Shown here: piece after piece, positions 1 through 35,967 of the stretch
Numbering within the stretch: the stretch's first letter is position 1
Layout of the letters: every line of letters starts with the position of its first letter
Source: Deltaproteobacteria bacterium
GTDB lineage: Bacteria; Desulfobacterota; Binatia; Bin18
DNA: 35,967 nucleotides
Direction of reading: 5' to 3'
Assembly: GCA_016200595.1 (NCBI GenBank)
Contig: JACQEL010000583.1
Span: 1-35,967, forward strand
Program-made: the position numbers and the translations under genes
The notes under the pieces: model-generated
What the model saw: the letters and a program-made list of their open reading frames with translations, nothing else
What the model was told of the DNA's origin: nothing
Database searches by the model: none

Positions 1-1927
1 CCGCTGGATCTTTGAAGGGGTTAATCTGCCGCAAAACCTCCAGAGAGTACTTGGGATTGAGCCGCAGGACTTCTGCTGCCTCCGCCCGCGCCTCCTCCTC
101 CCGGCCCAACTCGCTGTAGACGACAGCCAGGTTAAGGTGGACAGGCATAAGATCGGGATTGCGGGTGAGGGCTCTCTTGAAAGCGGCAATCGCCTCCTCA
201 TACCGCCCCATCAATCTGTAGTCAGTGCCTAAGGCGAATAAGTAGGTGGCTGGATAATGGGGGTTGAGGCGCATCGCCTTCTCTATCAACCCGAGGGCTT
301 CCTCCGGCCGGCCCGCAAATGTCAGAAAATTTCCCAGCCGCATATAAGCATCAGCGAAGTTAGAATCGAGGGCAATGGCCCGCTCTGCCTCGGCGATGGC
401 CTGCTCGTACTGCTTTTTCCACAGATAGACAGTGCCTAATGTCACGTGAGCCTGGGCGAGGGAGTCATCCAAGGCTACGGCCCGTTGCGCCAGTGCCAAC
501 GCCTGTTCCAGGGCCTGCGAGTCCTGACTCCATTGCAAGCTCCACTCTCTAAGGTAGGTCCAACCCAGGGAGGCGTACGCCTCCGCATACTGTGGGTCCA
601 GCTCAAGGACTTTCTCAAACATCTGCCGGGCCTGCGCATTGGCCTCTTGCGTGTAGCGATTCAAATGCTCCACCCCGCGCAAGTAGTAGTCATAGGCCTC
701 CAGGTTGTCCGTGGTCTTGCGCACCAGAATTCCTTGCTCCTGCACCGTGAGTTGGAGTTTCAGCGTCGTCACGATCTTCTGTACGACTTCATCTTGCAGG
801 GCAAAGATGTCCTGGAGGGGGCGGTCGTAATGCTCTGACCACAAGTGACCGCCGGTGGTGGCATCGATCAACTGCGCCGTGATCCGCACCTGGTTGTCAG
901 CCCTGCGCACACTGCCTTCCAATACATACCGCACGCCCAACTCCTTGCTCACGTCTTGGACTTTCACCGCTTTGCCTTTGTAGGTGAAGGCCGAGTTGCG
1001 CGCGATGACGAACAGGCTGGAGATCTTCGAGAGATCGGAGGTGAGGTCCTCAGTCATGCCATCGCTGAAATACTCCTGATCGGGATCTTTGCTCATGTTC
1101 ACAAAGGGCAACACGACGATGGAGGGTTTGTCGGGCAGCGGTAACGCCGCTGGCGCGGCTTCAGTGCTGAGTGCTGAGTCCTGAGTGCTGAGTACTAGCT
1201 GGGTGCTGGGTGTTGGGGGTTGGGTGCGGGCAGGAAAGGAGAGATAGCGGACGGCTACGATTGTTCCGGTAGTGAGCAGCAGGCCAACCACAGCCGCCAC
1301 TACCCAATTACGGTGGGCAGTGCCCACCCTACGGGGCTTTGAGCGTTGAACCTTGAACCTTGAACCTTGAACTTCAGACGCCGGACTGCGGACGCCGGAC
1401 GCCGGACTGCTGGACTCCTCCGCTCGCACCCGCCACACCCGCACCGGCTCGGCAATGTTCTTGACGGTCTGCTCGCCCAGATCTTCGTAGTGGAGGGCCA
1501 GCTTGTTCTTGACCTGGTCGTAGACGGTCCCGGCAATGAAGATCCCCCCCGGGTCGGCCAAGCCTTGCAACCGCGCCGCCACGTTGATCCCATCCCCGTA
1601 GATCTGCTCGCCCTCCACCATGACATCGCCGACATTGATGCCGAGGCGAAACTCCATCCGCCGCTCCGGCGATAACGCGGCGTTCTTGCCGCGCAGCTCC
1701 TGCTGGAGCTCGACCGCACACTGCACGGCCGCCACTGCGCTGGCAAACTCCGCCAGAATGCTGTCGCCCGCCGTCCCGACGATGCGACCACGATGCTGCT
1801 CGATCAGCCTGTCCGTCACCTGCCGGTAGGCCTGCAAGGTGCGCAGGGTCATCTCTTCATCCTCGCCCATGAGGCGGCTGTAGCCTTTGACGTCAGCACT
1901 GAGAATGGCGGTGAGCTTGCGCTCCAT
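1..1927 (-). CDS. Class III adenylate/guanylate cyclase fused to a TM segment, a TolB-N-like (COG5616-type) domain and TPR repeats. The 3' end runs off the window and the gene is absent from the ORF track.
   Basis: My own translation of the minus strand from the ATG (complement of 1925-1927, GAGGT 5 nt upstream). It reads MERKLTAILSADVKGYSRLMGEDEE...GTAGDSILAEF...RLGINVGDV...YGDGINVAARLQ, a cyclase homology domain. This is followed by the hydrophobic VVAAVVGLLLTTGTIVAV, then LPFVNMSKDPDQEYFSDGMTEDLTSDL, then TPR-like repeats (AEAYASLGWTY, AQAHVTLGTVY, ADAYMRLGNF). The frame stays open to position 1. Confidence 0.85.
   Translation of the reverse strand, partial: MERKLTAILSADVKGYSRLMGEDEEMTLRTLQAYRQVTDRLIEQHRGRIVGTAGDSILAEFASAVAAVQCAVELQQELRGKNAALSPERRMEFRLGINVGDVMVEGEQIYGDGINVAARLQGLADPGGIFIAGTVYDQVKNKLALHYEDLGEQTVKNIAEPVRVWRVRAEESSSPASGVRSPASEVQGSRFKVQRSKPRRVGTAHRNWVVAAVVGLLLTTGTIVAVRYLSFPARTQPPTPSTQLVLSTQDSALSTEAAPAALPLPDKPSIVVLPFVNMSKDPDQEYFSDGMTEDLTSDLSKISSLFVIARNSAFTYKGKAVKVQDVSKELGVRYVLEGSVRRADNQVRITAQLIDATTGGHLWSEHYDRPLQDIFALQDEVVQKIVTTLKLQLTVQEQGILVRKTTDNLEAYDYYLRGVEHLNRYTQEANAQARQMFEKVLELDPQYAEAYASLGWTYLREWSLQWSQDSQALEQALALAQRAVALDDSLAQAHVTLGTVYLWKKQYEQAIAEAERAIALDSNFADAYMRLGNFLTFAGRPEEALGLIEKAMRLNPHYPATYLFALGTDYRLMGRYEEAIAAFKRALTRNPDLMPVHLNLAVVYSELGREEEARAEAAEVLRLNPKYSLEVLRQINPFKDPA
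1163..1225. repeat. Tandem heptanucleotide array inside the cyclase linker: AGTGCTG x5 (imperfect), then GCTGGGT/GTTGGGT x4
   Basis: Direct reading gives agtgctg agtgctg agtcctg agtgctg agtacta gctgggt gctgggt gttgggg gttgggt. Confidence 0.8.
1344..1411. repeat. Two adjacent tandem heptanucleotide arrays inside the cyclase linker: CCTTGAA x4 and GACGCCG/GACTGCG x5
   Basis: Direct reading gives cgttgaa ccttgaa ccttgaa ccttgaa (1344-1371) and gacgccg gactgcg gacgccg gacgccg gactgct (1377-1411). Confidence 0.8.
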
Positions 1928-2001
1928 AGTTACCTCACACTACGACGATTATCCTCCTGGCCTCTCTTATTCGTCAAACGATAAAGATTTGCCTTCAGCA
2001 C

Positions 2002-3147
2002 TCATTTGAGCCCCGCCTTATCCAGCCGGCGTGACAAAGCGCTTCGCCGGCTGTGCTTGGCGCGAAATTGCGCGAACTTCCTCAGAAATTCGTCGCGGTT
2101 CTGTTTCAGGGTGTACGCCTCGGACAAGTCCACTAACAAGTCGCGGGCACGGTCATAAGCGGACGCGATTTGTTGCGCGACAAAGTCCTCGACCTCCCGC
2201 CAATGCTGCTCGAAATCCTCGGTTAGGGTCGCCAGATATTGCTCGCGCTGTTGTCTTTGTTTTTCCAGCGTGCGTTGCTGTTGCCGTTTTTTTCGTTCAA
2301 GATGTTCTGCTCGGGCGCGTTCCGTCAGCGTGTGCAACTCAGCGAGGGTCCGCCGCTTTTGCTCTGACGCCGCGGTCGTCGGTGAACCCTGAGCACGCCG
2401 GGCTAGCGTGTACTTTTGTCGCATTTCTCGCTCGGCTTGTTTGGCCTTGCCCTGTAACAAGAGCAGTAGGTACTGTCGTGCTTCGTCCGCCGGGATGGCT
2501 GCTACCCATTGCACCATCTCATGGGGAGAGTCTGCACGGTCCGACACGGGCGGACTTGCCTGGGCCGCAGCCGCAAGGAAATCTTCGTCGAGGCTCAGAA
2601 ACTCGACGAGCGAGTGCTGCGCCGCGGTTAAGGCTCCGAGCCCCATGGGCACTGGCGGTTCGCTCGTCTCTTCGGAAATATCGTCGAGGCTGGCGGCAGC
2701 GAGCCAGCCGAGGTAGAGCGCACGGTAATCGCCCCGTTCGAGCTCTTCGCGGATTGGCATCAGACGCGCCATCCAGCCCTCGCCCTCAACCCAGTCGTCG
2801 CCCGGTTCTCCCTCTCTGTGCCACTCGATGATCAGGTGTTCACCCTTCGTCCAGCCGTGCAACCCCTCCTCAACGCAGTACGGGGCCAGCATCTCTTTGC
2901 TCAGCAGGGTTTTTGGCAGTCTCAGCATCAAGAGCTGGGTCCCCCAGTTGGCCACGTAGACATGGGCATCGAAGTACTGCTCCATCAGTTTCTCAGGGGA
3001 ACCCTTAAAGTCACCCCAGCTGTAGACATTGGTAAAGCGCGTAGACGTGATCTCGGCGCGGGTGGAAAGGGCGCGCAAGGCGGCCATCTGCTTGGCCTCG
3101 AGGGGACAGTCAATCGCCAGAAATTCGTAGTATTGATATTCGCTCAT
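2002..3147 (-). CDS. Conserved hypothetical protein with N-terminus MSEYQYYEFLAIDCPL and a charged coiled-coil-like C-terminus
   Basis: The ORF track gives 2002..3231. I prefer the internal ATG at 3147 (codon 29) because AAGGGA lies about 7 nt upstream and the preceding 28 residues are low-complexity (S-rich). I recognise no catalytic motif. Confidence 0.6.
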   Translation of the reverse strand: MSEYQYYEFLAIDCPLEAKQMAALRALSTRAEITSTRFTNVYSWGDFKGSPEKLMEQYFDAHVYVANWGTQLLMLRLPKTLLSKEMLAPYCVEEGLHGWTKGEHLIIEWHREGEPGDDWVEGEGWMARLMPIREELERGDYRALYLGWLAAASLDDISEETSEPPVPMGLGALTAAQHSLVEFLSLDEDFLAAAAQASPPVSDRADSPHEMVQWVAAIPADEARQYLLLLLQGKAKQAEREMRQKYTLARRAQGSPTTAASEQKRRTLAELHTLTERARAEHLERKKRQQQRTLEKQRQQREQYLATLTEDFEQHWREVEDFVAQQIASAYDRARDLLVDLSEAYTLKQNRDEFLRKFAQFRAKHSRRSALSRRLDKAGLK

Positions 3148-3249
3148 GAACTCATCCCTTTCTGTAGATGGACTTGCTGTGAAGGACGATAGGCTGGAGG
3201 AATTATCCTGCTGGCTCCTTCTGTTGGTCAAGAGGGCATCAGGACAACA

Positions 3250-4335
3250 CTAGCGCGAGAATTGTGGGCGGAGGCGGACTATGCCGACGAGAGCGAGGGT
3301 TACAGCGAAGAGCAGAAGAACAGCGACTGCGGGAAGGATGTTACGGACAGAGGCATGGTCAAAGATGAGCGCCAAATACGCGTCCATGGCCCAGGCTGCA
3401 GGTGAGAAATGACTAAGAGTTTTCATAACAGGGGGAACAATTTCGAGAGGCCACATACAGCCGCCGAGCATGCCGAGGACCGTGCCGAGCCATGGACCCA
3501 GGGAGGTGGCTTGCTCGGGAGTGCGAAACACCGTGCCCATGCAGAAAACCAGCGAGACTCCAAAACAGATGAGCGCTGCAGTGACGAGGAGCACTCCCAG
3601 CGAGTCGCCCCAGGGGATGCCGAAGGCGAGCCAGGTGCTCCCTATCAGGAAAGCTGCCTGGATACTCATGACCTGCAGCGGCCCAATAGCGAGCATGGCA
3701 AAAAGTTCCCAGGTGCGCCTGGGGGTAGCGAGCAGGCGTTTCGCCAGTCCAGAGCGACGTAACTGGATGATAGCGAGCGAAGCAACAAAGCCGTGGATCA
3801 TAATAAAGAGCACCACGTTGGCCGGCGCCGTGTACCGGAAGCCGAGGCGTGGCGCGCCAGCCAGCCCACCACCAGGAAAACGAGTTGTGATGTCAAAGGG
3901 CGCAGCCCCGCGGTCCCTGCGACTGAGTGCGGCATCGATGGTCGCGCGAATGATCGGTGCTCCGACGCTCGCCTGAGATAAGTAGACTTCGAGGTCGTCC
4001 GTGCCACGCCAGCCAGGCGGGATGAGGATCCCGCCGTTCAGGCGACCGCGGAAGACCGCAATGCGCATCGTCTCTTGGTCGGCATAGCTGCGGATGCGGA
4101 GGGGTGCCCGTGCGGCCAAGTCGGCGAGGAACGTATGGCTCACGTCGGTGTCAGCGCGATCGAGCACCCCGATGACGAACGACGGGTCGCTATAGCCACC
4201 CATAGCGAGGCCGATCACGGTGATCACGACGATCGGCAGGAGGAAGAGGATGAACATCCGCTGCCGGTTTCGCCTCGCACTGGCGCCGCTGGCCGCCGCG
4301 GCGGCTACGATCGCGCTGAGCCCAAGCCGTGCCAT
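3250..4335 (-). CDS. ABC-2 type transporter permease
   Basis: 361 aa with an N-terminal TM helix (MFILFLLPIVVITVIGLAMGG), a large extracytoplasmic loop and about 5 C-terminal TM helices. The start overlaps the stop of the upstream permease, downstream of an ABC ATPase. Confidence 0.8.
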   Translation of the reverse strand: MARLGLSAIVAAAAASGASARRNRQRMFILFLLPIVVITVIGLAMGGYSDPSFVIGVLDRADTDVSHTFLADLAARAPLRIRSYADQETMRIAVFRGRLNGGILIPPGWRGTDDLEVYLSQASVGAPIIRATIDAALSRRDRGAAPFDITTRFPGGGLAGAPRLGFRYTAPANVVLFIMIHGFVASLAIIQLRRSGLAKRLLATPRRTWELFAMLAIGPLQVMSIQAAFLIGSTWLAFGIPWGDSLGVLLVTAALICFGVSLVFCMGTVFRTPEQATSLGPWLGTVLGMLGGCMWPLEIVPPVMKTLSHFSPAAWAMDAYLALIFDHASVRNILPAVAVLLLFAVTLALVGIVRLRPQFSR

Positions 4336-5450
4336 TAGAGCGCCCGCTGCAGTGCCTTACGCGCCTTGACGGCAGCAAACGCAATGCCCGACAAACCCAC
4401 ACCGCCGGTCACCAGCAAAGGCTCGAGGATGGTGCGCACACTGCCCGTGCCTGCGGCGGCCGCGAGATCGGTGAAGCCGCGAAATGCCTGGCCGTTTGGG
4501 GTGAGGCGGTTGAGGGTTTCGAACACATCAGGCAGTCCTTGCGGAGGGAGGAACTGCCCACCCACCACCGCCAGCAAGAAGATCACGATGCTCGCCAGCC
4601 CTTGTCCTTGCTCGGCATTCTCAGCCAGACTCATGAAGAATGCGGTGAGACCAATCGCCATGAGCACGCTGGTGCCGACGAGCACGACCACCGGTAGCGG
4701 GTTTCCCCAGCTGGTCCCGAAGAGCAGCGACGTCGCCACGATCATCACCGCCATCTGCACGAGGCCAACGATCACCAGCGCTGCAAACTTGCCAGCTAAG
4801 ATTATGACGGGCTCAGCGGGCGTGGCCATAAGCCGCACGATGGTGCCGCTATCGATCTCAGATTGCAACGCCCGCACGCCCGAGAGCACGGTAAAAGTCA
4901 GAAAGAGTACTGCCATCGACGCGGCAAAGAAGTCAACCGTGCGCAAGCGCCCACCAGGCGAGAGCGGCAGCACCGAGGGAATGGCGCGCGCGCTCTCTGT
5001 TGTCGCTGTAGCTGTCGCGCGGCTCAGGAAGTCGCGGACCAACGCCTCAGTCATACGCGCGGAGAACGGGTGATCGCCGGCAGCAAGAATCTCAACAGGG
5101 ACAGTCCGGCTAGCACGAGCCGCCTTCGCAAAACCGGCTTGGAGTACGACCGCACCTTCTGCGTTCCCGTCGGTGACAGCAGCTTCAGCTGCGGCGAGCG
5201 AATCGACGCGGTTTACATAGACGATACCTTGCAACGAAGGACGCTCGACGAAGGCGAGGAACGCCTGTGACAACTCCGAGCCATCGAGATCCGCGATCGC
5301 CAGGCGCATGCGGAAACTCTCCGAGCGGCCAAGCGCCAAGCCCATCAGGGTGGTCAGCACGAGCGGGACGACCACCGCGAGCATGAGCGCCGTGCGATCG
5401 CGCAGCCGCTGGCGCAGGTCTTTCAGACAGATGGTCCAGGCGTAGCGCAC
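4335..5450 (-). CDS. ABC-2 type transporter permease (second subunit)
   Basis: 371 aa with the same topology: N-terminal TM helix ALMLAVVVPLVLTTLMGL, a loop and a C-terminal TM bundle. It begins 8 nt after the ATPase gene. Confidence 0.8.
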   Translation of the reverse strand: MRYAWTICLKDLRQRLRDRTALMLAVVVPLVLTTLMGLALGRSESFRMRLAIADLDGSELSQAFLAFVERPSLQGIVYVNRVDSLAAAEAAVTDGNAEGAVVLQAGFAKAARASRTVPVEILAAGDHPFSARMTEALVRDFLSRATATATTESARAIPSVLPLSPGGRLRTVDFFAASMAVLFLTFTVLSGVRALQSEIDSGTIVRLMATPAEPVIILAGKFAALVIVGLVQMAVMIVATSLLFGTSWGNPLPVVVLVGTSVLMAIGLTAFFMSLAENAEQGQGLASIVIFLLAVVGGQFLPPQGLPDVFETLNRLTPNGQAFRGFTDLAAAAGTGSVRTILEPLLVTGGVGLSGIAFAAVKARKALQRAL

Positions 5451-5457
5451 GAGTGCT

Positions 5458-6417
5458 TCAGTCCCGCAGCATCCGTCCCGTCAGACGCAGAAAGACGTCC
5501 TCGAGGCTGGGTTCGACGACTTTGACATTCGCCACCACCAGGCCGGTGTTGAGGAGCGCGGTCAGCAGTGGGGGAAGTCGATGCGCACCCTCGTCGGCAA
5601 ATACGTGGAGACGCTCAGCCACTACTGCAGCCGAGTGAACACCCTCAAGCCCAGTCACCACGGACACTGCCCGCTCGAGTCCTTCGTCGTGCTCAAGCCC
5701 AATCTCAATACGCACCGCCCGACCCAAGTCAGCGACCAGTTCCGAGCGCGTGCCCTCGGTAATGAGTTTGCCCGCGTCAATGATGCCAATACGAGAGCAC
5801 AGGCGCTCAGCCTCCTCCATATAGTGGGTGGTGTAAAGGATGGCCGTGCCTTCGTCGCGCAAGCGCTCGACCAGCTCGAAGATCGCACTACGGCTTTGCG
5901 GATCGACCCCTACCGTCGGCTCATCCAGGATCAACAACTTGGGCTGGTGCAGGATCCCACAGGCGAGGTTGAGGCGCCGCTGCATGCCGCCCGAGTAGGT
6001 ACTCACAACGTCATCAGCGCGCTTCGTCAGTCCTACAGCCTGGAGCGCCTCTTCTACCGCCCGCCGGAGTCCGTCACCACGGCGATCGTACATCCGCCCC
6101 CAAAAGTGCAGGTTTTCACGAGCAGTGAGATCTAAGTACAGGGTGATGGCCTGCGGCACGATGCCTATCTGTGCGCGTGCCGGCGGCCCGGCATCGATAT
6201 CGAGGCCGTCGATCTCGACCTCTCCAGCATCGCGCGCAAGAATTCCGGCGATCATCGAGATCGAGGTAGTCTTGCCCGCGCCGTTGGGGCCCAGCAGACC
6301 GTAGACCTCGCCCGGCTTGATCGCGAAGCTCACCCCGTCAACCGCTACCCGCGCGCCAAAGCGTTTCTGCAATCCCCGTACGCTGAGCATGAGCGGCCTA
6401 CTTACAGCAGTTTTCAT
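5458..6417 (-). CDS. ABC transporter ATP-binding protein (DrrA/ABC-2 exporter type)
   Basis: Walker A GLLGPNGAGKTT, signature YSGGMQRRLNLA, Walker B LLILDEPTVGVD and H-loop YTTHYMEE. Confidence 0.9.
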   Translation of the reverse strand: MKTAVSRPLMLSVRGLQKRFGARVAVDGVSFAIKPGEVYGLLGPNGAGKTTSISMIAGILARDAGEVEIDGLDIDAGPPARAQIGIVPQAITLYLDLTARENLHFWGRMYDRRGDGLRRAVEEALQAVGLTKRADDVVSTYSGGMQRRLNLACGILHQPKLLILDEPTVGVDPQSRSAIFELVERLRDEGTAILYTTHYMEEAERLCSRIGIIDAGKLITEGTRSELVADLGRAVRIEIGLEHDEGLERAVSVVTGLEGVHSAAVVAERLHVFADEGAHRLPPLLTALLNTGLVVANVKVVEPSLEDVFLRLTGRMLRD

Positions 6418-6448
6418 TTGAGCGAGGAGACATACGGTTTTCTCAGTC

Positions 6449-6524
6449 GTAGGCCGGGATAAGACCGCAGTCCGTTCCCGGCGTGCGCGTCGCTGCCGGA
6501 AACGCTCCGCTTATTCTGGCCTAC
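6449..6524. repeat. REP-like imperfect palindrome / long hairpin between the aldo-keto reductase stop and the ABC operon start
   Basis: Outer arms are gtaggccgggataag (6449-6463) and cttattctggcctac (6510-6524). Inner arms are cgttcccggc and gccggaaacg. It may act as a terminator for the reductase gene. Confidence 0.5.
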
Positions 6525-6563
6525 CTTCTTGCTCTCTTCATGCAAGGGCAAACCGCTGTAGGC

Positions 6564-7514
6564 TCACACTGGCGCGAGCGGTGCCAGGGCATCGATCTCC
6601 GCGAGCTCGGCGGCCGACAGCTTCCAGTTTGCCGCTGTGGCATTGGCGCGCACTTGTTCGGGCGTAGTCGCACCGGCAATGACCGAGACTACACAGGGAT
6701 GCGCAGCCAGCCAGGACACTGCCAGTTCTAAAAGCGTATGACCGCGTTTCTCGGCGAAGTTCGTGAGGGCTTCGACCTTGGTAAAGTTCTCCTCCGTAGC
6801 CAAACCCTGGGCAAACTTAAAGGTAGCCAGGCGTGTCCCGGCAGCAAACTCCGCGCCTCGCCGGTATTTGCCCGTTAGCATGCCGCTGGCCAGCGGGAAG
6901 TATGGGAGTTGCCCCAGCCCGTACCGATCACAGCCAGGAATGACTTCCCGTTCAGCCCCACGATTCAGCAAACTCCAGTCGTTCTGAGCCGTGACGAAAG
7001 GCGCGAAGCGGCGCTCTCGTGCTTGGGTGGTCGCCTCTGCGAGCTGCGCGCCGGAGAAGTTGGAACAGCCTACCGTTCGGACTTTGCCTTGACGCACCAG
7101 GTCGTCCAAGGCGGCCAGGGTTTCTTCGATTGGCGTGGTCGGATCAGGATAGTGCATCTGGTAGAGATCGACCCAGTCGGTGCGCAGTCGCTGTAGACTC
7201 GCCTCCAGACAGGTGACGATGTATGCCCGCGTCCCCCAGCGCTCGCCGCTTTTGCGCATCATGGCCACACCGCCGAATTTCGTTGCCAATACGATCTCTT
7301 TGCGCCGCGGGCCCAGCACCTGGCCGATAAAGTCTTCGGACTGGCCATTGCCATACATATCCGCAGTGTCAAAGAAGGTGATGCCGGCGTCGAGGGCGGC
7401 ATCAATGACGGCGCGACTGGCTGTGAAGTCAATCTTCATCCCGAAATTATTACAGCCGAGACCGACCAGACTCGCCGCGAGTCCCGAAGTACCGAGTGGA
7501 CGCTTCTCTATCAT
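6564..7514 (-). CDS. Aldo/keto reductase family oxidoreductase
   Basis: 316 aa with N-terminus RPLGTSGLAASLVGLGCNNFG, then FFDTADMYGNGQSE and a typical AKR (Tas/YghZ-like) layout. Confidence 0.9.
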   Translation of the reverse strand: MIEKRPLGTSGLAASLVGLGCNNFGMKIDFTASRAVIDAALDAGITFFDTADMYGNGQSEDFIGQVLGPRRKEIVLATKFGGVAMMRKSGERWGTRAYIVTCLEASLQRLRTDWVDLYQMHYPDPTTPIEETLAALDDLVRQGKVRTVGCSNFSGAQLAEATTQARERRFAPFVTAQNDWSLLNRGAEREVIPGCDRYGLGQLPYFPLASGMLTGKYRRGAEFAAGTRLATFKFAQGLATEENFTKVEALTNFAEKRGHTLLELAVSWLAAHPCVVSVIAGATTPEQVRANATAANWKLSAAELAEIDALAPLAPV

Positions 7515-7671
7515 GAATTGTCTCCTTCGCGCAGTGGTGTATACAAGCCGGCCAAGGCTACCATGTTCCCTGTGGCAATTCGAGAGAGAGGGCGAGGTAA
7601 ATTCCTGAGAATGGGTTGACCGTGAGGGAGCAGAAACACCTCGCGCCCTCGGCGAAAAGACTCAGTTTCTC

Positions 7672-7701
7672 TTGACCTTTGCCCGGCAGAACCGGTAGAG
7701 T
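7672..7701 (+). promoter_or_regulatory. Candidate sigma70-type promoter for the helicase operon
   Basis: TTGACC (7672-7677), an 18-nt spacer, then TAGAGT (7696-7701), about 70 nt upstream of the ATG at 7770. This is a pattern match only. Confidence 0.25.
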
Positions 7702-7769
7702 CTGCCCATTGTTCTAACGAACGCTTTCTCAGAGAGACGTTCGCTCCTTAGGCGGGGCAGGGTAGAGCT

Positions 7770-9650
7770 ATGCATATCTTTCATCTGCGTGATCGACTTA
7801 TCCAGGAGTACGCTGCTTATACATCAAGCTTCGTTCAGATCCGGGACCAACAGATCAAAGCCTATGTTGACCAATGTCTCGCTGCCGGCGTGCTCTGGCC
7901 TGAGCCGTTGATTCAACTGAATCCTTCATTTGAACCAGGAGAGTGGATCGACGAGCTAGTGTACGCTGGCATACTTCACACGGAATGCAGCCGGATTTTC
8001 CGTAAGGATAAACACGGCAGCACGAGTGAAGGTCAGCCGCTGCGCTTACATCGCCACCAAGCGGAAGCCATCCGCACGGCCAAGGGTGGAGACAACTACA
8101 TCCTCACAACCGGAACAGGTTCGGGAAAGAGCCTCGCGTACATTGTCCCCATCGTTGATCACGTCCTCCGGCGAGGCAGTGGCCGCGGTATTCAAGGGTT
8201 TATTGTTTACCCCATGAATGCATTGGCGAACAGCCAGTACGGAGAACTTAAGAAGTTTCTCTGTCACGGGTACCCAGATGGCAAAGGGCCTGTTACTTTT
8301 GAACGCTACACGGGACAAGAATCAGAGCAAGACAAGCAGCGAATTATCACCAATCCGCCTGATATCCTCCTCACAAACTATGTGATGTTGGAACTCCTAC
8401 TCACGCGGCCGCGGGAGAAAAATCTCATTCAAGCTGCGCAGGGACTCCAGTTCCTCGTCCTCGATGAATTGCATACGTACCGTGGTCGCCAAGGGGCTGA
8501 TGTGGCACTGCTCGTTCGCCGGGTTCGAGATGCCCTTGCAGCATCCCAGCTCCAGTGTGTGGGCACTTCGGCGACGATCGCGGGGATAGGGACCTATGAT
8601 GAACAACGGGCCGAGGTCGCTCAGGTTGCGTCACTCCTATTTGGTACGAAAGTGAAGTCCGAACACGTTATTGGTGAAACTCTCCGCCATGCCACGCCAG
8701 CGAGAGACTTGAGTGATCCGGCATTTGTCACCACACTAAGGCAACGCATCGAAGATCCAACTCGCCATCCTCCGACAAACTATCAGGAATTCGTCAAAGA
8801 TCCGCTTTCGAGCTGGATTGAGACCGTCTTCGGGGTGCGCGCGGAGTCTGGGAGCAGACGCCTCATCCGTGCGCGACCTCGGAGCATTTCTGGTCCCGAC
8901 GGAGCTGCTCAGGAACTCAGTTGCCTCACTAACGTCCCTGAATCGCGATGTATAGCGGCTCTCCAAGAAGGGCTCCTTGCCGGCTACACCTGTGAACTTC
9001 CTCCAGAAGAGCGTTTCCCGCCGTTTGCGTTTCGCTTACATCAATTCATCAGCCGTGGTGACACGGTGTACGCCTCGCTTGAACGAGAAGAAGAGCGCCA
9101 TATCACGATCCAGCGCCAACAATATGTTCCTGGGGACCGTAGCCGTGTCCTACTTCCGCTCGTGTTTTGCCGCGAGTGTGGCCAAGAATACTACTGTGTC
9201 CGCGCCACCTCGCAGAACGATGCGCAGAAGAAGGAGTACATCCCGCGCGAACTGTCTGACCGTTTGAGTGACGAAGAAGGTGAGGCGGGTTTTCTGTATT
9301 TTAGCTCGACTGCTCCCTGGCCTATCGATGCAGAAGAGATGTTGAAGAGACTACCGGATGAGTGGCTTGAGGACTTCCACGATACGCTTCGGGTTCGCAC
9401 CAGCCGACGAGATGACTTGCCAAAGCCGGTTCGAGTTGGTGCTGATGGGCAAGAGGGTGATCAAGGACTCGACTGTGTCTTTCTCAGCGCGCCATTCCGT
9501 TTCTGCCTGTATTGTGGTGTCTCGTATGGAGCCCGCCAATCATCAGATTTCGCCAAACTCAGTTCTCTGGGTACGGAAGGACGCAGTACGGCCACGACGA
9601 TCTTGAGCTTGTCGGCAATCCGCAACCTGCGCCTCGATTCTGATCTTTAG
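7770..9650 (+). CDS. N-terminal half (RecA1 lobe) of a DrmA/COG1205-like DExH helicase, ending at an in-frame TAG
   Basis: Motif I TTGTGSGKSLAY, motif II LVLDELHTYRG and motif III GTSATI. No C-terminal helicase lobe is present before the TAG at 9648-9650. Confidence 0.85.
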   Translation: MHIFHLRDRLIQEYAAYTSSFVQIRDQQIKAYVDQCLAAGVLWPEPLIQLNPSFEPGEWIDELVYAGILHTECSRIFRKDKHGSTSEGQPLRLHRHQAEAIRTAKGGDNYILTTGTGSGKSLAYIVPIVDHVLRRGSGRGIQGFIVYPMNALANSQYGELKKFLCHGYPDGKGPVTFERYTGQESEQDKQRIITNPPDILLTNYVMLELLLTRPREKNLIQAAQGLQFLVLDELHTYRGRQGADVALLVRRVRDALAASQLQCVGTSATIAGIGTYDEQRAEVAQVASLLFGTKVKSEHVIGETLRHATPARDLSDPAFVTTLRQRIEDPTRHPPTNYQEFVKDPLSSWIETVFGVRAESGSRRLIRARPRSISGPDGAAQELSCLTNVPESRCIAALQEGLLAGYTCELPPEERFPPFAFRLHQFISRGDTVYASLEREEERHITIQRQQYVPGDRSRVLLPLVFCRECGQEYYCVRATSQNDAQKKEYIPRELSDRLSDEEGEAGFLYFSSTAPWPIDAEEMLKRLPDEWLEDFHDTLRVRTSRRDDLPKPVRVGADGQEGDQGLDCVFLSAPFRFCLYCGVSYGARQSSDFAKLSSLGTEGRSTATTILSLSAIRNLRLDSDL

Positions 9651-9668
9651 GCAGAGGCACGAAAGCTG

Positions 9669-12600
9669 TTGAGTTTTACTGACAACAGACAAGATGCCTC
9701 ACTGCAGGCTGGGCACTTCAATGATTTCATCGAAATTGGCTTGCTCCGCGCGACCCTCTACCGCGCCGTTTATGATGCTGGTTCTGTGGGACTCTCTCAC
9801 CAGAATCTGGCACAGAAGGTGTTTGACGCGCTCAATCTTCCCCTCGAACGATACGCTAGCAATCCCACCGTGCGTTTCCAGCAACTAGCCGAGACGCACC
9901 GGGCGCTTCGGGAAGTGCTCGAATATCGCCTCTATCGAGACTTGCAACGTGGCTGGCGTATTACTGCCCCCAATCTTGAGCAGTGCGGCTTGTTAGAGAT
10001 TCGTTATCTGTCCCTCGATGAGGTCTGCCAAGCTGAAGATGTCTGGCAGAATAGCCATCCGGCCTTAGTCACAGCCAGCCCGCAGACCAGAATGCAGGTT
10101 GCTCGTGTTCTGTTGGACTATATGCGGCGAGAGCTCGCGATCAAGGTAGATGTATTGACTTCTCTCTATCAAGAGCGCATTCAGCGGCAGAGCAGTCAGT
10201 ATCTGATCGATCCGTGGGCACTCGATGAGAATGAGGTCACGCGCATGGAACGCGCGGCGATTCTTTTTCCCCGCCCCTCGCGTCCAGGAGATTACGGCGG
10301 ACACGTCTACCTCTCCGCCCGTGGCGGCTTCGGCCAGTACCTTGGACGGAATGCGACATTTCCGGAATGGAGAGATGCGTTACGTTTGGGGGACCGGCAA
10401 ACCATTATTCTCGACCTGCTGAAGGGCCTGGGGATAGCCGGGCTTGTCGAAATCGTGCAAGAGGCAAAGGGGAACGACGAGGTGTCTGGCTATCAACTCC
10501 CAGCATCGGCCTTACTATGGGTCGCCGGGGACGGTACGCGTGCCTTCCATGATCCGATCCGCATGCCAAATGTTCCAGAGACCGGAGGTCGAACAAATTC
10601 CTTCTTCGTGGAGTTTTACAAGACCATAGCAGCAGAAACTCAAGGGTTAGAAGCACGTGAGCATACTGCTCAGGTGCCCTATGAACTTCGCTTGGATCGT
10701 GAAAGCCGTTTTCGTACGGGGCAGTTGCCCGTCTTGTACTGTTCGCCGACTATGGAGCTTGGCGTTGACATTGCCGAACTCAATGTCGTCAATATGCGTA
10801 ATATTCCACCGACGCCGGCAAACTATGCCCAGCGCAGCGGGCGCGCTGGACGCAGTGGACAGCCAGCCTTAGTGTTCTCATACTGCGCCACGGGCAGTCC
10901 GCATGATCAATATTTCTTCAAACGGCCAGAGCGGATGGTGGCCGGTGCCGTCACTCCACCACGCCTCGACTTGGCCAACGAAGATCTCATTCATGCACAC
11001 GTTCAGGCTATTTGGCTGGCGGAAACAGGTTTGAGCCTTGGTCAATCGCTTAAAGATATCCTGGACATTACTGGCGAGGAGCCGAGCCTGGCACTGCAAG
11101 AGCAAGTACAGGCGGATATCGCAGCCGAGAGACCGCGACAGCGAGCACGTGCACGCGCCGAGCGGGTCCTGGCAACGATCGGTAATGAACTCCAGGTGGC
11201 AGATTGGTACACCGAGCGCTGGCTCGACGAAGGGCTTGCCCAAGTGGGACGGAATTTTGAGCAAGCCTGTGAACGCTGGCGGGGATTATATCGTGCGGCA
11301 TTATCTCAGGCCAAAGCGCAGGACCGTATCATCCGCGATGCTTCCCGCAGTGCACAAGATAAGGCCCAGGCAGAGCGACTACGGCGGGAAGCGGAATCTC
11401 AATTAAAATTACTGACCGAAGCTGAAGATCTTGCCCAGTCGGATTTCTACAGTTACCGCTACTTCGCTAGTGAGGGTTTTCTCCCTGGATATAGTTTTCC
11501 GCGTCTTCCACTTTCTGCGTACATCCCAGGACGGCGCACGAAACAGCGCGATGAATTCCTCTCCCGCCCGCGCTTCCTAGCGATATCTGAGTTTGGTCCG
11601 CAAGCCTTTATCTACCATGAAGGATCACGCTACGTCATCAATAAAGTCATCCTGCCAGTCGAAGCTGATGAGTTGCTGACGCGCCGGGCGAAGCAATGTC
11701 TGCATTGCGGCTATGTACATCCGATTACTGACGGTGAAGGGCTTGACCTGTGCGAGCGCTGTAAAGCGCCACTCGGCGCACCATTGACCTCGTTATTACG
11801 CTTGCAGAATGTCTCGACACGTCGTCGAGACAAGATCACTTCGGAAGAAGAGGAACGCACCCGTTTAGGCTATGAGATCATCACGGGTTTTCGCTTCGCA
11901 GAAACCGGCGGTCATCTCTCCTGCACCAGCGCCACCATTGAGCGAGAGGGAACTGTTTTAGGACACCTCACCTATGGCCATACAACGACGCTCTGGAGAA
12001 TCAATCTCGGGTGGCGACGGCGCAGGCAAAAAGATCAATATGGCTTTGTGCTTGATAAAGAACGCGGCTATTGGGCACGGAACGAACAAGTGATCGATGA
12101 AGATGATCAAAATCCGGACCCACTCTCTGCCCGAACCGCACGCGTCATTCCCTACGTGGAAGATCGCCGCAACTGTTTACTGTTTGAGCCGGCTGAATCA
12201 TACAGCGATACGGTGATGGCATCACTCCAGGCCGCCCTCAAAAGCGCGATCCAGGTAGTGTACCAACTGGAAGATAATGAACTCGCCGCCGAACCTCTTC
12301 CCGGTTCTGGCCCGCAGCCTCGACGGTTACTCCTCTTCTACGAGGCAGCCGAAGGCGGCGCTGGGGTACTGCGGCGCATCCTGGATGATCCGCAAGCGTT
12401 TGCTGAACTTGCAAAAGAAGCACTCCGTCTGTGTCACTTTGATCCCGACACTGGCGAGGACCGCAGGCGAGCGCCCCGCGCCTCAGAAGACTGCGAAGCC
12501 GCATGTTATGACTGCTTGATGGAGTATTACAATCAACGGGATCACCCTCTGCTTGATCGCCAAGCCATCCTCAACATTTTGCTGCGGTGGGCAGGGGCAC

Positions 12601-12965
12601 GCGTCGCCGCTTCACCAGGACCACAGTCACGCACGGAACATCTCGTGCAGTTGTCTCGTCTAGCCGGCTCGGAACTGGAGCGGTATTGGCTTCGCTATTT
12701 GGAGGAGCACAGCTATCGTCTTCCATCGCATGCCCAGAAATTGATTGAGGCATGCAAGACACAGCCTGATTTTTTTTACGAGGAGAGTCAGGCGGCTATC
12801 TACGTCGATGGCCGGCCACATGATTATCCACAGCGGCAAGAACGCGACGCCACCCAAACGGAATGTTTGGAAGACCATGGCTATCTGGTGATCCGCTTTG
12901 GTCACCAGGATGACTGGATGGCTAAAATCGCGCAGTATCCACATATCTTTGGGAGAAAAGCATGA
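9669..12965 (+). CDS. C-terminal part of the same helicase: RecA2 lobe + DUF1998 (MrfA-type Zn cluster) + DUF559/Vsr-like PD-(D/E)xK nuclease-fold domain
   Basis: It is in the same frame as 7770..9650 (both coordinates are 0 mod 3). It reads LLSFTDNRQDAS, then motifs V/VI SPTMELGVDI...YAQRSGRAGRSGQPA. A Zn ribbon CLHCG...CERC and the DUF1998-like CEAACYDCLMEYYNQRDH follow. The C-terminus reads PDFFYEESQAAIYVDGRPHDYPQRQERD...GYLVIRF. The TTG start in the track has only a weak RBS. Confidence 0.85.
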   Translation: MSFTDNRQDASLQAGHFNDFIEIGLLRATLYRAVYDAGSVGLSHQNLAQKVFDALNLPLERYASNPTVRFQQLAETHRALREVLEYRLYRDLQRGWRITAPNLEQCGLLEIRYLSLDEVCQAEDVWQNSHPALVTASPQTRMQVARVLLDYMRRELAIKVDVLTSLYQERIQRQSSQYLIDPWALDENEVTRMERAAILFPRPSRPGDYGGHVYLSARGGFGQYLGRNATFPEWRDALRLGDRQTIILDLLKGLGIAGLVEIVQEAKGNDEVSGYQLPASALLWVAGDGTRAFHDPIRMPNVPETGGRTNSFFVEFYKTIAAETQGLEAREHTAQVPYELRLDRESRFRTGQLPVLYCSPTMELGVDIAELNVVNMRNIPPTPANYAQRSGRAGRSGQPALVFSYCATGSPHDQYFFKRPERMVAGAVTPPRLDLANEDLIHAHVQAIWLAETGLSLGQSLKDILDITGEEPSLALQEQVQADIAAERPRQRARARAERVLATIGNELQVADWYTERWLDEGLAQVGRNFEQACERWRGLYRAALSQAKAQDRIIRDASRSAQDKAQAERLRREAESQLKLLTEAEDLAQSDFYSYRYFASEGFLPGYSFPRLPLSAYIPGRRTKQRDEFLSRPRFLAISEFGPQAFIYHEGSRYVINKVILPVEADELLTRRAKQCLHCGYVHPITDGEGLDLCERCKAPLGAPLTSLLRLQNVSTRRRDKITSEEEERTRLGYEIITGFRFAETGGHLSCTSATIEREGTVLGHLTYGHTTTLWRINLGWRRRRQKDQYGFVLDKERGYWARNEQVIDEDDQNPDPLSARTARVIPYVEDRRNCLLFEPAESYSDTVMASLQAALKSAIQVVYQLEDNELAAEPLPGSGPQPRRLLLFYEAAEGGAGVLRRILDDPQAFAELAKEALRLCHFDPDTGEDRRRAPRASEDCEAACYDCLMEYYNQRDHPLLDRQAILNILLRWAGARVAASPGPQSRTEHLVQLSRLAGSELERYWLRYLEEHSYRLPSHAQKLIEACKTQPDFFYEESQAAIYVDGRPHDYPQRQERDATQTECLEDHGYLVIRFGHQDDWMAKIAQYPHIFGRKA

Positions 12966-15802
12966 GCTTTGCGGTAGGGTCGCTTGTCAAAGCACGAGGA
13001 AGGGAATGGGTCGTCTTGCCGGAATCGGAGGACAATTTGCTCGTACTCCGTCCTCTTGGCGGCACTGAGGATGAGGTCACGGGCATCTATCTTCCACTTG
13101 AACGAGTCGAGTCGGCGCGTTTTGACCTACCCGACCCCACACAGCTTGGAGACGACCGTTCCTGCCGCTTACTTCGTGATGCGGTGCGCCTCGGATTTCG
13201 CGCCAGCGCCGGCCCGTTTCGCTCGTTCGCCCGCATCGCTGTCGAACCGCGTCCTTATCAGTTGATACCTTTGTTAATGGCGCTGAAACTTGATCCCGTA
13301 CGCCTGTTGATTGCTGATGATGTCGGCATCGGCAAGACTATCGAGGCGTGTCTCGTCGCCCGTGAATTGATTGACCGTGGTGAAGTCGGACGTCTCGCAG
13401 TCCTGTGTCCACCACAGCTGGCGGAGCAGTGGCAAGCGGAACTACGCGACAAGTTCCACATTGACGCTGCGCTGGTGCTTCCCGGTACGGCCTCCCGGTT
13501 AGAGCGAGACTGCGGGCCGACGCAGTCGTTGTTTGATCTCTACCCCTACGTGATCGTTTCGACCGATTTCATCAAGTCAGACCGTCGGCGCGACGAATTT
13601 CTCCGCACCTGCCCCGAGCTAGTCATCGTTGATGAAGCCCACACCTGCGCCTCTGCCGCAGAAGGGTGGGGAGGTCGGCATCAGCGTCATCAATTAGTCT
13701 CTGGTCTGGCAGCCAACCAGAACCGCCATCTCATTCTGGTCACCGCGACCCCTCATAGCGGTAATGAGGAAGCGTTTCGTTCGTTGCTTACCTTATTGAA
13801 GCCAGAGTTTGCCCAGCTACCGCCAGATCTCATGGGCCGAGAGCACGAAGCTCAGCGCCGGCAGCTTGCTGCCCATTTCGTAGAGCGACGACGCGGAGAC
13901 ATTCGCCGCTATTTAGAGGCTGACACCCCTTTCCCCGAACGGGAAGAGAGCGAACAGACTTACAAACTTTCCGATGGCTACAAACGGCTCTTTGAGCGGG
14001 CGCTGAAATACGCGCGTGAGACTGTTGCCGATCCGGCTGGTCACACCCATCGCCAACGAGTCCGCTGGTGGTCGGCGCTGGCGCTGCTACGTTCTTTGGC
14101 CTCCAGTCCTGCGGCAGCCGCAGCCACCTTACGCAGCCGCGCCGCCGTGGCGGACACCGAAACCCCGACCGAAGCCGACCAGATTGGTCGCCGCGTTGTG
14201 CTCGATCTCATAGATGATGAATCGGCAGAGGGCGCGGACCTTCCTCCTGGCAGTGATCCCGGCGAGGAAAATGATGATGGGCATGGCAATCGACGCCGTC
14301 TCCTAGAGATGGCGCGAGAGGCTGACGCCTTACAAGGGGATAAGGATGAGAAGCTGAAAAAAGCAATCAAGCTGGTGGAGGTCTTGGTGAAAGATGGCTT
14401 CAATCCGATCCTCTTTTGTCGTTTTATTCCCACGGCTGAATACGTGGCCTTGGCGCTGCGGGAGAAGTTACCAAAGAACATAGATGTCGCAGCGGTCACT
14501 GGCACGCTGCCGCCTGCGGAACGGGAAGAGCGGGTGCTGCAACTCGCTCAGGCGCCTCGGCGTGTGCTCGTCTGCACCGATTGTTTGAGTGAAGGTATTA
14601 ACCTGCAAGAACACTTCGACGCAGTCATGCACTATGATTTGTCCTGGAATCCGACCCGCCACGAGCAGCGCGAAGGACGAGTGGATCGCTATGCGCAACC
14701 GAGTAAAACAGTGCGAGTGTTGACGTATTACGGCGTTGATAACCAGATTGATGGTATCGTGCTTGATGTGCTGCTGCGGAAGCATAAGACTATCCGCAGC
14801 TCGCTTGGCATTTCTGTCCCGGTTCCAATCGACCCTGACCAGGTCATCGAAGCGATCTTTGAGGGACTGCTCCTGCGAGAGAGTTCGGGTAAGGGACAAC
14901 AGTATCTCCCTGGATTTGAAGAAATCCTCAAACCGCAAAAGGAAGACCTCTTCCAGAAGTGGGATGCCGCGACAGAACGAGAGAAGCGGTCACGGACGAT
15001 GTTTGCCCAAGAGACCATCAAAGTCGATGAAGTCGCTCGCGAACTCACAGCAGTGCGGGCAGCGATTGGTTCAAGCGTGGACGTTGCCACGTTCACTAAA
15101 GAGGCCTTCCGTGTCCAGGGTGCGGTCGTCAGCGAGAATGGTGCTGTCCGCTTTGATCTCACCGAAGTGCCCCGTGCTCTGCGTGAAGCTGTTGGCAACT
15201 ACGAGCGCCTGACCGCCCGCTTTGAACTTCCTATTAAGGATGGACAACTATACCTGAGCCGCACCCACCCGATCATTGAGGGTTTGGCGAGTTACGTCAT
15301 GGATACAGCTCTTGATTCGCTGGGGCAGGGAGTTGCACGTCGTTGCGGCGTGATCCGCACCAGCCAGGTGGAGCGCCGTACCACCGTACTGCTCGTGCGC
15401 TGCCGGTACCATATCGTTACACAGCGCGGTGACACGGCAGGCATGATGCAGGATTCCCCTCCTCTCTTGGCGGAAGATTGCCTTGTCCTGGCTTTTGCTG
15501 GCGCTCCACAGAGTGCGCAGTGGCTGGATGAGAAGCGGGCGGAGGAACTGCTGCACGCTCATCCTGAGACGAATGTGTCGCCGGACCAAGCCACCCACTT
15601 CTTGGGGATTGTCATTGATGGCTTTGCGGCGATTCAGCCTCAGCTCGATCGGATCGCTGAACAGCATGGCCAGGAGATCTTGGCGGCACATCGCCGCGTG
15701 CGGCAAGCTAGCCGACTGCGGAACGTGCGGTACACAGTCGAACCCCACTTACCTCCCGATGTGCTTGGTGTGTACGTGTACCTCCCGGTTAGTGGACGGT
15801 GA
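12962..15802 (+). CDS. SNF2-family helicase (DrmD-like)
   Basis: PYQLIPLL..LLIADDVGIGKTIEA (motif I), VIVDEAHTC (DEAH), LVTATPHSGNEE, and LSEGINLQ...YDLSWNPTRHEQREGRVDRYAQ (motifs V/VI). An ATGA overlap links it to the upstream stop. Confidence 0.85.
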   Translation: MSFAVGSLVKARGREWVVLPESEDNLLVLRPLGGTEDEVTGIYLPLERVESARFDLPDPTQLGDDRSCRLLRDAVRLGFRASAGPFRSFARIAVEPRPYQLIPLLMALKLDPVRLLIADDVGIGKTIEACLVARELIDRGEVGRLAVLCPPQLAEQWQAELRDKFHIDAALVLPGTASRLERDCGPTQSLFDLYPYVIVSTDFIKSDRRRDEFLRTCPELVIVDEAHTCASAAEGWGGRHQRHQLVSGLAANQNRHLILVTATPHSGNEEAFRSLLTLLKPEFAQLPPDLMGREHEAQRRQLAAHFVERRRGDIRRYLEADTPFPEREESEQTYKLSDGYKRLFERALKYARETVADPAGHTHRQRVRWWSALALLRSLASSPAAAAATLRSRAAVADTETPTEADQIGRRVVLDLIDDESAEGADLPPGSDPGEENDDGHGNRRRLLEMAREADALQGDKDEKLKKAIKLVEVLVKDGFNPILFCRFIPTAEYVALALREKLPKNIDVAAVTGTLPPAEREERVLQLAQAPRRVLVCTDCLSEGINLQEHFDAVMHYDLSWNPTRHEQREGRVDRYAQPSKTVRVLTYYGVDNQIDGIVLDVLLRKHKTIRSSLGISVPVPIDPDQVIEAIFEGLLLRESSGKGQQYLPGFEEILKPQKEDLFQKWDAATEREKRSRTMFAQETIKVDEVARELTAVRAAIGSSVDVATFTKEAFRVQGAVVSENGAVRFDLTEVPRALREAVGNYERLTARFELPIKDGQLYLSRTHPIIEGLASYVMDTALDSLGQGVARRCGVIRTSQVERRTTVLLVRCRYHIVTQRGDTAGMMQDSPPLLAEDCLVLAFAGAPQSAQWLDEKRAEELLHAHPETNVSPDQATHFLGIVIDGFAAIQPQLDRIAEQHGQEILAAHRRVRQASRLRNVRYTVEPHLPPDVLGVYVYLPVSGR

Positions 15803-15876
15803 TCGGTGGTCGGTAAAGGTCAAGGGTTAGTCCTCCCATTGATCATCGACCACTGAACTAGCATACTTGCCTTCTC

Positions 15877-15902
15877 CCAACTATGATAGTTGCTATAGTT
15901 GG
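15877..15902. promoter_or_regulatory. Nested palindromes upstream of the antitoxin gene (candidate TA operator)
   Basis: In ccaactatgatagttgctatagttgg, caacta-tga-tagttg is a perfect inverted repeat, and ccaactat pairs with atagttgg. It abuts the GGAGG RBS at 15901-15905. Confidence 0.4.
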
Positions 15903-15911
15903 AGGTGTTGC

Positions 15912-16184
15912 ATGACAGAAAAGGTCTCCACTTTAGAAGTTCGCCAGAAGCTCGGCGACATCCTGAATCGTGTCGCCCTCCGTCATGACCAGTTCATCAT
16001 CGAACGTAAAGGCAAGCCTTTGGCGGCGATGGTACCGGTCGAACAGTTTGAACAGATGCAGCGCGCGGCCCGCCTCCATTTGCTGCGGGTGCTGGATGAT
16101 CAGCCGGGAACCCTGTCACAAGAAGAGGCTGACCAGCTTGCCGACGAGGCGAAACACCGCACACGAAAATCCAAGCGGAAGTAA
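15912..16184 (+). CDS. Phd/YefM-type antitoxin
   Basis: MTEKVSTLEVRQKLGDILNRVALRHDQFIIERKGKPLAAMVPVEQFEQM is a typical Phd/YefM N-terminus. The ATG at 15912 is preceded by GGAGG, and the track start at 15867 is probably too far upstream. Confidence 0.8.
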   Translation: MTEKVSTLEVRQKLGDILNRVALRHDQFIIERKGKPLAAMVPVEQFEQMQRAARLHLLRVLDDQPGTLSQEEADQLADEAKHRTRKSKRK

Positions 16185-16190
16185 CTTCTC

Positions 16191-16622
16191 GTGCTCCGCG
16201 CCGTTCTTGATGCCAACGTACTCGCCAGCGCGCTGATCCGGCCACAGGGACCACCCGGGCAAATCGTGACTCGTTTCCTTGAGGATCATGCATTCGTACT
16301 CGTCGTCTCGGCTCCTATCCTCGAAGAGCTGCGCCGTTGTCTTTCATACCCGCGTGTGCGGAAATACCTGACTGTCACTGATGAGGAACTCGATCTGTGG
16401 GTGACCGCCCTTGGCCTGATTGCCGATTCAGTGGCAGGCGCTGCCTTTCTATCCGCGGTTGTTGCCGACCCTGACGATAACAAATATCTTGTTGCCGCGC
16501 TGGAAGGCCGTGCGGATTTCGTGGTCAGCGGGGACAGACATCTGCTCGATCTTGGAGAATACGAAGGTGTACGTATCATAACTCCACGCGCTTTCCTCCC
16601 CATGCTTCAACAGGAGAACTAG
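16191..16622 (+). CDS. PIN-domain toxin (TIGR00305-like)
   Basis: VLDANVLASALI (first acidic residue), ILEEL, and DPDDNKYLVAALEGRADFVVSGDRHLL. It starts at a GTG 6 nt after the antitoxin stop. Confidence 0.85.
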   Translation: MLRAVLDANVLASALIRPQGPPGQIVTRFLEDHAFVLVVSAPILEELRRCLSYPRVRKYLTVTDEELDLWVTALGLIADSVAGAAFLSAVVADPDDNKYLVAALEGRADFVVSGDRHLLDLGEYEGVRIITPRAFLPMLQQEN

Positions 16623-16623
16623 G

Positions 16624-19600
16624 ATGCAGCTCCGCCAGCGCGTTTCTTTCACTACTCTCCACGCGGAAGGCGCGATCCTTCCTGCCGACCTGCTCCAGCG
16701 CATTGCTGCTGGCGATCGCAATCTCACTGGACTCACCCCGGAAGACTATCACCTAGACAAAGGTGAGCGATTGAACGAGGCAACGAACCGTGCTTGGAAT
16801 CGTCTGGTTGGCACGTGGGCAACGTTTCGGGAGGCACGGGCAAAACTGTCTCCTGGCGATCTCGGTACGACGATTACGCGAGAGCGTTGGCTGCTTCCGC
16901 TGTGTTCTGAGCTTGGCTACGGACGCCTGCTCACCGCCAAAGCCATTGAAGTCGAGGGAAAGAGTTATCCAATTTCACACGGCTGGCAGCATGCACCGAT
17001 TCATCTCGTCGGCTGCCGCGTGGAGCTAGATACTCGCACCGCGGGCGTTGCCGGCGCTTCGCGGAGTAGTCCGCACGGACTTGTGCAAGAACTGCTCAAT
17101 CGTTCCGACAAACATTTGTGGGGATTCGTCTCCAATGGACTGCGGCTGCGTATTCTCCGGGACAACTCCAGTCTGACACGGCAGGCGTACGTTGAGTTTG
17201 ATCTCGAAGCCATGATGGAAGGTGAGGTCTATGCGGACTTCGTTCTCCTCTGGCTTCTCTGTCATGAGTCCCGGGTCGAAGCCGAACGACCGGCAGAATG
17301 CTGGCTTGAGCGCTGGTCCCGCACAGCCCAAGAGCAGGGCACTCGCGCGCTGGATCAACTCCGTGTCGGAGTCGAAGAAGCCATTACTGCTCTCGGCCGC
17401 GGCTTCCTGGTCCATCCGGCAAATCAGGGGCTGCGCGACAAGCTTCGTTCAGGGACATTAGAGAAGCATGAATACTACCGCCAGCTCCTCCGCCTGGTTT
17501 ACCGCTTACTCTTTCTCTTTGTGGCAGAAGATCGGGATCTGTTACTGAATCCGCAAGCCGACGTGGCTGCACGTGATCGCTACCAACGCTTCTATTCTAC
17601 TGCCAAATTGCGCCGCTTAGCTGAGCGCCGTGTCGGTACGCGGCATGCTGACCTCTACCACGGGCTTCGGCTGATTATACAAAAGCTCGGCAGTGATACT
17701 GGCTGTCCAGAACTCGCCCTCCCTGCATTGGGCAGTTTTCTTTTTTCTACGGAGGCGGTTCCTGATCTTGAGGGATGCGAAATCAGCAATCACGCTTTGC
17801 TGGATGCCATACGCGCACTGGCGTTTTCCACAGATAGTCACTCACGCCGGCTCGTCGATTATAAGAACCTTGGCTCTGAAGAACTGGGCAGCGTCTACGA
17901 GTCACTGCTGGAATTGCATCCAATCCTAAATGTTGATGCGGGAGCGTTCGAGCTCAAGACCGCTGGCGGTCACGAACGCAAGACCACTGGCAGTTATTAT
18001 ACGCCAACCAGTCTCATTCAGTGCCTTCTCGATTCTGCTCTTGATCCCGTGTTAGAAGAAGCGGCACGACAAGAAAACCCTGAAGCAGCAATCCTCAAAC
18101 TCAAAGTCTGTGATCCAGCGTGCGGGAGTGGCCACTTCCTGATCGCCGCCGCTCATCGTATCGCGAAGCACTTGGCTACAATCCGCACTGGTGATGACGA
18201 GCCATCCCCGGATGCAATACGTACAGCATTGCGCGACGTTATTGGTCACTGCATTTACGGCGTAGACGTTAATCCGATGGCAGTCGAGCTTTGCAAGGTG
18301 AGCCTATGGATGGAGGCGCTAGAGCCGGGCAAGCCGTTGTCTTTTCTCGATCATCGTATTCAGTGCGGCAACAGCCTGCTCGGTGCGACGCCAGCGTTGC
18401 TCAAGAAAGGCATTCCAGACGAGGCGTTTGATCCTATCGAAGGCGACGACAAGGAAGTGTGCCGAAAGTTCAAGAAGCTGAATAGAGAGGAGCGGAAAGG
18501 GCAAGGGTCATTGTTCGATGCATCTCTCCAACCATGGGAACGGCTAGGAGACCTCGCTGCTGGTCTGCTGAGCCTGGAGGAGATCTCAGACGATACCATT
18601 GCGGGCGTGCGGCATAAGCAGGAGCGTTACGAAGGTCTGGTGCGCTCCAGCGGCTACCTCTATGGCCGCCTGTGGGCCGATGCCTGGTGCGCGGCTTTTG
18701 TATGGAAGAAGACCAAGGAGTTTCCTTACCCGATCACTGAAGAAGTTTTTCACAGAATCGAGCAGAATCCCTTCTCTATTGCTTCTTGGATGCGCGAGGA
18801 GATCCAGCAGTTAGCCAAACAGTATCAGTTTTTCCACTGGCACCTAGTGTTTCCTGATGTCTTCTGGGTGCCGACAGGAAGTGAAGAACCCGAGAATGCG
18901 CAGGCTGGCTGGAGCGGCGGCTTCGACGTAGTGTTGGGCAACCCGCCGTGGGAACGGGTGAAGCTGCAAGAAAAGGAGTTCTTCGTCGAACGCAGCCCAG
19001 AGATCGCTAGTGCCTCTAACGCCGCCGTCCGTAAGCGCCTGATCACACAGCTGGTTGCTGACAACCCAAGCTTGATGGCCGAGTTTCAAACCGCTCAGCG
19101 CGAGGCCGAGGGCGAAAGTCATTTCATGCGCAACAGCGGTACCTATCCGCTCTGCGGTCGGGGCGACATCAACCTCTACACCATCTTCGCCGAAGCCGCC
19201 AGTAAACGCCTTGCTCCACCTGGACGTATGGGTCTCGTGCTTCCTTCCGGCATCGCCACCGACGATACCACAAAGTTCTACTTCCAAGATGTAATTGACA
19301 CCCGCTCGCTCGTCAGTCTATTTGATTTTGAGAACAAGGGCATCTTTCCCGGTGTCCACAGTAGCTACAAGTTCTGTCTCTTCACCGCCGGTTCTGGACG
19401 AGCCGCCCCGGCGGGGCGGAAGGACGGTGATGCCGCCGAGTTCGCGTTCTTCGCCCATTCCGTGGACGATCTCCAAGATCCCAAACGCCGCTACACCCTC
19501 TCTGCCGAGGACATTGCGCGTCTCAATCCCGACACACGTACTTGCCCCATCTTCCGTTCCAGCCTCGACGCTGGGCTTACGAAGACGATTTACGCTCACA

Positions 19601-20637
19601 CGACTATAGTTGGGGCAAGTGCATCTTCGGGCGGTTGGGGCGTCGACTATCTCCTCAAGCTCGTCGATCCGACTATTCACCGAGACCTCTTGGTAACAGA
19701 GGCTGAGGCCCTGCGGTTCCGAACTGGCGAAGCAACTGCCGAAAGTCTGGAAGGGCAAGCCTTGCCATTGTATGAGGGTAAGCAGATCCACCACTTCGAT
19801 CATCGCTACGCGACTTTCGACGGAGGCGAAGAGTGCAAGGTTAGTCTTCTAGATGACAAGCTTAAGGCGGGCTTTTCCGTGATGCCGAGGTACTGGCTGA
19901 GAGCGGCTGACTTCAAAGCGCGACTGCAGGGTCGCCCCATTCATTATCATGCATTCCTGTCGGTGAGAGACATTGCACGAGTGACGGACGAGCGCTCGTT
20001 CGTGACCGCCATTCGATCGTTTGTTCCAGCGCTGAACTCCCTGGGTAATCTCTTCTGCTGTTCTGCATCAGATGCGCTCTTTCTGTGTGGTTGCCTCAAC
20101 TCGTATGCAGCCGACTACGTTGCCAGGCAGAAGGTTGGAGGCACGCATCTGAGCCCTTTCTATCTGATGCAATTGGCGGTTGCCTCGCCCAGCAATGCAG
20201 GTCTCCGTACGCCTTGGTCAGAACCGAGCACCGCGAGACGGTGGGTGGAAGAGCGGGTTCTGGAACTTACCTACACCGCCTGGGACCTGGAGCTGTTCGC
20301 GCAGGACTGCGGTTGGAGCGGCCCACCCTTCTGCTGGGACGAGGAGCGGCGCTTCCTGCTACGCTGTGAGTTGGACGCAGCATTCTTTCATCTCTACCGC
20401 ATCACCCGCGAAGATGTAGACTATATCATGGAGACTTTCCCCATCGTTAAGCGTAAGGACGAGAAAAAATACGGCGAGTATCGCACTAAGCGTGTTATCC
20501 TGGAAATCTACGACGCTATGGCCGAAGCCATCGGCACCGGCAAACCCTACCAGACTCTGCTTGACCCACCGCCTGCTGACCCCCGCATGGCCCACCCGCT
20601 GCGACAGAATTCTGCCGCGCAGAGCATAAGACTCTGA
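16624..20637 (+). CDS. Large gamma-class N6-adenine DNA methyltransferase (DrmMI / PglX / Eco57I-like)
   Basis: SAM motif I VCDPACGSGHFLIAA, and motif IV VLGNPPWERVK (NPPW at 18940-18951), in a 1337-aa protein. The ATG lies 1 nt after the PIN stop, and the RBS AGGAG sits inside the PIN gene. Confidence 0.85.
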   Translation: MQLRQRVSFTTLHAEGAILPADLLQRIAAGDRNLTGLTPEDYHLDKGERLNEATNRAWNRLVGTWATFREARAKLSPGDLGTTITRERWLLPLCSELGYGRLLTAKAIEVEGKSYPISHGWQHAPIHLVGCRVELDTRTAGVAGASRSSPHGLVQELLNRSDKHLWGFVSNGLRLRILRDNSSLTRQAYVEFDLEAMMEGEVYADFVLLWLLCHESRVEAERPAECWLERWSRTAQEQGTRALDQLRVGVEEAITALGRGFLVHPANQGLRDKLRSGTLEKHEYYRQLLRLVYRLLFLFVAEDRDLLLNPQADVAARDRYQRFYSTAKLRRLAERRVGTRHADLYHGLRLIIQKLGSDTGCPELALPALGSFLFSTEAVPDLEGCEISNHALLDAIRALAFSTDSHSRRLVDYKNLGSEELGSVYESLLELHPILNVDAGAFELKTAGGHERKTTGSYYTPTSLIQCLLDSALDPVLEEAARQENPEAAILKLKVCDPACGSGHFLIAAAHRIAKHLATIRTGDDEPSPDAIRTALRDVIGHCIYGVDVNPMAVELCKVSLWMEALEPGKPLSFLDHRIQCGNSLLGATPALLKKGIPDEAFDPIEGDDKEVCRKFKKLNREERKGQGSLFDASLQPWERLGDLAAGLLSLEEISDDTIAGVRHKQERYEGLVRSSGYLYGRLWADAWCAAFVWKKTKEFPYPITEEVFHRIEQNPFSIASWMREEIQQLAKQYQFFHWHLVFPDVFWVPTGSEEPENAQAGWSGGFDVVLGNPPWERVKLQEKEFFVERSPEIASASNAAVRKRLITQLVADNPSLMAEFQTAQREAEGESHFMRNSGTYPLCGRGDINLYTIFAEAASKRLAPPGRMGLVLPSGIATDDTTKFYFQDVIDTRSLVSLFDFENKGIFPGVHSSYKFCLFTAGSGRAAPAGRKDGDAAEFAFFAHSVDDLQDPKRRYTLSAEDIARLNPDTRTCPIFRSSLDAGLTKTIYAHTTIVGASASSGGWGVDYLLKLVDPTIHRDLLVTEAEALRFRTGEATAESLEGQALPLYEGKQIHHFDHRYATFDGGEECKVSLLDDKLKAGFSVMPRYWLRAADFKARLQGRPIHYHAFLSVRDIARVTDERSFVTAIRSFVPALNSLGNLFCCSASDALFLCGCLNSYAADYVARQKVGGTHLSPFYLMQLAVASPSNAGLRTPWSEPSTARRWVEERVLELTYTAWDLELFAQDCGWSGPPFCWDEERRFLLRCELDAAFFHLYRITREDVDYIMETFPIVKRKDEKKYGEYRTKRVILEIYDAMAEAIGTGKPYQTLLDPPPADPRMAHPLRQNSAAQSIRL

Positions 20638-20653
20638 AGGAGAGTTGAGAGAA

Positions 20654-22297
20654 ATGGAGGACGGACAGTTGGAGCAACTTATCTGGTACACCGTTCCTGG
20701 GGCACTGGTAGTGGCAGCCATGCTCCTTGTTTGGCCTCACGTCCTCCAGCCGGATGGAATGACAGCACTCATTATTGCAGGGACCCCACTCCTGGGGTTT
20801 GTAATACATCAGGCATACCGGCTATTTTTCGAGTGGCGAGGTGGATTCACCCAGGAGTCACGCAGATCATTAGACATCCTTTGGCAGGCAATAGCGAGAC
20901 CTTGCGGATTTGAGAACTCCGATCATCGTTACACAAAAAGTTTCTTAATTTGGGAAATCACATTCTACGGAGAAGAGATCCCTGAAGGCTTTCGCGGTCA
21001 TGACAGAGGCGCATGGCACTACATCCTTTCGTTCCGGGCTAGTTCTTGGAGTAGCTTCTTCGCAGCGTTCATTCTCGTGTGGGCAATTTTATGGCGCACC
21101 TATACCAATACTCAACAAGGGAGCCTCTTTTATCTTATCATTGCTGCTTTGGTTGCTGTTGCTGTAGGATTTATTTTCTGTTTCAAAGGGAAGCAGACGC
21201 ACGAGAGCCTGATGAATCAAGAGATTGCTGTGATTTACCGCTATGCTGAAAAGTTTTCTGAAACCGCGAGAAAATTGCGCATTTTGGACAAAGGAGACAT
21301 CGTGGCAAGATACGTAGCTTGGGTCGATATTCTTGGCTTTGCTTCGCTAATGACAGCTGATGGCGACCGCGCCAAGCGTACCTGGACAGAACTACGTGAA
21401 TTAGTAAAGAAGCACCTTCCCGCAAAGGGAGGAGCTCAGGTGTACGGTATCAATGACGGCTTCTTCGCCATCAGCGAGGATCCCGCACTGCTCCAAGGGC
21501 TCGTAAGTATTTATCAGTCCTGGTTCGATAAATTTGCAGAGGTACCGGGTAGCCGGCCGTTACTTCGGGGGGCCATTTCGACAGCCTCTGCTGAGATTAC
21601 ACCCGAGCAAGAGGACTCTAATGTTTGTCTGTGGCTTGAGGGGCCTGGCTTTAGATATGCCTCTGAGTATGAGCAACTACTTCGGGGTTCCCGCTTGTTT
21701 ATTGACCCTACCGCTATTAAAGTTGCCGAAAGTGAGGCTAACCTATTCTGCTATGAGTGGGAGGAGATCTCTGGCTGGGAGCTCCCCGAAAATAGTAGGG
21801 GCATGCATCTAGGAGAGGTCCTTTGGCCTATTTCGGAAGACTCGGCAGAACTCCTAGTTCGTGCAGAAAAGTCGTTTAAGCTTTATGATGGAGCCTTTGC
21901 CGACTTTCTTCGCAAAGAAGCTGATGTTGGCCTAAAGGACGCACTTCCAAAGCTTCTTCAGTATGAGGAAACGCTCAAGCTGATGTTGCGCAGCATCGGT
22001 AAGAAATTACATGCCGATGCTGGCAAGAAGGAAGAGTTGGAGCAGTTCGTTTCAAGGATGCTAAAATATCGCCCAGACCAGTTTCGGTTGACATGGGGAG
22101 TTACGTTTGTTGCCCTTGAAGCAGTGTTCCTTGCAGGGTGCCTAGATGCTCACCATTATGCGCGGTGCGTCAAAGAATACCTCGGAAAACAGTCGAATAA
22201 CCTTGAAAATGTTCGGTTTGTAAAGGATTTTGAGGAGGAGCTAAAGCTCTCGACATATAAGCGCTTTTCAGAGTGGTGGCATTCCAACAGCAGATGA
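20654..22297 (+). CDS. Unassigned membrane protein: about 4 TM helices + divergent class III cyclase-like domain + helical C-terminal domain
   Basis: TM candidates are LIWYTVPGALVVAAMLLVW, MTALIIAGTPLLGFVIHQAY, SSFFAAFILVWAILW and LFYLIIAALVAVAVGFIFCF. Then come VAWVDILGFASLM...GAQVYGINDGFFAIS...LLRGAISTASAE...EGPGFRYASEYEQ. The ATG at 20654 has AAGGAG at 20637-20642, and the track's TTG at 20645 is too close to that RBS. Confidence 0.7.
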   Translation: MEDGQLEQLIWYTVPGALVVAAMLLVWPHVLQPDGMTALIIAGTPLLGFVIHQAYRLFFEWRGGFTQESRRSLDILWQAIARPCGFENSDHRYTKSFLIWEITFYGEEIPEGFRGHDRGAWHYILSFRASSWSSFFAAFILVWAILWRTYTNTQQGSLFYLIIAALVAVAVGFIFCFKGKQTHESLMNQEIAVIYRYAEKFSETARKLRILDKGDIVARYVAWVDILGFASLMTADGDRAKRTWTELRELVKKHLPAKGGAQVYGINDGFFAISEDPALLQGLVSIYQSWFDKFAEVPGSRPLLRGAISTASAEITPEQEDSNVCLWLEGPGFRYASEYEQLLRGSRLFIDPTAIKVAESEANLFCYEWEEISGWELPENSRGMHLGEVLWPISEDSAELLVRAEKSFKLYDGAFADFLRKEADVGLKDALPKLLQYEETLKLMLRSIGKKLHADAGKKEELEQFVSRMLKYRPDQFRLTWGVTFVALEAVFLAGCLDAHHYARCVKEYLGKQSNNLENVRFVKDFEEELKLSTYKRFSEWWHSNSR

Positions 22298-22420
22298 CGG
22301 CCACATAACAAGCGCTTGGAACTGATGCCGATGGAGTCGGTTCGGCAAAGCCGAGAGTTGCTGGCGGTGCAGTTCAAGCGCAATTAGCCGCTGGCATCTA
22401 TTGCCAAGCAAGGTTGCAAG

Positions 22421-23416
22421 ATGAAACCAAGCGATATTGAATCGTGGACCCTCGATATCATAGCTCGCGTTCGGGCTGGCCAGCCGATCGAAGACACCCG
22501 CGTCGAACTGAAAGCTGAGTGGCCGGAGGCATCAAAGGCCGCTCGTAGACTGGCTGGTCATGCCAATGCAGCTCGTGGTGAGCCCATTCTCTGGCTTATC
22601 GGTGTTGACGAGAAAAAAGGTGTTGTGGGTGCAGCACGGAGGGATCTCGCATCGTGGCTTCCACAAGTTTGTGCCGAGTTCGATCAGTTACCTCCCCCAC
22701 TTATTGACGTAAATGTTCCAACTGGAGACACTACCGTCGTTGCTCTGTATGTAGAAACAGAACGAGCTCCCTTCGTCGTACGTAATCCTGTTTTTGGACA
22801 GCAAGGGGGAGGTTCTGTTGAGAGAGAAGTGCCGTGGCGAGATGGAACTAAGATCCGCAGCGTCCGCCGAGAGGACCTTCTCCGTCTGCTTGGGCCGTTA
22901 AGACGAATGCCTAAGGTCGAAGTCCTTGGAGGCAGTGTCGAGGCCCGGGGTAGTAAATACAACCCTGTTGAGGGAGGTTACTCAAAGGTAGCTGGAGAAC
23001 AGAGCCAGTGGCAGATCAAGATCCCTCTCTATATCGTGCCGATGGATACTCAAGTTCTCACAATCCCCTTCCACCGCTGTATCGCAGAGGTGAGTATAGC
23101 AGGCATCCTTGAAGAGGCGAATTTCACGGTGCGTCGCCTTCGACCTATTAAGTGGAATCCTACTATCGCAGTCCCGGCTTCCGTTAACATCGTGACGTCT
23201 GAGTCAGAAACTGTGATACGCGGGCCAGGAAAGGTCGAACTGGAGGCATACTTTAAAGAGGAACATCTATCATCGACGTCGCACGGTTCAGGACGTCTGA
23301 AAGTCTGTTTAGCCTTGGCGGAAGTGGACAGGTCCGTCGTGATTGTCGGTAATCTCTTGCCGGTGAAGGAGTACGTCTTTGAGATGGCGAACATCAATGT
23401 CTCGTACTCAGTGTAG
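22421..23416 (+). CDS. Unassigned protein: N-terminal AlbA_2/Schlafen-like putative nucleic-acid-binding domain + beta-rich C-terminal domain
   Basis: EDTRVELKAEWP...LAGHANAARGEPILWLIGVDEKKGVVGA...VVALYVETERAPFVVRN...VPWRDGTKIRSVRREDLLRLL follows the AlbA_2 (PF04326) motif order as I remember it. No profile search was run. Confidence 0.55.
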   Translation: MKPSDIESWTLDIIARVRAGQPIEDTRVELKAEWPEASKAARRLAGHANAARGEPILWLIGVDEKKGVVGAARRDLASWLPQVCAEFDQLPPPLIDVNVPTGDTTVVALYVETERAPFVVRNPVFGQQGGGSVEREVPWRDGTKIRSVRREDLLRLLGPLRRMPKVEVLGGSVEARGSKYNPVEGGYSKVAGEQSQWQIKIPLYIVPMDTQVLTIPFHRCIAEVSIAGILEEANFTVRRLRPIKWNPTIAVPASVNIVTSESETVIRGPGKVELEAYFKEEHLSSTSHGSGRLKVCLALAEVDRSVVIVGNLLPVKEYVFEMANINVSYSV

Positions 23417-23573
23417 ACCGGCGGTCAGTCCTGTCGCATACACAACCTGTAACGGCAGTGTACCGAATCCCCTGTGGTTTGATTCAGTAGCGTGCATCTT
23501 TTCAGACCGTCTGCTTCTGAGGTGACGATGCGTCCTCTTTTTTCTCTCCCCTCTGCCGAACTACAATAGCGGT

Positions 23574-24200
23574 ATGGAAGACGACGAGACTCTTGAGGAA
23601 TGGCTCCACACAAGCAGTGTGGCATCTTTATTCCCACTACTGCGGCGAGGCCTCTATCATGTAACAAGCATAGAGGGCTACCGGGGGATTCGCCGTGATG
23701 GCTTTATTCGGCCTTGGGATGGAAGCTTTCGAGCTGCTTTCCCTAAGAGCAACAGTCACGCACGGCATCACGGTTGGGTTCCTCTGTTTGATTTCCAAAC
23801 GCCTACCGAGGAACAATACTTTCAAGTGAGACATCAATGGGGCATGTTCTTCGTAAAAGACGAGCCTGTCACTATTCTGATCCATCTTTCTCGGGAAAAG
23901 CTAGCGCCAAAGCTTATCCCCAATGAGGCTGTAGAAACAGAAGCAGATTACCGTCAGAGGCTGAGGATACCGTATGTAGAGGTGTGGTATCCAGAGCCGA
24001 TACCGTTGTCGGCCATCCAAAGCTTCATTCTCGTGTTTCCATCGAAGCCGGTGAGGTACCTCATATTTAGGGCGAATGAGGAGGGGCTCGCGGAACTTGA
24101 CAGAATACTTGGTGAAATAGAGGCTCTTATCGCCGCTGGCCTCATCAAAGTCCTCTCCACCCGCGACCGCTTCATAGCACGGCTTCGCCAGTCCTATTGA
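23574..24200 (+). CDS. Unassigned 208-aa protein, possibly ADP-ribosyltransferase-fold (DarT/DUF4433-like)
   Basis: [20 protein letters not shown] resembles the H-x-T motif, and [24 protein letters not shown] resembles the DarT C-terminal AEFLV...P...I..I.V motif. The similarity is weak and judged by eye. Confidence 0.5.
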
Positions 24201-24211
24201 AGGGTTGCTGG

Positions 24212-24397
24212 TGGGTAGATAAGGAGCATGTTCGACCCTTCGCCAGAGACTACGGCTACGATGGACCGTCGTCCCGCTGGGATAAGGAGCGGCGTTTCTT
24301 GCTGTGCTGTGAACTCGATGCTGCCTACTTCCACCTCTACGGCATCGCCCGCGACGACGTGGACTACATCATGGAAACCTCCCCTATCATGAAATAG
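24212..24397 (+). pseudogene. Relic of a second methyltransferase gene, 3'-end fragment part 1
   Basis: It translates to [52 protein letters not shown]. The intact methylase C-terminus reads [52 protein letters not shown]. Confidence 0.8.
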
Positions 24398-24424
24398 GTA
24401 GCTGAGAAAGAAGTAAAAGAACGC

Positions 24425-25090
24425 ATGGGAGATAGTCTATTACAAATTGAGGGCTTACGAGTAAAAAATGACGGCGACAGGACTGTCCGGCAATTTGCTC
24501 TTGATATCGACAGCTTGGAAGTCCGACCTAACGATTGCATCCTCATTCTTGCTGATCGATGTCATGGTAAGTCGGCACTGAGAGCTTCATTGAAAGCGAT
24601 ATTCTGTCAACCGCTGACCGAGGGGAATAACCTGGATATCCCACAGTGCGAAGAATCTAAACCTATAGTGCATGTAGACTCTCTATTCCGAAGAGAAGAT
24701 GCCTGTTTTCATGAGCAGGGTGGAGATCCTAAAGGACTTCAGGCAGTAGAGGACCGCTCAACGATTATCTACTGTGATGACCCGCTTTTTCCGCATACCC
24801 AGAATTCATCCAGCCGCGAGATTCTCGACACTGTTCGTAAAAGATCGCTGACTATGATGATGGCTAGTGATCCTGACAGGCTCCAAGGAACATTGGAGTA
24901 TCTTCTTACTCATCAAACGAGTCGCATTCTGTGGCTGTGTAACGGCAGGGTATTCTGGAACGGATTGGCAGGAGAGTTTCATACCTCCGTCGATGCACTG
25001 TGCGGTCGCTACCGGTCAGAAGCCGAACAAGGACGAAGCACTGAGAATTTTCTGAGAACAATCCACGCTGCGACTCAGAGATTCAATTAA
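24425..25090 (+). CDS. Degenerate ABC-ATPase-like protein (221 aa)
   Basis: The layout is ABC-like: LLQIEGLRV, Walker A degraded to ILADRCHGKSAL, Walker B IIYCDDPLF (no catalytic Glu), H-loop position MMMASDPD, and ILWLCNGRV. Confidence 0.5.
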   Translation: MGDSLLQIEGLRVKNDGDRTVRQFALDIDSLEVRPNDCILILADRCHGKSALRASLKAIFCQPLTEGNNLDIPQCEESKPIVHVDSLFRREDACFHEQGGDPKGLQAVEDRSTIIYCDDPLFPHTQNSSSREILDTVRKRSLTMMMASDPDRLQGTLEYLLTHQTSRILWLCNGRVFWNGLAGEFHTSVDALCGRYRSEAEQGRSTENFLRTIHAATQRFN

Positions 25091-25185
25091 GCATCCCCAG
25101 TTGTCGACATGCTAACTTCATCGCTCACACCTCGCTAAAAGCTACGGCAGGATACTGTCAAATTTTGAAAAGAAGGACTCTTCAT

Positions 25186-25401
25186 ATGGCCAACCAGAAA
25201 GTATCTCGGGAGGCAATCTTGGAAGAGTGGCGGAAGTCGCAACCAAAATCGGCTCCTGCGACATATCAAGAAAAGATGAACTTCTATTTATGGCTGGAGA
25301 AGGAACGACCTCACCTTCTCAAGTTTCGGATATCAGCAACTCAACAGGGCGACAAATGGCAAACGGTGCATGCTTGGCTAAACGAACATGACCTGCACTA
25401 A
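25186..25401 (+). CDS. Small hypothetical protein (71 aa from the ATG; the track starts at TTG 25165)
   Basis: The ORF reads MANQKVSREAILEEWRKSQPK...FYLWLEKERPHLLKF...DKWQTVHAWL. GAAGGA lies about 9 nt upstream of ATG 25186. I recognise no domain. Confidence 0.4.
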   Translation: MANQKVSREAILEEWRKSQPKSAPATYQEKMNFYLWLEKERPHLLKFRISATQQGDKWQTVHAWLNEHDLH

Positions 25402-25447
25402 TGGAAAGCTGCTCTATTGCCAAATACAGAGACAATGGGCAACACGG

Positions 25448-25594
25448 CAGTACCGAACCAAGTGCGTTATCCCAGAAATCTAGGATGCCATGGCCGAAGC
25501 CATCCGCACTGGTAAGCCCTACCAGACTCTGCTTGACCCACCGCCTGCCGACCCCCGCGTCGCGCATCCGGCAAGGGAGCGAGGGAGTCAGTGA
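25448..25594 (+). pseudogene. Relic of a second methyltransferase gene, 3'-end fragment part 2 (contains an internal TAG)
   Basis: The frame reads QYRTKCVIPEI*DAMAEAIRTGKPYQTLLDPPPADPRVAHPAR. The intact methylase reads EYRTKRVILEIYDAMAEAIGTGKPYQTLLDPPPADPRMAHPLR. The TAG at 25481-25483 replaces the Tyr codon. Confidence 0.8.
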
Positions 25595-25645
25595 GGAAAG
25601 AGGGGAGGAAGCGAAGAAGCGAGAAATAGGAGATCTCGACGCTCT

Positions 25646-26230
25646 CTAGCGAACGCTTCTCTGCCCGGCGTGTGTGGTCCTCACTGGTCCTCCAGGAATG
25701 CGGCCTAAACGTTCAAAGATGAGCTGGCAGATGGCAAGCTTCCCCGGGGTTAAGCGCAGAGGATAGTTACCGAAATTATACATCTCAAGCACAATGCGGC
25801 CGGGAAACCCGGCATGGATCGTTGGCGCGGTCAAGTGAACCACGAGCCCCAGCCGGGCTAACGTGCTCCGGCCTTCGACACGAGCAGCGATCTTCGATCG
25901 TCTTGGCAGCTCTAGGTACTCCCTGGTAATGCCCAAGACGAATTTCCCCGGCTGGAGGATGAAAGAGCCATCGGGTTCTTGGGGTAAGGGTTTGGCGTAT
26001 CTCCTAAGAAAATCCTTCAGGTCAATGTGTAGAGGATCGACAACGATGGGTCGTTCTACGCCTCTAGGTTCTTCTCGTGCCAGTTCCTCTGGCGTCTTCA
26101 GCTCAAAAATCTCATCGCCAAGAATGAGATCCAAGGCTGAGGTAGTGTACTGCTCTTCTGTCGGAAGCGGGTCGATCAGGATCTTTTTCTGACGCAGAGT
26201 CTCCCGAATTTCGCGGTCACTAAGAATCAC
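25646..26230 (-). CDS. dcd: dCTP deaminase
   Basis: 194 aa reading MILSDREIRE..., GRSTLARLGLVVHLTAPTIHAGFPGRIVLEMYN, with a GTG start. Confidence 0.9.
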   Translation of the reverse strand: MILSDREIRETLRQKKILIDPLPTEEQYTTSALDLILGDEIFELKTPEELAREEPRGVERPIVVDPLHIDLKDFLRRYAKPLPQEPDGSFILQPGKFVLGITREYLELPRRSKIAARVEGRSTLARLGLVVHLTAPTIHAGFPGRIVLEMYNFGNYPLRLTPGKLAICQLIFERLGRIPGGPVRTTHAGQRSVR

Positions 26231-26534
26231 GGTTGTTCTTCTCGATCAGTTCCTTTGGTACTCTCAGACGTGGCCCTTCTGCCAATCCTGGTTGGGGAAG
26301 ATCAATAAGGGCCGAATCCTTCTTGGTCTCAAGCACACTCACCTTCACTCGACCGTCCACTTCTTCCCCTGTCCGAGGGTCCCGGGAAACAAGGACACTA
26401 CTTTTGTCCACCAGAGCAGATATCCTACGTCCATCGGGAAGCTCGACCAACACCCCTCTCTCATGTGAAAACATCCCCTGAGAGACTTTGCATTTCAGCA
26501 GTGCTGTTGCTGACTCAGAGGTCTTCTTTTTCAT
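26220..26534 (-). CDS. Hypothetical small protein (104 aa) overlapping the dcd start by 11 nt
   Basis: An ORF with an MKKK start whose stop overlaps the dcd GTG. I recognise no motif. Confidence 0.5.
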   Translation of the reverse strand: MKKKTSESATALLKCKVSQGMFSHERGVLVELPDGRRISALVDKSSVLVSRDPRTGEEVDGRVKVSVLETKKDSALIDLPQPGLAEGPRLRVPKELIEKNNRDS

Positions 26535-26854
26535 TTTTGCCGTTCCTCCCTAGGGCAGCCGATAGACGCCCTGCAGTCGAAAGTCAACTCCCTCTCAGGT
26601 GCAGAATGTGTCCTCTTCGACCAGTACCGCTCGCACTGGCGGACCAGCTGCCAGTGGCACCCAAACAGGTGGTGTTATCAGCGAATCCATATCTTGCTGG
26701 AGCGTTTCTATATAGGCTCAATGATGGGCAAGCAGTACGAGACAACGTTGTTCAGTGAAAGGCAAGAAGCGGCAGGAGGCGGAAAGAAGATCCAAGCCCA
26801 GAATCTTTTTGGGCCTCCGTTCCCGCTGCTCCGCTCTCCGGCACCGACTAAGAC

Positions 26855-28039
26855 TTACTTTTTCTCAGCCTCAGCATCCGCGCCTTGCTGTTTCCGCAGC
26901 GCGCCGCTGACGATTTTGTATTCCAAGAGCCGGCATTCGAGGGAGCCGTTGAAGAGGGGGGTGCGACGGCTGGCCGCCAGACCGATCAACTTGGGCAGAC
27001 GCAGATCTGCCGTGAACAGGTACGCGCGCCAGCCAGCGAAGTTTCGCTTCAGGCTGTCACCGAGACGCGGGTAGAACGCGGCCAACTGCTCCTTATCACC
27101 GAGGCGGACCCCGTAGGGTGGGTTCGTCACCAGTATCCCCTCCCCAGCCGGCGGCTTGAGATCCAGCAGGTCGGCCTGCTTGAGTGCCACCGTATCGACC
27201 AAGCCGGCGGCCTTGAGATTGGTCCGCGCCGCCTGGATCGCGGCCCCCTGGATGTCGCTCCCATAAATGGCACAATGCGCCTTCGGCAGTTGCTGCGCCC
27301 GGCCGGCCTCGCACAGCGCCTGCCACTGACGAGCGGCAAAGTTGTTCAGCTTCTCGAACGCAAAGCGCCGCCCCAGCCCCGGCGGAATGTTCCGCGCGAT
27401 CAACGCCGCTTCCAACACGAAGGTGCCGCTCCCGCACATCGGGTCGAGCAACGGTTGCTGCGCAGTCCAGCCCACCAGCCGCAGAATGCCCGCCGCGAGA
27501 TTCTCCCGCACCGGCGCCTCGCTGACGGCGGTGCGCAGCCCGCGCTTGAAGAGGGCCTCACCCGAGGTATCGAGGTAGAGCGTCACGGTTTGACGGTCCA
27601 GAAACGCGTCAATGCGGATATCTGGTCGGCGTGTGGCCACGTCGGGACGACCGCCGGCGACCACGCGGAAGCGATCGCAGATCGCGTCCTTGATCCGCAG
27701 GGTGACAAAATCCAGGCTGCGCAGCGGGCACTGCTGGGCACTGACCTTCACCTTGATCGTGCGGCGGACGGGAAACCACGTCGGCCAGGGCAGCACATGC
27801 GCGGCCTGAAAAATATCGCGCTCGTCGCGGTAGGTGCCGTGAAAGACGCGCCACAGCACCCGGCTGGCGATCCGGCTGTAGAGGTTGACGGCGTAGCAGA
27901 GGGCAAACGGGCCGGTGAAGGACACCCCACCAGGGAGGGCGTGCACGTCCTGCGCACCCAACTGCTCCAGCTCGGTACCCAGCACCGCCTCCAGCCCACG
28001 AGGGCACGGGGCAAAGAAGGTCTCGTTTTGCTTACTCAT
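26855..28039 (-). CDS. THUMP-domain class I SAM-dependent RNA methyltransferase (RlmL N-terminal-half / COG0116 type)
   Basis: FFAPCPRGLEAVLGTELEQLGA, SAM motif DPMCGSGTFVLEAAL and motif IV ILVTNPPYGVRLG. I prefer the start MSKQNETFF at 28039 over the track start at 28117. Confidence 0.8.
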   Translation of the reverse strand: MSKQNETFFAPCPRGLEAVLGTELEQLGAQDVHALPGGVSFTGPFALCYAVNLYSRIASRVLWRVFHGTYRDERDIFQAAHVLPWPTWFPVRRTIKVKVSAQQCPLRSLDFVTLRIKDAICDRFRVVAGGRPDVATRRPDIRIDAFLDRQTVTLYLDTSGEALFKRGLRTAVSEAPVRENLAAGILRLVGWTAQQPLLDPMCGSGTFVLEAALIARNIPPGLGRRFAFEKLNNFAARQWQALCEAGRAQQLPKAHCAIYGSDIQGAAIQAARTNLKAAGLVDTVALKQADLLDLKPPAGEGILVTNPPYGVRLGDKEQLAAFYPRLGDSLKRNFAGWRAYLFTADLRLPKLIGLAASRRTPLFNGSLECRLLEYKIVSGALRKQQGADAEAEKK

Positions 28040-28383
28040 AGCGGTAGGCATTGGCAGAGAGGAAAGACGAAAACGGAGACCGTAACAAAATGGGGGCTGG
28101 AAGATACGCGGCTGCAAAACAGGGTGCGATGCCCAACTATGTAACTTCCTGCCCCATCATTTCGACCCACAAAGAAAAACAGCAACTTCGAGCTCGCATT
28201 GGAAAACTACCTCAGGCTATCGCGCCCCTTTCTTGTAGCGGATTTTGCTAACAAACAGAAGCAATTCGGTCGGTTCTTGATGGCCGCCCCGCTATTCGCC
28301 CTCGTGTGAGAGAACGCCACGCTGTCCAGGGTGATTGCTGCCCTTTTGCCCTCCTGGCTGAGGTACTTTCTCAACCGGAGGAC

Positions 28384-30183
28384 TCACCGCTGTTTCTCCT
28401 CAAGTTCGGCCCAGCGCGCGTAGAGCGTCTCCACCGCCATACGAGCGGCCTCCCACGCTGCGTAGCAATCCTGCACCGCAACTGGATCCGAGGCTACGGT
28501 GGGATCATCCAACGCGCGCCGGCTCGCCGCGAGGACCTCTTCTGCTGCCAGGATCTTCTGTTCCATCTGTTCCCATTCGCGCTGCTCCAGAGAGGAGCGG
28601 CGCGTCCCGCGCTGGGTATCTCGGCGAGGCGGCTTCGGCGTGGAGGAGCGGGCCTCTGGCGTCTCCCTCTTTTGCGCAGCCTCCCACTGCGCGTAATCGG
28701 CGAAGAACACGCCCGGGCCGGTCCCATCGAGTGCGAGAATCAGGGTAGAAACGCGTTCCAGCAGCAAGCGGTCATGGGTGACAAGCACCAAGGTGCCCGG
28801 AAAGTCCACCAGGCTTTCCTCCAGTACCTCCAACGTTGGGATGTCGAGGTCATTCGTCGGCTCGTCCAGCAGTAAGAGATCTGCGGGTTGGAGCATAAGG
28901 CGCGCGATCAGGAGACGCGCCTGCTCACCTCCGGACAGCTGATGGACCGGCGTCTCTAGCTGATCGGCGCGGAAGAGGACCCGCTTGGCCCATGTGGCGA
29001 CATGGATAGATTGGCCTCGATAGCTCAGCATATCACCTTGGGGAACCAAGGTACGTTTCACACTGAGGTCAGGGTCGAGCGCGGCGCGGTTCTGCTCGAA
29101 GTAGACAACCCGGAGATCCTTTGCCTGTTCCAACTCGCCGCTGTCAGGTGCCGTTATGCCAGCGAGCAGGCGCAGCAAGGTGGTCTTGCCGCTGCCGTTG
29201 GGTCCCAGGAGACCAAGCCGCATCCCAGCAGTCAGCGTGAGGTCTATGCCTTTCAGGATTGGTTTGGGACCGAAGGCTTTCGTGAGATGTCGTGCGACTA
29301 GTAGCTTTTTCGACTGCCGGTCTGAGCTGGTAAACTCGATCCCCGCCGTCTGCTGCACAGTCCTTGTCTTAAGGTCCTCTAGGTCCTGTTTGAGTCGCCC
29401 CGCCTCTTTCACGCGGGCGTGGGCCTTGGTGGTGCGGGCCTTGGCTCCCTGCCGCAGCCATGCCATCTCGCGGCGGACCGTGTTCGCCAGGGACGCTTGA
29501 TAGACCGTCTGAGCCCGGAGGGCTTCCTCCCGCTTCTCGAGAAAATCGCTGTAGCGGCCTTCGGTCTCGAAGAGACCTCCAGGATAGGCGCGGTTGAGTT
29601 CCAGCATCCGCGTCGCCACGTGCTCCAGGAAGTACCGGTCGTGGCTGACAACAAGAGAGGCCAGGGGCTCGACCTGCAGGAGCTGTTCGAGCCACAGAAT
29701 ACCTTCGACATCCAAATGGTTGGTCGGCTCATCGAGCAAAAGGACCGTAGGAGCCTTCACCAACTCGCGGGCAATGGCCAGCCGCTTCTTCCATCCGCCC
29801 GACAGTGCAGCTACGGGCTGGTGGAAGTCGGTGAACCCAGCACGCCCCAAGGAGACCGCAATTCTCGTCGTTTTTTCGAACTCTTCCTGCTTATCCGTGA
29901 CAAGTGCTTCTTGCAGCACTTCCTCCACTGTGTGAGCTGGGGGAAACTCTGGCTCCTGCGGCACATACCCTACGCTTACAAGGCGTCGCACAGAGCGCGT
30001 GCCACTGTCCGGCGCTTCGACCCCAGCCAGGACCTTGAGGAGAGTTGATTTCCCGGAACCATTCGGACCAACGAGGCCGACACGGTCGCCTTCACACAGG
30101 CCGAAGGAGAGTCTGGTGAACAGCGGTTGGGCGTTGTACGCTTTGCTGATCGCCTCGCAGCTGAGGAGGAGGGCCCGACTCAT
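28384..30183 (-). CDS. ABC-F family ATPase (Uup-like, two ABC cassettes + C-terminal coiled coil)
   Basis: GLVGPNGSGKSTLL / LSGGWKKRLAIA / LLLDEPTNHLD, and GLLGPNGSGKTTLL / LSGGEQARLLIA / LLLDEPTNDLD. The true start MSRALLLSCEAISKAY is at 30183. The track's 80-aa N-terminal extension overlaps the GIY-YIG gene in another frame. Confidence 0.85.
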   Translation of the reverse strand: MSRALLLSCEAISKAYNAQPLFTRLSFGLCEGDRVGLVGPNGSGKSTLLKVLAGVEAPDSGTRSVRRLVSVGYVPQEPEFPPAHTVEEVLQEALVTDKQEEFEKTTRIAVSLGRAGFTDFHQPVAALSGGWKKRLAIARELVKAPTVLLLDEPTNHLDVEGILWLEQLLQVEPLASLVVSHDRYFLEHVATRMLELNRAYPGGLFETEGRYSDFLEKREEALRAQTVYQASLANTVRREMAWLRQGAKARTTKAHARVKEAGRLKQDLEDLKTRTVQQTAGIEFTSSDRQSKKLLVARHLTKAFGPKPILKGIDLTLTAGMRLGLLGPNGSGKTTLLRLLAGITAPDSGELEQAKDLRVVYFEQNRAALDPDLSVKRTLVPQGDMLSYRGQSIHVATWAKRVLFRADQLETPVHQLSGGEQARLLIARLMLQPADLLLLDEPTNDLDIPTLEVLEESLVDFPGTLVLVTHDRLLLERVSTLILALDGTGPGVFFADYAQWEAAQKRETPEARSSTPKPPRRDTQRGTRRSSLEQREWEQMEQKILAAEEVLAASRRALDDPTVASDPVAVQDCYAAWEAARMAVETLYARWAELEEKQR

Positions 30184-30446
30184 GGCGTTACGGGTCCTAG
30201 GTCCTGCGCAGTTTTCACGAACGCCTCCTTCTGGGTCCGGGTCAGTCTTTTGATGCGGTGCTCCTCTTTCAAGGCCTCGCTCCAGGAGTACACCTGGCGT
30301 GTCCACCAGAGGGTCACCGGCAGATGCGCCCGCGTGTATTTCGAGGCCTGACCAGCCTGATGCTGCTTCAGGCGCTTTGACATATTCGTTGTAATCCCAG
30401 TATAGAGCGAGCCATCGCCGCATCGGAGGATATAGACAAAGGCCAT
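30180..30446 (-). CDS. GIY-YIG nuclease family protein (UPF0213/YhbQ-like)
   Basis: MAFVYILRCGDGSLYTGITTNMSKRLKQHQAG...YTR. The stop TGA overlaps the ABC-F ATG as ATGA. Confidence 0.85.
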   Translation of the reverse strand: MAFVYILRCGDGSLYTGITTNMSKRLKQHQAGQASKYTRAHLPVTLWWTRQVYSWSEALKEEHRIKRLTRTQKEAFVKTAQDLGPVTP

Positions 30447-30602
30447 ACCAGAATTATAAGGACCTCAGCGCGCGCCGGCCATCGGGGTGACGGTTTCGCT
30501 GGTGACTCCCAGCCTGAGAACGCAAAAAGAATCCAGCGCGGATTAACCCGCTGATCACCCCTCGGACCGTAAGTGAGCGGAGGCGGGACCACTCCATACC
30601 TC

Positions 30603-30743
30603 CTAGACAATGACTGAAACCAGCGGTTCCCGGGACACCGAGACATCTTCAGGAATAGGCTCGCCGTCTTCGATCACTTCGGCCGCGATCATATGGACCA
30701 CTTCATTATGGGGTAAGAGCGCTTCCGTTATCTCTTCGAGCAT
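30603..30743 (-). CDS. Candidate small acidic ORF (46 aa), below the ORF-track cut-off
   Basis: My own translation gives MLEEITEALLPHNEVVHMIAAEVIEDGEPIPEDVSVSREPLVSVIV. GGAAAGGAG lies 8 nt upstream of the ATG (complement of 30741-30743). I recognise no homology. Confidence 0.3.
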   Translation of the reverse strand: MLEEITEALLPHNEVVHMIAAEVIEDGEPIPEDVSVSREPLVSVIV

Positions 30744-30797
30744 CCTGGCGGCTCCTTTCCTGAGAGCACCTCACTGCCCTATGTTAGCCGATTGCGT

Positions 30798-30827
30798 TTG
30801 ACAGGTGGACGATTGTCCACCTATACT
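30798..30827 (+). promoter_or_regulatory. Sigma70-type promoter with a perfect palindromic operator filling the spacer (candidate LexA-like autoregulatory site)
   Basis: TTGACA (30798-30803), then GGTGGAC-GATT-GTCCACC (30804-30821), then TATACT (30822-30827). The RBS AAAGGAGAAGG and ATG 30874 lie downstream. Confidence 0.55.
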
Positions 30828-30873
30828 AGGGATAAGGGAAGTGGGCACTCGTTTGCCAAAAGGAGAAGGTACT

Positions 30874-31452
30874 ATGGATCCCATCCAGCGATTGCAACCC
30901 CTCATCCAGTTCTACCGGGGGCGAAGGCGCATGCCTAGTGTACGGGAGCTCGCCCGGCTGTGGGGCTTTCGCTCACAAAATGCGGCCGACAAGCTCGCGC
31001 GTCATCTTATTGCCCGCGGGTTCTTGGCCAAAGATACCACCGGGAAACTGCTCCCCAGCCGCTTCTTCTATGAGGTGCGGATCTTAGGGACGGTCGAAGC
31101 CGGCTTCCCTTCTCCAGCGGAAGAGGAGCTCGGGGACACCATGGATCTCGATGAGTTCCTCATTAAGAACAAGGAAGCTACCTACATGCTCAAGGTGACC
31201 GGGGACTCGATGAAGGATGCGGGGATCCTCCCGGGCGATATGGTGTTGGTGGAGCGTGGGGTAGAGCCGCACGACGGGGATATCGTCATCGCCCACATCG
31301 ATCACGCCTGGACCCTGAAGTATCTGCGCAAGCGCGGCCGTAAGGTCTGGTTGGAGCCGGCCAACAAGAGATACAAACCCATCTTTCCTACAGAGGAACT
31401 GAAAATTGCTGCAGTGGTCATCGCCGTCATTCGCAAATACCGTGATGAGTGA
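30874..31452 (+). CDS. LexA-family repressor / S24 peptidase
   Basis: An N-terminal wHTH-like segment (SVRELARLWGFRSQNAADKLARHL), the cleavage site VEAGFPSP, Ser motif VTGDSMKDAGILPGDMVLV and Lys motif WTLKYLRKRG. The track's GTG at 30805 lies inside the promoter. Confidence 0.8.
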   Translation: MDPIQRLQPLIQFYRGRRRMPSVRELARLWGFRSQNAADKLARHLIARGFLAKDTTGKLLPSRFFYEVRILGTVEAGFPSPAEEELGDTMDLDEFLIKNKEATYMLKVTGDSMKDAGILPGDMVLVERGVEPHDGDIVIAHIDHAWTLKYLRKRGRKVWLEPANKRYKPIFPTEELKIAAVVIAVIRKYRDE

Positions 31453-32764
31453 GGAAACTCCGCTCACCCTGCACGCGTTCCCGCGGGCCATCCTCCATAT
31501 CGATGGCGATGCCTTCTTTGCGTCTTGCGAGCAGTCCCGCAACCCCCACTTACAAGGCAAACCGGTGATCACCGGCAAAGAGCGCGGGATTGTGGCCTCG
31601 ATGAGTTACGAAGCCAAAGCTCGCGGAGTGACCCGCGGGATGCGCCTCTTCGAGGTGAAGCGGCTGTGTCCAGATGCGGTCATCCTGCCCTCGGACTACG
31701 AGACCTATAGCCTACTCTCGGTGCGCCTCTTTGCGATTGTCCGGCGCTATACGCCCGAAGTAGAGGAGTACAGTATCGACGAGTGCTTCGCTGATCTCAC
31801 CGGATTACGCCGGCCACTGCGGCTGTCGTACCAGCAGATGGCCGAGCGGATTAAGCACGCGCTGGATGCAGAGCTGGGGTTTACCTTCTCGGTCGGGTTA
31901 GCGCCGAACAAAGTGATTGCCAAGATTGCCTCGAAGTGGCAGAAACCTTCGGGACTCACGGTGATCCCGGGATACGGTATTCACCAGTTTCTCAAAGACG
32001 TGCCGGTCGGCAAGGTCTGGGGCATTGGCCCGCAGACCGCCGCGCTGCTGGAAAAGCACGGGATGCGCACGGCCCTGCAGTTTGCCCGCAAGTCGGAGGT
32101 CTGGGTCAAGAAGCTGCTGACCAAACCCTTCTACGACATCTGGCAGGAGTTGAATGGGCGCTACGTGTTGCCCCTCGTCACTGTAGAGAAAACCTCGTAC
32201 CAATCCATCCAGAAATGGAAGACGTTCACGCCTCCGTCGCGCGATCGCGATTTTGTGTTGGCCCAGCTCTCCAAGAATATCGAGAATGCCTGCCTCAAGG
32301 CCCGGAAATATCGGCTCGCCGCGCGTGGGGCTATCGTCTCGCTGAAGACCCAGCAATTTCTGGTGCGGGGGATCGAGGTAAAGTTCTCGCGGGCCACGGC
32401 CTTCCCCCATGACATTCTCCACGTGATTCAGCCGGCCTTTGCGCAGCTCTTTCAGTCCGACGAGGAATATCGCGCCACTGGAGTGGTACTGCTGCGCCTC
32501 GAAGAAGATACCATGCGGCAACTGGAACTCTTCGAGGACACACTCAAGATTGAGAAATTCTCCCGGGTCTATCAGGCGATGGATCACTTACGTGAGCAAT
32601 TCGGTAAGCACACGGTGTTTTTGGGGTCGAGTTATTTGGCCCACCGTTTCGCTCAGCACCTTGGGGCGCGAGGTGACGCGCCAGAGCGTACCGGGCGCCT
32701 CTTCAAAGGCGAGACCAAACGCAAGCGGTTGGCGATCCCGATGTTTATGGGGGAAGTGCGGTAA
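31445..32764 (+). CDS. Y-family DNA polymerase (DinB/UmuC-like)
   Basis: ILHIDGDAFFASCEQ, YSIDECFADLTG and GLAPNKVIAKIAS. The ATG at 31445 overlaps the end of the LexA-like gene by 8 nt. Confidence 0.85.
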   Translation: MSEETPLTLHAFPRAILHIDGDAFFASCEQSRNPHLQGKPVITGKERGIVASMSYEAKARGVTRGMRLFEVKRLCPDAVILPSDYETYSLLSVRLFAIVRRYTPEVEEYSIDECFADLTGLRRPLRLSYQQMAERIKHALDAELGFTFSVGLAPNKVIAKIASKWQKPSGLTVIPGYGIHQFLKDVPVGKVWGIGPQTAALLEKHGMRTALQFARKSEVWVKKLLTKPFYDIWQELNGRYVLPLVTVEKTSYQSIQKWKTFTPPSRDRDFVLAQLSKNIENACLKARKYRLAARGAIVSLKTQQFLVRGIEVKFSRATAFPHDILHVIQPAFAQLFQSDEEYRATGVVLLRLEEDTMRQLELFEDTLKIEKFSRVYQAMDHLREQFGKHTVFLGSSYLAHRFAQHLGARGDAPERTGRLFKGETKRKRLAIPMFMGEVR

Positions 32765-32905
32765 GAGGCTGTCTTCTGTGCCCAGATACGAGGATTAGCA
32801 CGCCCCGTGCTGTGGGGTACTCAGCATGACACGGCTGAGGGATCACATCATGAAGTGTACCAATGTCATGCATTCTGGTGTAGTGCAGTTAAAAGGAGGA
32901 ACACT

Positions 32906-34087
32906 ATGAACGGATTCGATCGATTTTGGCGATTAGCCTTAGAAAGGAAAAGTAGGGGGGAAGGCCAAAGCGCGGACAAACTCTTGCCGCAGGTTGATGC
33001 CTTATGGCCGGGGAGCGTCACGATACCCGGGTTGTCAGAGGATCTCAGGCATTTCAACTTTCCGGGCAAACTGGCGCTTTTGGCAACTGGGAAGCTCGAA
33101 AATCCGCAGCCGCGGCTCGACGACTTCATCAAGAGAGCTGCGCAGCTGGCGATGGGGAAGCAGGGGATCATTGAAACGAACATTCAACTTGAGGCCGTGA
33201 CGGGGGCCCTCGAAGGTATCCTGCGCCAGGGCGGCCTGTCCGAGATGTTTTTCGCGGCTCCCGAGGTCCGCAAAGAACTTGCCGAAGCCGTGAATGAAGT
33301 TGCCAAAGGCGGAGGCTTCTCGGAACAGTTAAGCGGCGAGTTGCTCCTCGACCTCCTGGCCTGGAAAGCCGCTCCAGCGTTGGGAAAGGGCCGCTCTGCA
33401 GACGAGGTAGAGCCTGTCAAAGCGGCCTTCAAGGAGGTGTTTGCTGGGAGCGGGCCGGTCGAGGGTATGTTTGCTGGCGAGGCAGGGACAACCCTCCTGG
33501 GGAAGGGCCTGGCAGCGGCGGTCAAGGAGTTAGGGCTCTCGGTTGACGAAGAAGAAGCCCTGACGGCAGTCCGGCTGTTATCAACTGGGGAATTCCTCAA
33601 TGATGCCGCCAACTCAATTGCCACAACGCTGAAAACCGTGCCGGAGGTGATCCTCAATGTCCCCGGGGATGTCATCAGTCTCCCGTGGCGGCTCTTCGGT
33701 CTGGCCAAAGGGATCGTTGACGGGCTCATCCAGCTGCCGGGCGAACTGCCCGAGGATCTGAGAAAGCTTGCGGCGTTGCAAGCCCCCAATAGTCCTGCGC
33801 TGCTCACGAATACGCTCGACTGGCTCTACACGAATGGCACTTTTCGCAGTGCGGCCCATCTGGTGTGGGAGTTGACAGCCCCAGACAATGAATCGCTCCG
33901 CTTGGCGCTTATTCTGTTTGCGCGCTCACGCGGAGTGCCAGTGACCGAGAAGGAATTGGATGCGGTGCGGAAGCTTTTCGATACCGACAACCCGACGCTG
34001 CAGCCCGTGCTTGAGGCCGGCATTACGTTCCTCAAAGAGCGCTATGCGGGCCGACTGGAAGCGGTGCTGCAGCCGCTCCATTTTTAA
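32906..34087 (+). CDS. Hypothetical protein (393 aa)
   Basis: ATG 32906 is preceded by AAGGAGG (32893-32899). The protein is Ala/Leu/Gly-rich and helical, with no recognised motif. Confidence 0.55.
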   Translation: MNGFDRFWRLALERKSRGEGQSADKLLPQVDALWPGSVTIPGLSEDLRHFNFPGKLALLATGKLENPQPRLDDFIKRAAQLAMGKQGIIETNIQLEAVTGALEGILRQGGLSEMFFAAPEVRKELAEAVNEVAKGGGFSEQLSGELLLDLLAWKAAPALGKGRSADEVEPVKAAFKEVFAGSGPVEGMFAGEAGTTLLGKGLAAAVKELGLSVDEEEALTAVRLLSTGEFLNDAANSIATTLKTVPEVILNVPGDVISLPWRLFGLAKGIVDGLIQLPGELPEDLRKLAALQAPNSPALLTNTLDWLYTNGTFRSAAHLVWELTAPDNESLRLALILFARSRGVPVTEKELDAVRKLFDTDNPTLQPVLEAGITFLKERYAGRLEAVLQPLHF

Positions 34088-34250
34088 CTTCTTCATGTCC
34101 GATGTGTACAAGAAGGAGCGGCACCAACAAAGAAGAGCCGAAGCGCGACCGGGAGTTCCATTTTCGGCCCTGGAGTAGTGAGAAATGGCGGTCAACTAAA
34201 TCAGACCACATAAGATTCGTACACCACCTCACAGGCTGTTGACTCCGTCT

Positions 34251-34353
34251 CCGTTCGGCCTGAGCGTAGCGAAGCGAAGTCGAAGGCCCTGCGCAGAGCG
34301 ACAACCCCGCTCTTCGACTTCGCCGCGGACGCGGCTAGGCTCAGAGCGAACGG
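34251..34353. repeat. GC-rich nested palindromic element (MITE/REP-like)
   Basis: Outer arms are ccgttcggcctgagc (34251-34265) and gctcagagcgaacgg (34339-34353). The inner perfect 12-bp arms are gcgaagtcgaag and cttcgacttcgc (34312-34323). One frame reads PLFDFAADAARLRANGG, typical of dispersed GC-rich intergenic repeats. Confidence 0.55.
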
Positions 34354-34519
34354 GGGTGAGTTGATCTCAAAAAATGCAGCTCTGTACCAATGTCCCAGGG
34401 TTCGATTTAGGCAAAGGAGTTTAAGAGGCGGGTTTTTATGCCGCCCTGCCTTCTCAACTTTTCAGCGCGAGCCGCAAAAAGGGTGTAGTGACGTTTATGT
34501 CCATTTACTCCGGGCTCCC

Positions 34520-35734
34520 TCAAGGGCTTGAGGTTGAGCAGTTGCCGCTGTCCACGTCGCCACAGGCAGCATTGAGCAAGTCCACGAATCGCGAGTCTAG
34601 ATTCGACGCACCTATAAACTGAGGCGTAGTGTCAACCGGGCCGTAAGAGGAGACGGCGATGAGTAAGTTGCCTCCCCCAACGACTGGCGGCGCTCCGACC
34701 GGCTGCACGCCGAAGTCCTGAATCCAGGGACCGCCACTCACGCCCCCGCGCATCGCCGAGCCGTAGATATAGGTGTTATTCCCCCCTGACTCGAACGTCT
34801 GGGCGGTGGTCTGTGCCATTTTCAAGCCACGATCGAGATTGACGGGGTATCCGAGCACCGTGATGTGGTTGTTGCTCAGTGCATTGGTTTGCCAGCCGAG
34901 CCATCCCGTGACATCGCCGATTCTCTGGACCGCACTGCCAATAAACTGATCGTTCATAACGAGCAGCCCCACATCCTGCGCATTCGGGACTGAGCCGTCC
35001 GAGAAATACCAGGTGTTCGTGACCGAAGCGCCGCTGACCGTCCATGTCCCGTAGGGTGCCTTCCCATTCTTATAGGCCGGGATGAACAGCCAGTTCGTAT
35101 AGAAGTGGCGCAAGGCAGGGTTGGTGCTGGCTTCGGCGACACAGTGGCCAGCGGTGACCACAATGCGCGGTCTAAGAACAGAAGCCGAACAGAGGAAGTT
35201 GCCCACACCCTGAATAGTGAAGAACAGTTTGCCAGCGGTGCTGTAAGGATATTTTTGTACTGCATTAGCGGGAAAGACTCGACTCGTCGTGAAGTAAGCC
35301 CCAAAGTTGCTAGTGGCGAAAGGCATGACTCCGGTTTGCACCGGCAGGGTCGGCAGCAGGGTCGGTGGGATGAGCACCTTGCCCGCATTTGGCGGGACCT
35401 TCACTGAGGGTGGTGCCCCGCTCTCACCTTCGGGCAAGGCAGTATCAGCCAGGCCTTGAGGTGCAATCGGGAGTCCATTCGCGCCCACTTGTGGATGCAA
35501 CTCCACCGGCTTGGCGTTGAGAAGTCGCCGCGGGGTCCAATATTGCTCGACGGGCACTTGACCCAACGCGGCAGCCGAAGACTGAGTCGCAGAGGACGAC
35601 ATACCCCCAGGGGATGACGCGCTACCGCTCTGAGCATGCGCCGTTCCCGGCAAGACTAGGGGTGCCGCCCAGAGAAAGACCAGTCCTGAAGCTAAACACC
35701 AAAGAGCGATCCACTGCGTTTTTGGACACTGCAT
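34520..35734 (-). CDS. Secreted trypsin-like (S1 family) serine endopeptidase
   Basis: Signal peptide WIALWCLASGLVFLWAAPLVLPGTAHA, His motif VVTAGHCV and Ser motif RGGVSGGPW. Confidence 0.85.
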   Translation of the reverse strand: MQCPKTQWIALWCLASGLVFLWAAPLVLPGTAHAQSGSASSPGGMSSSATQSSAAALGQVPVEQYWTPRRLLNAKPVELHPQVGANGLPIAPQGLADTALPEGESGAPPSVKVPPNAGKVLIPPTLLPTLPVQTGVMPFATSNFGAYFTTSRVFPANAVQKYPYSTAGKLFFTIQGVGNFLCSASVLRPRIVVTAGHCVAEASTNPALRHFYTNWLFIPAYKNGKAPYGTWTVSGASVTNTWYFSDGSVPNAQDVGLLVMNDQFIGSAVQRIGDVTGWLGWQTNALSNNHITVLGYPVNLDRGLKMAQTTAQTFESGGNNTYIYGSAMRGGVSGGPWIQDFGVQPVGAPPVVGGGNLLIAVSSYGPVDTTPQFIGASNLDSRFVDLLNAACGDVDSGNCSTSSP

Positions 35735-35967
35735 AGCTATCTTCCCCTTTCGTCATACGAGCGGACAGGATTACTTTGCCCTCACAGACATAGACCAACG
35801 CCCAGGTTTTTCCGGTCCACAGGAAAAAGGAACTTTTCCCTCTCCGGAAGGGCGACGAGGTATTCCCATCTCTTCGCTGGTTATCTTATACCTTGAAAGC
35901 GACCGTGCTCCACTCCGTCGAGCATGTCAGTCCTGCCCGCCTTCAGAAGGCAGGATGCGGACTGGCA

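Follow-up and report, generated by a model that had tools for sequence, protein, structure and literature searches.

The window analysed here is a stretch of 35,967 nucleotides from a Deltaproteobacteria bacterium (GTDB class Binatia; contig JACQEL010000583.1, assembly GCA_016200595.1), and it carries on its forward strand a reading frame of 1,731 codons (7770-12965) whose sole internal stop is an amber codon, TAG, at codon 627 (9648-9650). The ORFs 7770..9650 and 9669..12965, which the original prediction had described as lying in one frame, do belong to this single frame, and the gap between them consists of the TAG and six sense codons (GCA GAG GCA CGA AAG CTG); the frame closes with TGA at 12963-12965. 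The domains of an SF2 helicase are distributed over both sides of the stop, as had been proposed from the position of its motifs. Upstream (motifs I-III) lie a Pfam DEAD match (aa 95-271), the Walker A motif GTGSGKS (aa 117), DELH (aa 232) and SAT (aa 267), whereas Helicase_C, MZB/DUF1998 and a Vsr-like DUF559 domain are matched downstream, together with KLLSFTDNRQDA (aa 632-643), TMELG (aa 994) and QRSGRAGR (aa 1021). The DUF559 match covers aa 1034-1079 of the C-terminal ORF with an E value of 7e-5, above the Pfam cut-off, and homologues carry the JGI label "YprA helicase/very-short-patch-repair endonuclease". Between SAT and KLLSF (aa 632) there is an insertion of about 360 aa with CxxC pairs at aa 467 and 579, and the product of the part upstream of the stop aligns as the N-terminal third of homologues that are single proteins. 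The stop falls in a variable linker (P/D/A/R/E/K in the column of codon 627 across 120 homologues), five codons 5' of the invariant K632, the first residue of the motif that opens RecA2. The weak GAGG reported some 10 nt before TTG 9669 is also there, at 9655-9658, the TTG being codon L634 of the frame.

The helicase gene is followed by an intact SNF2 helicase gene whose ATG overlaps the helicase stop (ATGA), and because of this overlap the two are probably translationally coupled. Against PADLOC, the SNF2 product matches the DpdE model over its full length (4e-267) and DrmD less strongly (8e-84), and its match to the NCBIfam model DISARM_DrmD (6e-93, 313 bits) is under the cut-off of 610. Next come a Phd/YefM-family antitoxin and a PIN toxin, a pair missing from this place in most related loci, and then a PglX/DrmMI-like methylase with the SAM-binding motif DPACGSGHF (aa 497) and the catalytic NPPW (aa 773). 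The SNF2 and methylase genes retain their catalytic motifs, and no damage was seen in the other genes of the contig; a second in-frame stop suspected at 15.8-16.6 kb was rejected, since that region is the intact Phd/PIN pair. In related loci, the order helicase-SNF2-methylase is conserved, with SNF2 found in 73 of 80 and the methylase in 39 of 80, counts that are limited by contig ends. The low-GC cassette behind the methylase, which has no assignable family and closes with a relic of the methylase 3' end, is a later insertion and not part of the system's core. Its 550-aa gene was considered as a conserved fourth component and discarded: none of 170 loci contains a homologue of it, nor is it related to the 541-aa gene that lies upstream of the helicase in one of them (L169). 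A scan of 7400-16700 for promoters and terminators gave counts not above those of shuffled sequence.

Table 1. Features of the locus, with positions in the window.
Feature	Position	Strand	Basis or remark
ArmC-like, YprA-like helicase-nuclease, N-terminal 626 codons: RecA1 and inserted region	7770..9647	+	Pfam, motifs, homologues
Amber codon TAG (codon 627), read as a former CAG (Gln) changed by C>T	9648..9650	+	L161 alignment
Weak candidate restart site, GAGG and in-frame TTG	9655..9671	+	Inside conserved coding sequence
Same frame, remaining 1,104 codons: RecA2, coiled-coil, MZB/DUF1998, C-terminal Vsr-type (DUF559) nuclease	9651..12965	+	Pfam, motifs
BrxHII/DrmD-like SNF2 helicase (ArmA-like), intact	12962..15802	+	PADLOC, NCBIfam, motifs
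Phd/YefM-family antitoxin	15867-16184	+	Family match; intact
PIN toxin	16191-16622	+	Family match; stop TAG 16620-16622, one base before the methylase ATG
PglX/DrmMI-like N6-adenine DNA methyltransferase (ArmB-like), intact	16624..20637	+	Pfam, PADLOC, NCBIfam, motifs
Low-GC four-gene cassette (20645-22297, 22421-23416, 23574-24200, 24425-25090)	20645..25570	+	Without assignable family
Degenerate remnant of the methylase 3' end, closing the cassette	25449-25570	+	

Assignment among DISARM-related systems

On the basis of its genes, the locus is classed as a Type I anti-phage operon of ARMADA, the disARM-related Antiviral Defense Array (Bell et al. 2025, bioRxiv 10.1101/2025.09.15.676423), made up of a YprA-like helicase/Vsr nuclease, an SNF2 helicase and a PglX-like methylase. 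This assignment rests on the conserved gene order, on the matching set of domains and on the listing of relatives in Table S1 of the same study, in which a helicase on the Dictyobacter aurantiacus contig BIFQ01000002.1 and those of Ca. Binatia are given as ARMADA Type I (our full-length homologue L013 is tied to the former by the common contig only). As in that type, the YprA-like helicase stands first, followed by a BrxHII/RapA-like SNF2 helicase and then by the PglX-like methylase, and the helicase has a coiled-coil, DUF1998 and, at its C-terminus, a nuclease of the Vsr type. Type I helicases are also described with BrxA-like, zinc-binding beta-barrel and MarR-like insertions near the start of RecA2 (Bell et al. 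2025), with which the CxxC pairs in the insertion between RecA1 and RecA2, as putative zinc modules, would be consistent. The GajB/RelE fourth gene that marks Type II is likewise absent, and Pfam, PADLOC and NCBIfam matched the genes 3' of the methylase neither to UvrD or RelE nor to another family. What sets this locus apart from other Type I operons is the amber codon in the helicase, the Phd/PIN pair and the four-gene low-GC cassette.

Two better-known systems share some of these parts. DISARM class 1 (DrmD, DrmMI, DrmA, DrmB and DrmC) also combines an SNF2 helicase, an N6-adenine methylase and a YprA-family helicase with DUF1998, but it divides the helicase (DrmA) from DUF1998 (DrmB) and has a separate PLD protein, DrmC, as its nuclease, whereas here the helicase, DUF1998 and a Vsr nuclease are fused in one frame. 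This one-frame architecture, the type of nuclease and the lack of any PLD gene in the window led to the rejection of DISARM class 1, and the DrmA models match the helicase weakly (E values of 1e-5 to 1e-9). Druantia Type III offers the best PADLOC matches of both halves (DruE3, 8e-42 and 1e-53), and Bell et al. (2025) regard DruE as the closest clade of helicases. However, these matches are limited to the helicase cores (profile positions 9-327 and 1022-1402 of 2,055), the nuclease is DUF559/Vsr-type instead of PLD-like, SNF2 and methylase genes are not Druantia III components, and PADLOC found no DruH among the neighbouring genes, so that this assignment was rejected too.

Ancestry and age of the amber codon

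Are the two halves, then, one gene or two? The best 120 homologues are all single polypeptides of about 1,720-2,080 aa (1,717-2,078) with 98-100% query coverage, full-length homologues being 60-83% identical, and 153 of 161 related loci give one uninterrupted tblastn match. Where the upstream end of the frame lies inside the contig (63 genome loci), no stop interrupts it over at least 600 codons 5' of the motif in 62 of them. Truncated relatives do exist, although their ends are scattered, mostly contig ends or frameshift tails, with no preference for the junction at codon 627, and none of the homologues examined has an equivalent of TTG 9669 as a gene start. A natural split at codon 627 with re-initiation at TTG 9669, one of four readings offered by the original prediction, was therefore discarded. 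The stop is a genuine lesion of a genuine gene and not a chance arrangement of ORFs, as follows from its being the only one in 5.2 kb of reading frame. The frame is intact apart from it, and of 325 residues invariant in the family 324 are retained, a value within the range of intact homologues.

The codon that preceded the stop can be read from the closest relative, L161 (about 90% nucleotide identity), which has CTT CAG GCA where the present gene has CTT TAG GCA, with an identical flanking peptide (RNLRLDSDL_AEARKLLSF); on this alignment the TAG is assigned to a CAG>TAG transition at a glutamine codon. The same relative, as a 94%-identical fragment (P0122), was the best match of a search with the N-terminal half, in which no sister sharing the stop was found; conservation of the stop among relatives, as expected of programmed read-through, is not what the closest relative displays. 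An exact-sequence look-up of the 626-aa product and of the SNF2 protein returned nothing on record, and no near-identical genome appeared in the genome scan (best 83%) or in the metagenome scan (best 74%).

Further decay is not observed. Compared with L161, dN/dS is 0.061 over 640 codons and 0.031 in the 95 codons directly 3' of the stop, with dS at about 0.4, and amino acid replacements are evenly divided between the branch of the present gene and that of L161 (12 against 10). These values and the retained invariant residues bear out the earlier argument that the lack of any other disruption speaks against long-term decay, and the helicase most likely represents an ordinary defence gene that was recently knocked out, although continued use of the gene via read-through or restart would explain the absence of a second lesion equally well. 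Single lesions of a comparable kind occur in about 5% of related loci, at codons other than 627, so that sporadic inactivation is normal for the ARMADA helicase family. This is in line with bacterial CAG>TAG nonsense alleles in general, including those of restriction or defence genes beside retained methylases, which share with the present case the single transition and the intact methylase and show no mechanistic distinction from it; the one unusual point is that, across the family, amber lesions seem overrepresented relative to ochre and opal ones.

Explanations of the interrupted frame

Taken together, the CAG of L161, the contiguous homologues and the intact SNF2 and methylase genes favour the proposal, already among the initial ones, of a nonsense allele with its methylase retained: very probably, the ARMADA Type I helicase-nuclease is a young allele in which a recent C>T change has switched off, or much reduced, the effector arm. 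After the conversion of Gln codon 627 (CAG) into amber, translation would end behind RecA1 and the inserted domains, and RecA2 with motifs IV-VI, the DUF1998 canopy and the nuclease would not be made except as trace products of read-through or restart. Early termination may also lower SNF2 expression by polarity, while the methylase, behind the inserted Phd/PIN module, would still be expressible and its expression is expected to continue. In ARMADA Type II, the only type whose phage defence has been experimentally tested, deletion of the YprA-like gene or mutation of its Walker A or B motif abolishes defence, and from these genetics and general knowledge of SF2 helicases it is most likely that the TAG allele abolishes defence as well; the ARMADA Type II paper reports no naturally truncated ARMADA alleles. 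Loss of an effector is to be expected given its fitness cost and the rapid turnover of defence islands. The locus would thus be one more case of a defence effector lost by point mutation with its methylase partner surviving, of little consequence as it stands and most likely without novelty as a split or recoded gene, although it offers a datable and very young inactivation event and should be annotated as ARMADA Type I with a helicase pseudogene, not as two genes.

If the TAG were an assembly or sequencing artefact, or the consensus of a minority variant, the real population would have CAG and a whole protein, and the metagenomic origin of the contig, which the window covers in full, with its heterogeneous populations, the single-base difference from L161 and the fact that the truncated product is not on record a second time, either exactly or nearly so, would fit such an error. 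However, a consensus seldom contains substitution errors, long reads err chiefly by indels, the remaining genes of the contig look undamaged, and single nonsense lesions like this one are found again in other, independent assemblies of the family, far above base-error rates, which makes an artefact unlikely. That the two pieces work together, with a restart at TTG 9669 and non-covalent joining of the fragments, is more doubtful still. The position of the stop in a variable linker just 5' of RecA2, the Shine-Dalgarno-like GAGG with an in-frame TTG within 21 nt and the intact downstream frame would allow it, as would the close contact of both halves in YprA helicases, whose N-terminal strand inserts into the RecA2 sheet (Bell et al. 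2025). Nonetheless, a split at codon 627 is found in none of the 153 uninterrupted loci and none of the 120 best proteins, truncated relatives end elsewhere, a restart at this TTG would lose the invariant K632, and the GAGG and TTG, lying in conserved coding sequence, are expected by chance; moreover, the splits described for this helicase family separate the helicase from DUF1998, not RecA1 from RecA2 (Bell et al. 2025).

Read-through of the stop as glutamine, by a near-cognate tRNA-Gln, a host suppressor or a phage suppressor tRNA, would restore the exact ancestral protein, either in small amounts or solely in infected cells, and there are phages in which TAG is decoded as Gln and which encode suppressor tRNAs (PMC9523058; bioRxiv 10.1101/2021.08.26.457843). 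The original prediction had raised a regulated form of it, which found no backing in the 36 kb of the contig: there is no tRNA gene, no Rfam match and no unusual or stimulatory RNA fold (z=0.03). TAG-recoded phages are known mainly from gut Bacteroidota and Bacillota hosts, not from Binatia, which also counts against it. Reassignment of the code, or pyrrolysine, was rejected because TAG ends four other genes of the contig (PIN, p331, dcd and a permease) and no other gene on it has an internal TAG. In favour of read-through stands the composition of the point-nonsense lesions of the helicase family (n=11), of which 10 are TAG, 7 are at Gln and 2 hit the same invariant Gln, against expected shares of 51% TAG and 27% CAG>TAG. 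This amber excess is suggestive, but post hoc and weak: among the 7 lesions collected after it had been noticed, 6 are TAG (p about 0.07-0.12), a GC>AT bias makes CAG>TAG the most frequent way to a nonsense codon in any case, and the TAGs of the family are followed by no uniform base (G, T, G, G, A, C). A literature search yielded no published case of a suppressor tRNA completing a defence gene, and leaky or conditional read-through is given very little weight. The corresponding idea for the whole family, in which amber would be favoured as a conditional allele, silent and non-toxic in uninfected cells and completed by a phage-borne TAG>Gln suppressor or by low-level read-through by tRNA-Gln, is just as improbable. 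If the amber excess were confirmed in a larger census, it would tie the recoding of stop codons by phages to host immunity.

The interrupted helicase frame and the origin of its stop

Translation of the frame 7770-12965 yields 1,731 sense codons and one internal stop, the TAG at 9648-9650, and this frame is common to the ORFs 7770..9650 and 9669..12965. The stop, the shared frame and the positions of the Pfam domains and motifs (table below) all agree, and the original prediction of one in-frame TAG dividing a DExH helicase between its RecA lobes was correct. The TAG is most probably a commonplace amber nonsense mutation of recent origin, in the effector gene of an already described (2025) type of defence system. 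The region should be annotated as a single disrupted gene, not as two.

Features of the helicase product and of the operon
Feature	Position	Remarks
DEAD/ResIII		Pfam; 5' of stop
Walker A	aa 117	5' of stop
DELH	aa 232	5' of stop
SAT	aa 267	5' of stop
Helicase_C, MZB (DUF1998), DUF559 (Vsr-like)		Pfam; 3' of stop
TMELG	aa 994	3' of stop
QRSGRAGR	aa 1021	3' of stop
SNF2 helicase	12962-15802	DpdE model PDLC02853 4e-267, full length; DrmD 8e-84
Phd/YefM-family antitoxin	15867-16184	nested between SNF2 and methylase
PIN toxin	16191-16622	nested between SNF2 and methylase; stop TAG
DrmMI/PglX-like N6-adenine methylase	16624-20637	
122-nt direct repeat, first copy	20477-20598	methylase 3' end; copies 84% identical
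Four cassette genes	20645-25090	550, 331, 208, 221 aa
122-nt direct repeat, second copy	25449-25570	decayed copy

The closest relative found is L161, a related locus on a 3,345-nt JGI contig whose DNA is ~90% identical to the window across positions 7742 to 9937. At the stop, L161 reads CTT CAG GCA, versus CTT TAG GCA in the window, while the surrounding peptide, RNLRLDSDL_AEARKLLSFTDNRQDAS, is identical in both, which identifies the lesion as a CAG (Gln) to TAG transition. The affected column, five codons upstream of the invariant K632 of the motif that opens RecA2, is variable among 120 homologues (P 52, D 13, A 10, R 9, E 9, K 8). The L161 gene has lesions of its own within 2700-2845 (aligned to window 9195-9435): one nucleotide is missing near codon 476, and a further 98 nt are deleted. 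Jointly the two deletions keep the frame, with a stop between them; this gene too is damaged, or possibly misassembled. Upstream of the L161 helicase gene the DNA is unrelated to that of the window, so that its system has other genomic surroundings.

Between the window and L161, dN/dS is 0.061 (640 codons; dS 0.39), and 0.031 in the 95 codons downstream of the stop. The window protein retains 324 of the 325 residues invariant in the 120 homologues, the sole exception being a D to E replacement, and intact homologues depart from these positions at 0-4 sites. When replacements are assigned to branches with outgroups, 12 fall on the window, 10 on L161 and 15 are ambiguous. Both helicase halves have been under strong purifying selection for essentially their whole history, and all three measures point to a lesion that is young relative to a dS of ~0.4, in line with the earlier argument that the lack of any other disruption speaks against long decay.

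Alternative readings of the stop

A functional split helicase, restarting beyond the stop, could draw on the weak GAGG found 10 nt ahead of the in-frame TTG 9669; however, this element is part of conserved coding sequence, and initiation at the TTG would lose the invariant K632. Moreover, homologues are contiguous: the best 120 matches to the read-through protein are all single proteins (1,717-2,078 aa, 98-100% coverage), one unbroken tblastn match is obtained in 153 of 161 related loci, and at least 600 open codons precede the invariant KLLSFTDNRQDA motif in 62 of the 63 genome loci where the upstream end of the frame falls inside the contig. N-terminal-only database proteins have scattered ends, mostly contig ends or frameshift tails, with no clustering at residue 626. 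With unsplit homologues and no shared truncation endpoint, the proposed natural split at the codon-627 junction is rejected, and this reading finds no positive support.

The same applies to regulated read-through, since TAG is the terminal stop of four genes on the window contig (PIN, dcd, permease and p331, the 331-aa cassette protein), no tRNA gene or Rfam family was found on that contig, and as RNA the 120 nt around the stop fold no more stably than shuffled controls (z = 0.03). No other gene of the window has an internal TAG. An assembly or consensus error behind the TAG is improbable.

Amber codons among related lesions

Helicase frameshifts, deletions or stops occur in 8 of the 161 related loci (5%). 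From related loci and look-ups of truncated database proteins, 11 point-nonsense lesions were assembled, window included. Ten are amber, seven of them at Gln codons (Q627 in the window, Q682 in L081, Q760 in L104, Q1165 in L099, Q646 in L162 and L163, Q856 in L168) and the others at Glu (L166), Trp (L171) and Tyr (L172); the eleventh is a TAA at Tyr (L167). L162 and L163 are independent loci, both struck at one invariant Gln of DASL[Q]AGHF. Under a neutral codon-based model (kappa = 6), 27% CAG to TAG changes and 51% TAG overall are expected, giving 10/11 a nominal p of ~0.007, which is post hoc and from a small sample, as the pattern was spotted after the first four events and the look-ups were biased to fragments ending before Gln. 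The seven later events are amber in 6 cases (p ~0.07-0.12). Among control genes, nonsense lesions number 0/122 in SNF2 and 1/41 in the methylase (TAA at Tyr). The amber excess, recorded as unexplained, most likely reflects GC to AT mutational bias and chance.

The operon, its inserted modules and expected consequences

The window is a complete metagenomic contig of 35,967 nt, and among named relatives its housekeeping ABC-F protein comes nearest to Ca. Binatia. It shares the architecture of ARMADA Type I, in which a YprA-like helicase fused to a Vsr nuclease precedes a BrxHII-like helicase and a PglX-like methylase (Bell et al., bioRxiv 2025, PMC12458937). In Table S1 of that work, a helicase encoded on Dictyobacter aurantiacus contig BIFQ01000002.1 is entered as 'ARMADA Type I helicase', and Ca. 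Binatia proteins likewise; the related locus L013, from that contig, shows 61-66% identity over the full length. The top PADLOC match for both helicase halves is to DruE-type helicases, in the conserved cores only. The order helicase-SNF2-methylase is kept across 80 related genome loci (SNF2 in 73, methylase in 39, counts limited by contig ends), and the window SNF2 and methylase retain their catalytic motifs.

In ARMADA Type II, defence is abolished by YprA-like gene deletion or by Walker A or B mutation, and the truncated product is expected, by analogy, to lack activity. The start codon of SNF2 overlaps the stop of the helicase (ATGA), which makes polarity on SNF2 plausible, and the methylase, whose ATG lies one base past the stop of the inserted PIN gene, may be expressed independently. 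A PIN ORF occupies the same SNF2-methylase slot in L002; in L169 the slot holds an 83-aa ORF, and a UPF0175/DUF3368 pair follows the methylase.

The direct repeats flank a ~5-kb low-GC block of four genes (GC 50-52% versus 55-57% in the ARMADA core and 60-63% in the flanks), and the second copy is a decayed relic of a methylase C-terminus (…YRTKCVIPEI*DAMAEAIRTGKPYQTLLDPPPADPR…). This bracketing suggests integration of a cassette at the 3' end of the methylase gene, with the cassette supplying a replacement end. Searches against Pfam, PADLOC and NCBIfam assign none of the four genes to a family, the 331-aa protein having only a sub-threshold Schlafen AlbA_2 match (E 0.046), and homologues occur in 0 of 170 related loci; the genes may be defence cargo.

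GC is 0.50-0.57 across the whole defence island (7501-25500) and 0.58-0.63 in flanking housekeeping genes, and members of the helicase family, at 60-83% identity, occur in Chloroflexota, Acidobacteriota, Planctomycetota, Desulfobacterota and Binatia. These two observations are consistent with horizontal transfer. Some 5 kb downstream of the island, overlapping ORFs at 30805-32764 encode a UmuD-like peptidase of family S24 together with a Y-family polymerase resembling UmuC; in L163, ImuB/RecA-like genes adjoin the ARMADA helicase.

Follow-up and report, generated by a model that had tools for sequence, protein, structure and literature searches.

The three genes that follow a DISARM-like methylase gene in the window (the whole stretch of 35,967 nucleotides of DNA that was analysed, from a Deltaproteobacteria bacterium) can be seen as the contents of a cargo slot that lies at the methylase 3′ end and was probably (with a probability of about 0.7) filled stepwise with unrelated single-gene modules. 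The genes encode the proteins P1, P2 and P3, in that order. The reading is preferred because homologues of the three do not co-occur in the loci checked, because a related locus (L004) has P3 alone of the three behind its methylase, and because P3 together with a relic of the methylase end is ~80% identical between the two loci, whereas the operon core is ~40% identical. The original prediction favoured a single sensor/signal/effector system and named independent single-gene modules as a fallback; it is the fallback that the distribution data and L004 favour.

The three predicted ORFs are present on one strand behind the methylase (Table 1), with gaps of 123 nt (P1/P2) and 157 nt (P2/P3), and homologue searches found relatives of each elsewhere, i.e., they are real genes. 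An AGGAG (SD) motif at 20638–20642 abuts the methylase stop codon (20635–20637) and precedes the ATG at 20654 by 11 nt; thus, this ATG is most likely the start of P1, 16 nt past the methylase stop as had been proposed. Since the SD motif is in this position, and prediction found no terminator signal above chance in the methylase/P1 operon tail, P1, P2 and P3 probably form the tail of the methylase operon and are transcribed with it. The segment is also AT-richer than its surroundings, as had been remarked (GC 0.51 vs 0.56–0.61): GC is 0.49 for P1, 0.53 for P2, 0.51 for P3 and 0.47 for an inserted segment that carries a further ORF (P4), compared with 0.57 and 0.62 for the two relic pieces, 0.56 for the DISARM-like operon and 0.59–0.61 for the housekeeping flanks. 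In agreement with the original prediction, PADLOC, Pfam and NCBIfam models assign none of P1, P2 and P3 to a named system.

Table 1. Positions in the window of the methylase gene, the genes and domains behind it, and the relic pieces.
Feature	Position	Strand	Remarks
DrmMI/type IIG-like N6-adenine methyltransferase, intact	16624–20637	+	1337 aa
P1	20645 (TTG)/20654 (ATG)–22297	+	547 aa from ATG; NCBI MBI3799287.1
P1 membrane module	20678–21181	+	4 predicted TM helices; Kyte–Doolittle scan
P1 divergent class III nucleotidyl-cyclase-like (palm) domain	21308–21778	+	family HMM, Foldseek, alignment
P1 C-terminal all-helical domain	21842–22294	+	AF2 model, family alignment
P2	22421–23416	+	331 aa
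P2 N-terminal Schlafen/AlbA_2-like nuclease domain	22421–22915	+	aa 1–165, with E24-x4-E29-x-K31
P2 C-terminal half, putative sensor domain	22916–23416	+	aa 166–331; poorly conserved, beta-rich by eye
P3	23574–24200	+	208 aa
Relic piece A	24201–24393	+	methylase aa ~1200/1225–1277; tblastn, blastn, repeat finder; pseudogenised
Later insertion	24394–25440	+	~1.05 kb; splits relic; carries P4; GC 0.47
P4, fourth orphan ORF	24425–25090	+	221 aa; MBI3799290.1
Relic piece B	25441–25590	+	methylase aa 1285–1331

The upstream operon comprises a DEAD gene, a gene with Helicase_C, MZB/DUF1998 and DUF559, an SNF2 gene and the DrmMI-like methylase gene (PADLOC DrmMI, 1.4e-73; Pfam Eco57I, N6_Mtase and MmeI_Mtase), the last two being separated by a Phd/PIN pair. 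It was compared with the DISARM gene set of DrmA helicase, DrmB (DUF1998), DrmD (SNF2), DrmMI methylase and DrmC (PLD). The PLD gene (DrmC) is not present in this operon; the SNF2 protein scores 312.9 bits against NCBIfam DrmD (cutoff 610) and has DpdE as its best PADLOC model, and the best PADLOC model for the helicases is DruE.

The original prediction placed a relic of the methylase 3′ end behind P3. Such a relic is present, immediately downstream of the P3 stop codon (match from 24201/24239), but it is more complex than had been described. It is a copy of the last ~140 codons of the window methylase and lies in two pieces, both of which contain in-frame stops and are 72–84% identical to the intact methylase end in nucleotide sequence (84% for piece B against 20468–20598). 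Since the methylase segments that they match are complementary, the pieces are, judging from these alignments, one relic split by the later insertion that carries P4, a protein for which Pfam, PADLOC and NCBIfam gave no family match.

In L004, which has the closest relative of P3, the order is SNF2, methylase, P3 (27 nt past the methylase stop) and an uninterrupted relic, without P1, P2 or P4; a 23S_rRNA_IVP gene is cargo within that operon. When L004 is compared with the window, P3 and relic have identities of 75–81% (protein) and ~80% (DNA), whereas those of SNF2 and the N-terminal half of the methylase are 38–42% and the C-terminal halves of the methylases are unrelated. At two other loci (L006 and L007), P3 and a short relic lie behind other genes. 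The order of events, drawn from three contexts only, would then be as follows. In an old event, P3 would have entered a methylase gene of the type seen in the window, or the space behind it, and the last ~140 codons of that gene would have stayed directly downstream of P3 as a defunct copy; the block of P3 plus relic would later have moved between diverged operons. P1 and P2 would have come between the methylase stop and P3, in one event or two, perhaps together with a methylase 3′ part; last, a 1-kb piece bearing P4 would have split the relic. Stepwise assembly is supported by base composition (GC 0.47–0.53 for P1–P4 vs 0.56–0.62 for the methylase operon and relic) and by the in-frame stops in the relics.

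The distribution of the homologues points the same way. No relative of P1 or P3 was found near P2 relatives (0/80 loci, flanks up to 10 kb), no relative of P2 or P3 near relatives of the soluble domain of P1 in the loci checked, and no such co-occurrence at the loci of P3 relatives either, a comparison of limited power for P1 and P3, the relatives of which are mostly on short contigs. The sizes of the families differ by orders of magnitude: ~37 representatives for P1 (among 1.84 billion proteins, i.e., a rare family), at least 1457 relatives for P2 and six for P3.

P1 consists of a membrane module, a palm domain and a C-terminal helical domain. The four TM helices that had been proposed were recovered by hydropathy (aa 9–31, 36–54, 129–147 and 158–176); the loop between helices 2 and 3 (74 aa) is K/R-rich, and the positive-inside rule suggests an N-in/C-in topology. 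A search of 5.8 billion proteins gave no homologue of the membrane module and only two non-self close homologues of P1, both aligning to the soluble part only. In nearly all 37 representatives the match begins no more than ~40 residues from the protein's own N-terminus, nearly all relatives are soluble proteins of 320–360 aa, and the membrane module is absent from all those read at the level of sequence or locus. Their neighbours include TIR, type III R-M, HigBA and a helicase–PLD gene, and some relatives sit amid housekeeping genes.

In the family alignment, D225 (WVDILGF), D268 (INDGF) and R305 (LLRGAIS) of the palm domain are invariant. The proposed likeness to cyclases was supported by a single HMM-to-sequence match, in which the best non-family match of the family HMM (E=1.4e-4; next hit E=2) was the PF00211 cyclase domain of the protein encoded at 2–1927 on the minus strand of the window, covering aa 9–154 of a domain at aa 7–157; the other cyclase candidate, a regular-expression match in L069, scored nothing. 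D225 and D268 align with two conserved Asp of this protein, which we take to be the metal-binding Asp of class III cyclases. In class III cyclases, the Asn and Arg of the VN-A-R motif are transition-state residues; where the cyclase has GINVAARLQ, P1 has GFRYASEYE, and the positions vary across the P1 family, i.e., the Asn/Arg pair is not conserved. Neither PF00211 nor PADLOC PycC was detected in P1 or in 35 relatives by Pfam and PADLOC scans. The P1 model gave no significant Foldseek match (class III cyclases were five of the top 50 matches, all weak), and the palm domain is poorly modelled (pLDDT <50 in parts). The helical domain is better modelled (pLDDT mostly 77–93, one 10-residue block at 63) and has the invariant motifs QYEETLKLxLRS and TWGxTFVALEA; Foldseek gave no informative or significant structural match for it. 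The palm domain appears to descend from class III cyclases with both metal-binding Asp kept, and because these are kept, P1 probably still binds or transfers nucleotides; as the Asn/Arg pair has been lost, it may not be a canonical cyclase.

The original description of P2 as an AlbA_2/Schlafen-like protein is largely right, and the arrangement of P2 resembles that of the recently described single-gene pSlfn defence proteins. P2 itself matches PF04326 at E=0.046 (14.7 bits, cutoff 25.3; limited to aa 24–88), 24 of 44 family members match it weakly (E≤0.1, best 3e-5), and the motif E-x4-E-x-K (E24-DTRV-E29-L-K31 in P2) is invariant in all 44 aligned members. Schlafen structures are deposited in the PDB; the P2 family profile matched no PDB chain, and hhalign of this profile with one bona fide AlbA_2 protein gave no match. 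Among the 134 immediate neighbours of P2 relatives there is no recurrent partner; defence genes such as AbiEii, Mrr, LmuB, type IIG R-M and DRT lie beside some of them, and many neighbours are housekeeping genes. The hosts are mostly uncultured soil or water bacteria and cyanobacteria, with some archaea. P2 appears to belong to a published kind of protein, the prokaryotic Schlafens, whose catalytic motif is E-x4-(E/D)-x-K (PMC13056530).

P3 has, according to its AF2 model (pLDDT 73.8, medium confidence), an ADP-ribosyltransferase (ART) fold, as had been tentatively proposed. The NCBI annotation comprises 118 aa only; the longer form of 208 aa, with its invariant N-terminal His motif, is backed by the six homologues (189–208 aa). 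The family alignment has H29 (GLYHxTS), LFDF 71–74 and E136 (VEVWYPxP) as invariant positions, the His and late Glu presumably following the H-Y-E pattern of one ART branch. ARTs or ART-like proteins make up about 45 of the 50 best Foldseek PDB matches, with DarT in the lead (7omw, E=2.7e-3, prob 0.99) and with cholera, LT and pertussis toxins, TreX and pierisin among them; the annotated BFVD matches are Tpt1 and DarT. E-values are modest (1e-4 to 1e-2), with TM-scores of 0.36–0.6. Pfam found no ART-type family, DarT included, in seven family members at E≤10; the sole matches, to DUF6758 (0.058) and RNaseH_C (0.2), are at chance level and to unrelated families, and P3 had no PADLOC match. The neighbours of P3 relatives vary (methylase, HEPN or none), and one relative adjoins HEPN, AlbA_2 and SIR2 genes. 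Neither a DarG (macrodomain) nor a NADAR antitoxin lies beside P3, and P2 and P4 have no macro/NADAR match; a missing antitoxin neighbour is odd for a DarT-like toxin.

Going by folds and motifs, P2 would be a prokaryotic Schlafen-type RNase, the variable C-terminal half of which would sense a phage protein; its E-x4-E-x-K site would then cut tRNA, halting translation. P3 would be an NAD+-dependent ADP-ribosyltransferase of the DarT/Tpt1-like branch, modifying a nucleic acid or protein target, and P1 would be a membrane-anchored member of a rare family with a cyclase-derived palm domain.

In a single three-gene system, P1 would be a membrane sensor signalling via a nucleotide, P2 a nucleic-acid binder and P3 an NAD-using effector. 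The genes are on one strand, close behind a defence methylase and AT-rich, their domains resemble a sensor/signal/effector logic, and no named system claims them. The reading is unsupported because homologues of the three genes do not co-occur, which the original prediction itself had named as evidence against it: this holds for the 80 P2 loci, for the P1-relative loci checked and for the closest P3 relative. Together with the disparate family sizes, the P3-only arrangement of L004, the P1 family without the cyclase Asn/Arg pair, and scans with Pfam and PADLOC that detected no cyclic-nucleotide-binding sensor domain in P2 or P3, this makes a single system highly improbable. Instead, P1–P3 might be accessory to the DISARM-like system, e.g. 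with P3 or P1 as a second-line effector or regulator, co-transcribed with the helicases and methylase and dependent on them. This would fit the SD motif at the methylase stop and the absence of a predicted terminator, the closest P3 relatives, which are always tied to a methylase of the window's type or its relic, and the further cargo in the same operon (Phd/PIN in the window, 23S_rRNA_IVP in L004). Such a dependence is nevertheless unlikely: relatives of P1 and P2 are found far from any such methylase, more distant relatives of P3 have neither methylase nor relic, and the methylases that precede P3 in L004 and in the window are unrelated in their C-terminal halves, which argues against a specific protein partnership.

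Perhaps the genes have no role in immunity, being selfish or neutral cargo (toxin-like orphans, regulators or decaying passengers) at a recombination-prone gene end. The adjoining relic and P4 show that the region accumulates junk, PADLOC has no relative of P1–P3, and DnaJ, RNR, LeuS, UvrA and MnmE are among the housekeeping neighbours of many P2 and some P1 relatives. Yet all three ORFs are intact, catalytic-type residues are conserved across the families, relatives of each repeatedly have defence or TA genes nearby, and Schlafen-type proteins with a layout like that of P2 are experimentally proven defence proteins (PMC13056530), which leaves this explanation quite improbable. The preferred reading remains a cargo slot filled stepwise. 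Two bolder and unlikely proposals are that P1 is a self-contained membrane-anchored immune protein of a novel kind and, separately, that the methylase 3′ end is a recombinase-free docking site for cargo of the "P3 + relic" type. If so, the degenerate palm and helical domains of P1 would sense infection and act via its own four-helix module, without a separate effector; the soluble relatives of P1 would form a family of single-gene defence proteins not described before; and docking would let cargo move between diverged DISARM-like operons without a recombinase.

Compared with class III cyclases and Pycsar PycC, the palm domain of P1 is alignable across the full PF00211 domain, with both Asp, an R-x-G strand and a G..A...E...G helix/strand motif in equal order and spacing, and the membrane module is reminiscent of Pycsar TM effectors. 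The palm domain differs in being missed by the PF00211 and PycC models, in lacking the conserved transition-state pair and in being fused to a conserved helical domain with no assigned fold family. Pycsar pairs its cyclase with a nucleotide-binding effector encoded by a second gene; the P1 locus has, instead of a separate effector gene, a 4-TM module fused to the palm domain; this membrane part is missing in the relatives read, and the soluble relatives have no common effector partner across loci.

The prokaryotic Schlafens pSlfn5/RorSlfn5 comprise an N-terminal Slfn RNase and a C-terminal Ig-like sensor (Perez Taboada et al., Nat Microbiol 2026, PMC13056530). P2, likewise encoded by a single gene, is of comparable size (331 aa; RorSlfn5 43 kDa), with the AlbA_2/Schlafen-like domain N-terminal and its motif early in the chain; conservation is high in the nuclease half, whereas the C-terminal half evolves fast (mean identity to P2 61% vs 25%), which is the conservation pattern of pSlfn5 sensor domains (PMC13056530), and the gene is solitary, often adjoining other defence genes. 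The C-terminal half of P2 is a putative sensor domain that may or may not be Ig-like. The pSlfn proteins are further characterised by cleaving tRNA upon phage infection and by protecting against phage (PMC13056530). The published criterion was a PF04326 (SLFN_AlbA_2) domain of >100 aa at E<0.001 (PMC13056530), and P2, which scores below the Pfam cutoff for PF04326, would probably have escaped that search. P3, in turn, resembles DarT, the ssDNA ADP-ribosyltransferase of the DarTG toxin–antitoxin/defence system (its best structural match), in size (~200 aa), in the N-terminal 'YH-T' type His motif and conserved Glu late in the fold, and in its defence-island context; it differs in having no sequence match to the DarT or any other Pfam family, and no adjoining macrodomain/NADAR antitoxin; which partner it has depends on the locus, with HEPN in L005 and none in the window.

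The locus as a whole resembles BREX, DISARM and type I R-M operons with embedded or appended defence genes (defence-island accretion), in that unrelated small defence-type genes lie at its junctions: Phd/PIN between SNF2 and methylase, and P1–P4 after the methylase. It differs from these in that neither a recombinase nor a tRNA nor a repeat-bounded element turned up at the locus; what marks the point of insertion instead is a second, decayed copy of the methylase 3′ end, which moves among diverged operons together with one of the cargo genes, P3.

The three plus-strand genes that directly follow the DISARM-like methylase, designated P1, P2 and P3, are best read as three independent cargo genes. 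The original prediction had favoured one joint system, with independent single-gene systems as the alternative, and had guessed a fold for each. The fold guesses proved largely right (P1 cyclase-like, P2 Schlafen/AlbA_2-like, P3 an ADP-ribosyltransferase, ART), but the single three-gene system is rejected, because none of 80 genome loci with a P2 relative (flanks up to 10 kb) contained a relative of P1 or P3, and the P1-relative loci that were checked contained neither P2 nor P3. Thus, the tempting lead of a new three-gene signalling system is replaced by three separately testable candidates.

The surroundings of each family are varied. Among the immediate neighbours of P2-family genes (n = 134) the only family that recurs is the DnaJ type, with six syntenic genes; a few are defence genes (LmuB, type IIG restriction-modification (R-M), DRT, GajB-like) and many are housekeeping genes, and AbiEii and Mrr adjoin P2 relatives in two further contexts. 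In locus L099 (9433-11397), one P2 relative adjoins an Mrr_cat restriction gene, after which comes an unannotated gene of 324 aa, similar in length to P2-family members. Relatives of the P1 domain are solitary: HigBA-like genes adjoin in one context and a helicase-PLD gene in another, one relative is situated in an island with TIR, IS200 and type III R-M genes behind a conserved 316-aa partner, and others are flanked by LeuS, or by MnmE and UvrA. The 316-aa protein is encoded 30-36 nt upstream of the gene for the P1 soluble domain in one branch of the family (L089, 1830-3865; L003, 1-1826), is 88% identical between these two contigs and has no Pfam match; it and the P1-type gene may constitute a two-gene unit. 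Also present on L089 are a TIR_2 gene, an IS200 transposase and, interrupted by HigBA, a type III R-M system. Relatives of P3 are found after a methylase (L004, a related operon), after two other small genes (L006 and L007), behind a HEPN gene with AlbA_2 and SIR2 genes alongside (L005), and on short contigs.

The window derives from an NCBI metagenome-assembled contig labelled Deltaproteobacteria bacterium, in which the region has the locus tags HY268_20270 to HY268_20285. The three open reading frames were recovered at the positions and on the strand first proposed, separated by gaps of 123 nt (P1-P2) and 157 nt (P2-P3). An AGGAG sequence at 20638-42 lies directly after the methylase stop codon (20635-37) and 11 nt ahead of the P1 ATG. 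The cassette is indeed AT-richer than its surroundings, with GC contents of 0.49 (P1), 0.53 (P2) and 0.51 (P3), compared with 0.56 in the upstream operon and 0.59-0.61 in the housekeeping flanks.

Features of the locus (aa, amino acids; numbering in the methylase relic refers to the intact methylase)
Feature	Position	Strand	Remarks
DEAD helicase	7770-9650		upstream DISARM-like set
Helicase_C + MZB/DUF1998 + DUF559 protein	9669-12965	+	upstream DISARM-like set
SNF2 protein	12962-15802		upstream DISARM-like set
Phd/YefM antitoxin	15867-16184	+	paired with PIN_3; between SNF2 and methylase
PIN_3 toxin	16191-16622	+	paired with Phd/YefM; between SNF2 and methylase
DrmMI/type IIG-like methylase	16624-20637		1337 aa
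P1	20654-22297	+	alternative TTG start possible at 20645
P2	22421-23416	+	
P3	23574-24200	+	208 aa
Relic piece A	24201/24239-24393		methylase aa ~1200/1225-1277
P4, orphan ORF (MBI3799290.1)	24425-25090	+	221 aa; on the insertion splitting the relic
Relic piece B	25441-25590		methylase aa 1285-1331
RlmL/THUMP methyltransferase	26855-28117	-	
ABC-F ATPase	28384-30423	-	Pfam assignment

The upstream operon is DISARM-like yet non-canonical. The PLD (DrmC) gene is absent from it, and the best PADLOC models are DruE for its helicase proteins and DpdE for its SNF2 protein. The DUF559 domain (Vsr-like endonuclease) forms the C-terminal end of the Helicase_C/DUF1998 (MZB) protein. The slot occupied by Phd/PIN in the window holds a 23S_rRNA_IVP four-helix-bundle gene in L004, from which it follows that the operon has more than one cargo position. 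Downstream lie genes for a dCTP deaminase, RlmL and an ABC-F ATPase. A 419-aa ORF antisense to the RlmL/THUMP gene (26885-28144, +) matches no family and is probably spurious, a shadow ORF of GC-rich DNA. No tRNA gene and no Rfam family was detected in the window, and promoter- and terminator-like sites were as numerous as expected from shuffled sequence.

The methylase 3' end is present again downstream of P3, as had been noticed earlier, and this relic proved to be split into two complementary pieces. Both have in-frame stops, and their DNA is 72-84% identical to that of the intact methylase end. They are separated by a 1.05-kb insertion (24394-25440, GC 0.47) that encodes P4. The N-terminus of P4 resembles a degenerate ABC-type ATPase start (ILILADRCHGKSAL), but the protein has no library match.

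How the locus came about is suggested by comparison with L004, L006 and L007. The gene order in L004 is SNF2, 23S_rRNA_IVP gene, a 1416-aa methylase, P3 and a continuous relic of the window-type methylase end; P1 and P2 are absent. Its P3 is 75% identical to that of the window and begins 27 nt past the methylase stop. From the P3 ATG to the end of the relic, the DNA of L004 and the window is about 80% identical, whereas their SNF2 proteins and methylase N-terminal halves are just 38-42% identical and their methylase C-terminal halves are unrelated. In L006 and L007, P3 is followed by a short relic. On this comparison, P3 plus relic would be an old block of ~1 kb that travelled between diverged operons, the interval from the methylase stop to P3 would be a variable slot, here taken by P1 and P2, and the insertion with P4 would have split the relic later.

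Integration of the Campbell type, by a circle with cargo and a methylase 3' fragment, would fit the window, but fails for L004, where the C-terminal half of the methylase is an unrelated one. A shufflon or phase-variation role for the relic was also considered; the copies are direct repeats, just 72-84% identical, and contain stop codons, and this reading was rejected. No recombinase and no repeat-bounded element was found at the locus, and further relic fragments, looked for in the spacers P1-P2 and P2-P3, did not occur above chance. These absences favour recombination that swaps the 3' parts of methylases and would drag the adjacent genes along. The site can be seen as an accretion point for defence genes, marked by a decaying duplicate of the 3' end of the host gene. 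With a cargo gene and the relic moving together between operons otherwise ~40% identical, it offers a concrete case for studying the growth of defence islands without dedicated recombinases.

Searches of P1 to P4 against Pfam, PADLOC, NCBIfam and PHROGs gave nothing significant. Family profiles of P1, P2 and P3 matched nothing in the PDB at E<=10, except for one chance match (P3). Scans of viral contigs found no relatives of P1 or P3 and one of P2.

P1 is the most unusual of the three: a member of a very rare, probably cyclase-derived family and, apparently uniquely in that family, membrane-anchored. Its hydropathy indicates four transmembrane helices within aa 9-176, and a K/R-rich loop of 74 aa in this module predicts an N-in/C-in topology. 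A word-seeded search of 5.8 billion proteins returned just two relatives, both soluble (324 and 350 aa) and aligning to P1 aa ~214-547; an exhaustive HMMER search with their alignment against 1.84 billion representatives gave 37 proteins (E<=1e-3), almost all of which have 320-360 aa and begin at the soluble domain. The membrane module thus appears to be an orphan fusion specific to this locus. Proteins of ~250-276 aa form a subgroup that has only the N-terminal half in common, and Pfam recognised no family in 35 remote relatives.

The soluble N-terminal half of P1 has four conserved motifs (YVAWvDiLG; xxDGf; LLRGaI; G..l..AY..E....G.RlF). An HMM of this half (34 sequences) was searched against all 2874 six-frame ORFs of >=120 aa in the window plus 87 other loci. 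The best match outside the family was ORF 2-1927 (-) of the window, with E=1.4e-4; the next had E=2. This ORF, which runs off the left window edge, encodes a bona fide class III adenylate/guanylate cyclase with TPR repeats (PF00211, Guanylate_cyc, aa 7-157, E=2.8e-10) and serves as the positive control linking P1 to cyclases. The alignment spans its aa 9-154 and places P1 D225 and D268 on its two conserved Asp, the metal-binding pair in class III cyclases. A strict regular expression for class III cyclases had no matches and a relaxed one had two, the window cyclase and a candidate in L069; the P1 HMM matched the former only. In an AF2 model of the soluble part (pLDDT 71.6) the palm half was poor and the C-terminal helical bundle good; Foldseek returned nothing significant with it, class III cyclases being 5 of the top 50 weak matches. 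Homology of the P1 domain to class III cyclases is thus moderately well supported. The Asn/Arg pair of those cyclases is not conserved in the P1 family, and the chemistry of the domain is probably altered.

P3 has six relatives. The NCBI annotation (HY268_20280) comprises only its last 118 codons; its homologues, together with an invariant His motif, speak for the full frame of 208 aa. Invariant in the alignment are H29 (GLYHxTS), LFDF and E136 (VEVWYPxP). No Pfam or PHROG family matches P3, and the P3 family had no relevant Pfam match even at E<=10. An AF2 model (pLDDT 73.8) matched almost exclusively ADP-ribosyltransferases in the PDB, including DarT (E=2.7e-3, prob 0.99), CC0527, cholera, LT and pertussis toxins, TreX and pierisin. 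The leading BFVD matches are uncharacterised jumbo-phage proteins (best E=1e-4); only two matches there are annotated, one as a putative RNA 2'-phosphotransferase and one as a phage DarT. These structural matches give medium confidence in an ART fold. Neither a macrodomain nor a NADAR antitoxin is encoded near P3, which on its model would be a rare orphan ART-fold protein without antitoxin.

In L005 (9154-10570), the gene of a more distant P3 relative (46% identity) begins 80 nt after one for a 255-aa HEPN-domain protein; genes of the AlbA_2 and SIR2 types lie nearby. The same order, HEPN then P3 relative, occurs in an independent contig from ERR11592907, and relatives of this type may form a HEPN/ART pair. 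As a general partner of P3, HEPN was rejected, being confined to L005-type relatives and missing in the window and in L094-L096. In L006, the gene preceding P3 was suspected to be SIR2-like, an idea likewise discarded, as Pfam gave no match.

P2 belongs to a family of at least 1457 relatives (~320-350 aa) from many bacterial phyla and some archaea. The sole recurrent Pfam match is PF04326 (Schlafen AlbA_2), found in 24 of 44 family members (best 3e-5); P2 itself scores 0.046, under the curated cutoff. The family profile matched no PDB chain, and hhalign of the family with the single AlbA_2 protein of L005, a low-power comparison, gave no match. Lying just under the Pfam detection limit, the family would broaden what is known of Schlafen-like immunity among environmental bacteria. 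The motif E24-x4-E29-x-K31 is invariant in all 44 members; in prokaryotic Schlafen defence nucleases this motif is defined as catalytic (PMC13056530). One of these, pSlfn5, combines an N-terminal Slfn RNase with an Ig-like sensor and, once it has recognised a phage tail-assembly chaperone, cleaves tRNA (PMC13056530). Judged by its sequence, P2 appears to be a divergent member of this recently established kind, the pSlfn proteins: mean identity to P2 is 61% in the N-terminal half and 25% in the C-terminal half, the same pattern of conserved N-terminal and variable C-terminal halves that was reported with pSlfn5 (PMC13056530).

Follow-up and report, generated by a model that had tools for sequence, protein, structure and literature searches.

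A rare, divergent class III cyclase-fold protein with a predicted membrane anchor, encoded adjacent to an ARMADA type I-like system

HY268_20270 of a Deltaproteobacteria bacterium appears to be an inner-membrane-anchored member of a rare two-domain family, in which a divergent cyclase fold is joined to a family-specific helical domain. Throughout the family, one half of the canonical class III active site is retained and the other half is lost. We tentatively propose, at slightly below an even chance, that the protein is a membrane-anchored, two-metal NTP-binding and possibly catalytic protein with a "C1-like" half-site, carried as a solo cassette in a defence island.

Results

Gene and domain organisation

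The gene was analysed within a stretch of DNA of 35,967 nucleotides, referred to as the window, and was found in a single MAG contig. The product of the ORF is identical to NCBI HY268_20270, which is annotated as "MAG: hypothetical protein" (Deltaproteobacteria bacterium). The initiation codon is preceded by a ribosome binding site (AGGAG, 10 nt upstream) and is located 16 nt past the stop codon of the preceding methyltransferase gene. The GC content of HY268_20270 (49–52%) is atypically low in the contig, in comparison to 55–57% for the ARMADA genes located upstream. GC3 is even over the three parts of the gene (0.49–0.51) versus 0.60 in the ARMADA genes.

Table 1. Features of the window and of HY268_20270.
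Feature	Coordinates	Strand	Remarks
Canonical class III cyclase	1..1927	-	PF00211, TM helix, TPR repeats; reference, outside the feature; cut off by the window edge
ARMADA type I-like system	7770..20637	+	Upstream; context only
YprA-like helicase, split in two ORFs	7770-9650 and 9669-12965	+	Second ORF with DUF1998/MZB and Vsr-like DUF559
SNF2 helicase	12962-15802	+	ARMADA type I-like system
Phd/PIN toxin-antitoxin pair	15867-16622	+	Inserted within the ARMADA type I-like system
PglX/DrmMI-like methyltransferase	16624-20637	+	ARMADA type I-like system
HY268_20270, whole ORF	20654..22297	+	547 aa; ATG at 20654, stop 22295-22297
Predicted N-terminal 4-TM module, aa 1-177	20654..21184	+	Hydropathy
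Linker, aa 178-216	21185..21301	+	Helical prediction, low confidence; holds putative ancestral 5'UTR remnant
In-frame relic Shine-Dalgarno and GTG	21291..21304	+	AAGGAGA (21291-21297), 4-nt spacer, GTG (21302-21304, V217); colinear with L001 5'UTR
Predicted class III cyclase-fold domain, aa 217-392	21302..21829	+	BLASTP, AF2, Foldseek, hhalign, conservation
D225	21326-21328	+	Cyclase-fold domain
D268	21455-21457	+	Cyclase-fold domain
R305	21566-21568	+	Cyclase-fold domain
R334 (Asn position)	21653-21655	+	Cyclase-fold domain
E338 (Arg position)	21665-21667	+	Cyclase-fold domain
G228, E340, G345, R347, W391			Further key residues of the cyclase-fold domain
Family-specific all-helical domain, aa 393-547	21830..22294	+	7 helices; AF2, conservation

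Fold of the cyclase-like domain

Scans of Pfam, NCBIfam, PADLOC, and PHROGs revealed no significant match for the protein or its sub-regions, nor for ten relatives and three downstream neighbours. PF00211 matched neither the whole protein nor residues 216–369, even at E ≤ 10, and none of the 10 relatives. The original prediction of a class III cyclase-like core was borne out by structural and profile comparisons. An AlphaFold2 (AF2) model of residues 216–547 was obtained with a pLDDT of 91.7 and a pTM of 0.92; modelling of the full-length protein with a 3-sequence alignment gave a pLDDT of 49.7, too low for use. In a Foldseek search of the PDB, all 50 matches listed were class III cyclase domains (E values of 7e-6 to 3e-4, target-normalised TM-scores of up to 0.74 among these 50), including Rv1625c, CyaB, and Cya2.

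The reference cyclase located at the edge of the window, with which the protein had been proposed to align block by block, is a bona fide cyclase with a genuine PF00211 domain. All four blocks were recovered both by BLASTP (E = 0.002, 24% identity over 131 residues) and by hhalign, in which a 24-sequence family profile was aligned to the profile of this cyclase over 143 columns (probability 83%, E = 9e-6). Searching PDB sequences with the family profile gave sub-threshold matches, of which the best nine were all class III cyclases; a 3-sequence profile gave only noise. The linkage to PF00211 runs through this profile–profile comparison and these sub-threshold matches only. Together, the sequence profiles and the structural model indicate that the core of HY268_20270 adopts the class III nucleotidyl-cyclase fold. 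Chance resemblance to the neighbouring cyclase was rejected because the similarity is family-wide and at the level of the fold, not specific to this gene. Membership in the GGDEF family was also rejected: the hairpin reads G-I-N-D-G-F, GGDEF proteins are absent from the 50 PDB matches listed, and the GGDEF-type matches obtained in BFVD are both weaker (E = 0.04–0.3) and shorter (about 100 columns).

Active-site residues and the helical domain

In the BLASTP and hhalign alignments with the window cyclase, D225 and D268 align with metal Asp 1 and metal Asp 2, respectively, and R305 aligns with the Arg of the "fRlGI" motif (β4 Arg). R334 and E338 occupy the positions of the canonical Asn and Arg. 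The prediction that both metal-binding Asp residues are kept and that the Asn/Arg pair is absent thus holds for HY268_20270, and it extends to its relatives. D225 and G228 are each conserved in 34 of 34 sequences, D268 in 36 of 36, and R305 in 34 of 35, at pairwise identities down to 16–20%. The "Asn" and "Arg" columns are not conserved (A9/R7/P7/G3/V2 and E14/K5/D4/H2/S2, respectively). Within the helix carrying the canonical N-x-A-x-R-x-E motif, A336 and E340 are kept, the Asn and Arg positions alone being lost. At the position of the base-specifying Lys, four residues ahead of metal Asp 2, HY268_20270 has Y264, and Tyr is found there in 24 of 36 sequences; the second base-specifying position falls within the poorly aligned arm region. 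The dimerisation-arm region itself (residues ~312–330) is unstructured and of low confidence in the AF2 model.

Loss of the Asn/Arg pair appears to be a family-wide trait rather than an accident affecting a single sequence. By homology, the retained half-site, consisting of both Asp residues, the D-x-x-G loop, and the β4 Arg, would accommodate two metals and the triphosphate, and the lost half would correspond to the Asn/Arg transition-state pair and the base-specifying Lys. Ma1120 is an active class III cyclase that naturally lacks the Asn, and even this enzyme keeps the transition-state Arg (PMC4215837). Both residues were found to be essential in a mammalian cyclase by mutagenesis (Yan et al., 1997, as cited in PMC4215837), and canonical cyclisation by HY268_20270 may therefore be impossible.

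The C-terminal helical domain, which was overlooked in the original prediction, comprises 155 residues, accounts for half of the soluble module, and is joined to the cyclase-like domain in all full-length family members. The two domains were modelled by AF2 as one rigid unit (pTM as above). Conserved positions in the helical domain include T440 (30/30), E439 (27/30), K442 (27/31), R446 (28/31), and W481 (29/31). Relatives of this domain were found in neither the PDB, for which the profile search returned only noise, nor Pfam. Its sole hydrophobic helix is not TM-like in most members.

Membrane module and fusion junction

The four hydrophobic helices proposed for the N-terminus were detected by Kyte–Doolittle analysis with 19-residue windows (approximately residues 9–28, 36–56, 129–149, and 155–177). 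Lys and Arg residues cluster in the loop formed by residues 57–128 and past residue 178, a positive-inside pattern. From hydropathy and charge, this loop and the cyclase-like domain are therefore both predicted to be on the cytoplasmic side. The 4-TM module had no significant match in Pfam, and homologues were found in no related locus, plasmid, or phage searched. Its GC3 (0.51) is equal to that of the remaining gene. According to hydropathy, TM segments are absent from 39 of the 41 family members. The other TM-bearing member, P0003, has its TM at the C-terminus, versus the N-terminus in HY268_20270. Since only two members have TM segments, the membrane fusion is likely to be a late accessory rather than the defining design of the family.

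The closest homologue, L001, is a stand-alone gene, 68% identical to HY268_20270. In both genes, 13 nt separate AAGGAGA from TAYGTAGCTTGG; the ATG codon of L001 is matched by GCA in HY268_20270. Judging from this alignment, the AAGGAGA/GTG site seems to mark the region in which translation of the stand-alone gene originally started, and the GTG codon may serve as an internal start. The 4-TM module would then be a fusion specific to this lineage, with translation running through the former ribosome binding site. The protein had been described as a cyclase fused to a TM effector. The TM fusion was recovered, and the effector part was not retained, since TM segments are present in only two members and the layout is that of ordinary membrane class III cyclases, in which the cyclase domain commonly follows an N-terminal TM module and then a helix. 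An effector role of the TM module is unproven.

Genomic neighbourhood and distribution of the family

The ARMADA type I gene set comprises a YprA-like helicase, a BrxHII/SNF2 helicase, and a PglX/DrmMI methylase (bioRxiv 10.1101/2025.09.15.676423). The operon upstream from HY268_20270 is a complete ARMADA type I-like system, an identity that had previously been overlooked, and HY268_20270 is not one of its components. Membership in ARMADA or DISARM, the latter adding DrmB and DrmC to the gene set, was rejected: the gene is outside the described set, has no DISARM match in PADLOC or NCBIfam, and differs in GC3. ARMADA or DISARM genes were present at none of the other homologue loci examined. 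No cyclic-nucleotide-binding effector was detected among the neighbouring ORFs scanned. The downstream ORF located at 22421-23416 gave a sub-threshold match to SLFN_AlbA_2, the sole near-match of the scans.

An exhaustive search of representatives identified 37 clusters of the family among 1.84 billion; word-indexed homologue searches had returned 3, then 8 relatives. Short relatives of roughly 220–270 aa (P0026, P0027, P0033, P0035, and P0039) were noted as well. A locus search with the alignment of the closer set detected two loci in 185,579 species-representative genomes, belonging to two different named lineages, five metagenome loci, and no viral locus. No match to the family was obtained by tblastn against plasmids and phages or in PADLOC, PHROGs, and IMG/VR. 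Homologues were found next to a Gp49/HTH_37 toxin-antitoxin pair, TIR-like genes with a methyltransferase and HigB, HEPN/MNT and DUF433/DUF5615 genes, or a helicase-PLD protein, and in one case inserted between the housekeeping genes mnmE and mnmG. All-against-all BLAST and hydropathy of the neighbours revealed neither a conserved partner nor a separate TM partner across the loci, except for a 258-aa upstream ORF common to L004 and L020. The family is a rare, unnamed, solo gene in varied neighbourhoods that are often rich in toxin-antitoxin or defence genes. Literature searches for a comparable defence gene with a cyclase fold, or for a cyclase acting as an accessory of DISARM or ARMADA, returned nothing relevant.

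Discussion

The preferred reading starts from direct observations on the fold, the residue pattern and its conservation, the architecture, the fusion junction, the rarity of the family, and its genomic contexts. The 4-TM module would have been added recently, by an upstream ORF being read through the ancestral 5'UTR, and would tether the protein to the membrane. In the cytoplasm, the cyclase-like domain is expected to bind Mg/Mn-NTP and would most likely still catalyse nucleotidyl transfer with two metals. Groups that are missing from the site might be supplied non-canonically, candidates being the near-invariant E439-T440-x-K442...R446 helix of the C-terminal domain, which would complete the site in cis, or R344/R347, and the reaction could yield something other than an ordinary 3',5'-cNMP. 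The solo cassette, presumably acquired horizontally, would have landed beside the ARMADA type I-like system in a defence island, and the neighbourhood, which is the only basis for this step, makes a role in phage or mobile-element conflict probable.

HY268_20270 has the same fold as the class III cyclases (Rv1900c and Rv1625c of M. tuberculosis, Ma1120 of M. avium, Spirulina CyaC), the likeness extending past the beta-alpha-beta-beta-alpha-beta core. Shared features include the metal Asp pair, the D-x-x-G phosphate loop, the β4 Arg, the Ala and Glu of alpha4, and, for HY268_20270 and Rv1625c-type membrane cyclases, an N-terminal TM module. In contrast to these enzymes, the family has no PF00211 match, non-conserved or acidic residues at the Asn/Arg positions, Tyr at the Lys position, a dimerisation arm that is not formed in the model, and an obligatory C-terminal helical domain. 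The C1 domain of mammalian adenylyl cyclase and the alpha subunit of soluble guanylyl cyclase also keep the Asp pair and the phosphate-binding Arg in the absence of the Asn/Arg pair; a paralogous partner domain supplies the Asn, the Arg, and the base-specifying residues. The HY268_20270 family has the same residue pattern. However, C1 and the alpha subunit pair with a paralogous domain, whereas no second cyclase-fold gene was found beside family members in any locus examined.

Two defence systems offer partial parallels. Pycsar associates the pyrimidine cyclase PycC with a PycTM or PycTIR effector (PMC11224242). It puts a class III cyclase fold to use in defence, and the effectors of some Pycsar systems span the membrane. 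PycC has the conserved class III catalytic motifs, whereas the HY268_20270 family lacks the Asn/Arg pair; Pycsar consists of two genes, one encoding a cyclic-nucleotide-binding effector, for which HY268_20270 has no equivalent neighbour; and in Pycsar it is the receptor protein rather than the cyclase that carries the TM part. Membership in Pycsar was rejected, as neither HY268_20270 nor the genes downstream from it had a match in PADLOC, no cNMP-binding domain was detected in the flanking ORFs scanned, and no conserved partner was found across the loci. Panoptes couples OptS, an mCpol palm-domain synthase, to the 2-TM effector OptE (PMC12657218). It resembles HY268_20270 in linking a small synthase of the palm/cyclase superfamily to a membrane protein and in being rare and widely scattered. 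However, OptS is a Cas10-type mCpol and its effector is a separate S-2TM-beta protein, whereas HY268_20270 has no beta-barrel nucleotide-binding domain. Membership in Panoptes or mCpol was rejected in view of the lack of any Pfam match, a fold search favouring class III cyclases, and the lack of a partner gene.

Both functions suggested in the original prediction, synthesis of a non-canonical product and a degenerate sensor, are retained as hypotheses. A non-catalytic sensor of Mg-NTP would be expected to conserve the metal Asp residues just as well. The cyclase fold of such a pseudo-enzyme would bind Mg-NTP or another nucleotide without turnover and control the helical domain, in the manner of a degenerate C1-type half-site or of a degenerate GGDEF allosteric site; in HY268_20270, the TM module may likewise be under its control and would then be the actual output, for instance perturbing the membrane upon a change in the nucleotide pool during infection. 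We consider this reading somewhat unlikely. It accounts for the family-wide loss of the Asn/Arg pair and of the base-specifying Lys, for the degenerate arm, for a conserved helical domain that could be the output module, and for independent gains of TM segments at opposite ends of HY268_20270 and P0003. However, the Asp residues, the D-x-x-G loop, and the β4 Arg are invariant or nearly so at less than 20% identity, which is beyond what is usual for decayed sites. In addition, 39 of the 41 members carry no membrane segment, the one hydrophobic helix in the helical domain does not resemble a TM segment in most of them, and no toxin-like or pore-like fold was found by Foldseek, among the matches listed, or by the PDB profile search. 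The most specific form of the catalytic reading, a self-contained one-gene anti-phage or conflict module of a new kind in which the helical domain (E439/T440/K442/R446), in place of a second cyclase domain, completes the site in cis for synthesis of a non-canonical product or NTP consumption, here wired to the membrane, appears clearly unlikely.

The protein could also be an ordinary receptor-type class III cyclase producing cAMP or cGMP for housekeeping signalling, its adjacency to the defence island being coincidental. In favour of this explanation are the layout, which is standard for membrane cyclases, the structural matches to Rv1625c, CyaB, and Cya2, and the homologue located between mnmE and mnmG. 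We regard it as very unlikely, considering the lack of a PF00211 match even at E = 10, the missing Asn/Arg pair and Lys, the very rare and patchy distribution, the low GC content, and the fact that most members are soluble solo genes amid toxin-antitoxin or defence genes. A similarly low probability is assigned to the fusion not being the functional form, the main product being a soluble protein of ~331 residues initiated at V217, and the upstream 216 codons being a separate or accidental frame or an artefact of MAG assembly or annotation. The relic Shine-Dalgarno sequence with a GTG placed exactly at the homologous start position, the lack of homologues of the TM module wherever searched, and the origin from a single MAG contig would fit this scenario. 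On the other hand, the 216 codons are in frame, free of stops, equipped with their own good ribosome binding site and ATG straight after the upstream gene, and equal to the rest of the gene in codon-position GC; their translation contains four well-formed hydrophobic helices whose flanking charges follow the positive-inside rule; the ancestral ATG is now GCA; and ribosomes initiating at 20654 necessarily yield the fused protein.

The rarity of the family restricts the general impact of these observations, and the membrane anchor of HY268_20270 is probably a recent add-on, not the core of the design. Neither Pfam, NCBIfam, PADLOC, nor PHROGs has a model for the family, and its members reside amid toxin-antitoxin and defence genes, which makes the family a candidate for a new conflict module. 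For catalysis, class III cyclases are considered to require the Asn/Arg pair as well as two complementing cyclase domains. Were HY268_20270 active, it would reveal a new way in which a cyclase active site can be completed, and perhaps also a new nucleotide product; were it inactive, it would provide a clean case of a nucleotide sensor derived from a cyclase fold.

A divergent cyclase fold joined to a new helical domain

The methyltransferase gene upstream ends 16 nt before the ORF encoding HY268_20270, and an AGGAG is found 10 nt 5′ of the ATG of this ORF. The protein is identical in sequence to the NCBI entry 'MAG: hypothetical protein HY268_20270 [Deltaproteobacteria bacterium]', and the entire NCBI contig holding that entry (35,967 bp) is the window. 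Hydropathy analysis revealed four TM-like segments (approximately residues 9–28, 36–56, 129–149, and 155–177). The loop formed by residues 57–128 and the stretch beyond residue 178 are rich in Lys and Arg, which, under the positive-inside rule, would place the remainder of the protein in the cytoplasm.

The original prediction aligned the protein in four blocks with the class III cyclase encoded at the left edge of the window. These blocks were recovered by BLASTP comparison of the two proteins (E 0.002, 131 aa aligned), and the resemblance was borne out at the structural and profile levels. Residues 216–547 were modelled by AlphaFold2 (pLDDT 91.7, pTM 0.92) with an alignment, A2, of 24 of the relatives found. 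All 50 PDB matches listed by Foldseek for this model were class III adenylyl or guanylyl cyclase domains (E 7e-6 to 3e-4; TM-score ≤0.74, normalised on the target), including trypanosomal GRESAG4, Rv1900c, Ma1120, CyaC, CyaB, Cya2, Rv1625c, and soluble guanylyl cyclase. In a viral structure library, cyclase-domain proteins ranked first, and GGDEF proteins gave only weak matches of ~100 columns. A2 was also compared by hhalign with a profile built from the window's cyclase together with relatives of that cyclase and two cyclases from the PDB, which gave a probability of 83% (E 9e-6, 143 columns). The best nine matches of the A2 profile in the PDB were sub-threshold and were all class III cyclases. 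PF00211 did not match the target even at E 10; the family lies beyond the range of ordinary HMM detection.

The original prediction overlooked a second, all-helical domain of ~155 aa (residues 393–547), which is present in every full-length relative. E439, T440 (30/30), K442, R446, and W481 are near-invariant in this domain, for which no relatives were detected in the PDB or Pfam.

Half of the canonical active site is conserved

According to the BLASTP and hhalign alignments, D225 and D268 correspond to the two metal-binding Asp residues, G228 to the D-x-x-G phosphate loop, R305 to the Arg of the β4 'xRxGI' motif, and A336 and E340 to the Ala and Glu of the α4 motif. The canonical Asn and Arg positions are occupied by R334 and E338, respectively. 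Conservation was counted over 41 family sequences, with denominators varying by column. The metal-binding Asp residues, predicted to be retained in the target, are conserved among its homologues (D225, 34/34; D268, 36/36), as are G228 (34/34) and R305 (34/35); the original prediction thus withstands the refutation by non-conserved Asp residues that it had itself proposed. The predicted loss of Asn and Arg is likewise a trait of the whole family, the 'Asn' column containing A/R/P/G/V and the 'Arg' column E/K/D/H/S. The base-specifying Lys position is occupied by Tyr in 24 of 36 sequences. Retention of the Asp pair and the phosphate Arg with loss of Asn and Arg is also the pattern of mammalian cyclase C1 and of the soluble guanylyl cyclase alpha subunit, which are functional only with a complementing partner domain.

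Ma1120, an active mycobacterial cyclase, naturally harbors Ala at the Asn position and keeps the Arg (PMC4215837). Absence of the Arg is therefore a graver departure than absence of the Asn.

Origin of the membrane anchor and distribution of the family

Within the target ORF, AAGGAGA (21291–21297) is followed by 13 nt and then by TACGTAGCTTGG. In a 68%-identical stand-alone homologue, AAGGAGA is followed by 13 nt, including the homologue's own ATG, and then by TATGTAGCTTGG. The junction DNA is thus colinear with the 5′UTR and start of that homologue. The ancestral ATG is GCA in the target, and a GTG sits 3 nt upstream of this GCA. The TM module was thus added when an upstream frame came to run through the former ribosome-binding site. 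Initiation at the internal GTG could possibly yield a short soluble isoform besides the membrane form.

Exhaustive HMMER searching of 1.84 billion cluster representatives retrieved only 37 relatives. Family members were present in only 2 of 185,579 species-representative genomes (one MAG each from Hydrogenedentota and Opitutales) and in five JGI metagenome contigs; none was found in IMG/VR, plasmid, or phage records. The relatives are soluble proteins of ~310–360 aa starting 2–20 residues ahead of strand β1. Within the family, TM-like segments were found only in the target and in P0003, a relative encoded at locus L003. The two-helix hydrophobic C-terminal tail of P0003 starts exactly where nucleotide homology to the sister locus L020 ends. 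This copy may be damaged because an in-frame TAA, replaced by CAA in the sister loci L004 and L020, is located just 5′ of β1. That so small a family acquired TM segments twice, independently, hints at a functional benefit of membrane localisation.

An upstream 258-aa ORF, conserved in one sub-clade and devoid of Pfam match, may be a clade-specific partner. Six short proteins (P0026, P0027, P0033, P0035, P0037, and P0039; 157–276 aa) share the cyclase-like half only, with the motifs YVAWxDxMG, DGxY, and xRGAIAxG, a different C-terminus, and no Pfam match; the divergent cyclase-fold clade is therefore broader than the 330-aa family.

Genomic context

The operon upstream of the target matches the definition of an ARMADA type I system (bioRxiv 10.1101/2025.09.15.676423) and is complete without the target gene. 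PADLOC labelled its pieces DruE, DpdE/DrmD, and DrmMI. The target and the three ORFs that follow it have a GC content of 49–52% (GC3 0.44–0.53), compared with 55–57% (GC3 0.60) for the ARMADA genes and 58–64% for the flanks, and were probably acquired separately. Scans of these ORFs against Pfam, NCBIfam, PADLOC, and PHROG gave no match, apart from a sub-threshold resemblance of the first to SLFN_AlbA_2 (E 0.046). A 'GKS' P-loop-like motif is present in the third. Homologues of these ORFs were not found near the relatives of the target. At other loci, homologues of the target are solo genes adjoining Gp49/HTH_37; TIR-like genes, a methyltransferase, and HigB; HEPN/MNT and DUF433/DUF5615; or a helicase-PLD protein; one is inserted between mnmE and mnmG. 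No conserved partner gene was found across these loci.

Features of the window and of loci bearing relatives
Feature	Position	Strand	Remarks
Reference class III cyclase	1–1927	-	Genuine PF00211, then TM helix and long TPR array; cut by window edge; no relation to defence island
ARMADA type I-like system	7770–20637		Upstream of target
YprA-like helicase with DUF1998 and Vsr-like DUF559 nuclease	7770–9650 and 9669–12965		Two ORFs, 18 nt apart
SNF2/BrxHII-like helicase	within 7770–20637		Operon component
Phd/YefM antitoxin and PIN_3 toxin pair	15867–16622		Inserted between SNF2 helicase and methyltransferase
PglX/DrmMI-like methyltransferase	within 7770–20637		Operon component
Target ORF	ATG 20654, stop 22295–22297	+	547 aa
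Shine-Dalgarno-like AAGGAGA and GTG	21291–21304		In frame inside target ORF, exactly at the start position of all stand-alone homologues
Three co-directional ORFs	22421–25090		331, 208, and 221 aa; low GC, as target
dCTP deaminase-like gene	25646–26230	-	Island border
UmuD-like S24 peptidase and UmuC-like Y-family polymerase pair	30805–32764		Downstream of island
P0003, in-frame TAA	L003 1440–1490
P0003, C-terminal tail	L003 2430–2692
258-aa upstream ORF	L004 2004–2780; L020 1–738

Proposed function

The fold and the invariant two-metal and triphosphate half-site argue for binding of Mg-NTP in the cytoplasm. Catalysis would require just such invariance of the Asp pair and loop, which holds at less than 20% identity. 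In addition, conserved Thr, Lys, and Arg residues of the helical domain, which is obligatory and rigidly packed, could stand in for the missing catalytic groups. We therefore favour, tentatively and at somewhat less than even odds, a non-canonical nucleotidyl-transfer enzyme. Its main rival, a pseudo-enzyme that senses the nucleotide, is less probable but a serious contender: it would retain the same half-site, and the Asn/Arg pair is lost throughout the family. A plain housekeeping cyclase and a non-functional fusion both appear improbable, ranking below the nucleotide-sensing pseudo-enzyme.

The proposal that a cyclase had been fused to a TM effector could not be established, since membrane class III cyclases normally have their cyclase domain preceded by a TM domain, as in the target, and no feature of the TM module points to an effector. 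The target combines a known fold and a recognisable half active site in a new, unannotated family. This family has an unusual residue set and a new partner domain, and the membrane anchor is unique to the target copy. The family is very rare. It is a clear candidate, open to testing, for a new sensor or enzymatic solution, and may also represent a new defence gene.

Follow-up and report, generated by a model that had tools for sequence, protein, structure and literature searches.

The analyzed window is a stretch of 35,967 nucleotides. It carries a predicted defense operon that includes an intact DNA methylase gene, which is followed by two groups of accessory genes (cargo 1 and cargo 2) and two decayed fragments of methylase 3' sequence (relics A and B). 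The core gene dcd forms the right-hand boundary of the island, and relic B adjoins this convergent gene. The features to which we refer below are the following:

7770..12965, + strand: YprA-type DExH helicase with MZB/DUF1998 and a DUF559 (Vsr-like) domain (Pfam, PADLOC)
12962..15802, + strand: SNF2-type helicase, ArmA/DrmD-like (Pfam SNF2-rel_dom, Helicase_C)
15867..16622, + strand: Phd/YefM antitoxin and PIN toxin pair (Pfam PhdYeFM_antitox, PIN_3)
16624..20637, + strand: intact N6-adenine DNA methylase of 1337 aa, ArmB/DrmMI-like, Eco57I-type (Pfam Eco57I, N6_Mtase)
20645..24200, + strand: cargo 1, three ORFs of 550 aa (membrane protein), 331 aa and 208 aa (ORFs, GC)
24230..24404, + strand: relic A, dead methylase 3'-region fragment, ~aa 1222-1276, ending in the METSPIMK codons (tblastn, nhmmer)
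24425..25401, + strand: cargo 2, two-gene module of 221 aa and 78 aa (conserved homologues elsewhere)
24425-25090, + strand: 221-aa protein of cargo 2 with a GKS / hhhhDD P-loop-like pattern
25165/25186-25401, + strand: 78-aa (or 71-aa) protein of cargo 2
25399..25594, + strand: relic B, dead methylase 3'-end fragment that starts at the M-E codons of METFPIVK and ends with its own stop at 25592-25594 (tblastn, nhmmer)
25646..26230, - strand: dcd, dCTP deaminase (Pfam DCD, 3e-34)

Judging from its protein domains, the operon of the methylase is probably an ARMADA/DISARM-class-1-like defense operon, of which the SNF2 helicase (ArmA/DrmD), the N6-adenine methylase (ArmB/DrmMI), and the YprA-type DUF1998 helicase are present. 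The last of these matched the Pfam families DEAD, Helicase_C, MZB (DUF1998), and DUF559 as well as the PADLOC models DruE and DrmA, and is a putative ArmC-like or DrmA+DrmB-like protein. In the window it is divided into two ORFs (7770-9650 and 9669-12965), whereas it is a single ORF in the related loci L169 and L170; the unsplit 1734-aa gene of L170 is 82-88% identical to the two-ORF helicase. The SNF2-type helicase matched DpdE (4e-267) and DrmD (8e-84) of PADLOC, and NCBIfam DISARM_DrmD at 5.8e-93 with 312.9 bits, which is under the 610-bit cut-off of that model. None of the curated defense-family models was matched by the operon proteins above its family cut-off. The Phd/YefM-PIN pair sits between the SNF2 helicase and the methylase, a position that it also occupies in L170, and the helicases together with this pair are 76% identical to L170 at the nucleotide level, unbroken to ~18860. 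On the one hand, the operon resembles ARMADA II and DISARM class 1 (PMC13463889) in its SNF2 helicase, its adenine methylase, and its YprA-type helicase with DUF1998 and a Vsr-like nuclease domain. On the other hand, it differs from them by the lack of a UvrD-like ArmD or a PLD nuclease DrmC (none among the scanned ORFs of at least 180 aa in the whole window), by another gene order, by the embedded Phd-PIN pair, and by the helicase in two ORFs.

The resident methylase (PADLOC DrmMI, 1.4e-73) displays the DPACGSGHF and NPPW motifs in its translation. Comparison with its homologues shows a mosaic gene, in which the 5' part is conserved, the specificity region varies, and the tail of ~350 nt is very conserved. 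Specifically, a conserved N-terminal part is followed by a variable target-recognition part (~18960-20253) and by the conserved tail (20253-20599). Among 8000 methylase homologues the last ~120 aa are ~82% identical across phyla, and the closest homologue of the resident protein is 67% identical. The DNA similarity of the window to L168, L169, and L170, which hold the closest methylase homologues, ends at ~18860-18960 and restarts at 20253, the gap being the specificity region. Neither relics nor any of the cargo genes of the window were found in these three loci.

The initial annotation had reported a diverged second copy of the methylase 3' end downstream of the gene, and this copy is real. 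When the 1337-aa methylase was queried against the window, tblastn retrieved two further matches on the + strand, one at 24239-24394 plus its tail (aa 1225-1276, E 1e-18), which is relic A, and one at 25448-25588 (aa 1285-1331, 77% identity, E 4e-16), which is relic B. A nucleotide HMM built from the last 186 nt of the family placed relic A at 24356-24404 (hmm 1-49, E 2e-5) and relic B at 25399-25569 (hmm 14-185, E 1e-32), and a reversed-sequence control gave no matches. Relic A is detectable from ~24230, and its homology stops at ~24404-24420. The start of relic B (25399-25401) reads 'MESCSIAKYRDNGQHG' in another frame; inclusion of its first ~47 nt improves the score to homologues (e.g., P0103, 72% over 60 aa), and a 1-nt deletion near 25447 shifts its frame. 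The two stops listed by the initial annotation are present as well, TAG 24395-24397 breaking relic A and TAG 25481-25483 lying in frame in relic B. With two in-frame TAG stops and one 1-nt deletion between them, both relics are dead, and they are presumably without present function.

The relation of the two relics to the resident gene is not the same. Relic A is 71-72% identical to the resident 3' end at the nucleotide level. When 52 family members are compared with relic A, the resident comes 33rd (the best is L071, 84%), and it is no closer to relic A than a random member of the family. Relic B is 84% identical to the resident; none of the 52 family members matches it better, and relic B and the resident share an identical run of 32 nt (25517-25548 = 20545-20576). 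In random family pairs the regions covered by A and B are similarly conserved (0.727 and 0.695 nt identity), and a gap as large as that between the relics in identity to the resident (0.71 vs 0.84) was found in 2% of such pairs (empirical p ~0.02). Similarity profiles of relics A and B across 111 family tails were correlated at rho -0.08 in an underpowered comparison, in which the resident itself gave -0.16. Synonymous divergence from the resident amounts to pS 0.80 for relic A (pN/pS 0.19) and pS 0.45 for relic B (pN/pS 0.13). Since the differences are mostly synonymous, the relics derive from other alleles that were functional, as opposed to a duplication on the spot, in line with the earlier view that this is no recent tandem duplication. 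A further proposal, that a single copy had been split by an insert of ~1 kb, fared worse. Both relics contain the METxPIxK codons and relic B begins ~47 nt earlier than supposed, so the two pieces overlap by ~36 nt in methylase coordinates and are not abutting halves, in addition to relating differently to the resident. Moreover, the junction between relic A and the 221-aa gene occurs in the unrelated contig L084, and the junction between the 78-aa gene and relic B cuts the module. Two successive scars fit better than one split scar.

None of the cargo 1 ORFs had a significant Pfam, PADLOC, or NCBIfam match; the 331-aa ORF gave a weak, sub-threshold AlbA_2 hint. The GC content of cargo 1 is 0.49-0.53 versus ~0.55-0.64 in the flanks, and its genes were not found in any related locus examined. 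The cargo 2 ORFs also fall into no significant Pfam, PADLOC, or NCBIfam family and encode no recombinase. Their homologues are 66-86% identical with many invariant residues, and they are located ~2 kb downstream of a family methylase in L081 and L082, in a defense island in L080, and directly after another methylase-type gene in L084. For the 221-aa protein, an alignment of 6 sequences gave an unusable AlphaFold model (mean pLDDT 35). A 260-aa gene, missing in the window, comes after the 78-aa gene in L165 and L166, and no methylase-tail fragment was found after the module in either locus. Because the module runs on into the 260-aa gene there, its right end in the window is truncated and is not a precise cassette end. 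At the other end, L084 has the same junction as the window: a methylase-tail fragment of ~40 nt, which matches the L069 methylase at 34/41 nt, immediately precedes the conserved leader of the 221-aa gene. In front of the 221-aa gene of L080 and L081, either no tail fragment or just a few nucleotides of one are present. A methylase-tail-like domain in the 260-aa third gene of the module was rejected on its negative HMM scores. Relic A and the 221-aa ORF have a common frame with one TAG between them, which we attribute to chance and not to a former in-frame fusion, as the frames differ in L084.

No recombinase, transposase, or integrase domain was detected in the window with Pfam, PADLOC, or NCBIfam, and its direct repeats of the methylase tail (D1, 155 nt; D2, 122 nt) are accompanied by no transposase or integrase. 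Direct repeats at the junctions, for which the initial annotation had suggested a search, are absent: terminal inverted repeats, target-site duplications, and junction direct repeats were sought across 20200-25700 with chance-level short matches as the only result. An Rfam scan of 19500-26500 returned no introns or other RNAs, and promoter and terminator counts across 20300-26300 were not above those of shuffled sequence. As for integron hallmarks, there is no IntI integrase, there are no significant inverted repeats at the cassette ends, and no fixed core site was found, the relic starts spanning hmm -126 to 144. Three kinds of element were considered and rejected. An IS or transposon splitting the relic would have neither transposase nor terminal repeats here, and the ORFs of the insert belong to a conserved non-transposase family. 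An intein or intron is not indicated by Rfam; the insert consists of two genes with their own starts and stops, each found independently elsewhere, and the flanking pieces overlap and carry stops. Phase variation or a silent cassette would concern the specificity region, whereas the repeated part is the most conserved region and lies in direct orientation.

The recurrence of this arrangement was analyzed in ~160 related loci, out of at least ~1,100 matching stretches in genome and metagenome scans. Together with the window, they comprise 11-12 partial tail copies downstream of the methylase on the same strand. With about equal search space upstream and downstream, the other positions yielded two copies, both on the opposite strand (one upstream, one downstream), and no same-strand copy upstream. 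The same-strand downstream copies belong to L006, L015, L025, L043, L048, L059 (two copies), L069, and L121/L156, with a weak partial 3'-end copy in L109. A scan of viral contigs yielded one distant locus. Repeat lengths at these other loci are 148-340 nt, and their cargo includes toxin-antitoxin pairs, a Schlafen/AlbA_2 protein, and a pentapeptide-repeat protein, which is typical defense-island material. The comparison points to accessory genes piling up repeatedly at this position, with similar scars in ~10 other, unrelated bacteria. One case is a nested cyanobacterial series of isolate genomes, including a complete chromosome, in which the order after the methylase (MT) is MT-Y in L015 (Egbenema), MT-X-relic-Y in L043 (Leptolyngbya), and MT-Z-relic-X-relic-Y in L059 (LEGE 13415). 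The downstream flanks of these three loci are 92-96% identical, and their methylase bodies are unalignable upstream of the last 350-470 nt. The initial annotation had seen in the window the scar of a replaced homologous methylase and a hotspot for cargo exchange, a reading that the recurrent same-strand downstream tails, the nested series, and the defense-island-type cargo support.

We propose that relics A and B are the leftovers of the 3' ends of two earlier methylase alleles, that is, scars of serial replacement of an allele together with its cargo, and we assign this reading a probability of roughly 0.55. New methylase alleles would arrive by horizontal transfer and bring along the accessory genes that lie behind them in the donor. 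On the left, crossover would take place in the conserved upstream genes or in the methylase body. On the right, the incoming DNA would be joined within the conserved tail of the resident, either through short homology or illegitimately and without a clean homologous exchange, so that the far part of the previous tail persists behind the newly acquired cargo. The scheme calls for one additional illegitimate step, itself unobserved, since clean homologous recombination leaves no relic. In the first event, a methylase-tail fragment already linked to the 221-aa/78-aa module would have been joined to the methylase that was then beside dcd, the 78-aa stop codon running directly into the M-E-T codons, leaving relic B. 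In the second, later event, the present methylase and its three downstream genes would have been joined ~55 codons upstream of the old junction, leaving relic A. We infer both the order of these events and the mode of recombination.

One finding that weighs against two scars is that relic A ends (hmm ~49-60) within ~40 nt of where relic B starts (hmm 14), which one split relic with a small duplication would give likewise. Under such an explanation, one replacement would have left a single old 3' end, from ~aa 1222 to the stop, and the 221-aa/78-aa module would later have entered this dead or dying gene at the METFPIVK-KRKDEQKY codons with a duplication of ~36-47 nt, possibly by Campbell-type integration of a circular module bearing a tail-like stretch. 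The pieces lie collinearly on one strand and, apart from the 36-nt overlap, almost adjoin in methylase coordinates. The first ~45 nt of relic B are much more diverged than its remainder (76% vs 88%), as a module-borne copy might be, the L084 module has its tail fragment at the left end beside an unrelated type of methylase, and the relics in L069 and L015 also begin at those same codons. However, the relics differ in identity to the resident to the extent given above, and the right end of the module is truncated relative to L165 and L166, where no tail fragment follows it. The absent or minimal fragment in L080 and L081 fits the erosion of a scar and not a module-borne attachment site, and the module lacks a recombinase. 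We consider a split relic doubtful on balance, while granting it real weight.

Dedicated cassette capture would make the tail a true recombination site, with hot points near the M-E-T and LLDPPPADP codons, at which an unidentified recombinase or the system's own nuclease or helicases regenerate the gene end and build integron-like arrays. This is suggested by the arrays of L043 and L059, in which a tail copy heads each cassette, by cargo fused in frame directly after ...VAHP in L069 and L121, by C-terminal extensions of 150-210 aa in some family members, and by relic 5' ends that recur in independent lineages at hmm 14, 16, and 18 (~20 in L084) and at hmm 139-144. Nevertheless, other relics start at hmm -126 (relic A), -60 (L006), ~95 (L059), and 108-110 (L121, L048), and the clustering of 5' ends is not robust in a scan statistic (p 0.015-0.056 with L084, 0.17-0.37 without it). 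On the left, the cargo begins at varying points between 11 nt ahead of the stop and 75 nt past it, and the tail shows no synonymous-site conservation, its pS of 0.68-0.69 being equal to that of the neighboring region. Neither a recombinase gene nor a conserved structured motif was seen, and relics are present in only ~6% of the loci. We therefore regard this explanation as quite improbable. A broader version, in which the ~350-nt tail of ARMADA-type methylases is a mechanistically targeted landing pad that repeatedly captures defense and toxin-antitoxin cassettes and builds ordered, integron-like arrays with no integrase of its own, perhaps through the helicase and nuclease machinery of the defense system itself, seems to us improbable. 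It would also cover a regenerated or extended methylase C-terminus, including in-frame domain fusions after ...PPPADPRVAHP. Duplication of the tail in place, as cargo entered downstream, with later divergence of the copies, has the best case in L006, L048, L059, and L015, where the two copies are 87.5-94% identical (blastn), without stops or indels, and have lineage-specific C-terminal residues in common. The copies share 12-75 nt of 3' UTR in L006, L048, and L059, and in L015 homology stops ~11 nt before the stop. Pooled pN/pS over L006, L015, L048, L059, and L069 (summed counts) is ~0.33, which fits partly with in-place duplication. In the window, however, copies of 71% and 84% identity with the pS values given above have pN/pS of 0.13-0.19, where a neutral relic and a constrained gene should give ~0.5, and relic A is no closer to the resident than a random family member, which makes this origin very unlikely here. 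Finally, the window is a whole MAG contig in which the resident and relic B tails have an identical 32-nt run, and it might be a chimera of strains fused at this conserved part. Such a fusion at a repeat produces a single hybrid tail, not decayed extra copies with stops and a frameshift in unique sequence, and the same architecture is found in the isolate genomes of the cyanobacterial series, so that an assembly artifact is barely credible.

Serial replacement of alleles with their cargo has counterparts among known systems. Like the allelic or target-recognition-domain substitution of restriction-modification systems (Furuta, Abe & Kobayashi 2010, PMC2853133), it swaps a defense methylase with a variable specificity region in a conserved flanking genome. 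It differs in that a truncated 3' end of the former gene repeatedly stays behind, downstream of the cargo that came with the exchange, and in that the system is a multi-gene ARMADA/DISARM-like operon, not a classical restriction-modification pair. In defense-island hotspots surveyed in E. coli and Pseudomonas, variable defense or toxin-antitoxin cargo likewise occupies a fixed position between conserved genes, whereas here the left anchor is itself a defense gene (the methylase tail) and the scars record successive events. Integrase-mediated islands at gene 3' ends (attL/attR) share the displaced 3'-end copy at the far side of the insert and the intact gene, but here there is no integrase, the repeat boundaries vary without a fixed core, and the right end of the cargo is truncated. 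Insertion with long target duplication was reportedly described by Nobusato et al. in 2000. For restriction-modification genes it is documented with direct repeats of 46-423 bp and no mobility genes (PMC2853133). Shared features are the insert free of mobility genes and direct repeats far longer than transposon target duplications, some of them over the 3' end of a gene, and L006, L048, L059, and L015 look like such insertions. The repeats of the window, by contrast, did not arise as copies at insertion but are old, diverged alleles, and the inserted material is accessory cargo beside the methylase, not the restriction-modification system itself.

Taken by itself, the locus shows an ordinary kind of event in a new place and does not reveal a new mechanism. 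If serial replacement is the right reading, the scars would be a readable fossil record of the growth of a defense island, in which every new methylase allele, probably with a new specificity, adds accessory genes and pushes the older ones outward, such that the order of the cargo gives the order of acquisition. Other genomes could then be searched for such cargo by a simple signature, an intact methylase followed on the same strand by a partial tail copy. The genes between the methylase and the relics, including the 221-aa/78-aa module and the 550-, 331-, and 208-aa ORFs, would be candidate defense accessories.

The two methylase fragments downstream of the resident gene, an ARMADA/DISARM-like methylase, are best read as a pair of pseudogene scars left when its allele and cargo were exchanged at the 3' end in successive events. 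The initial annotation, which read the locus as the scar of a replaced methylase with cargo exchange at its 3' end, was largely correct. The window spans an entire contig (35,967 bp) from the metagenome-assembled genome of a "Deltaproteobacteria bacterium", and its defence operon and 3' neighbours are arranged as follows.

Features of the defence operon and its 3' side
7770-9650 and 9669-12965, + strand: YprA-type DExH helicase with MZB/DUF1998 and DUF559, in two ORFs
Within 7770-20637, + strand: SNF2 helicase
15867-16622, + strand: Phd/YefM-PIN toxin-antitoxin pair, between SNF2 helicase and methylase
Gene set ending at 20637, + strand: Eco57I-type N6-adenine methylase, 1337 aa
3' of the methylase, in order: ORFs of 550, 331 and 208 aa; relic A; ORFs of 221 and 78 aa; relic B; convergent dcd

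This gene set agrees with that of ARMADA, described as an SNF2 protein (ArmA), a methylase (ArmB) and a YprA helicase with DUF1998 and a Vsr-type nuclease (ArmC), and with that of DISARM class 1 (PMC13463889). However, the operon lacks the UvrD-like ArmD and the PLD DrmC, and none of the curated models reached its family cut-off against it, so we call it "ARMADA/DISARM-class-1-like". The ArmC/DruE-like helicase is a single gene of 1732-1734 aa in the related loci L169 and L170 (75-88% identity to the two ORFs of the window), and it may truly be split here, or the two ORFs may reflect a frameshift or an error in sequencing. A Phd/YefM-PIN pair is kept in the same position in L170 (8173-8882, 83-86% at the amino acid level), and so is a feature of this sub-lineage of the system rather than recent cargo. 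No annotation was obtainable for the 550-, 331- and 208-aa ORFs. GC content is 0.48-0.53 over 20400-25200 versus about 0.55-0.64 on both flanks. An SOS mutagenesis cassette unrelated to the relics, in which the gene for a LexA-like S24 peptidase precedes one for a Y-family (ImuB/UmuC-type) polymerase, lies at 30805-32764, some 5 kb away from the island.

Searching the window with the methylase (tblastn) matched amino acids 1225-1276 to 24239-24394 (E 1e-18) and 1285-1331 to 25448-25588 (77% identity, E 4e-16), both on the + strand. A nucleotide HMM of the 3'-terminal 186 nt, made from 55 family genes, matched 24356-24404 (hmm 1-49) and 25399-25569 (hmm 14-185, E 1e-32), with zero matches in reversed control sequences. 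Both searches confirmed the recurrence of the methylase 3' end as two downstream pieces, and the two TAG stops first noted in them are present. The second piece had been correctly located but started too late, since its true 5' end lies ~47 nt further upstream. This extension reads MESCSIAKYRDNGQHG in another frame, which points to a 1-nt deletion near 25447, and its end-to-end alignment with homologues gains ~10 bits. Codons for METxPIxK are found in both relics, which thus overlap by about 36 nt.

Synonymous divergence from the resident gene is 0.80 for relic A (pN/pS 0.19) and 0.45 for relic B (pN/pS 0.13), a pattern characteristic of alleles that drew apart when each was still functional. 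A duplicate that arose on the spot and decayed afterwards would look different, in line with the earlier view that this is not a recent tandem duplication. Across 1324 pairs of family tails, each pair from different loci, regions A and B are about equally conserved (mean nucleotide identity 0.727 and 0.695; pS 0.68 and 0.69). Identity to the resident is 0.71 for relic A, and the resident ranks only 33rd of 52 as its match, the best being an actinomycete MAG (0.84); for relic B the resident is the top match overall (0.84). An A/B identity gap this large occurs in 2% of family pairs.

The "~1 kb insert" between the relics is a module of genes that has had a history of its own. Five homologues of the 221-aa protein (66-86% identity, numerous invariant residues) are found ~2 kb 3' of a methylase from the same family as the resident (L081/L082), within a defence island (L080) and immediately 3' of a different methylase-type gene (L084). 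The 78-aa protein has two homologues (L165 and L166), the L165 one being preceded by the 3' end of a homologue of the 221-aa gene; in both loci the next gene encodes 260 aa and is absent from the window. Homology between the window and L165 extends as far as the 78-aa gene's stop codon, where relic B starts; the module was thus cut short, and its right edge does not mark the natural end of a cassette. L084 has a piece of methylase tail in the ~40 nt that immediately precede the 221-aa gene's conserved leader (about hmm 20-60; 34/41 nt shared with the L069 methylase); it is not significant as a blind match (E 0.67) and convinces only through its exact predicted position. The same tail/221-aa-gene junction is found at the end of relic A, and it is therefore older than the lineage of the window. 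An apparent homologue of the 260-aa gene (L165 638-1420) lies directly 5' of the 221-aa gene in L081 (7610-8356; common C-terminal motif TLL.DIR..VETGTWK.P), so that module gene order seems permuted between contigs. The L080 island, rich in ubiquitin-like (ThiF/E2/JAB) genes, carries the 221-aa gene's closest homologue together with two weak methylase-tail-like fragments (7615-7690, nhmmer E 1.4e-7; 787-881, E 0.002-0.045 by database size), with no intact methylase in the stretch read. A ~280-aa gene paired with DUF5131 (L080 1027-2588, L081 11075-12639, L168 8370-9934) recurs beside family methylases and beside 221-aa homologues, and may be another travelling cargo module.

The scar pattern recurs across phyla. 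Among 79 reference-genome and 80 metagenome loci fetched with the conserved C-terminal 123 aa, partial tail copies were found in L006, L015, L025, L043, L048, L059 (two), L069 and L121/L156, and weakly in L109, always on the methylase strand and 3' of an intact gene; relic-bearing loci amount to about 6%. Including the two in the window, 11-12 partial copies lie downstream on the same strand and none upstream, with about equal search space on both sides; only two, both weak, are on the opposite strand. Relic A aside, the better-resolved copies reach the tail end or stop within about 10 nt of it, only the weak L109 copy ending earlier, whereas their 5' starts differ. The cargo between gene and relic comprises toxin-antitoxin pairs (L015, L059), a pentapeptide-repeat protein (L006), a Schlafen/AlbA_2-HATPase protein (L025) and, elsewhere, unknown proteins, those of L069 and L121 being fused in frame after ...VAHP. 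Three cyanobacterial genomes form a nested series of the methylase (MT) and cassettes X, Y and Z: MT-Y (L015), MT-X-relic-Y (L043) and MT-Z-relic-X-relic-Y (L059). Their downstream flanks are 92-96% identical, but their methylase bodies are unalignable upstream of the last 350-470 nt.

Several other features of these loci were recorded. About 20 of 108 examined family methylases (P0011, P0013, P0021, P0032, P0081 and others) bear C-terminal extensions of 150-210 aa, some of them S24 peptidase domains, attached right after the conserved ...PPPADPRVAHP; in L069 (10418-11002) and L121 (4200-4772), an extension and a further cargo gene lie between conserved tail and downstream relic. Tandem same-strand pairs of full-length methylase paralogues from this family, ~4-5 kb apart from tail to tail, occur in L003/L088, L015, L043 and L059. 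Relics of L006 (10993-11310), L015 (11023-11268) and L069 (12569-12775, beginning exactly at the Met of METFPIVK) are small ORFs free of stops and indels, which could mean that these scars are young or that C-terminal peptides are expressed from them independently. Inserts of ~1.2-1.5 kb with opposite-strand ORFs, transposase-like by eye, interrupt methylase genes in L056 (8241-9775) and L037 (7837-9034), and the SNF2 gene of L168 is interrupted by an insert (2185-3474) with an opposite-strand ORF called UPF0236.

We consider serial replacement of the methylase allele the likeliest origin of the relics (probability roughly 0.55). Donor cargo would have arrived with each new allele, and the right-hand join would have been placed inside the resident tail by homology-facilitated illegitimate or short-homology joining. 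One of the two closest published parallels is the substitution of alleles and recognition domains in RM genes (PMC2853133). Neither a recombinase nor a transposase was found in the window, nor did it show terminal inverted repeats, target-site duplications or an intron-like RNA. That one copy was split by the module, as initially annotated, is possible but rather improbable: the overlap of the relics, their unequal divergence from the resident, the tail/221-aa-gene junction also seen in L084 and the truncated right edge of the module relative to L165 favour two separate scars. The other close parallel, "insertion with long target duplication" (PMC2853133), agrees with several further loci, in which copies are 87.5-94% identical (blastn) and have lineage-specific tails in common, but not with the window, whose copies are old alleles.

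A dedicated cassette-capture mechanism at the tail was suggested by relic starts apparently clustered at hmm 14-20, the M-E-T codons (window 25399, L069 12569, L015 ~11082, L084 ~4007), and hmm 139-144, the LLDPPP codons (L043 11077, L025 13596, L059 8925, L109 2029). This clustering is not statistically robust, as its scan-statistic p of 0.015-0.056 with L084 becomes 0.17-0.37 without it. An assembly artefact is unlikely because isolate genomes share the architecture.

Comparison with the closest systems (L168-L170), whose helicases are 82-88% identical to those of the window at the amino acid level, bears on why the tail would be the part involved. DNA similarity to L170 is unbroken to about 18860, inside the methylase, is lost over roughly 1.3 kb that presumably correspond to the specificity region, and returns at 20253 for the last ~350 nt. 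The tail is thus where conservation first returns to the right of the gene's variable part, which would make it a natural place for allele-exchange junctions. Its synonymous sites show no unusual conservation, and there is accordingly no hint of a recombination signal at the DNA level. Long relics may be quickly lost through recombination with the resident, biasing survival towards short ones.

A dedicated cassette-capture mechanism would, if true, be the exciting reading. The locus adds another case to a type of event already known and does not amount to a new mechanism; its relics are of use chiefly for flagging defence-associated cargo and for tracing how the island grew.
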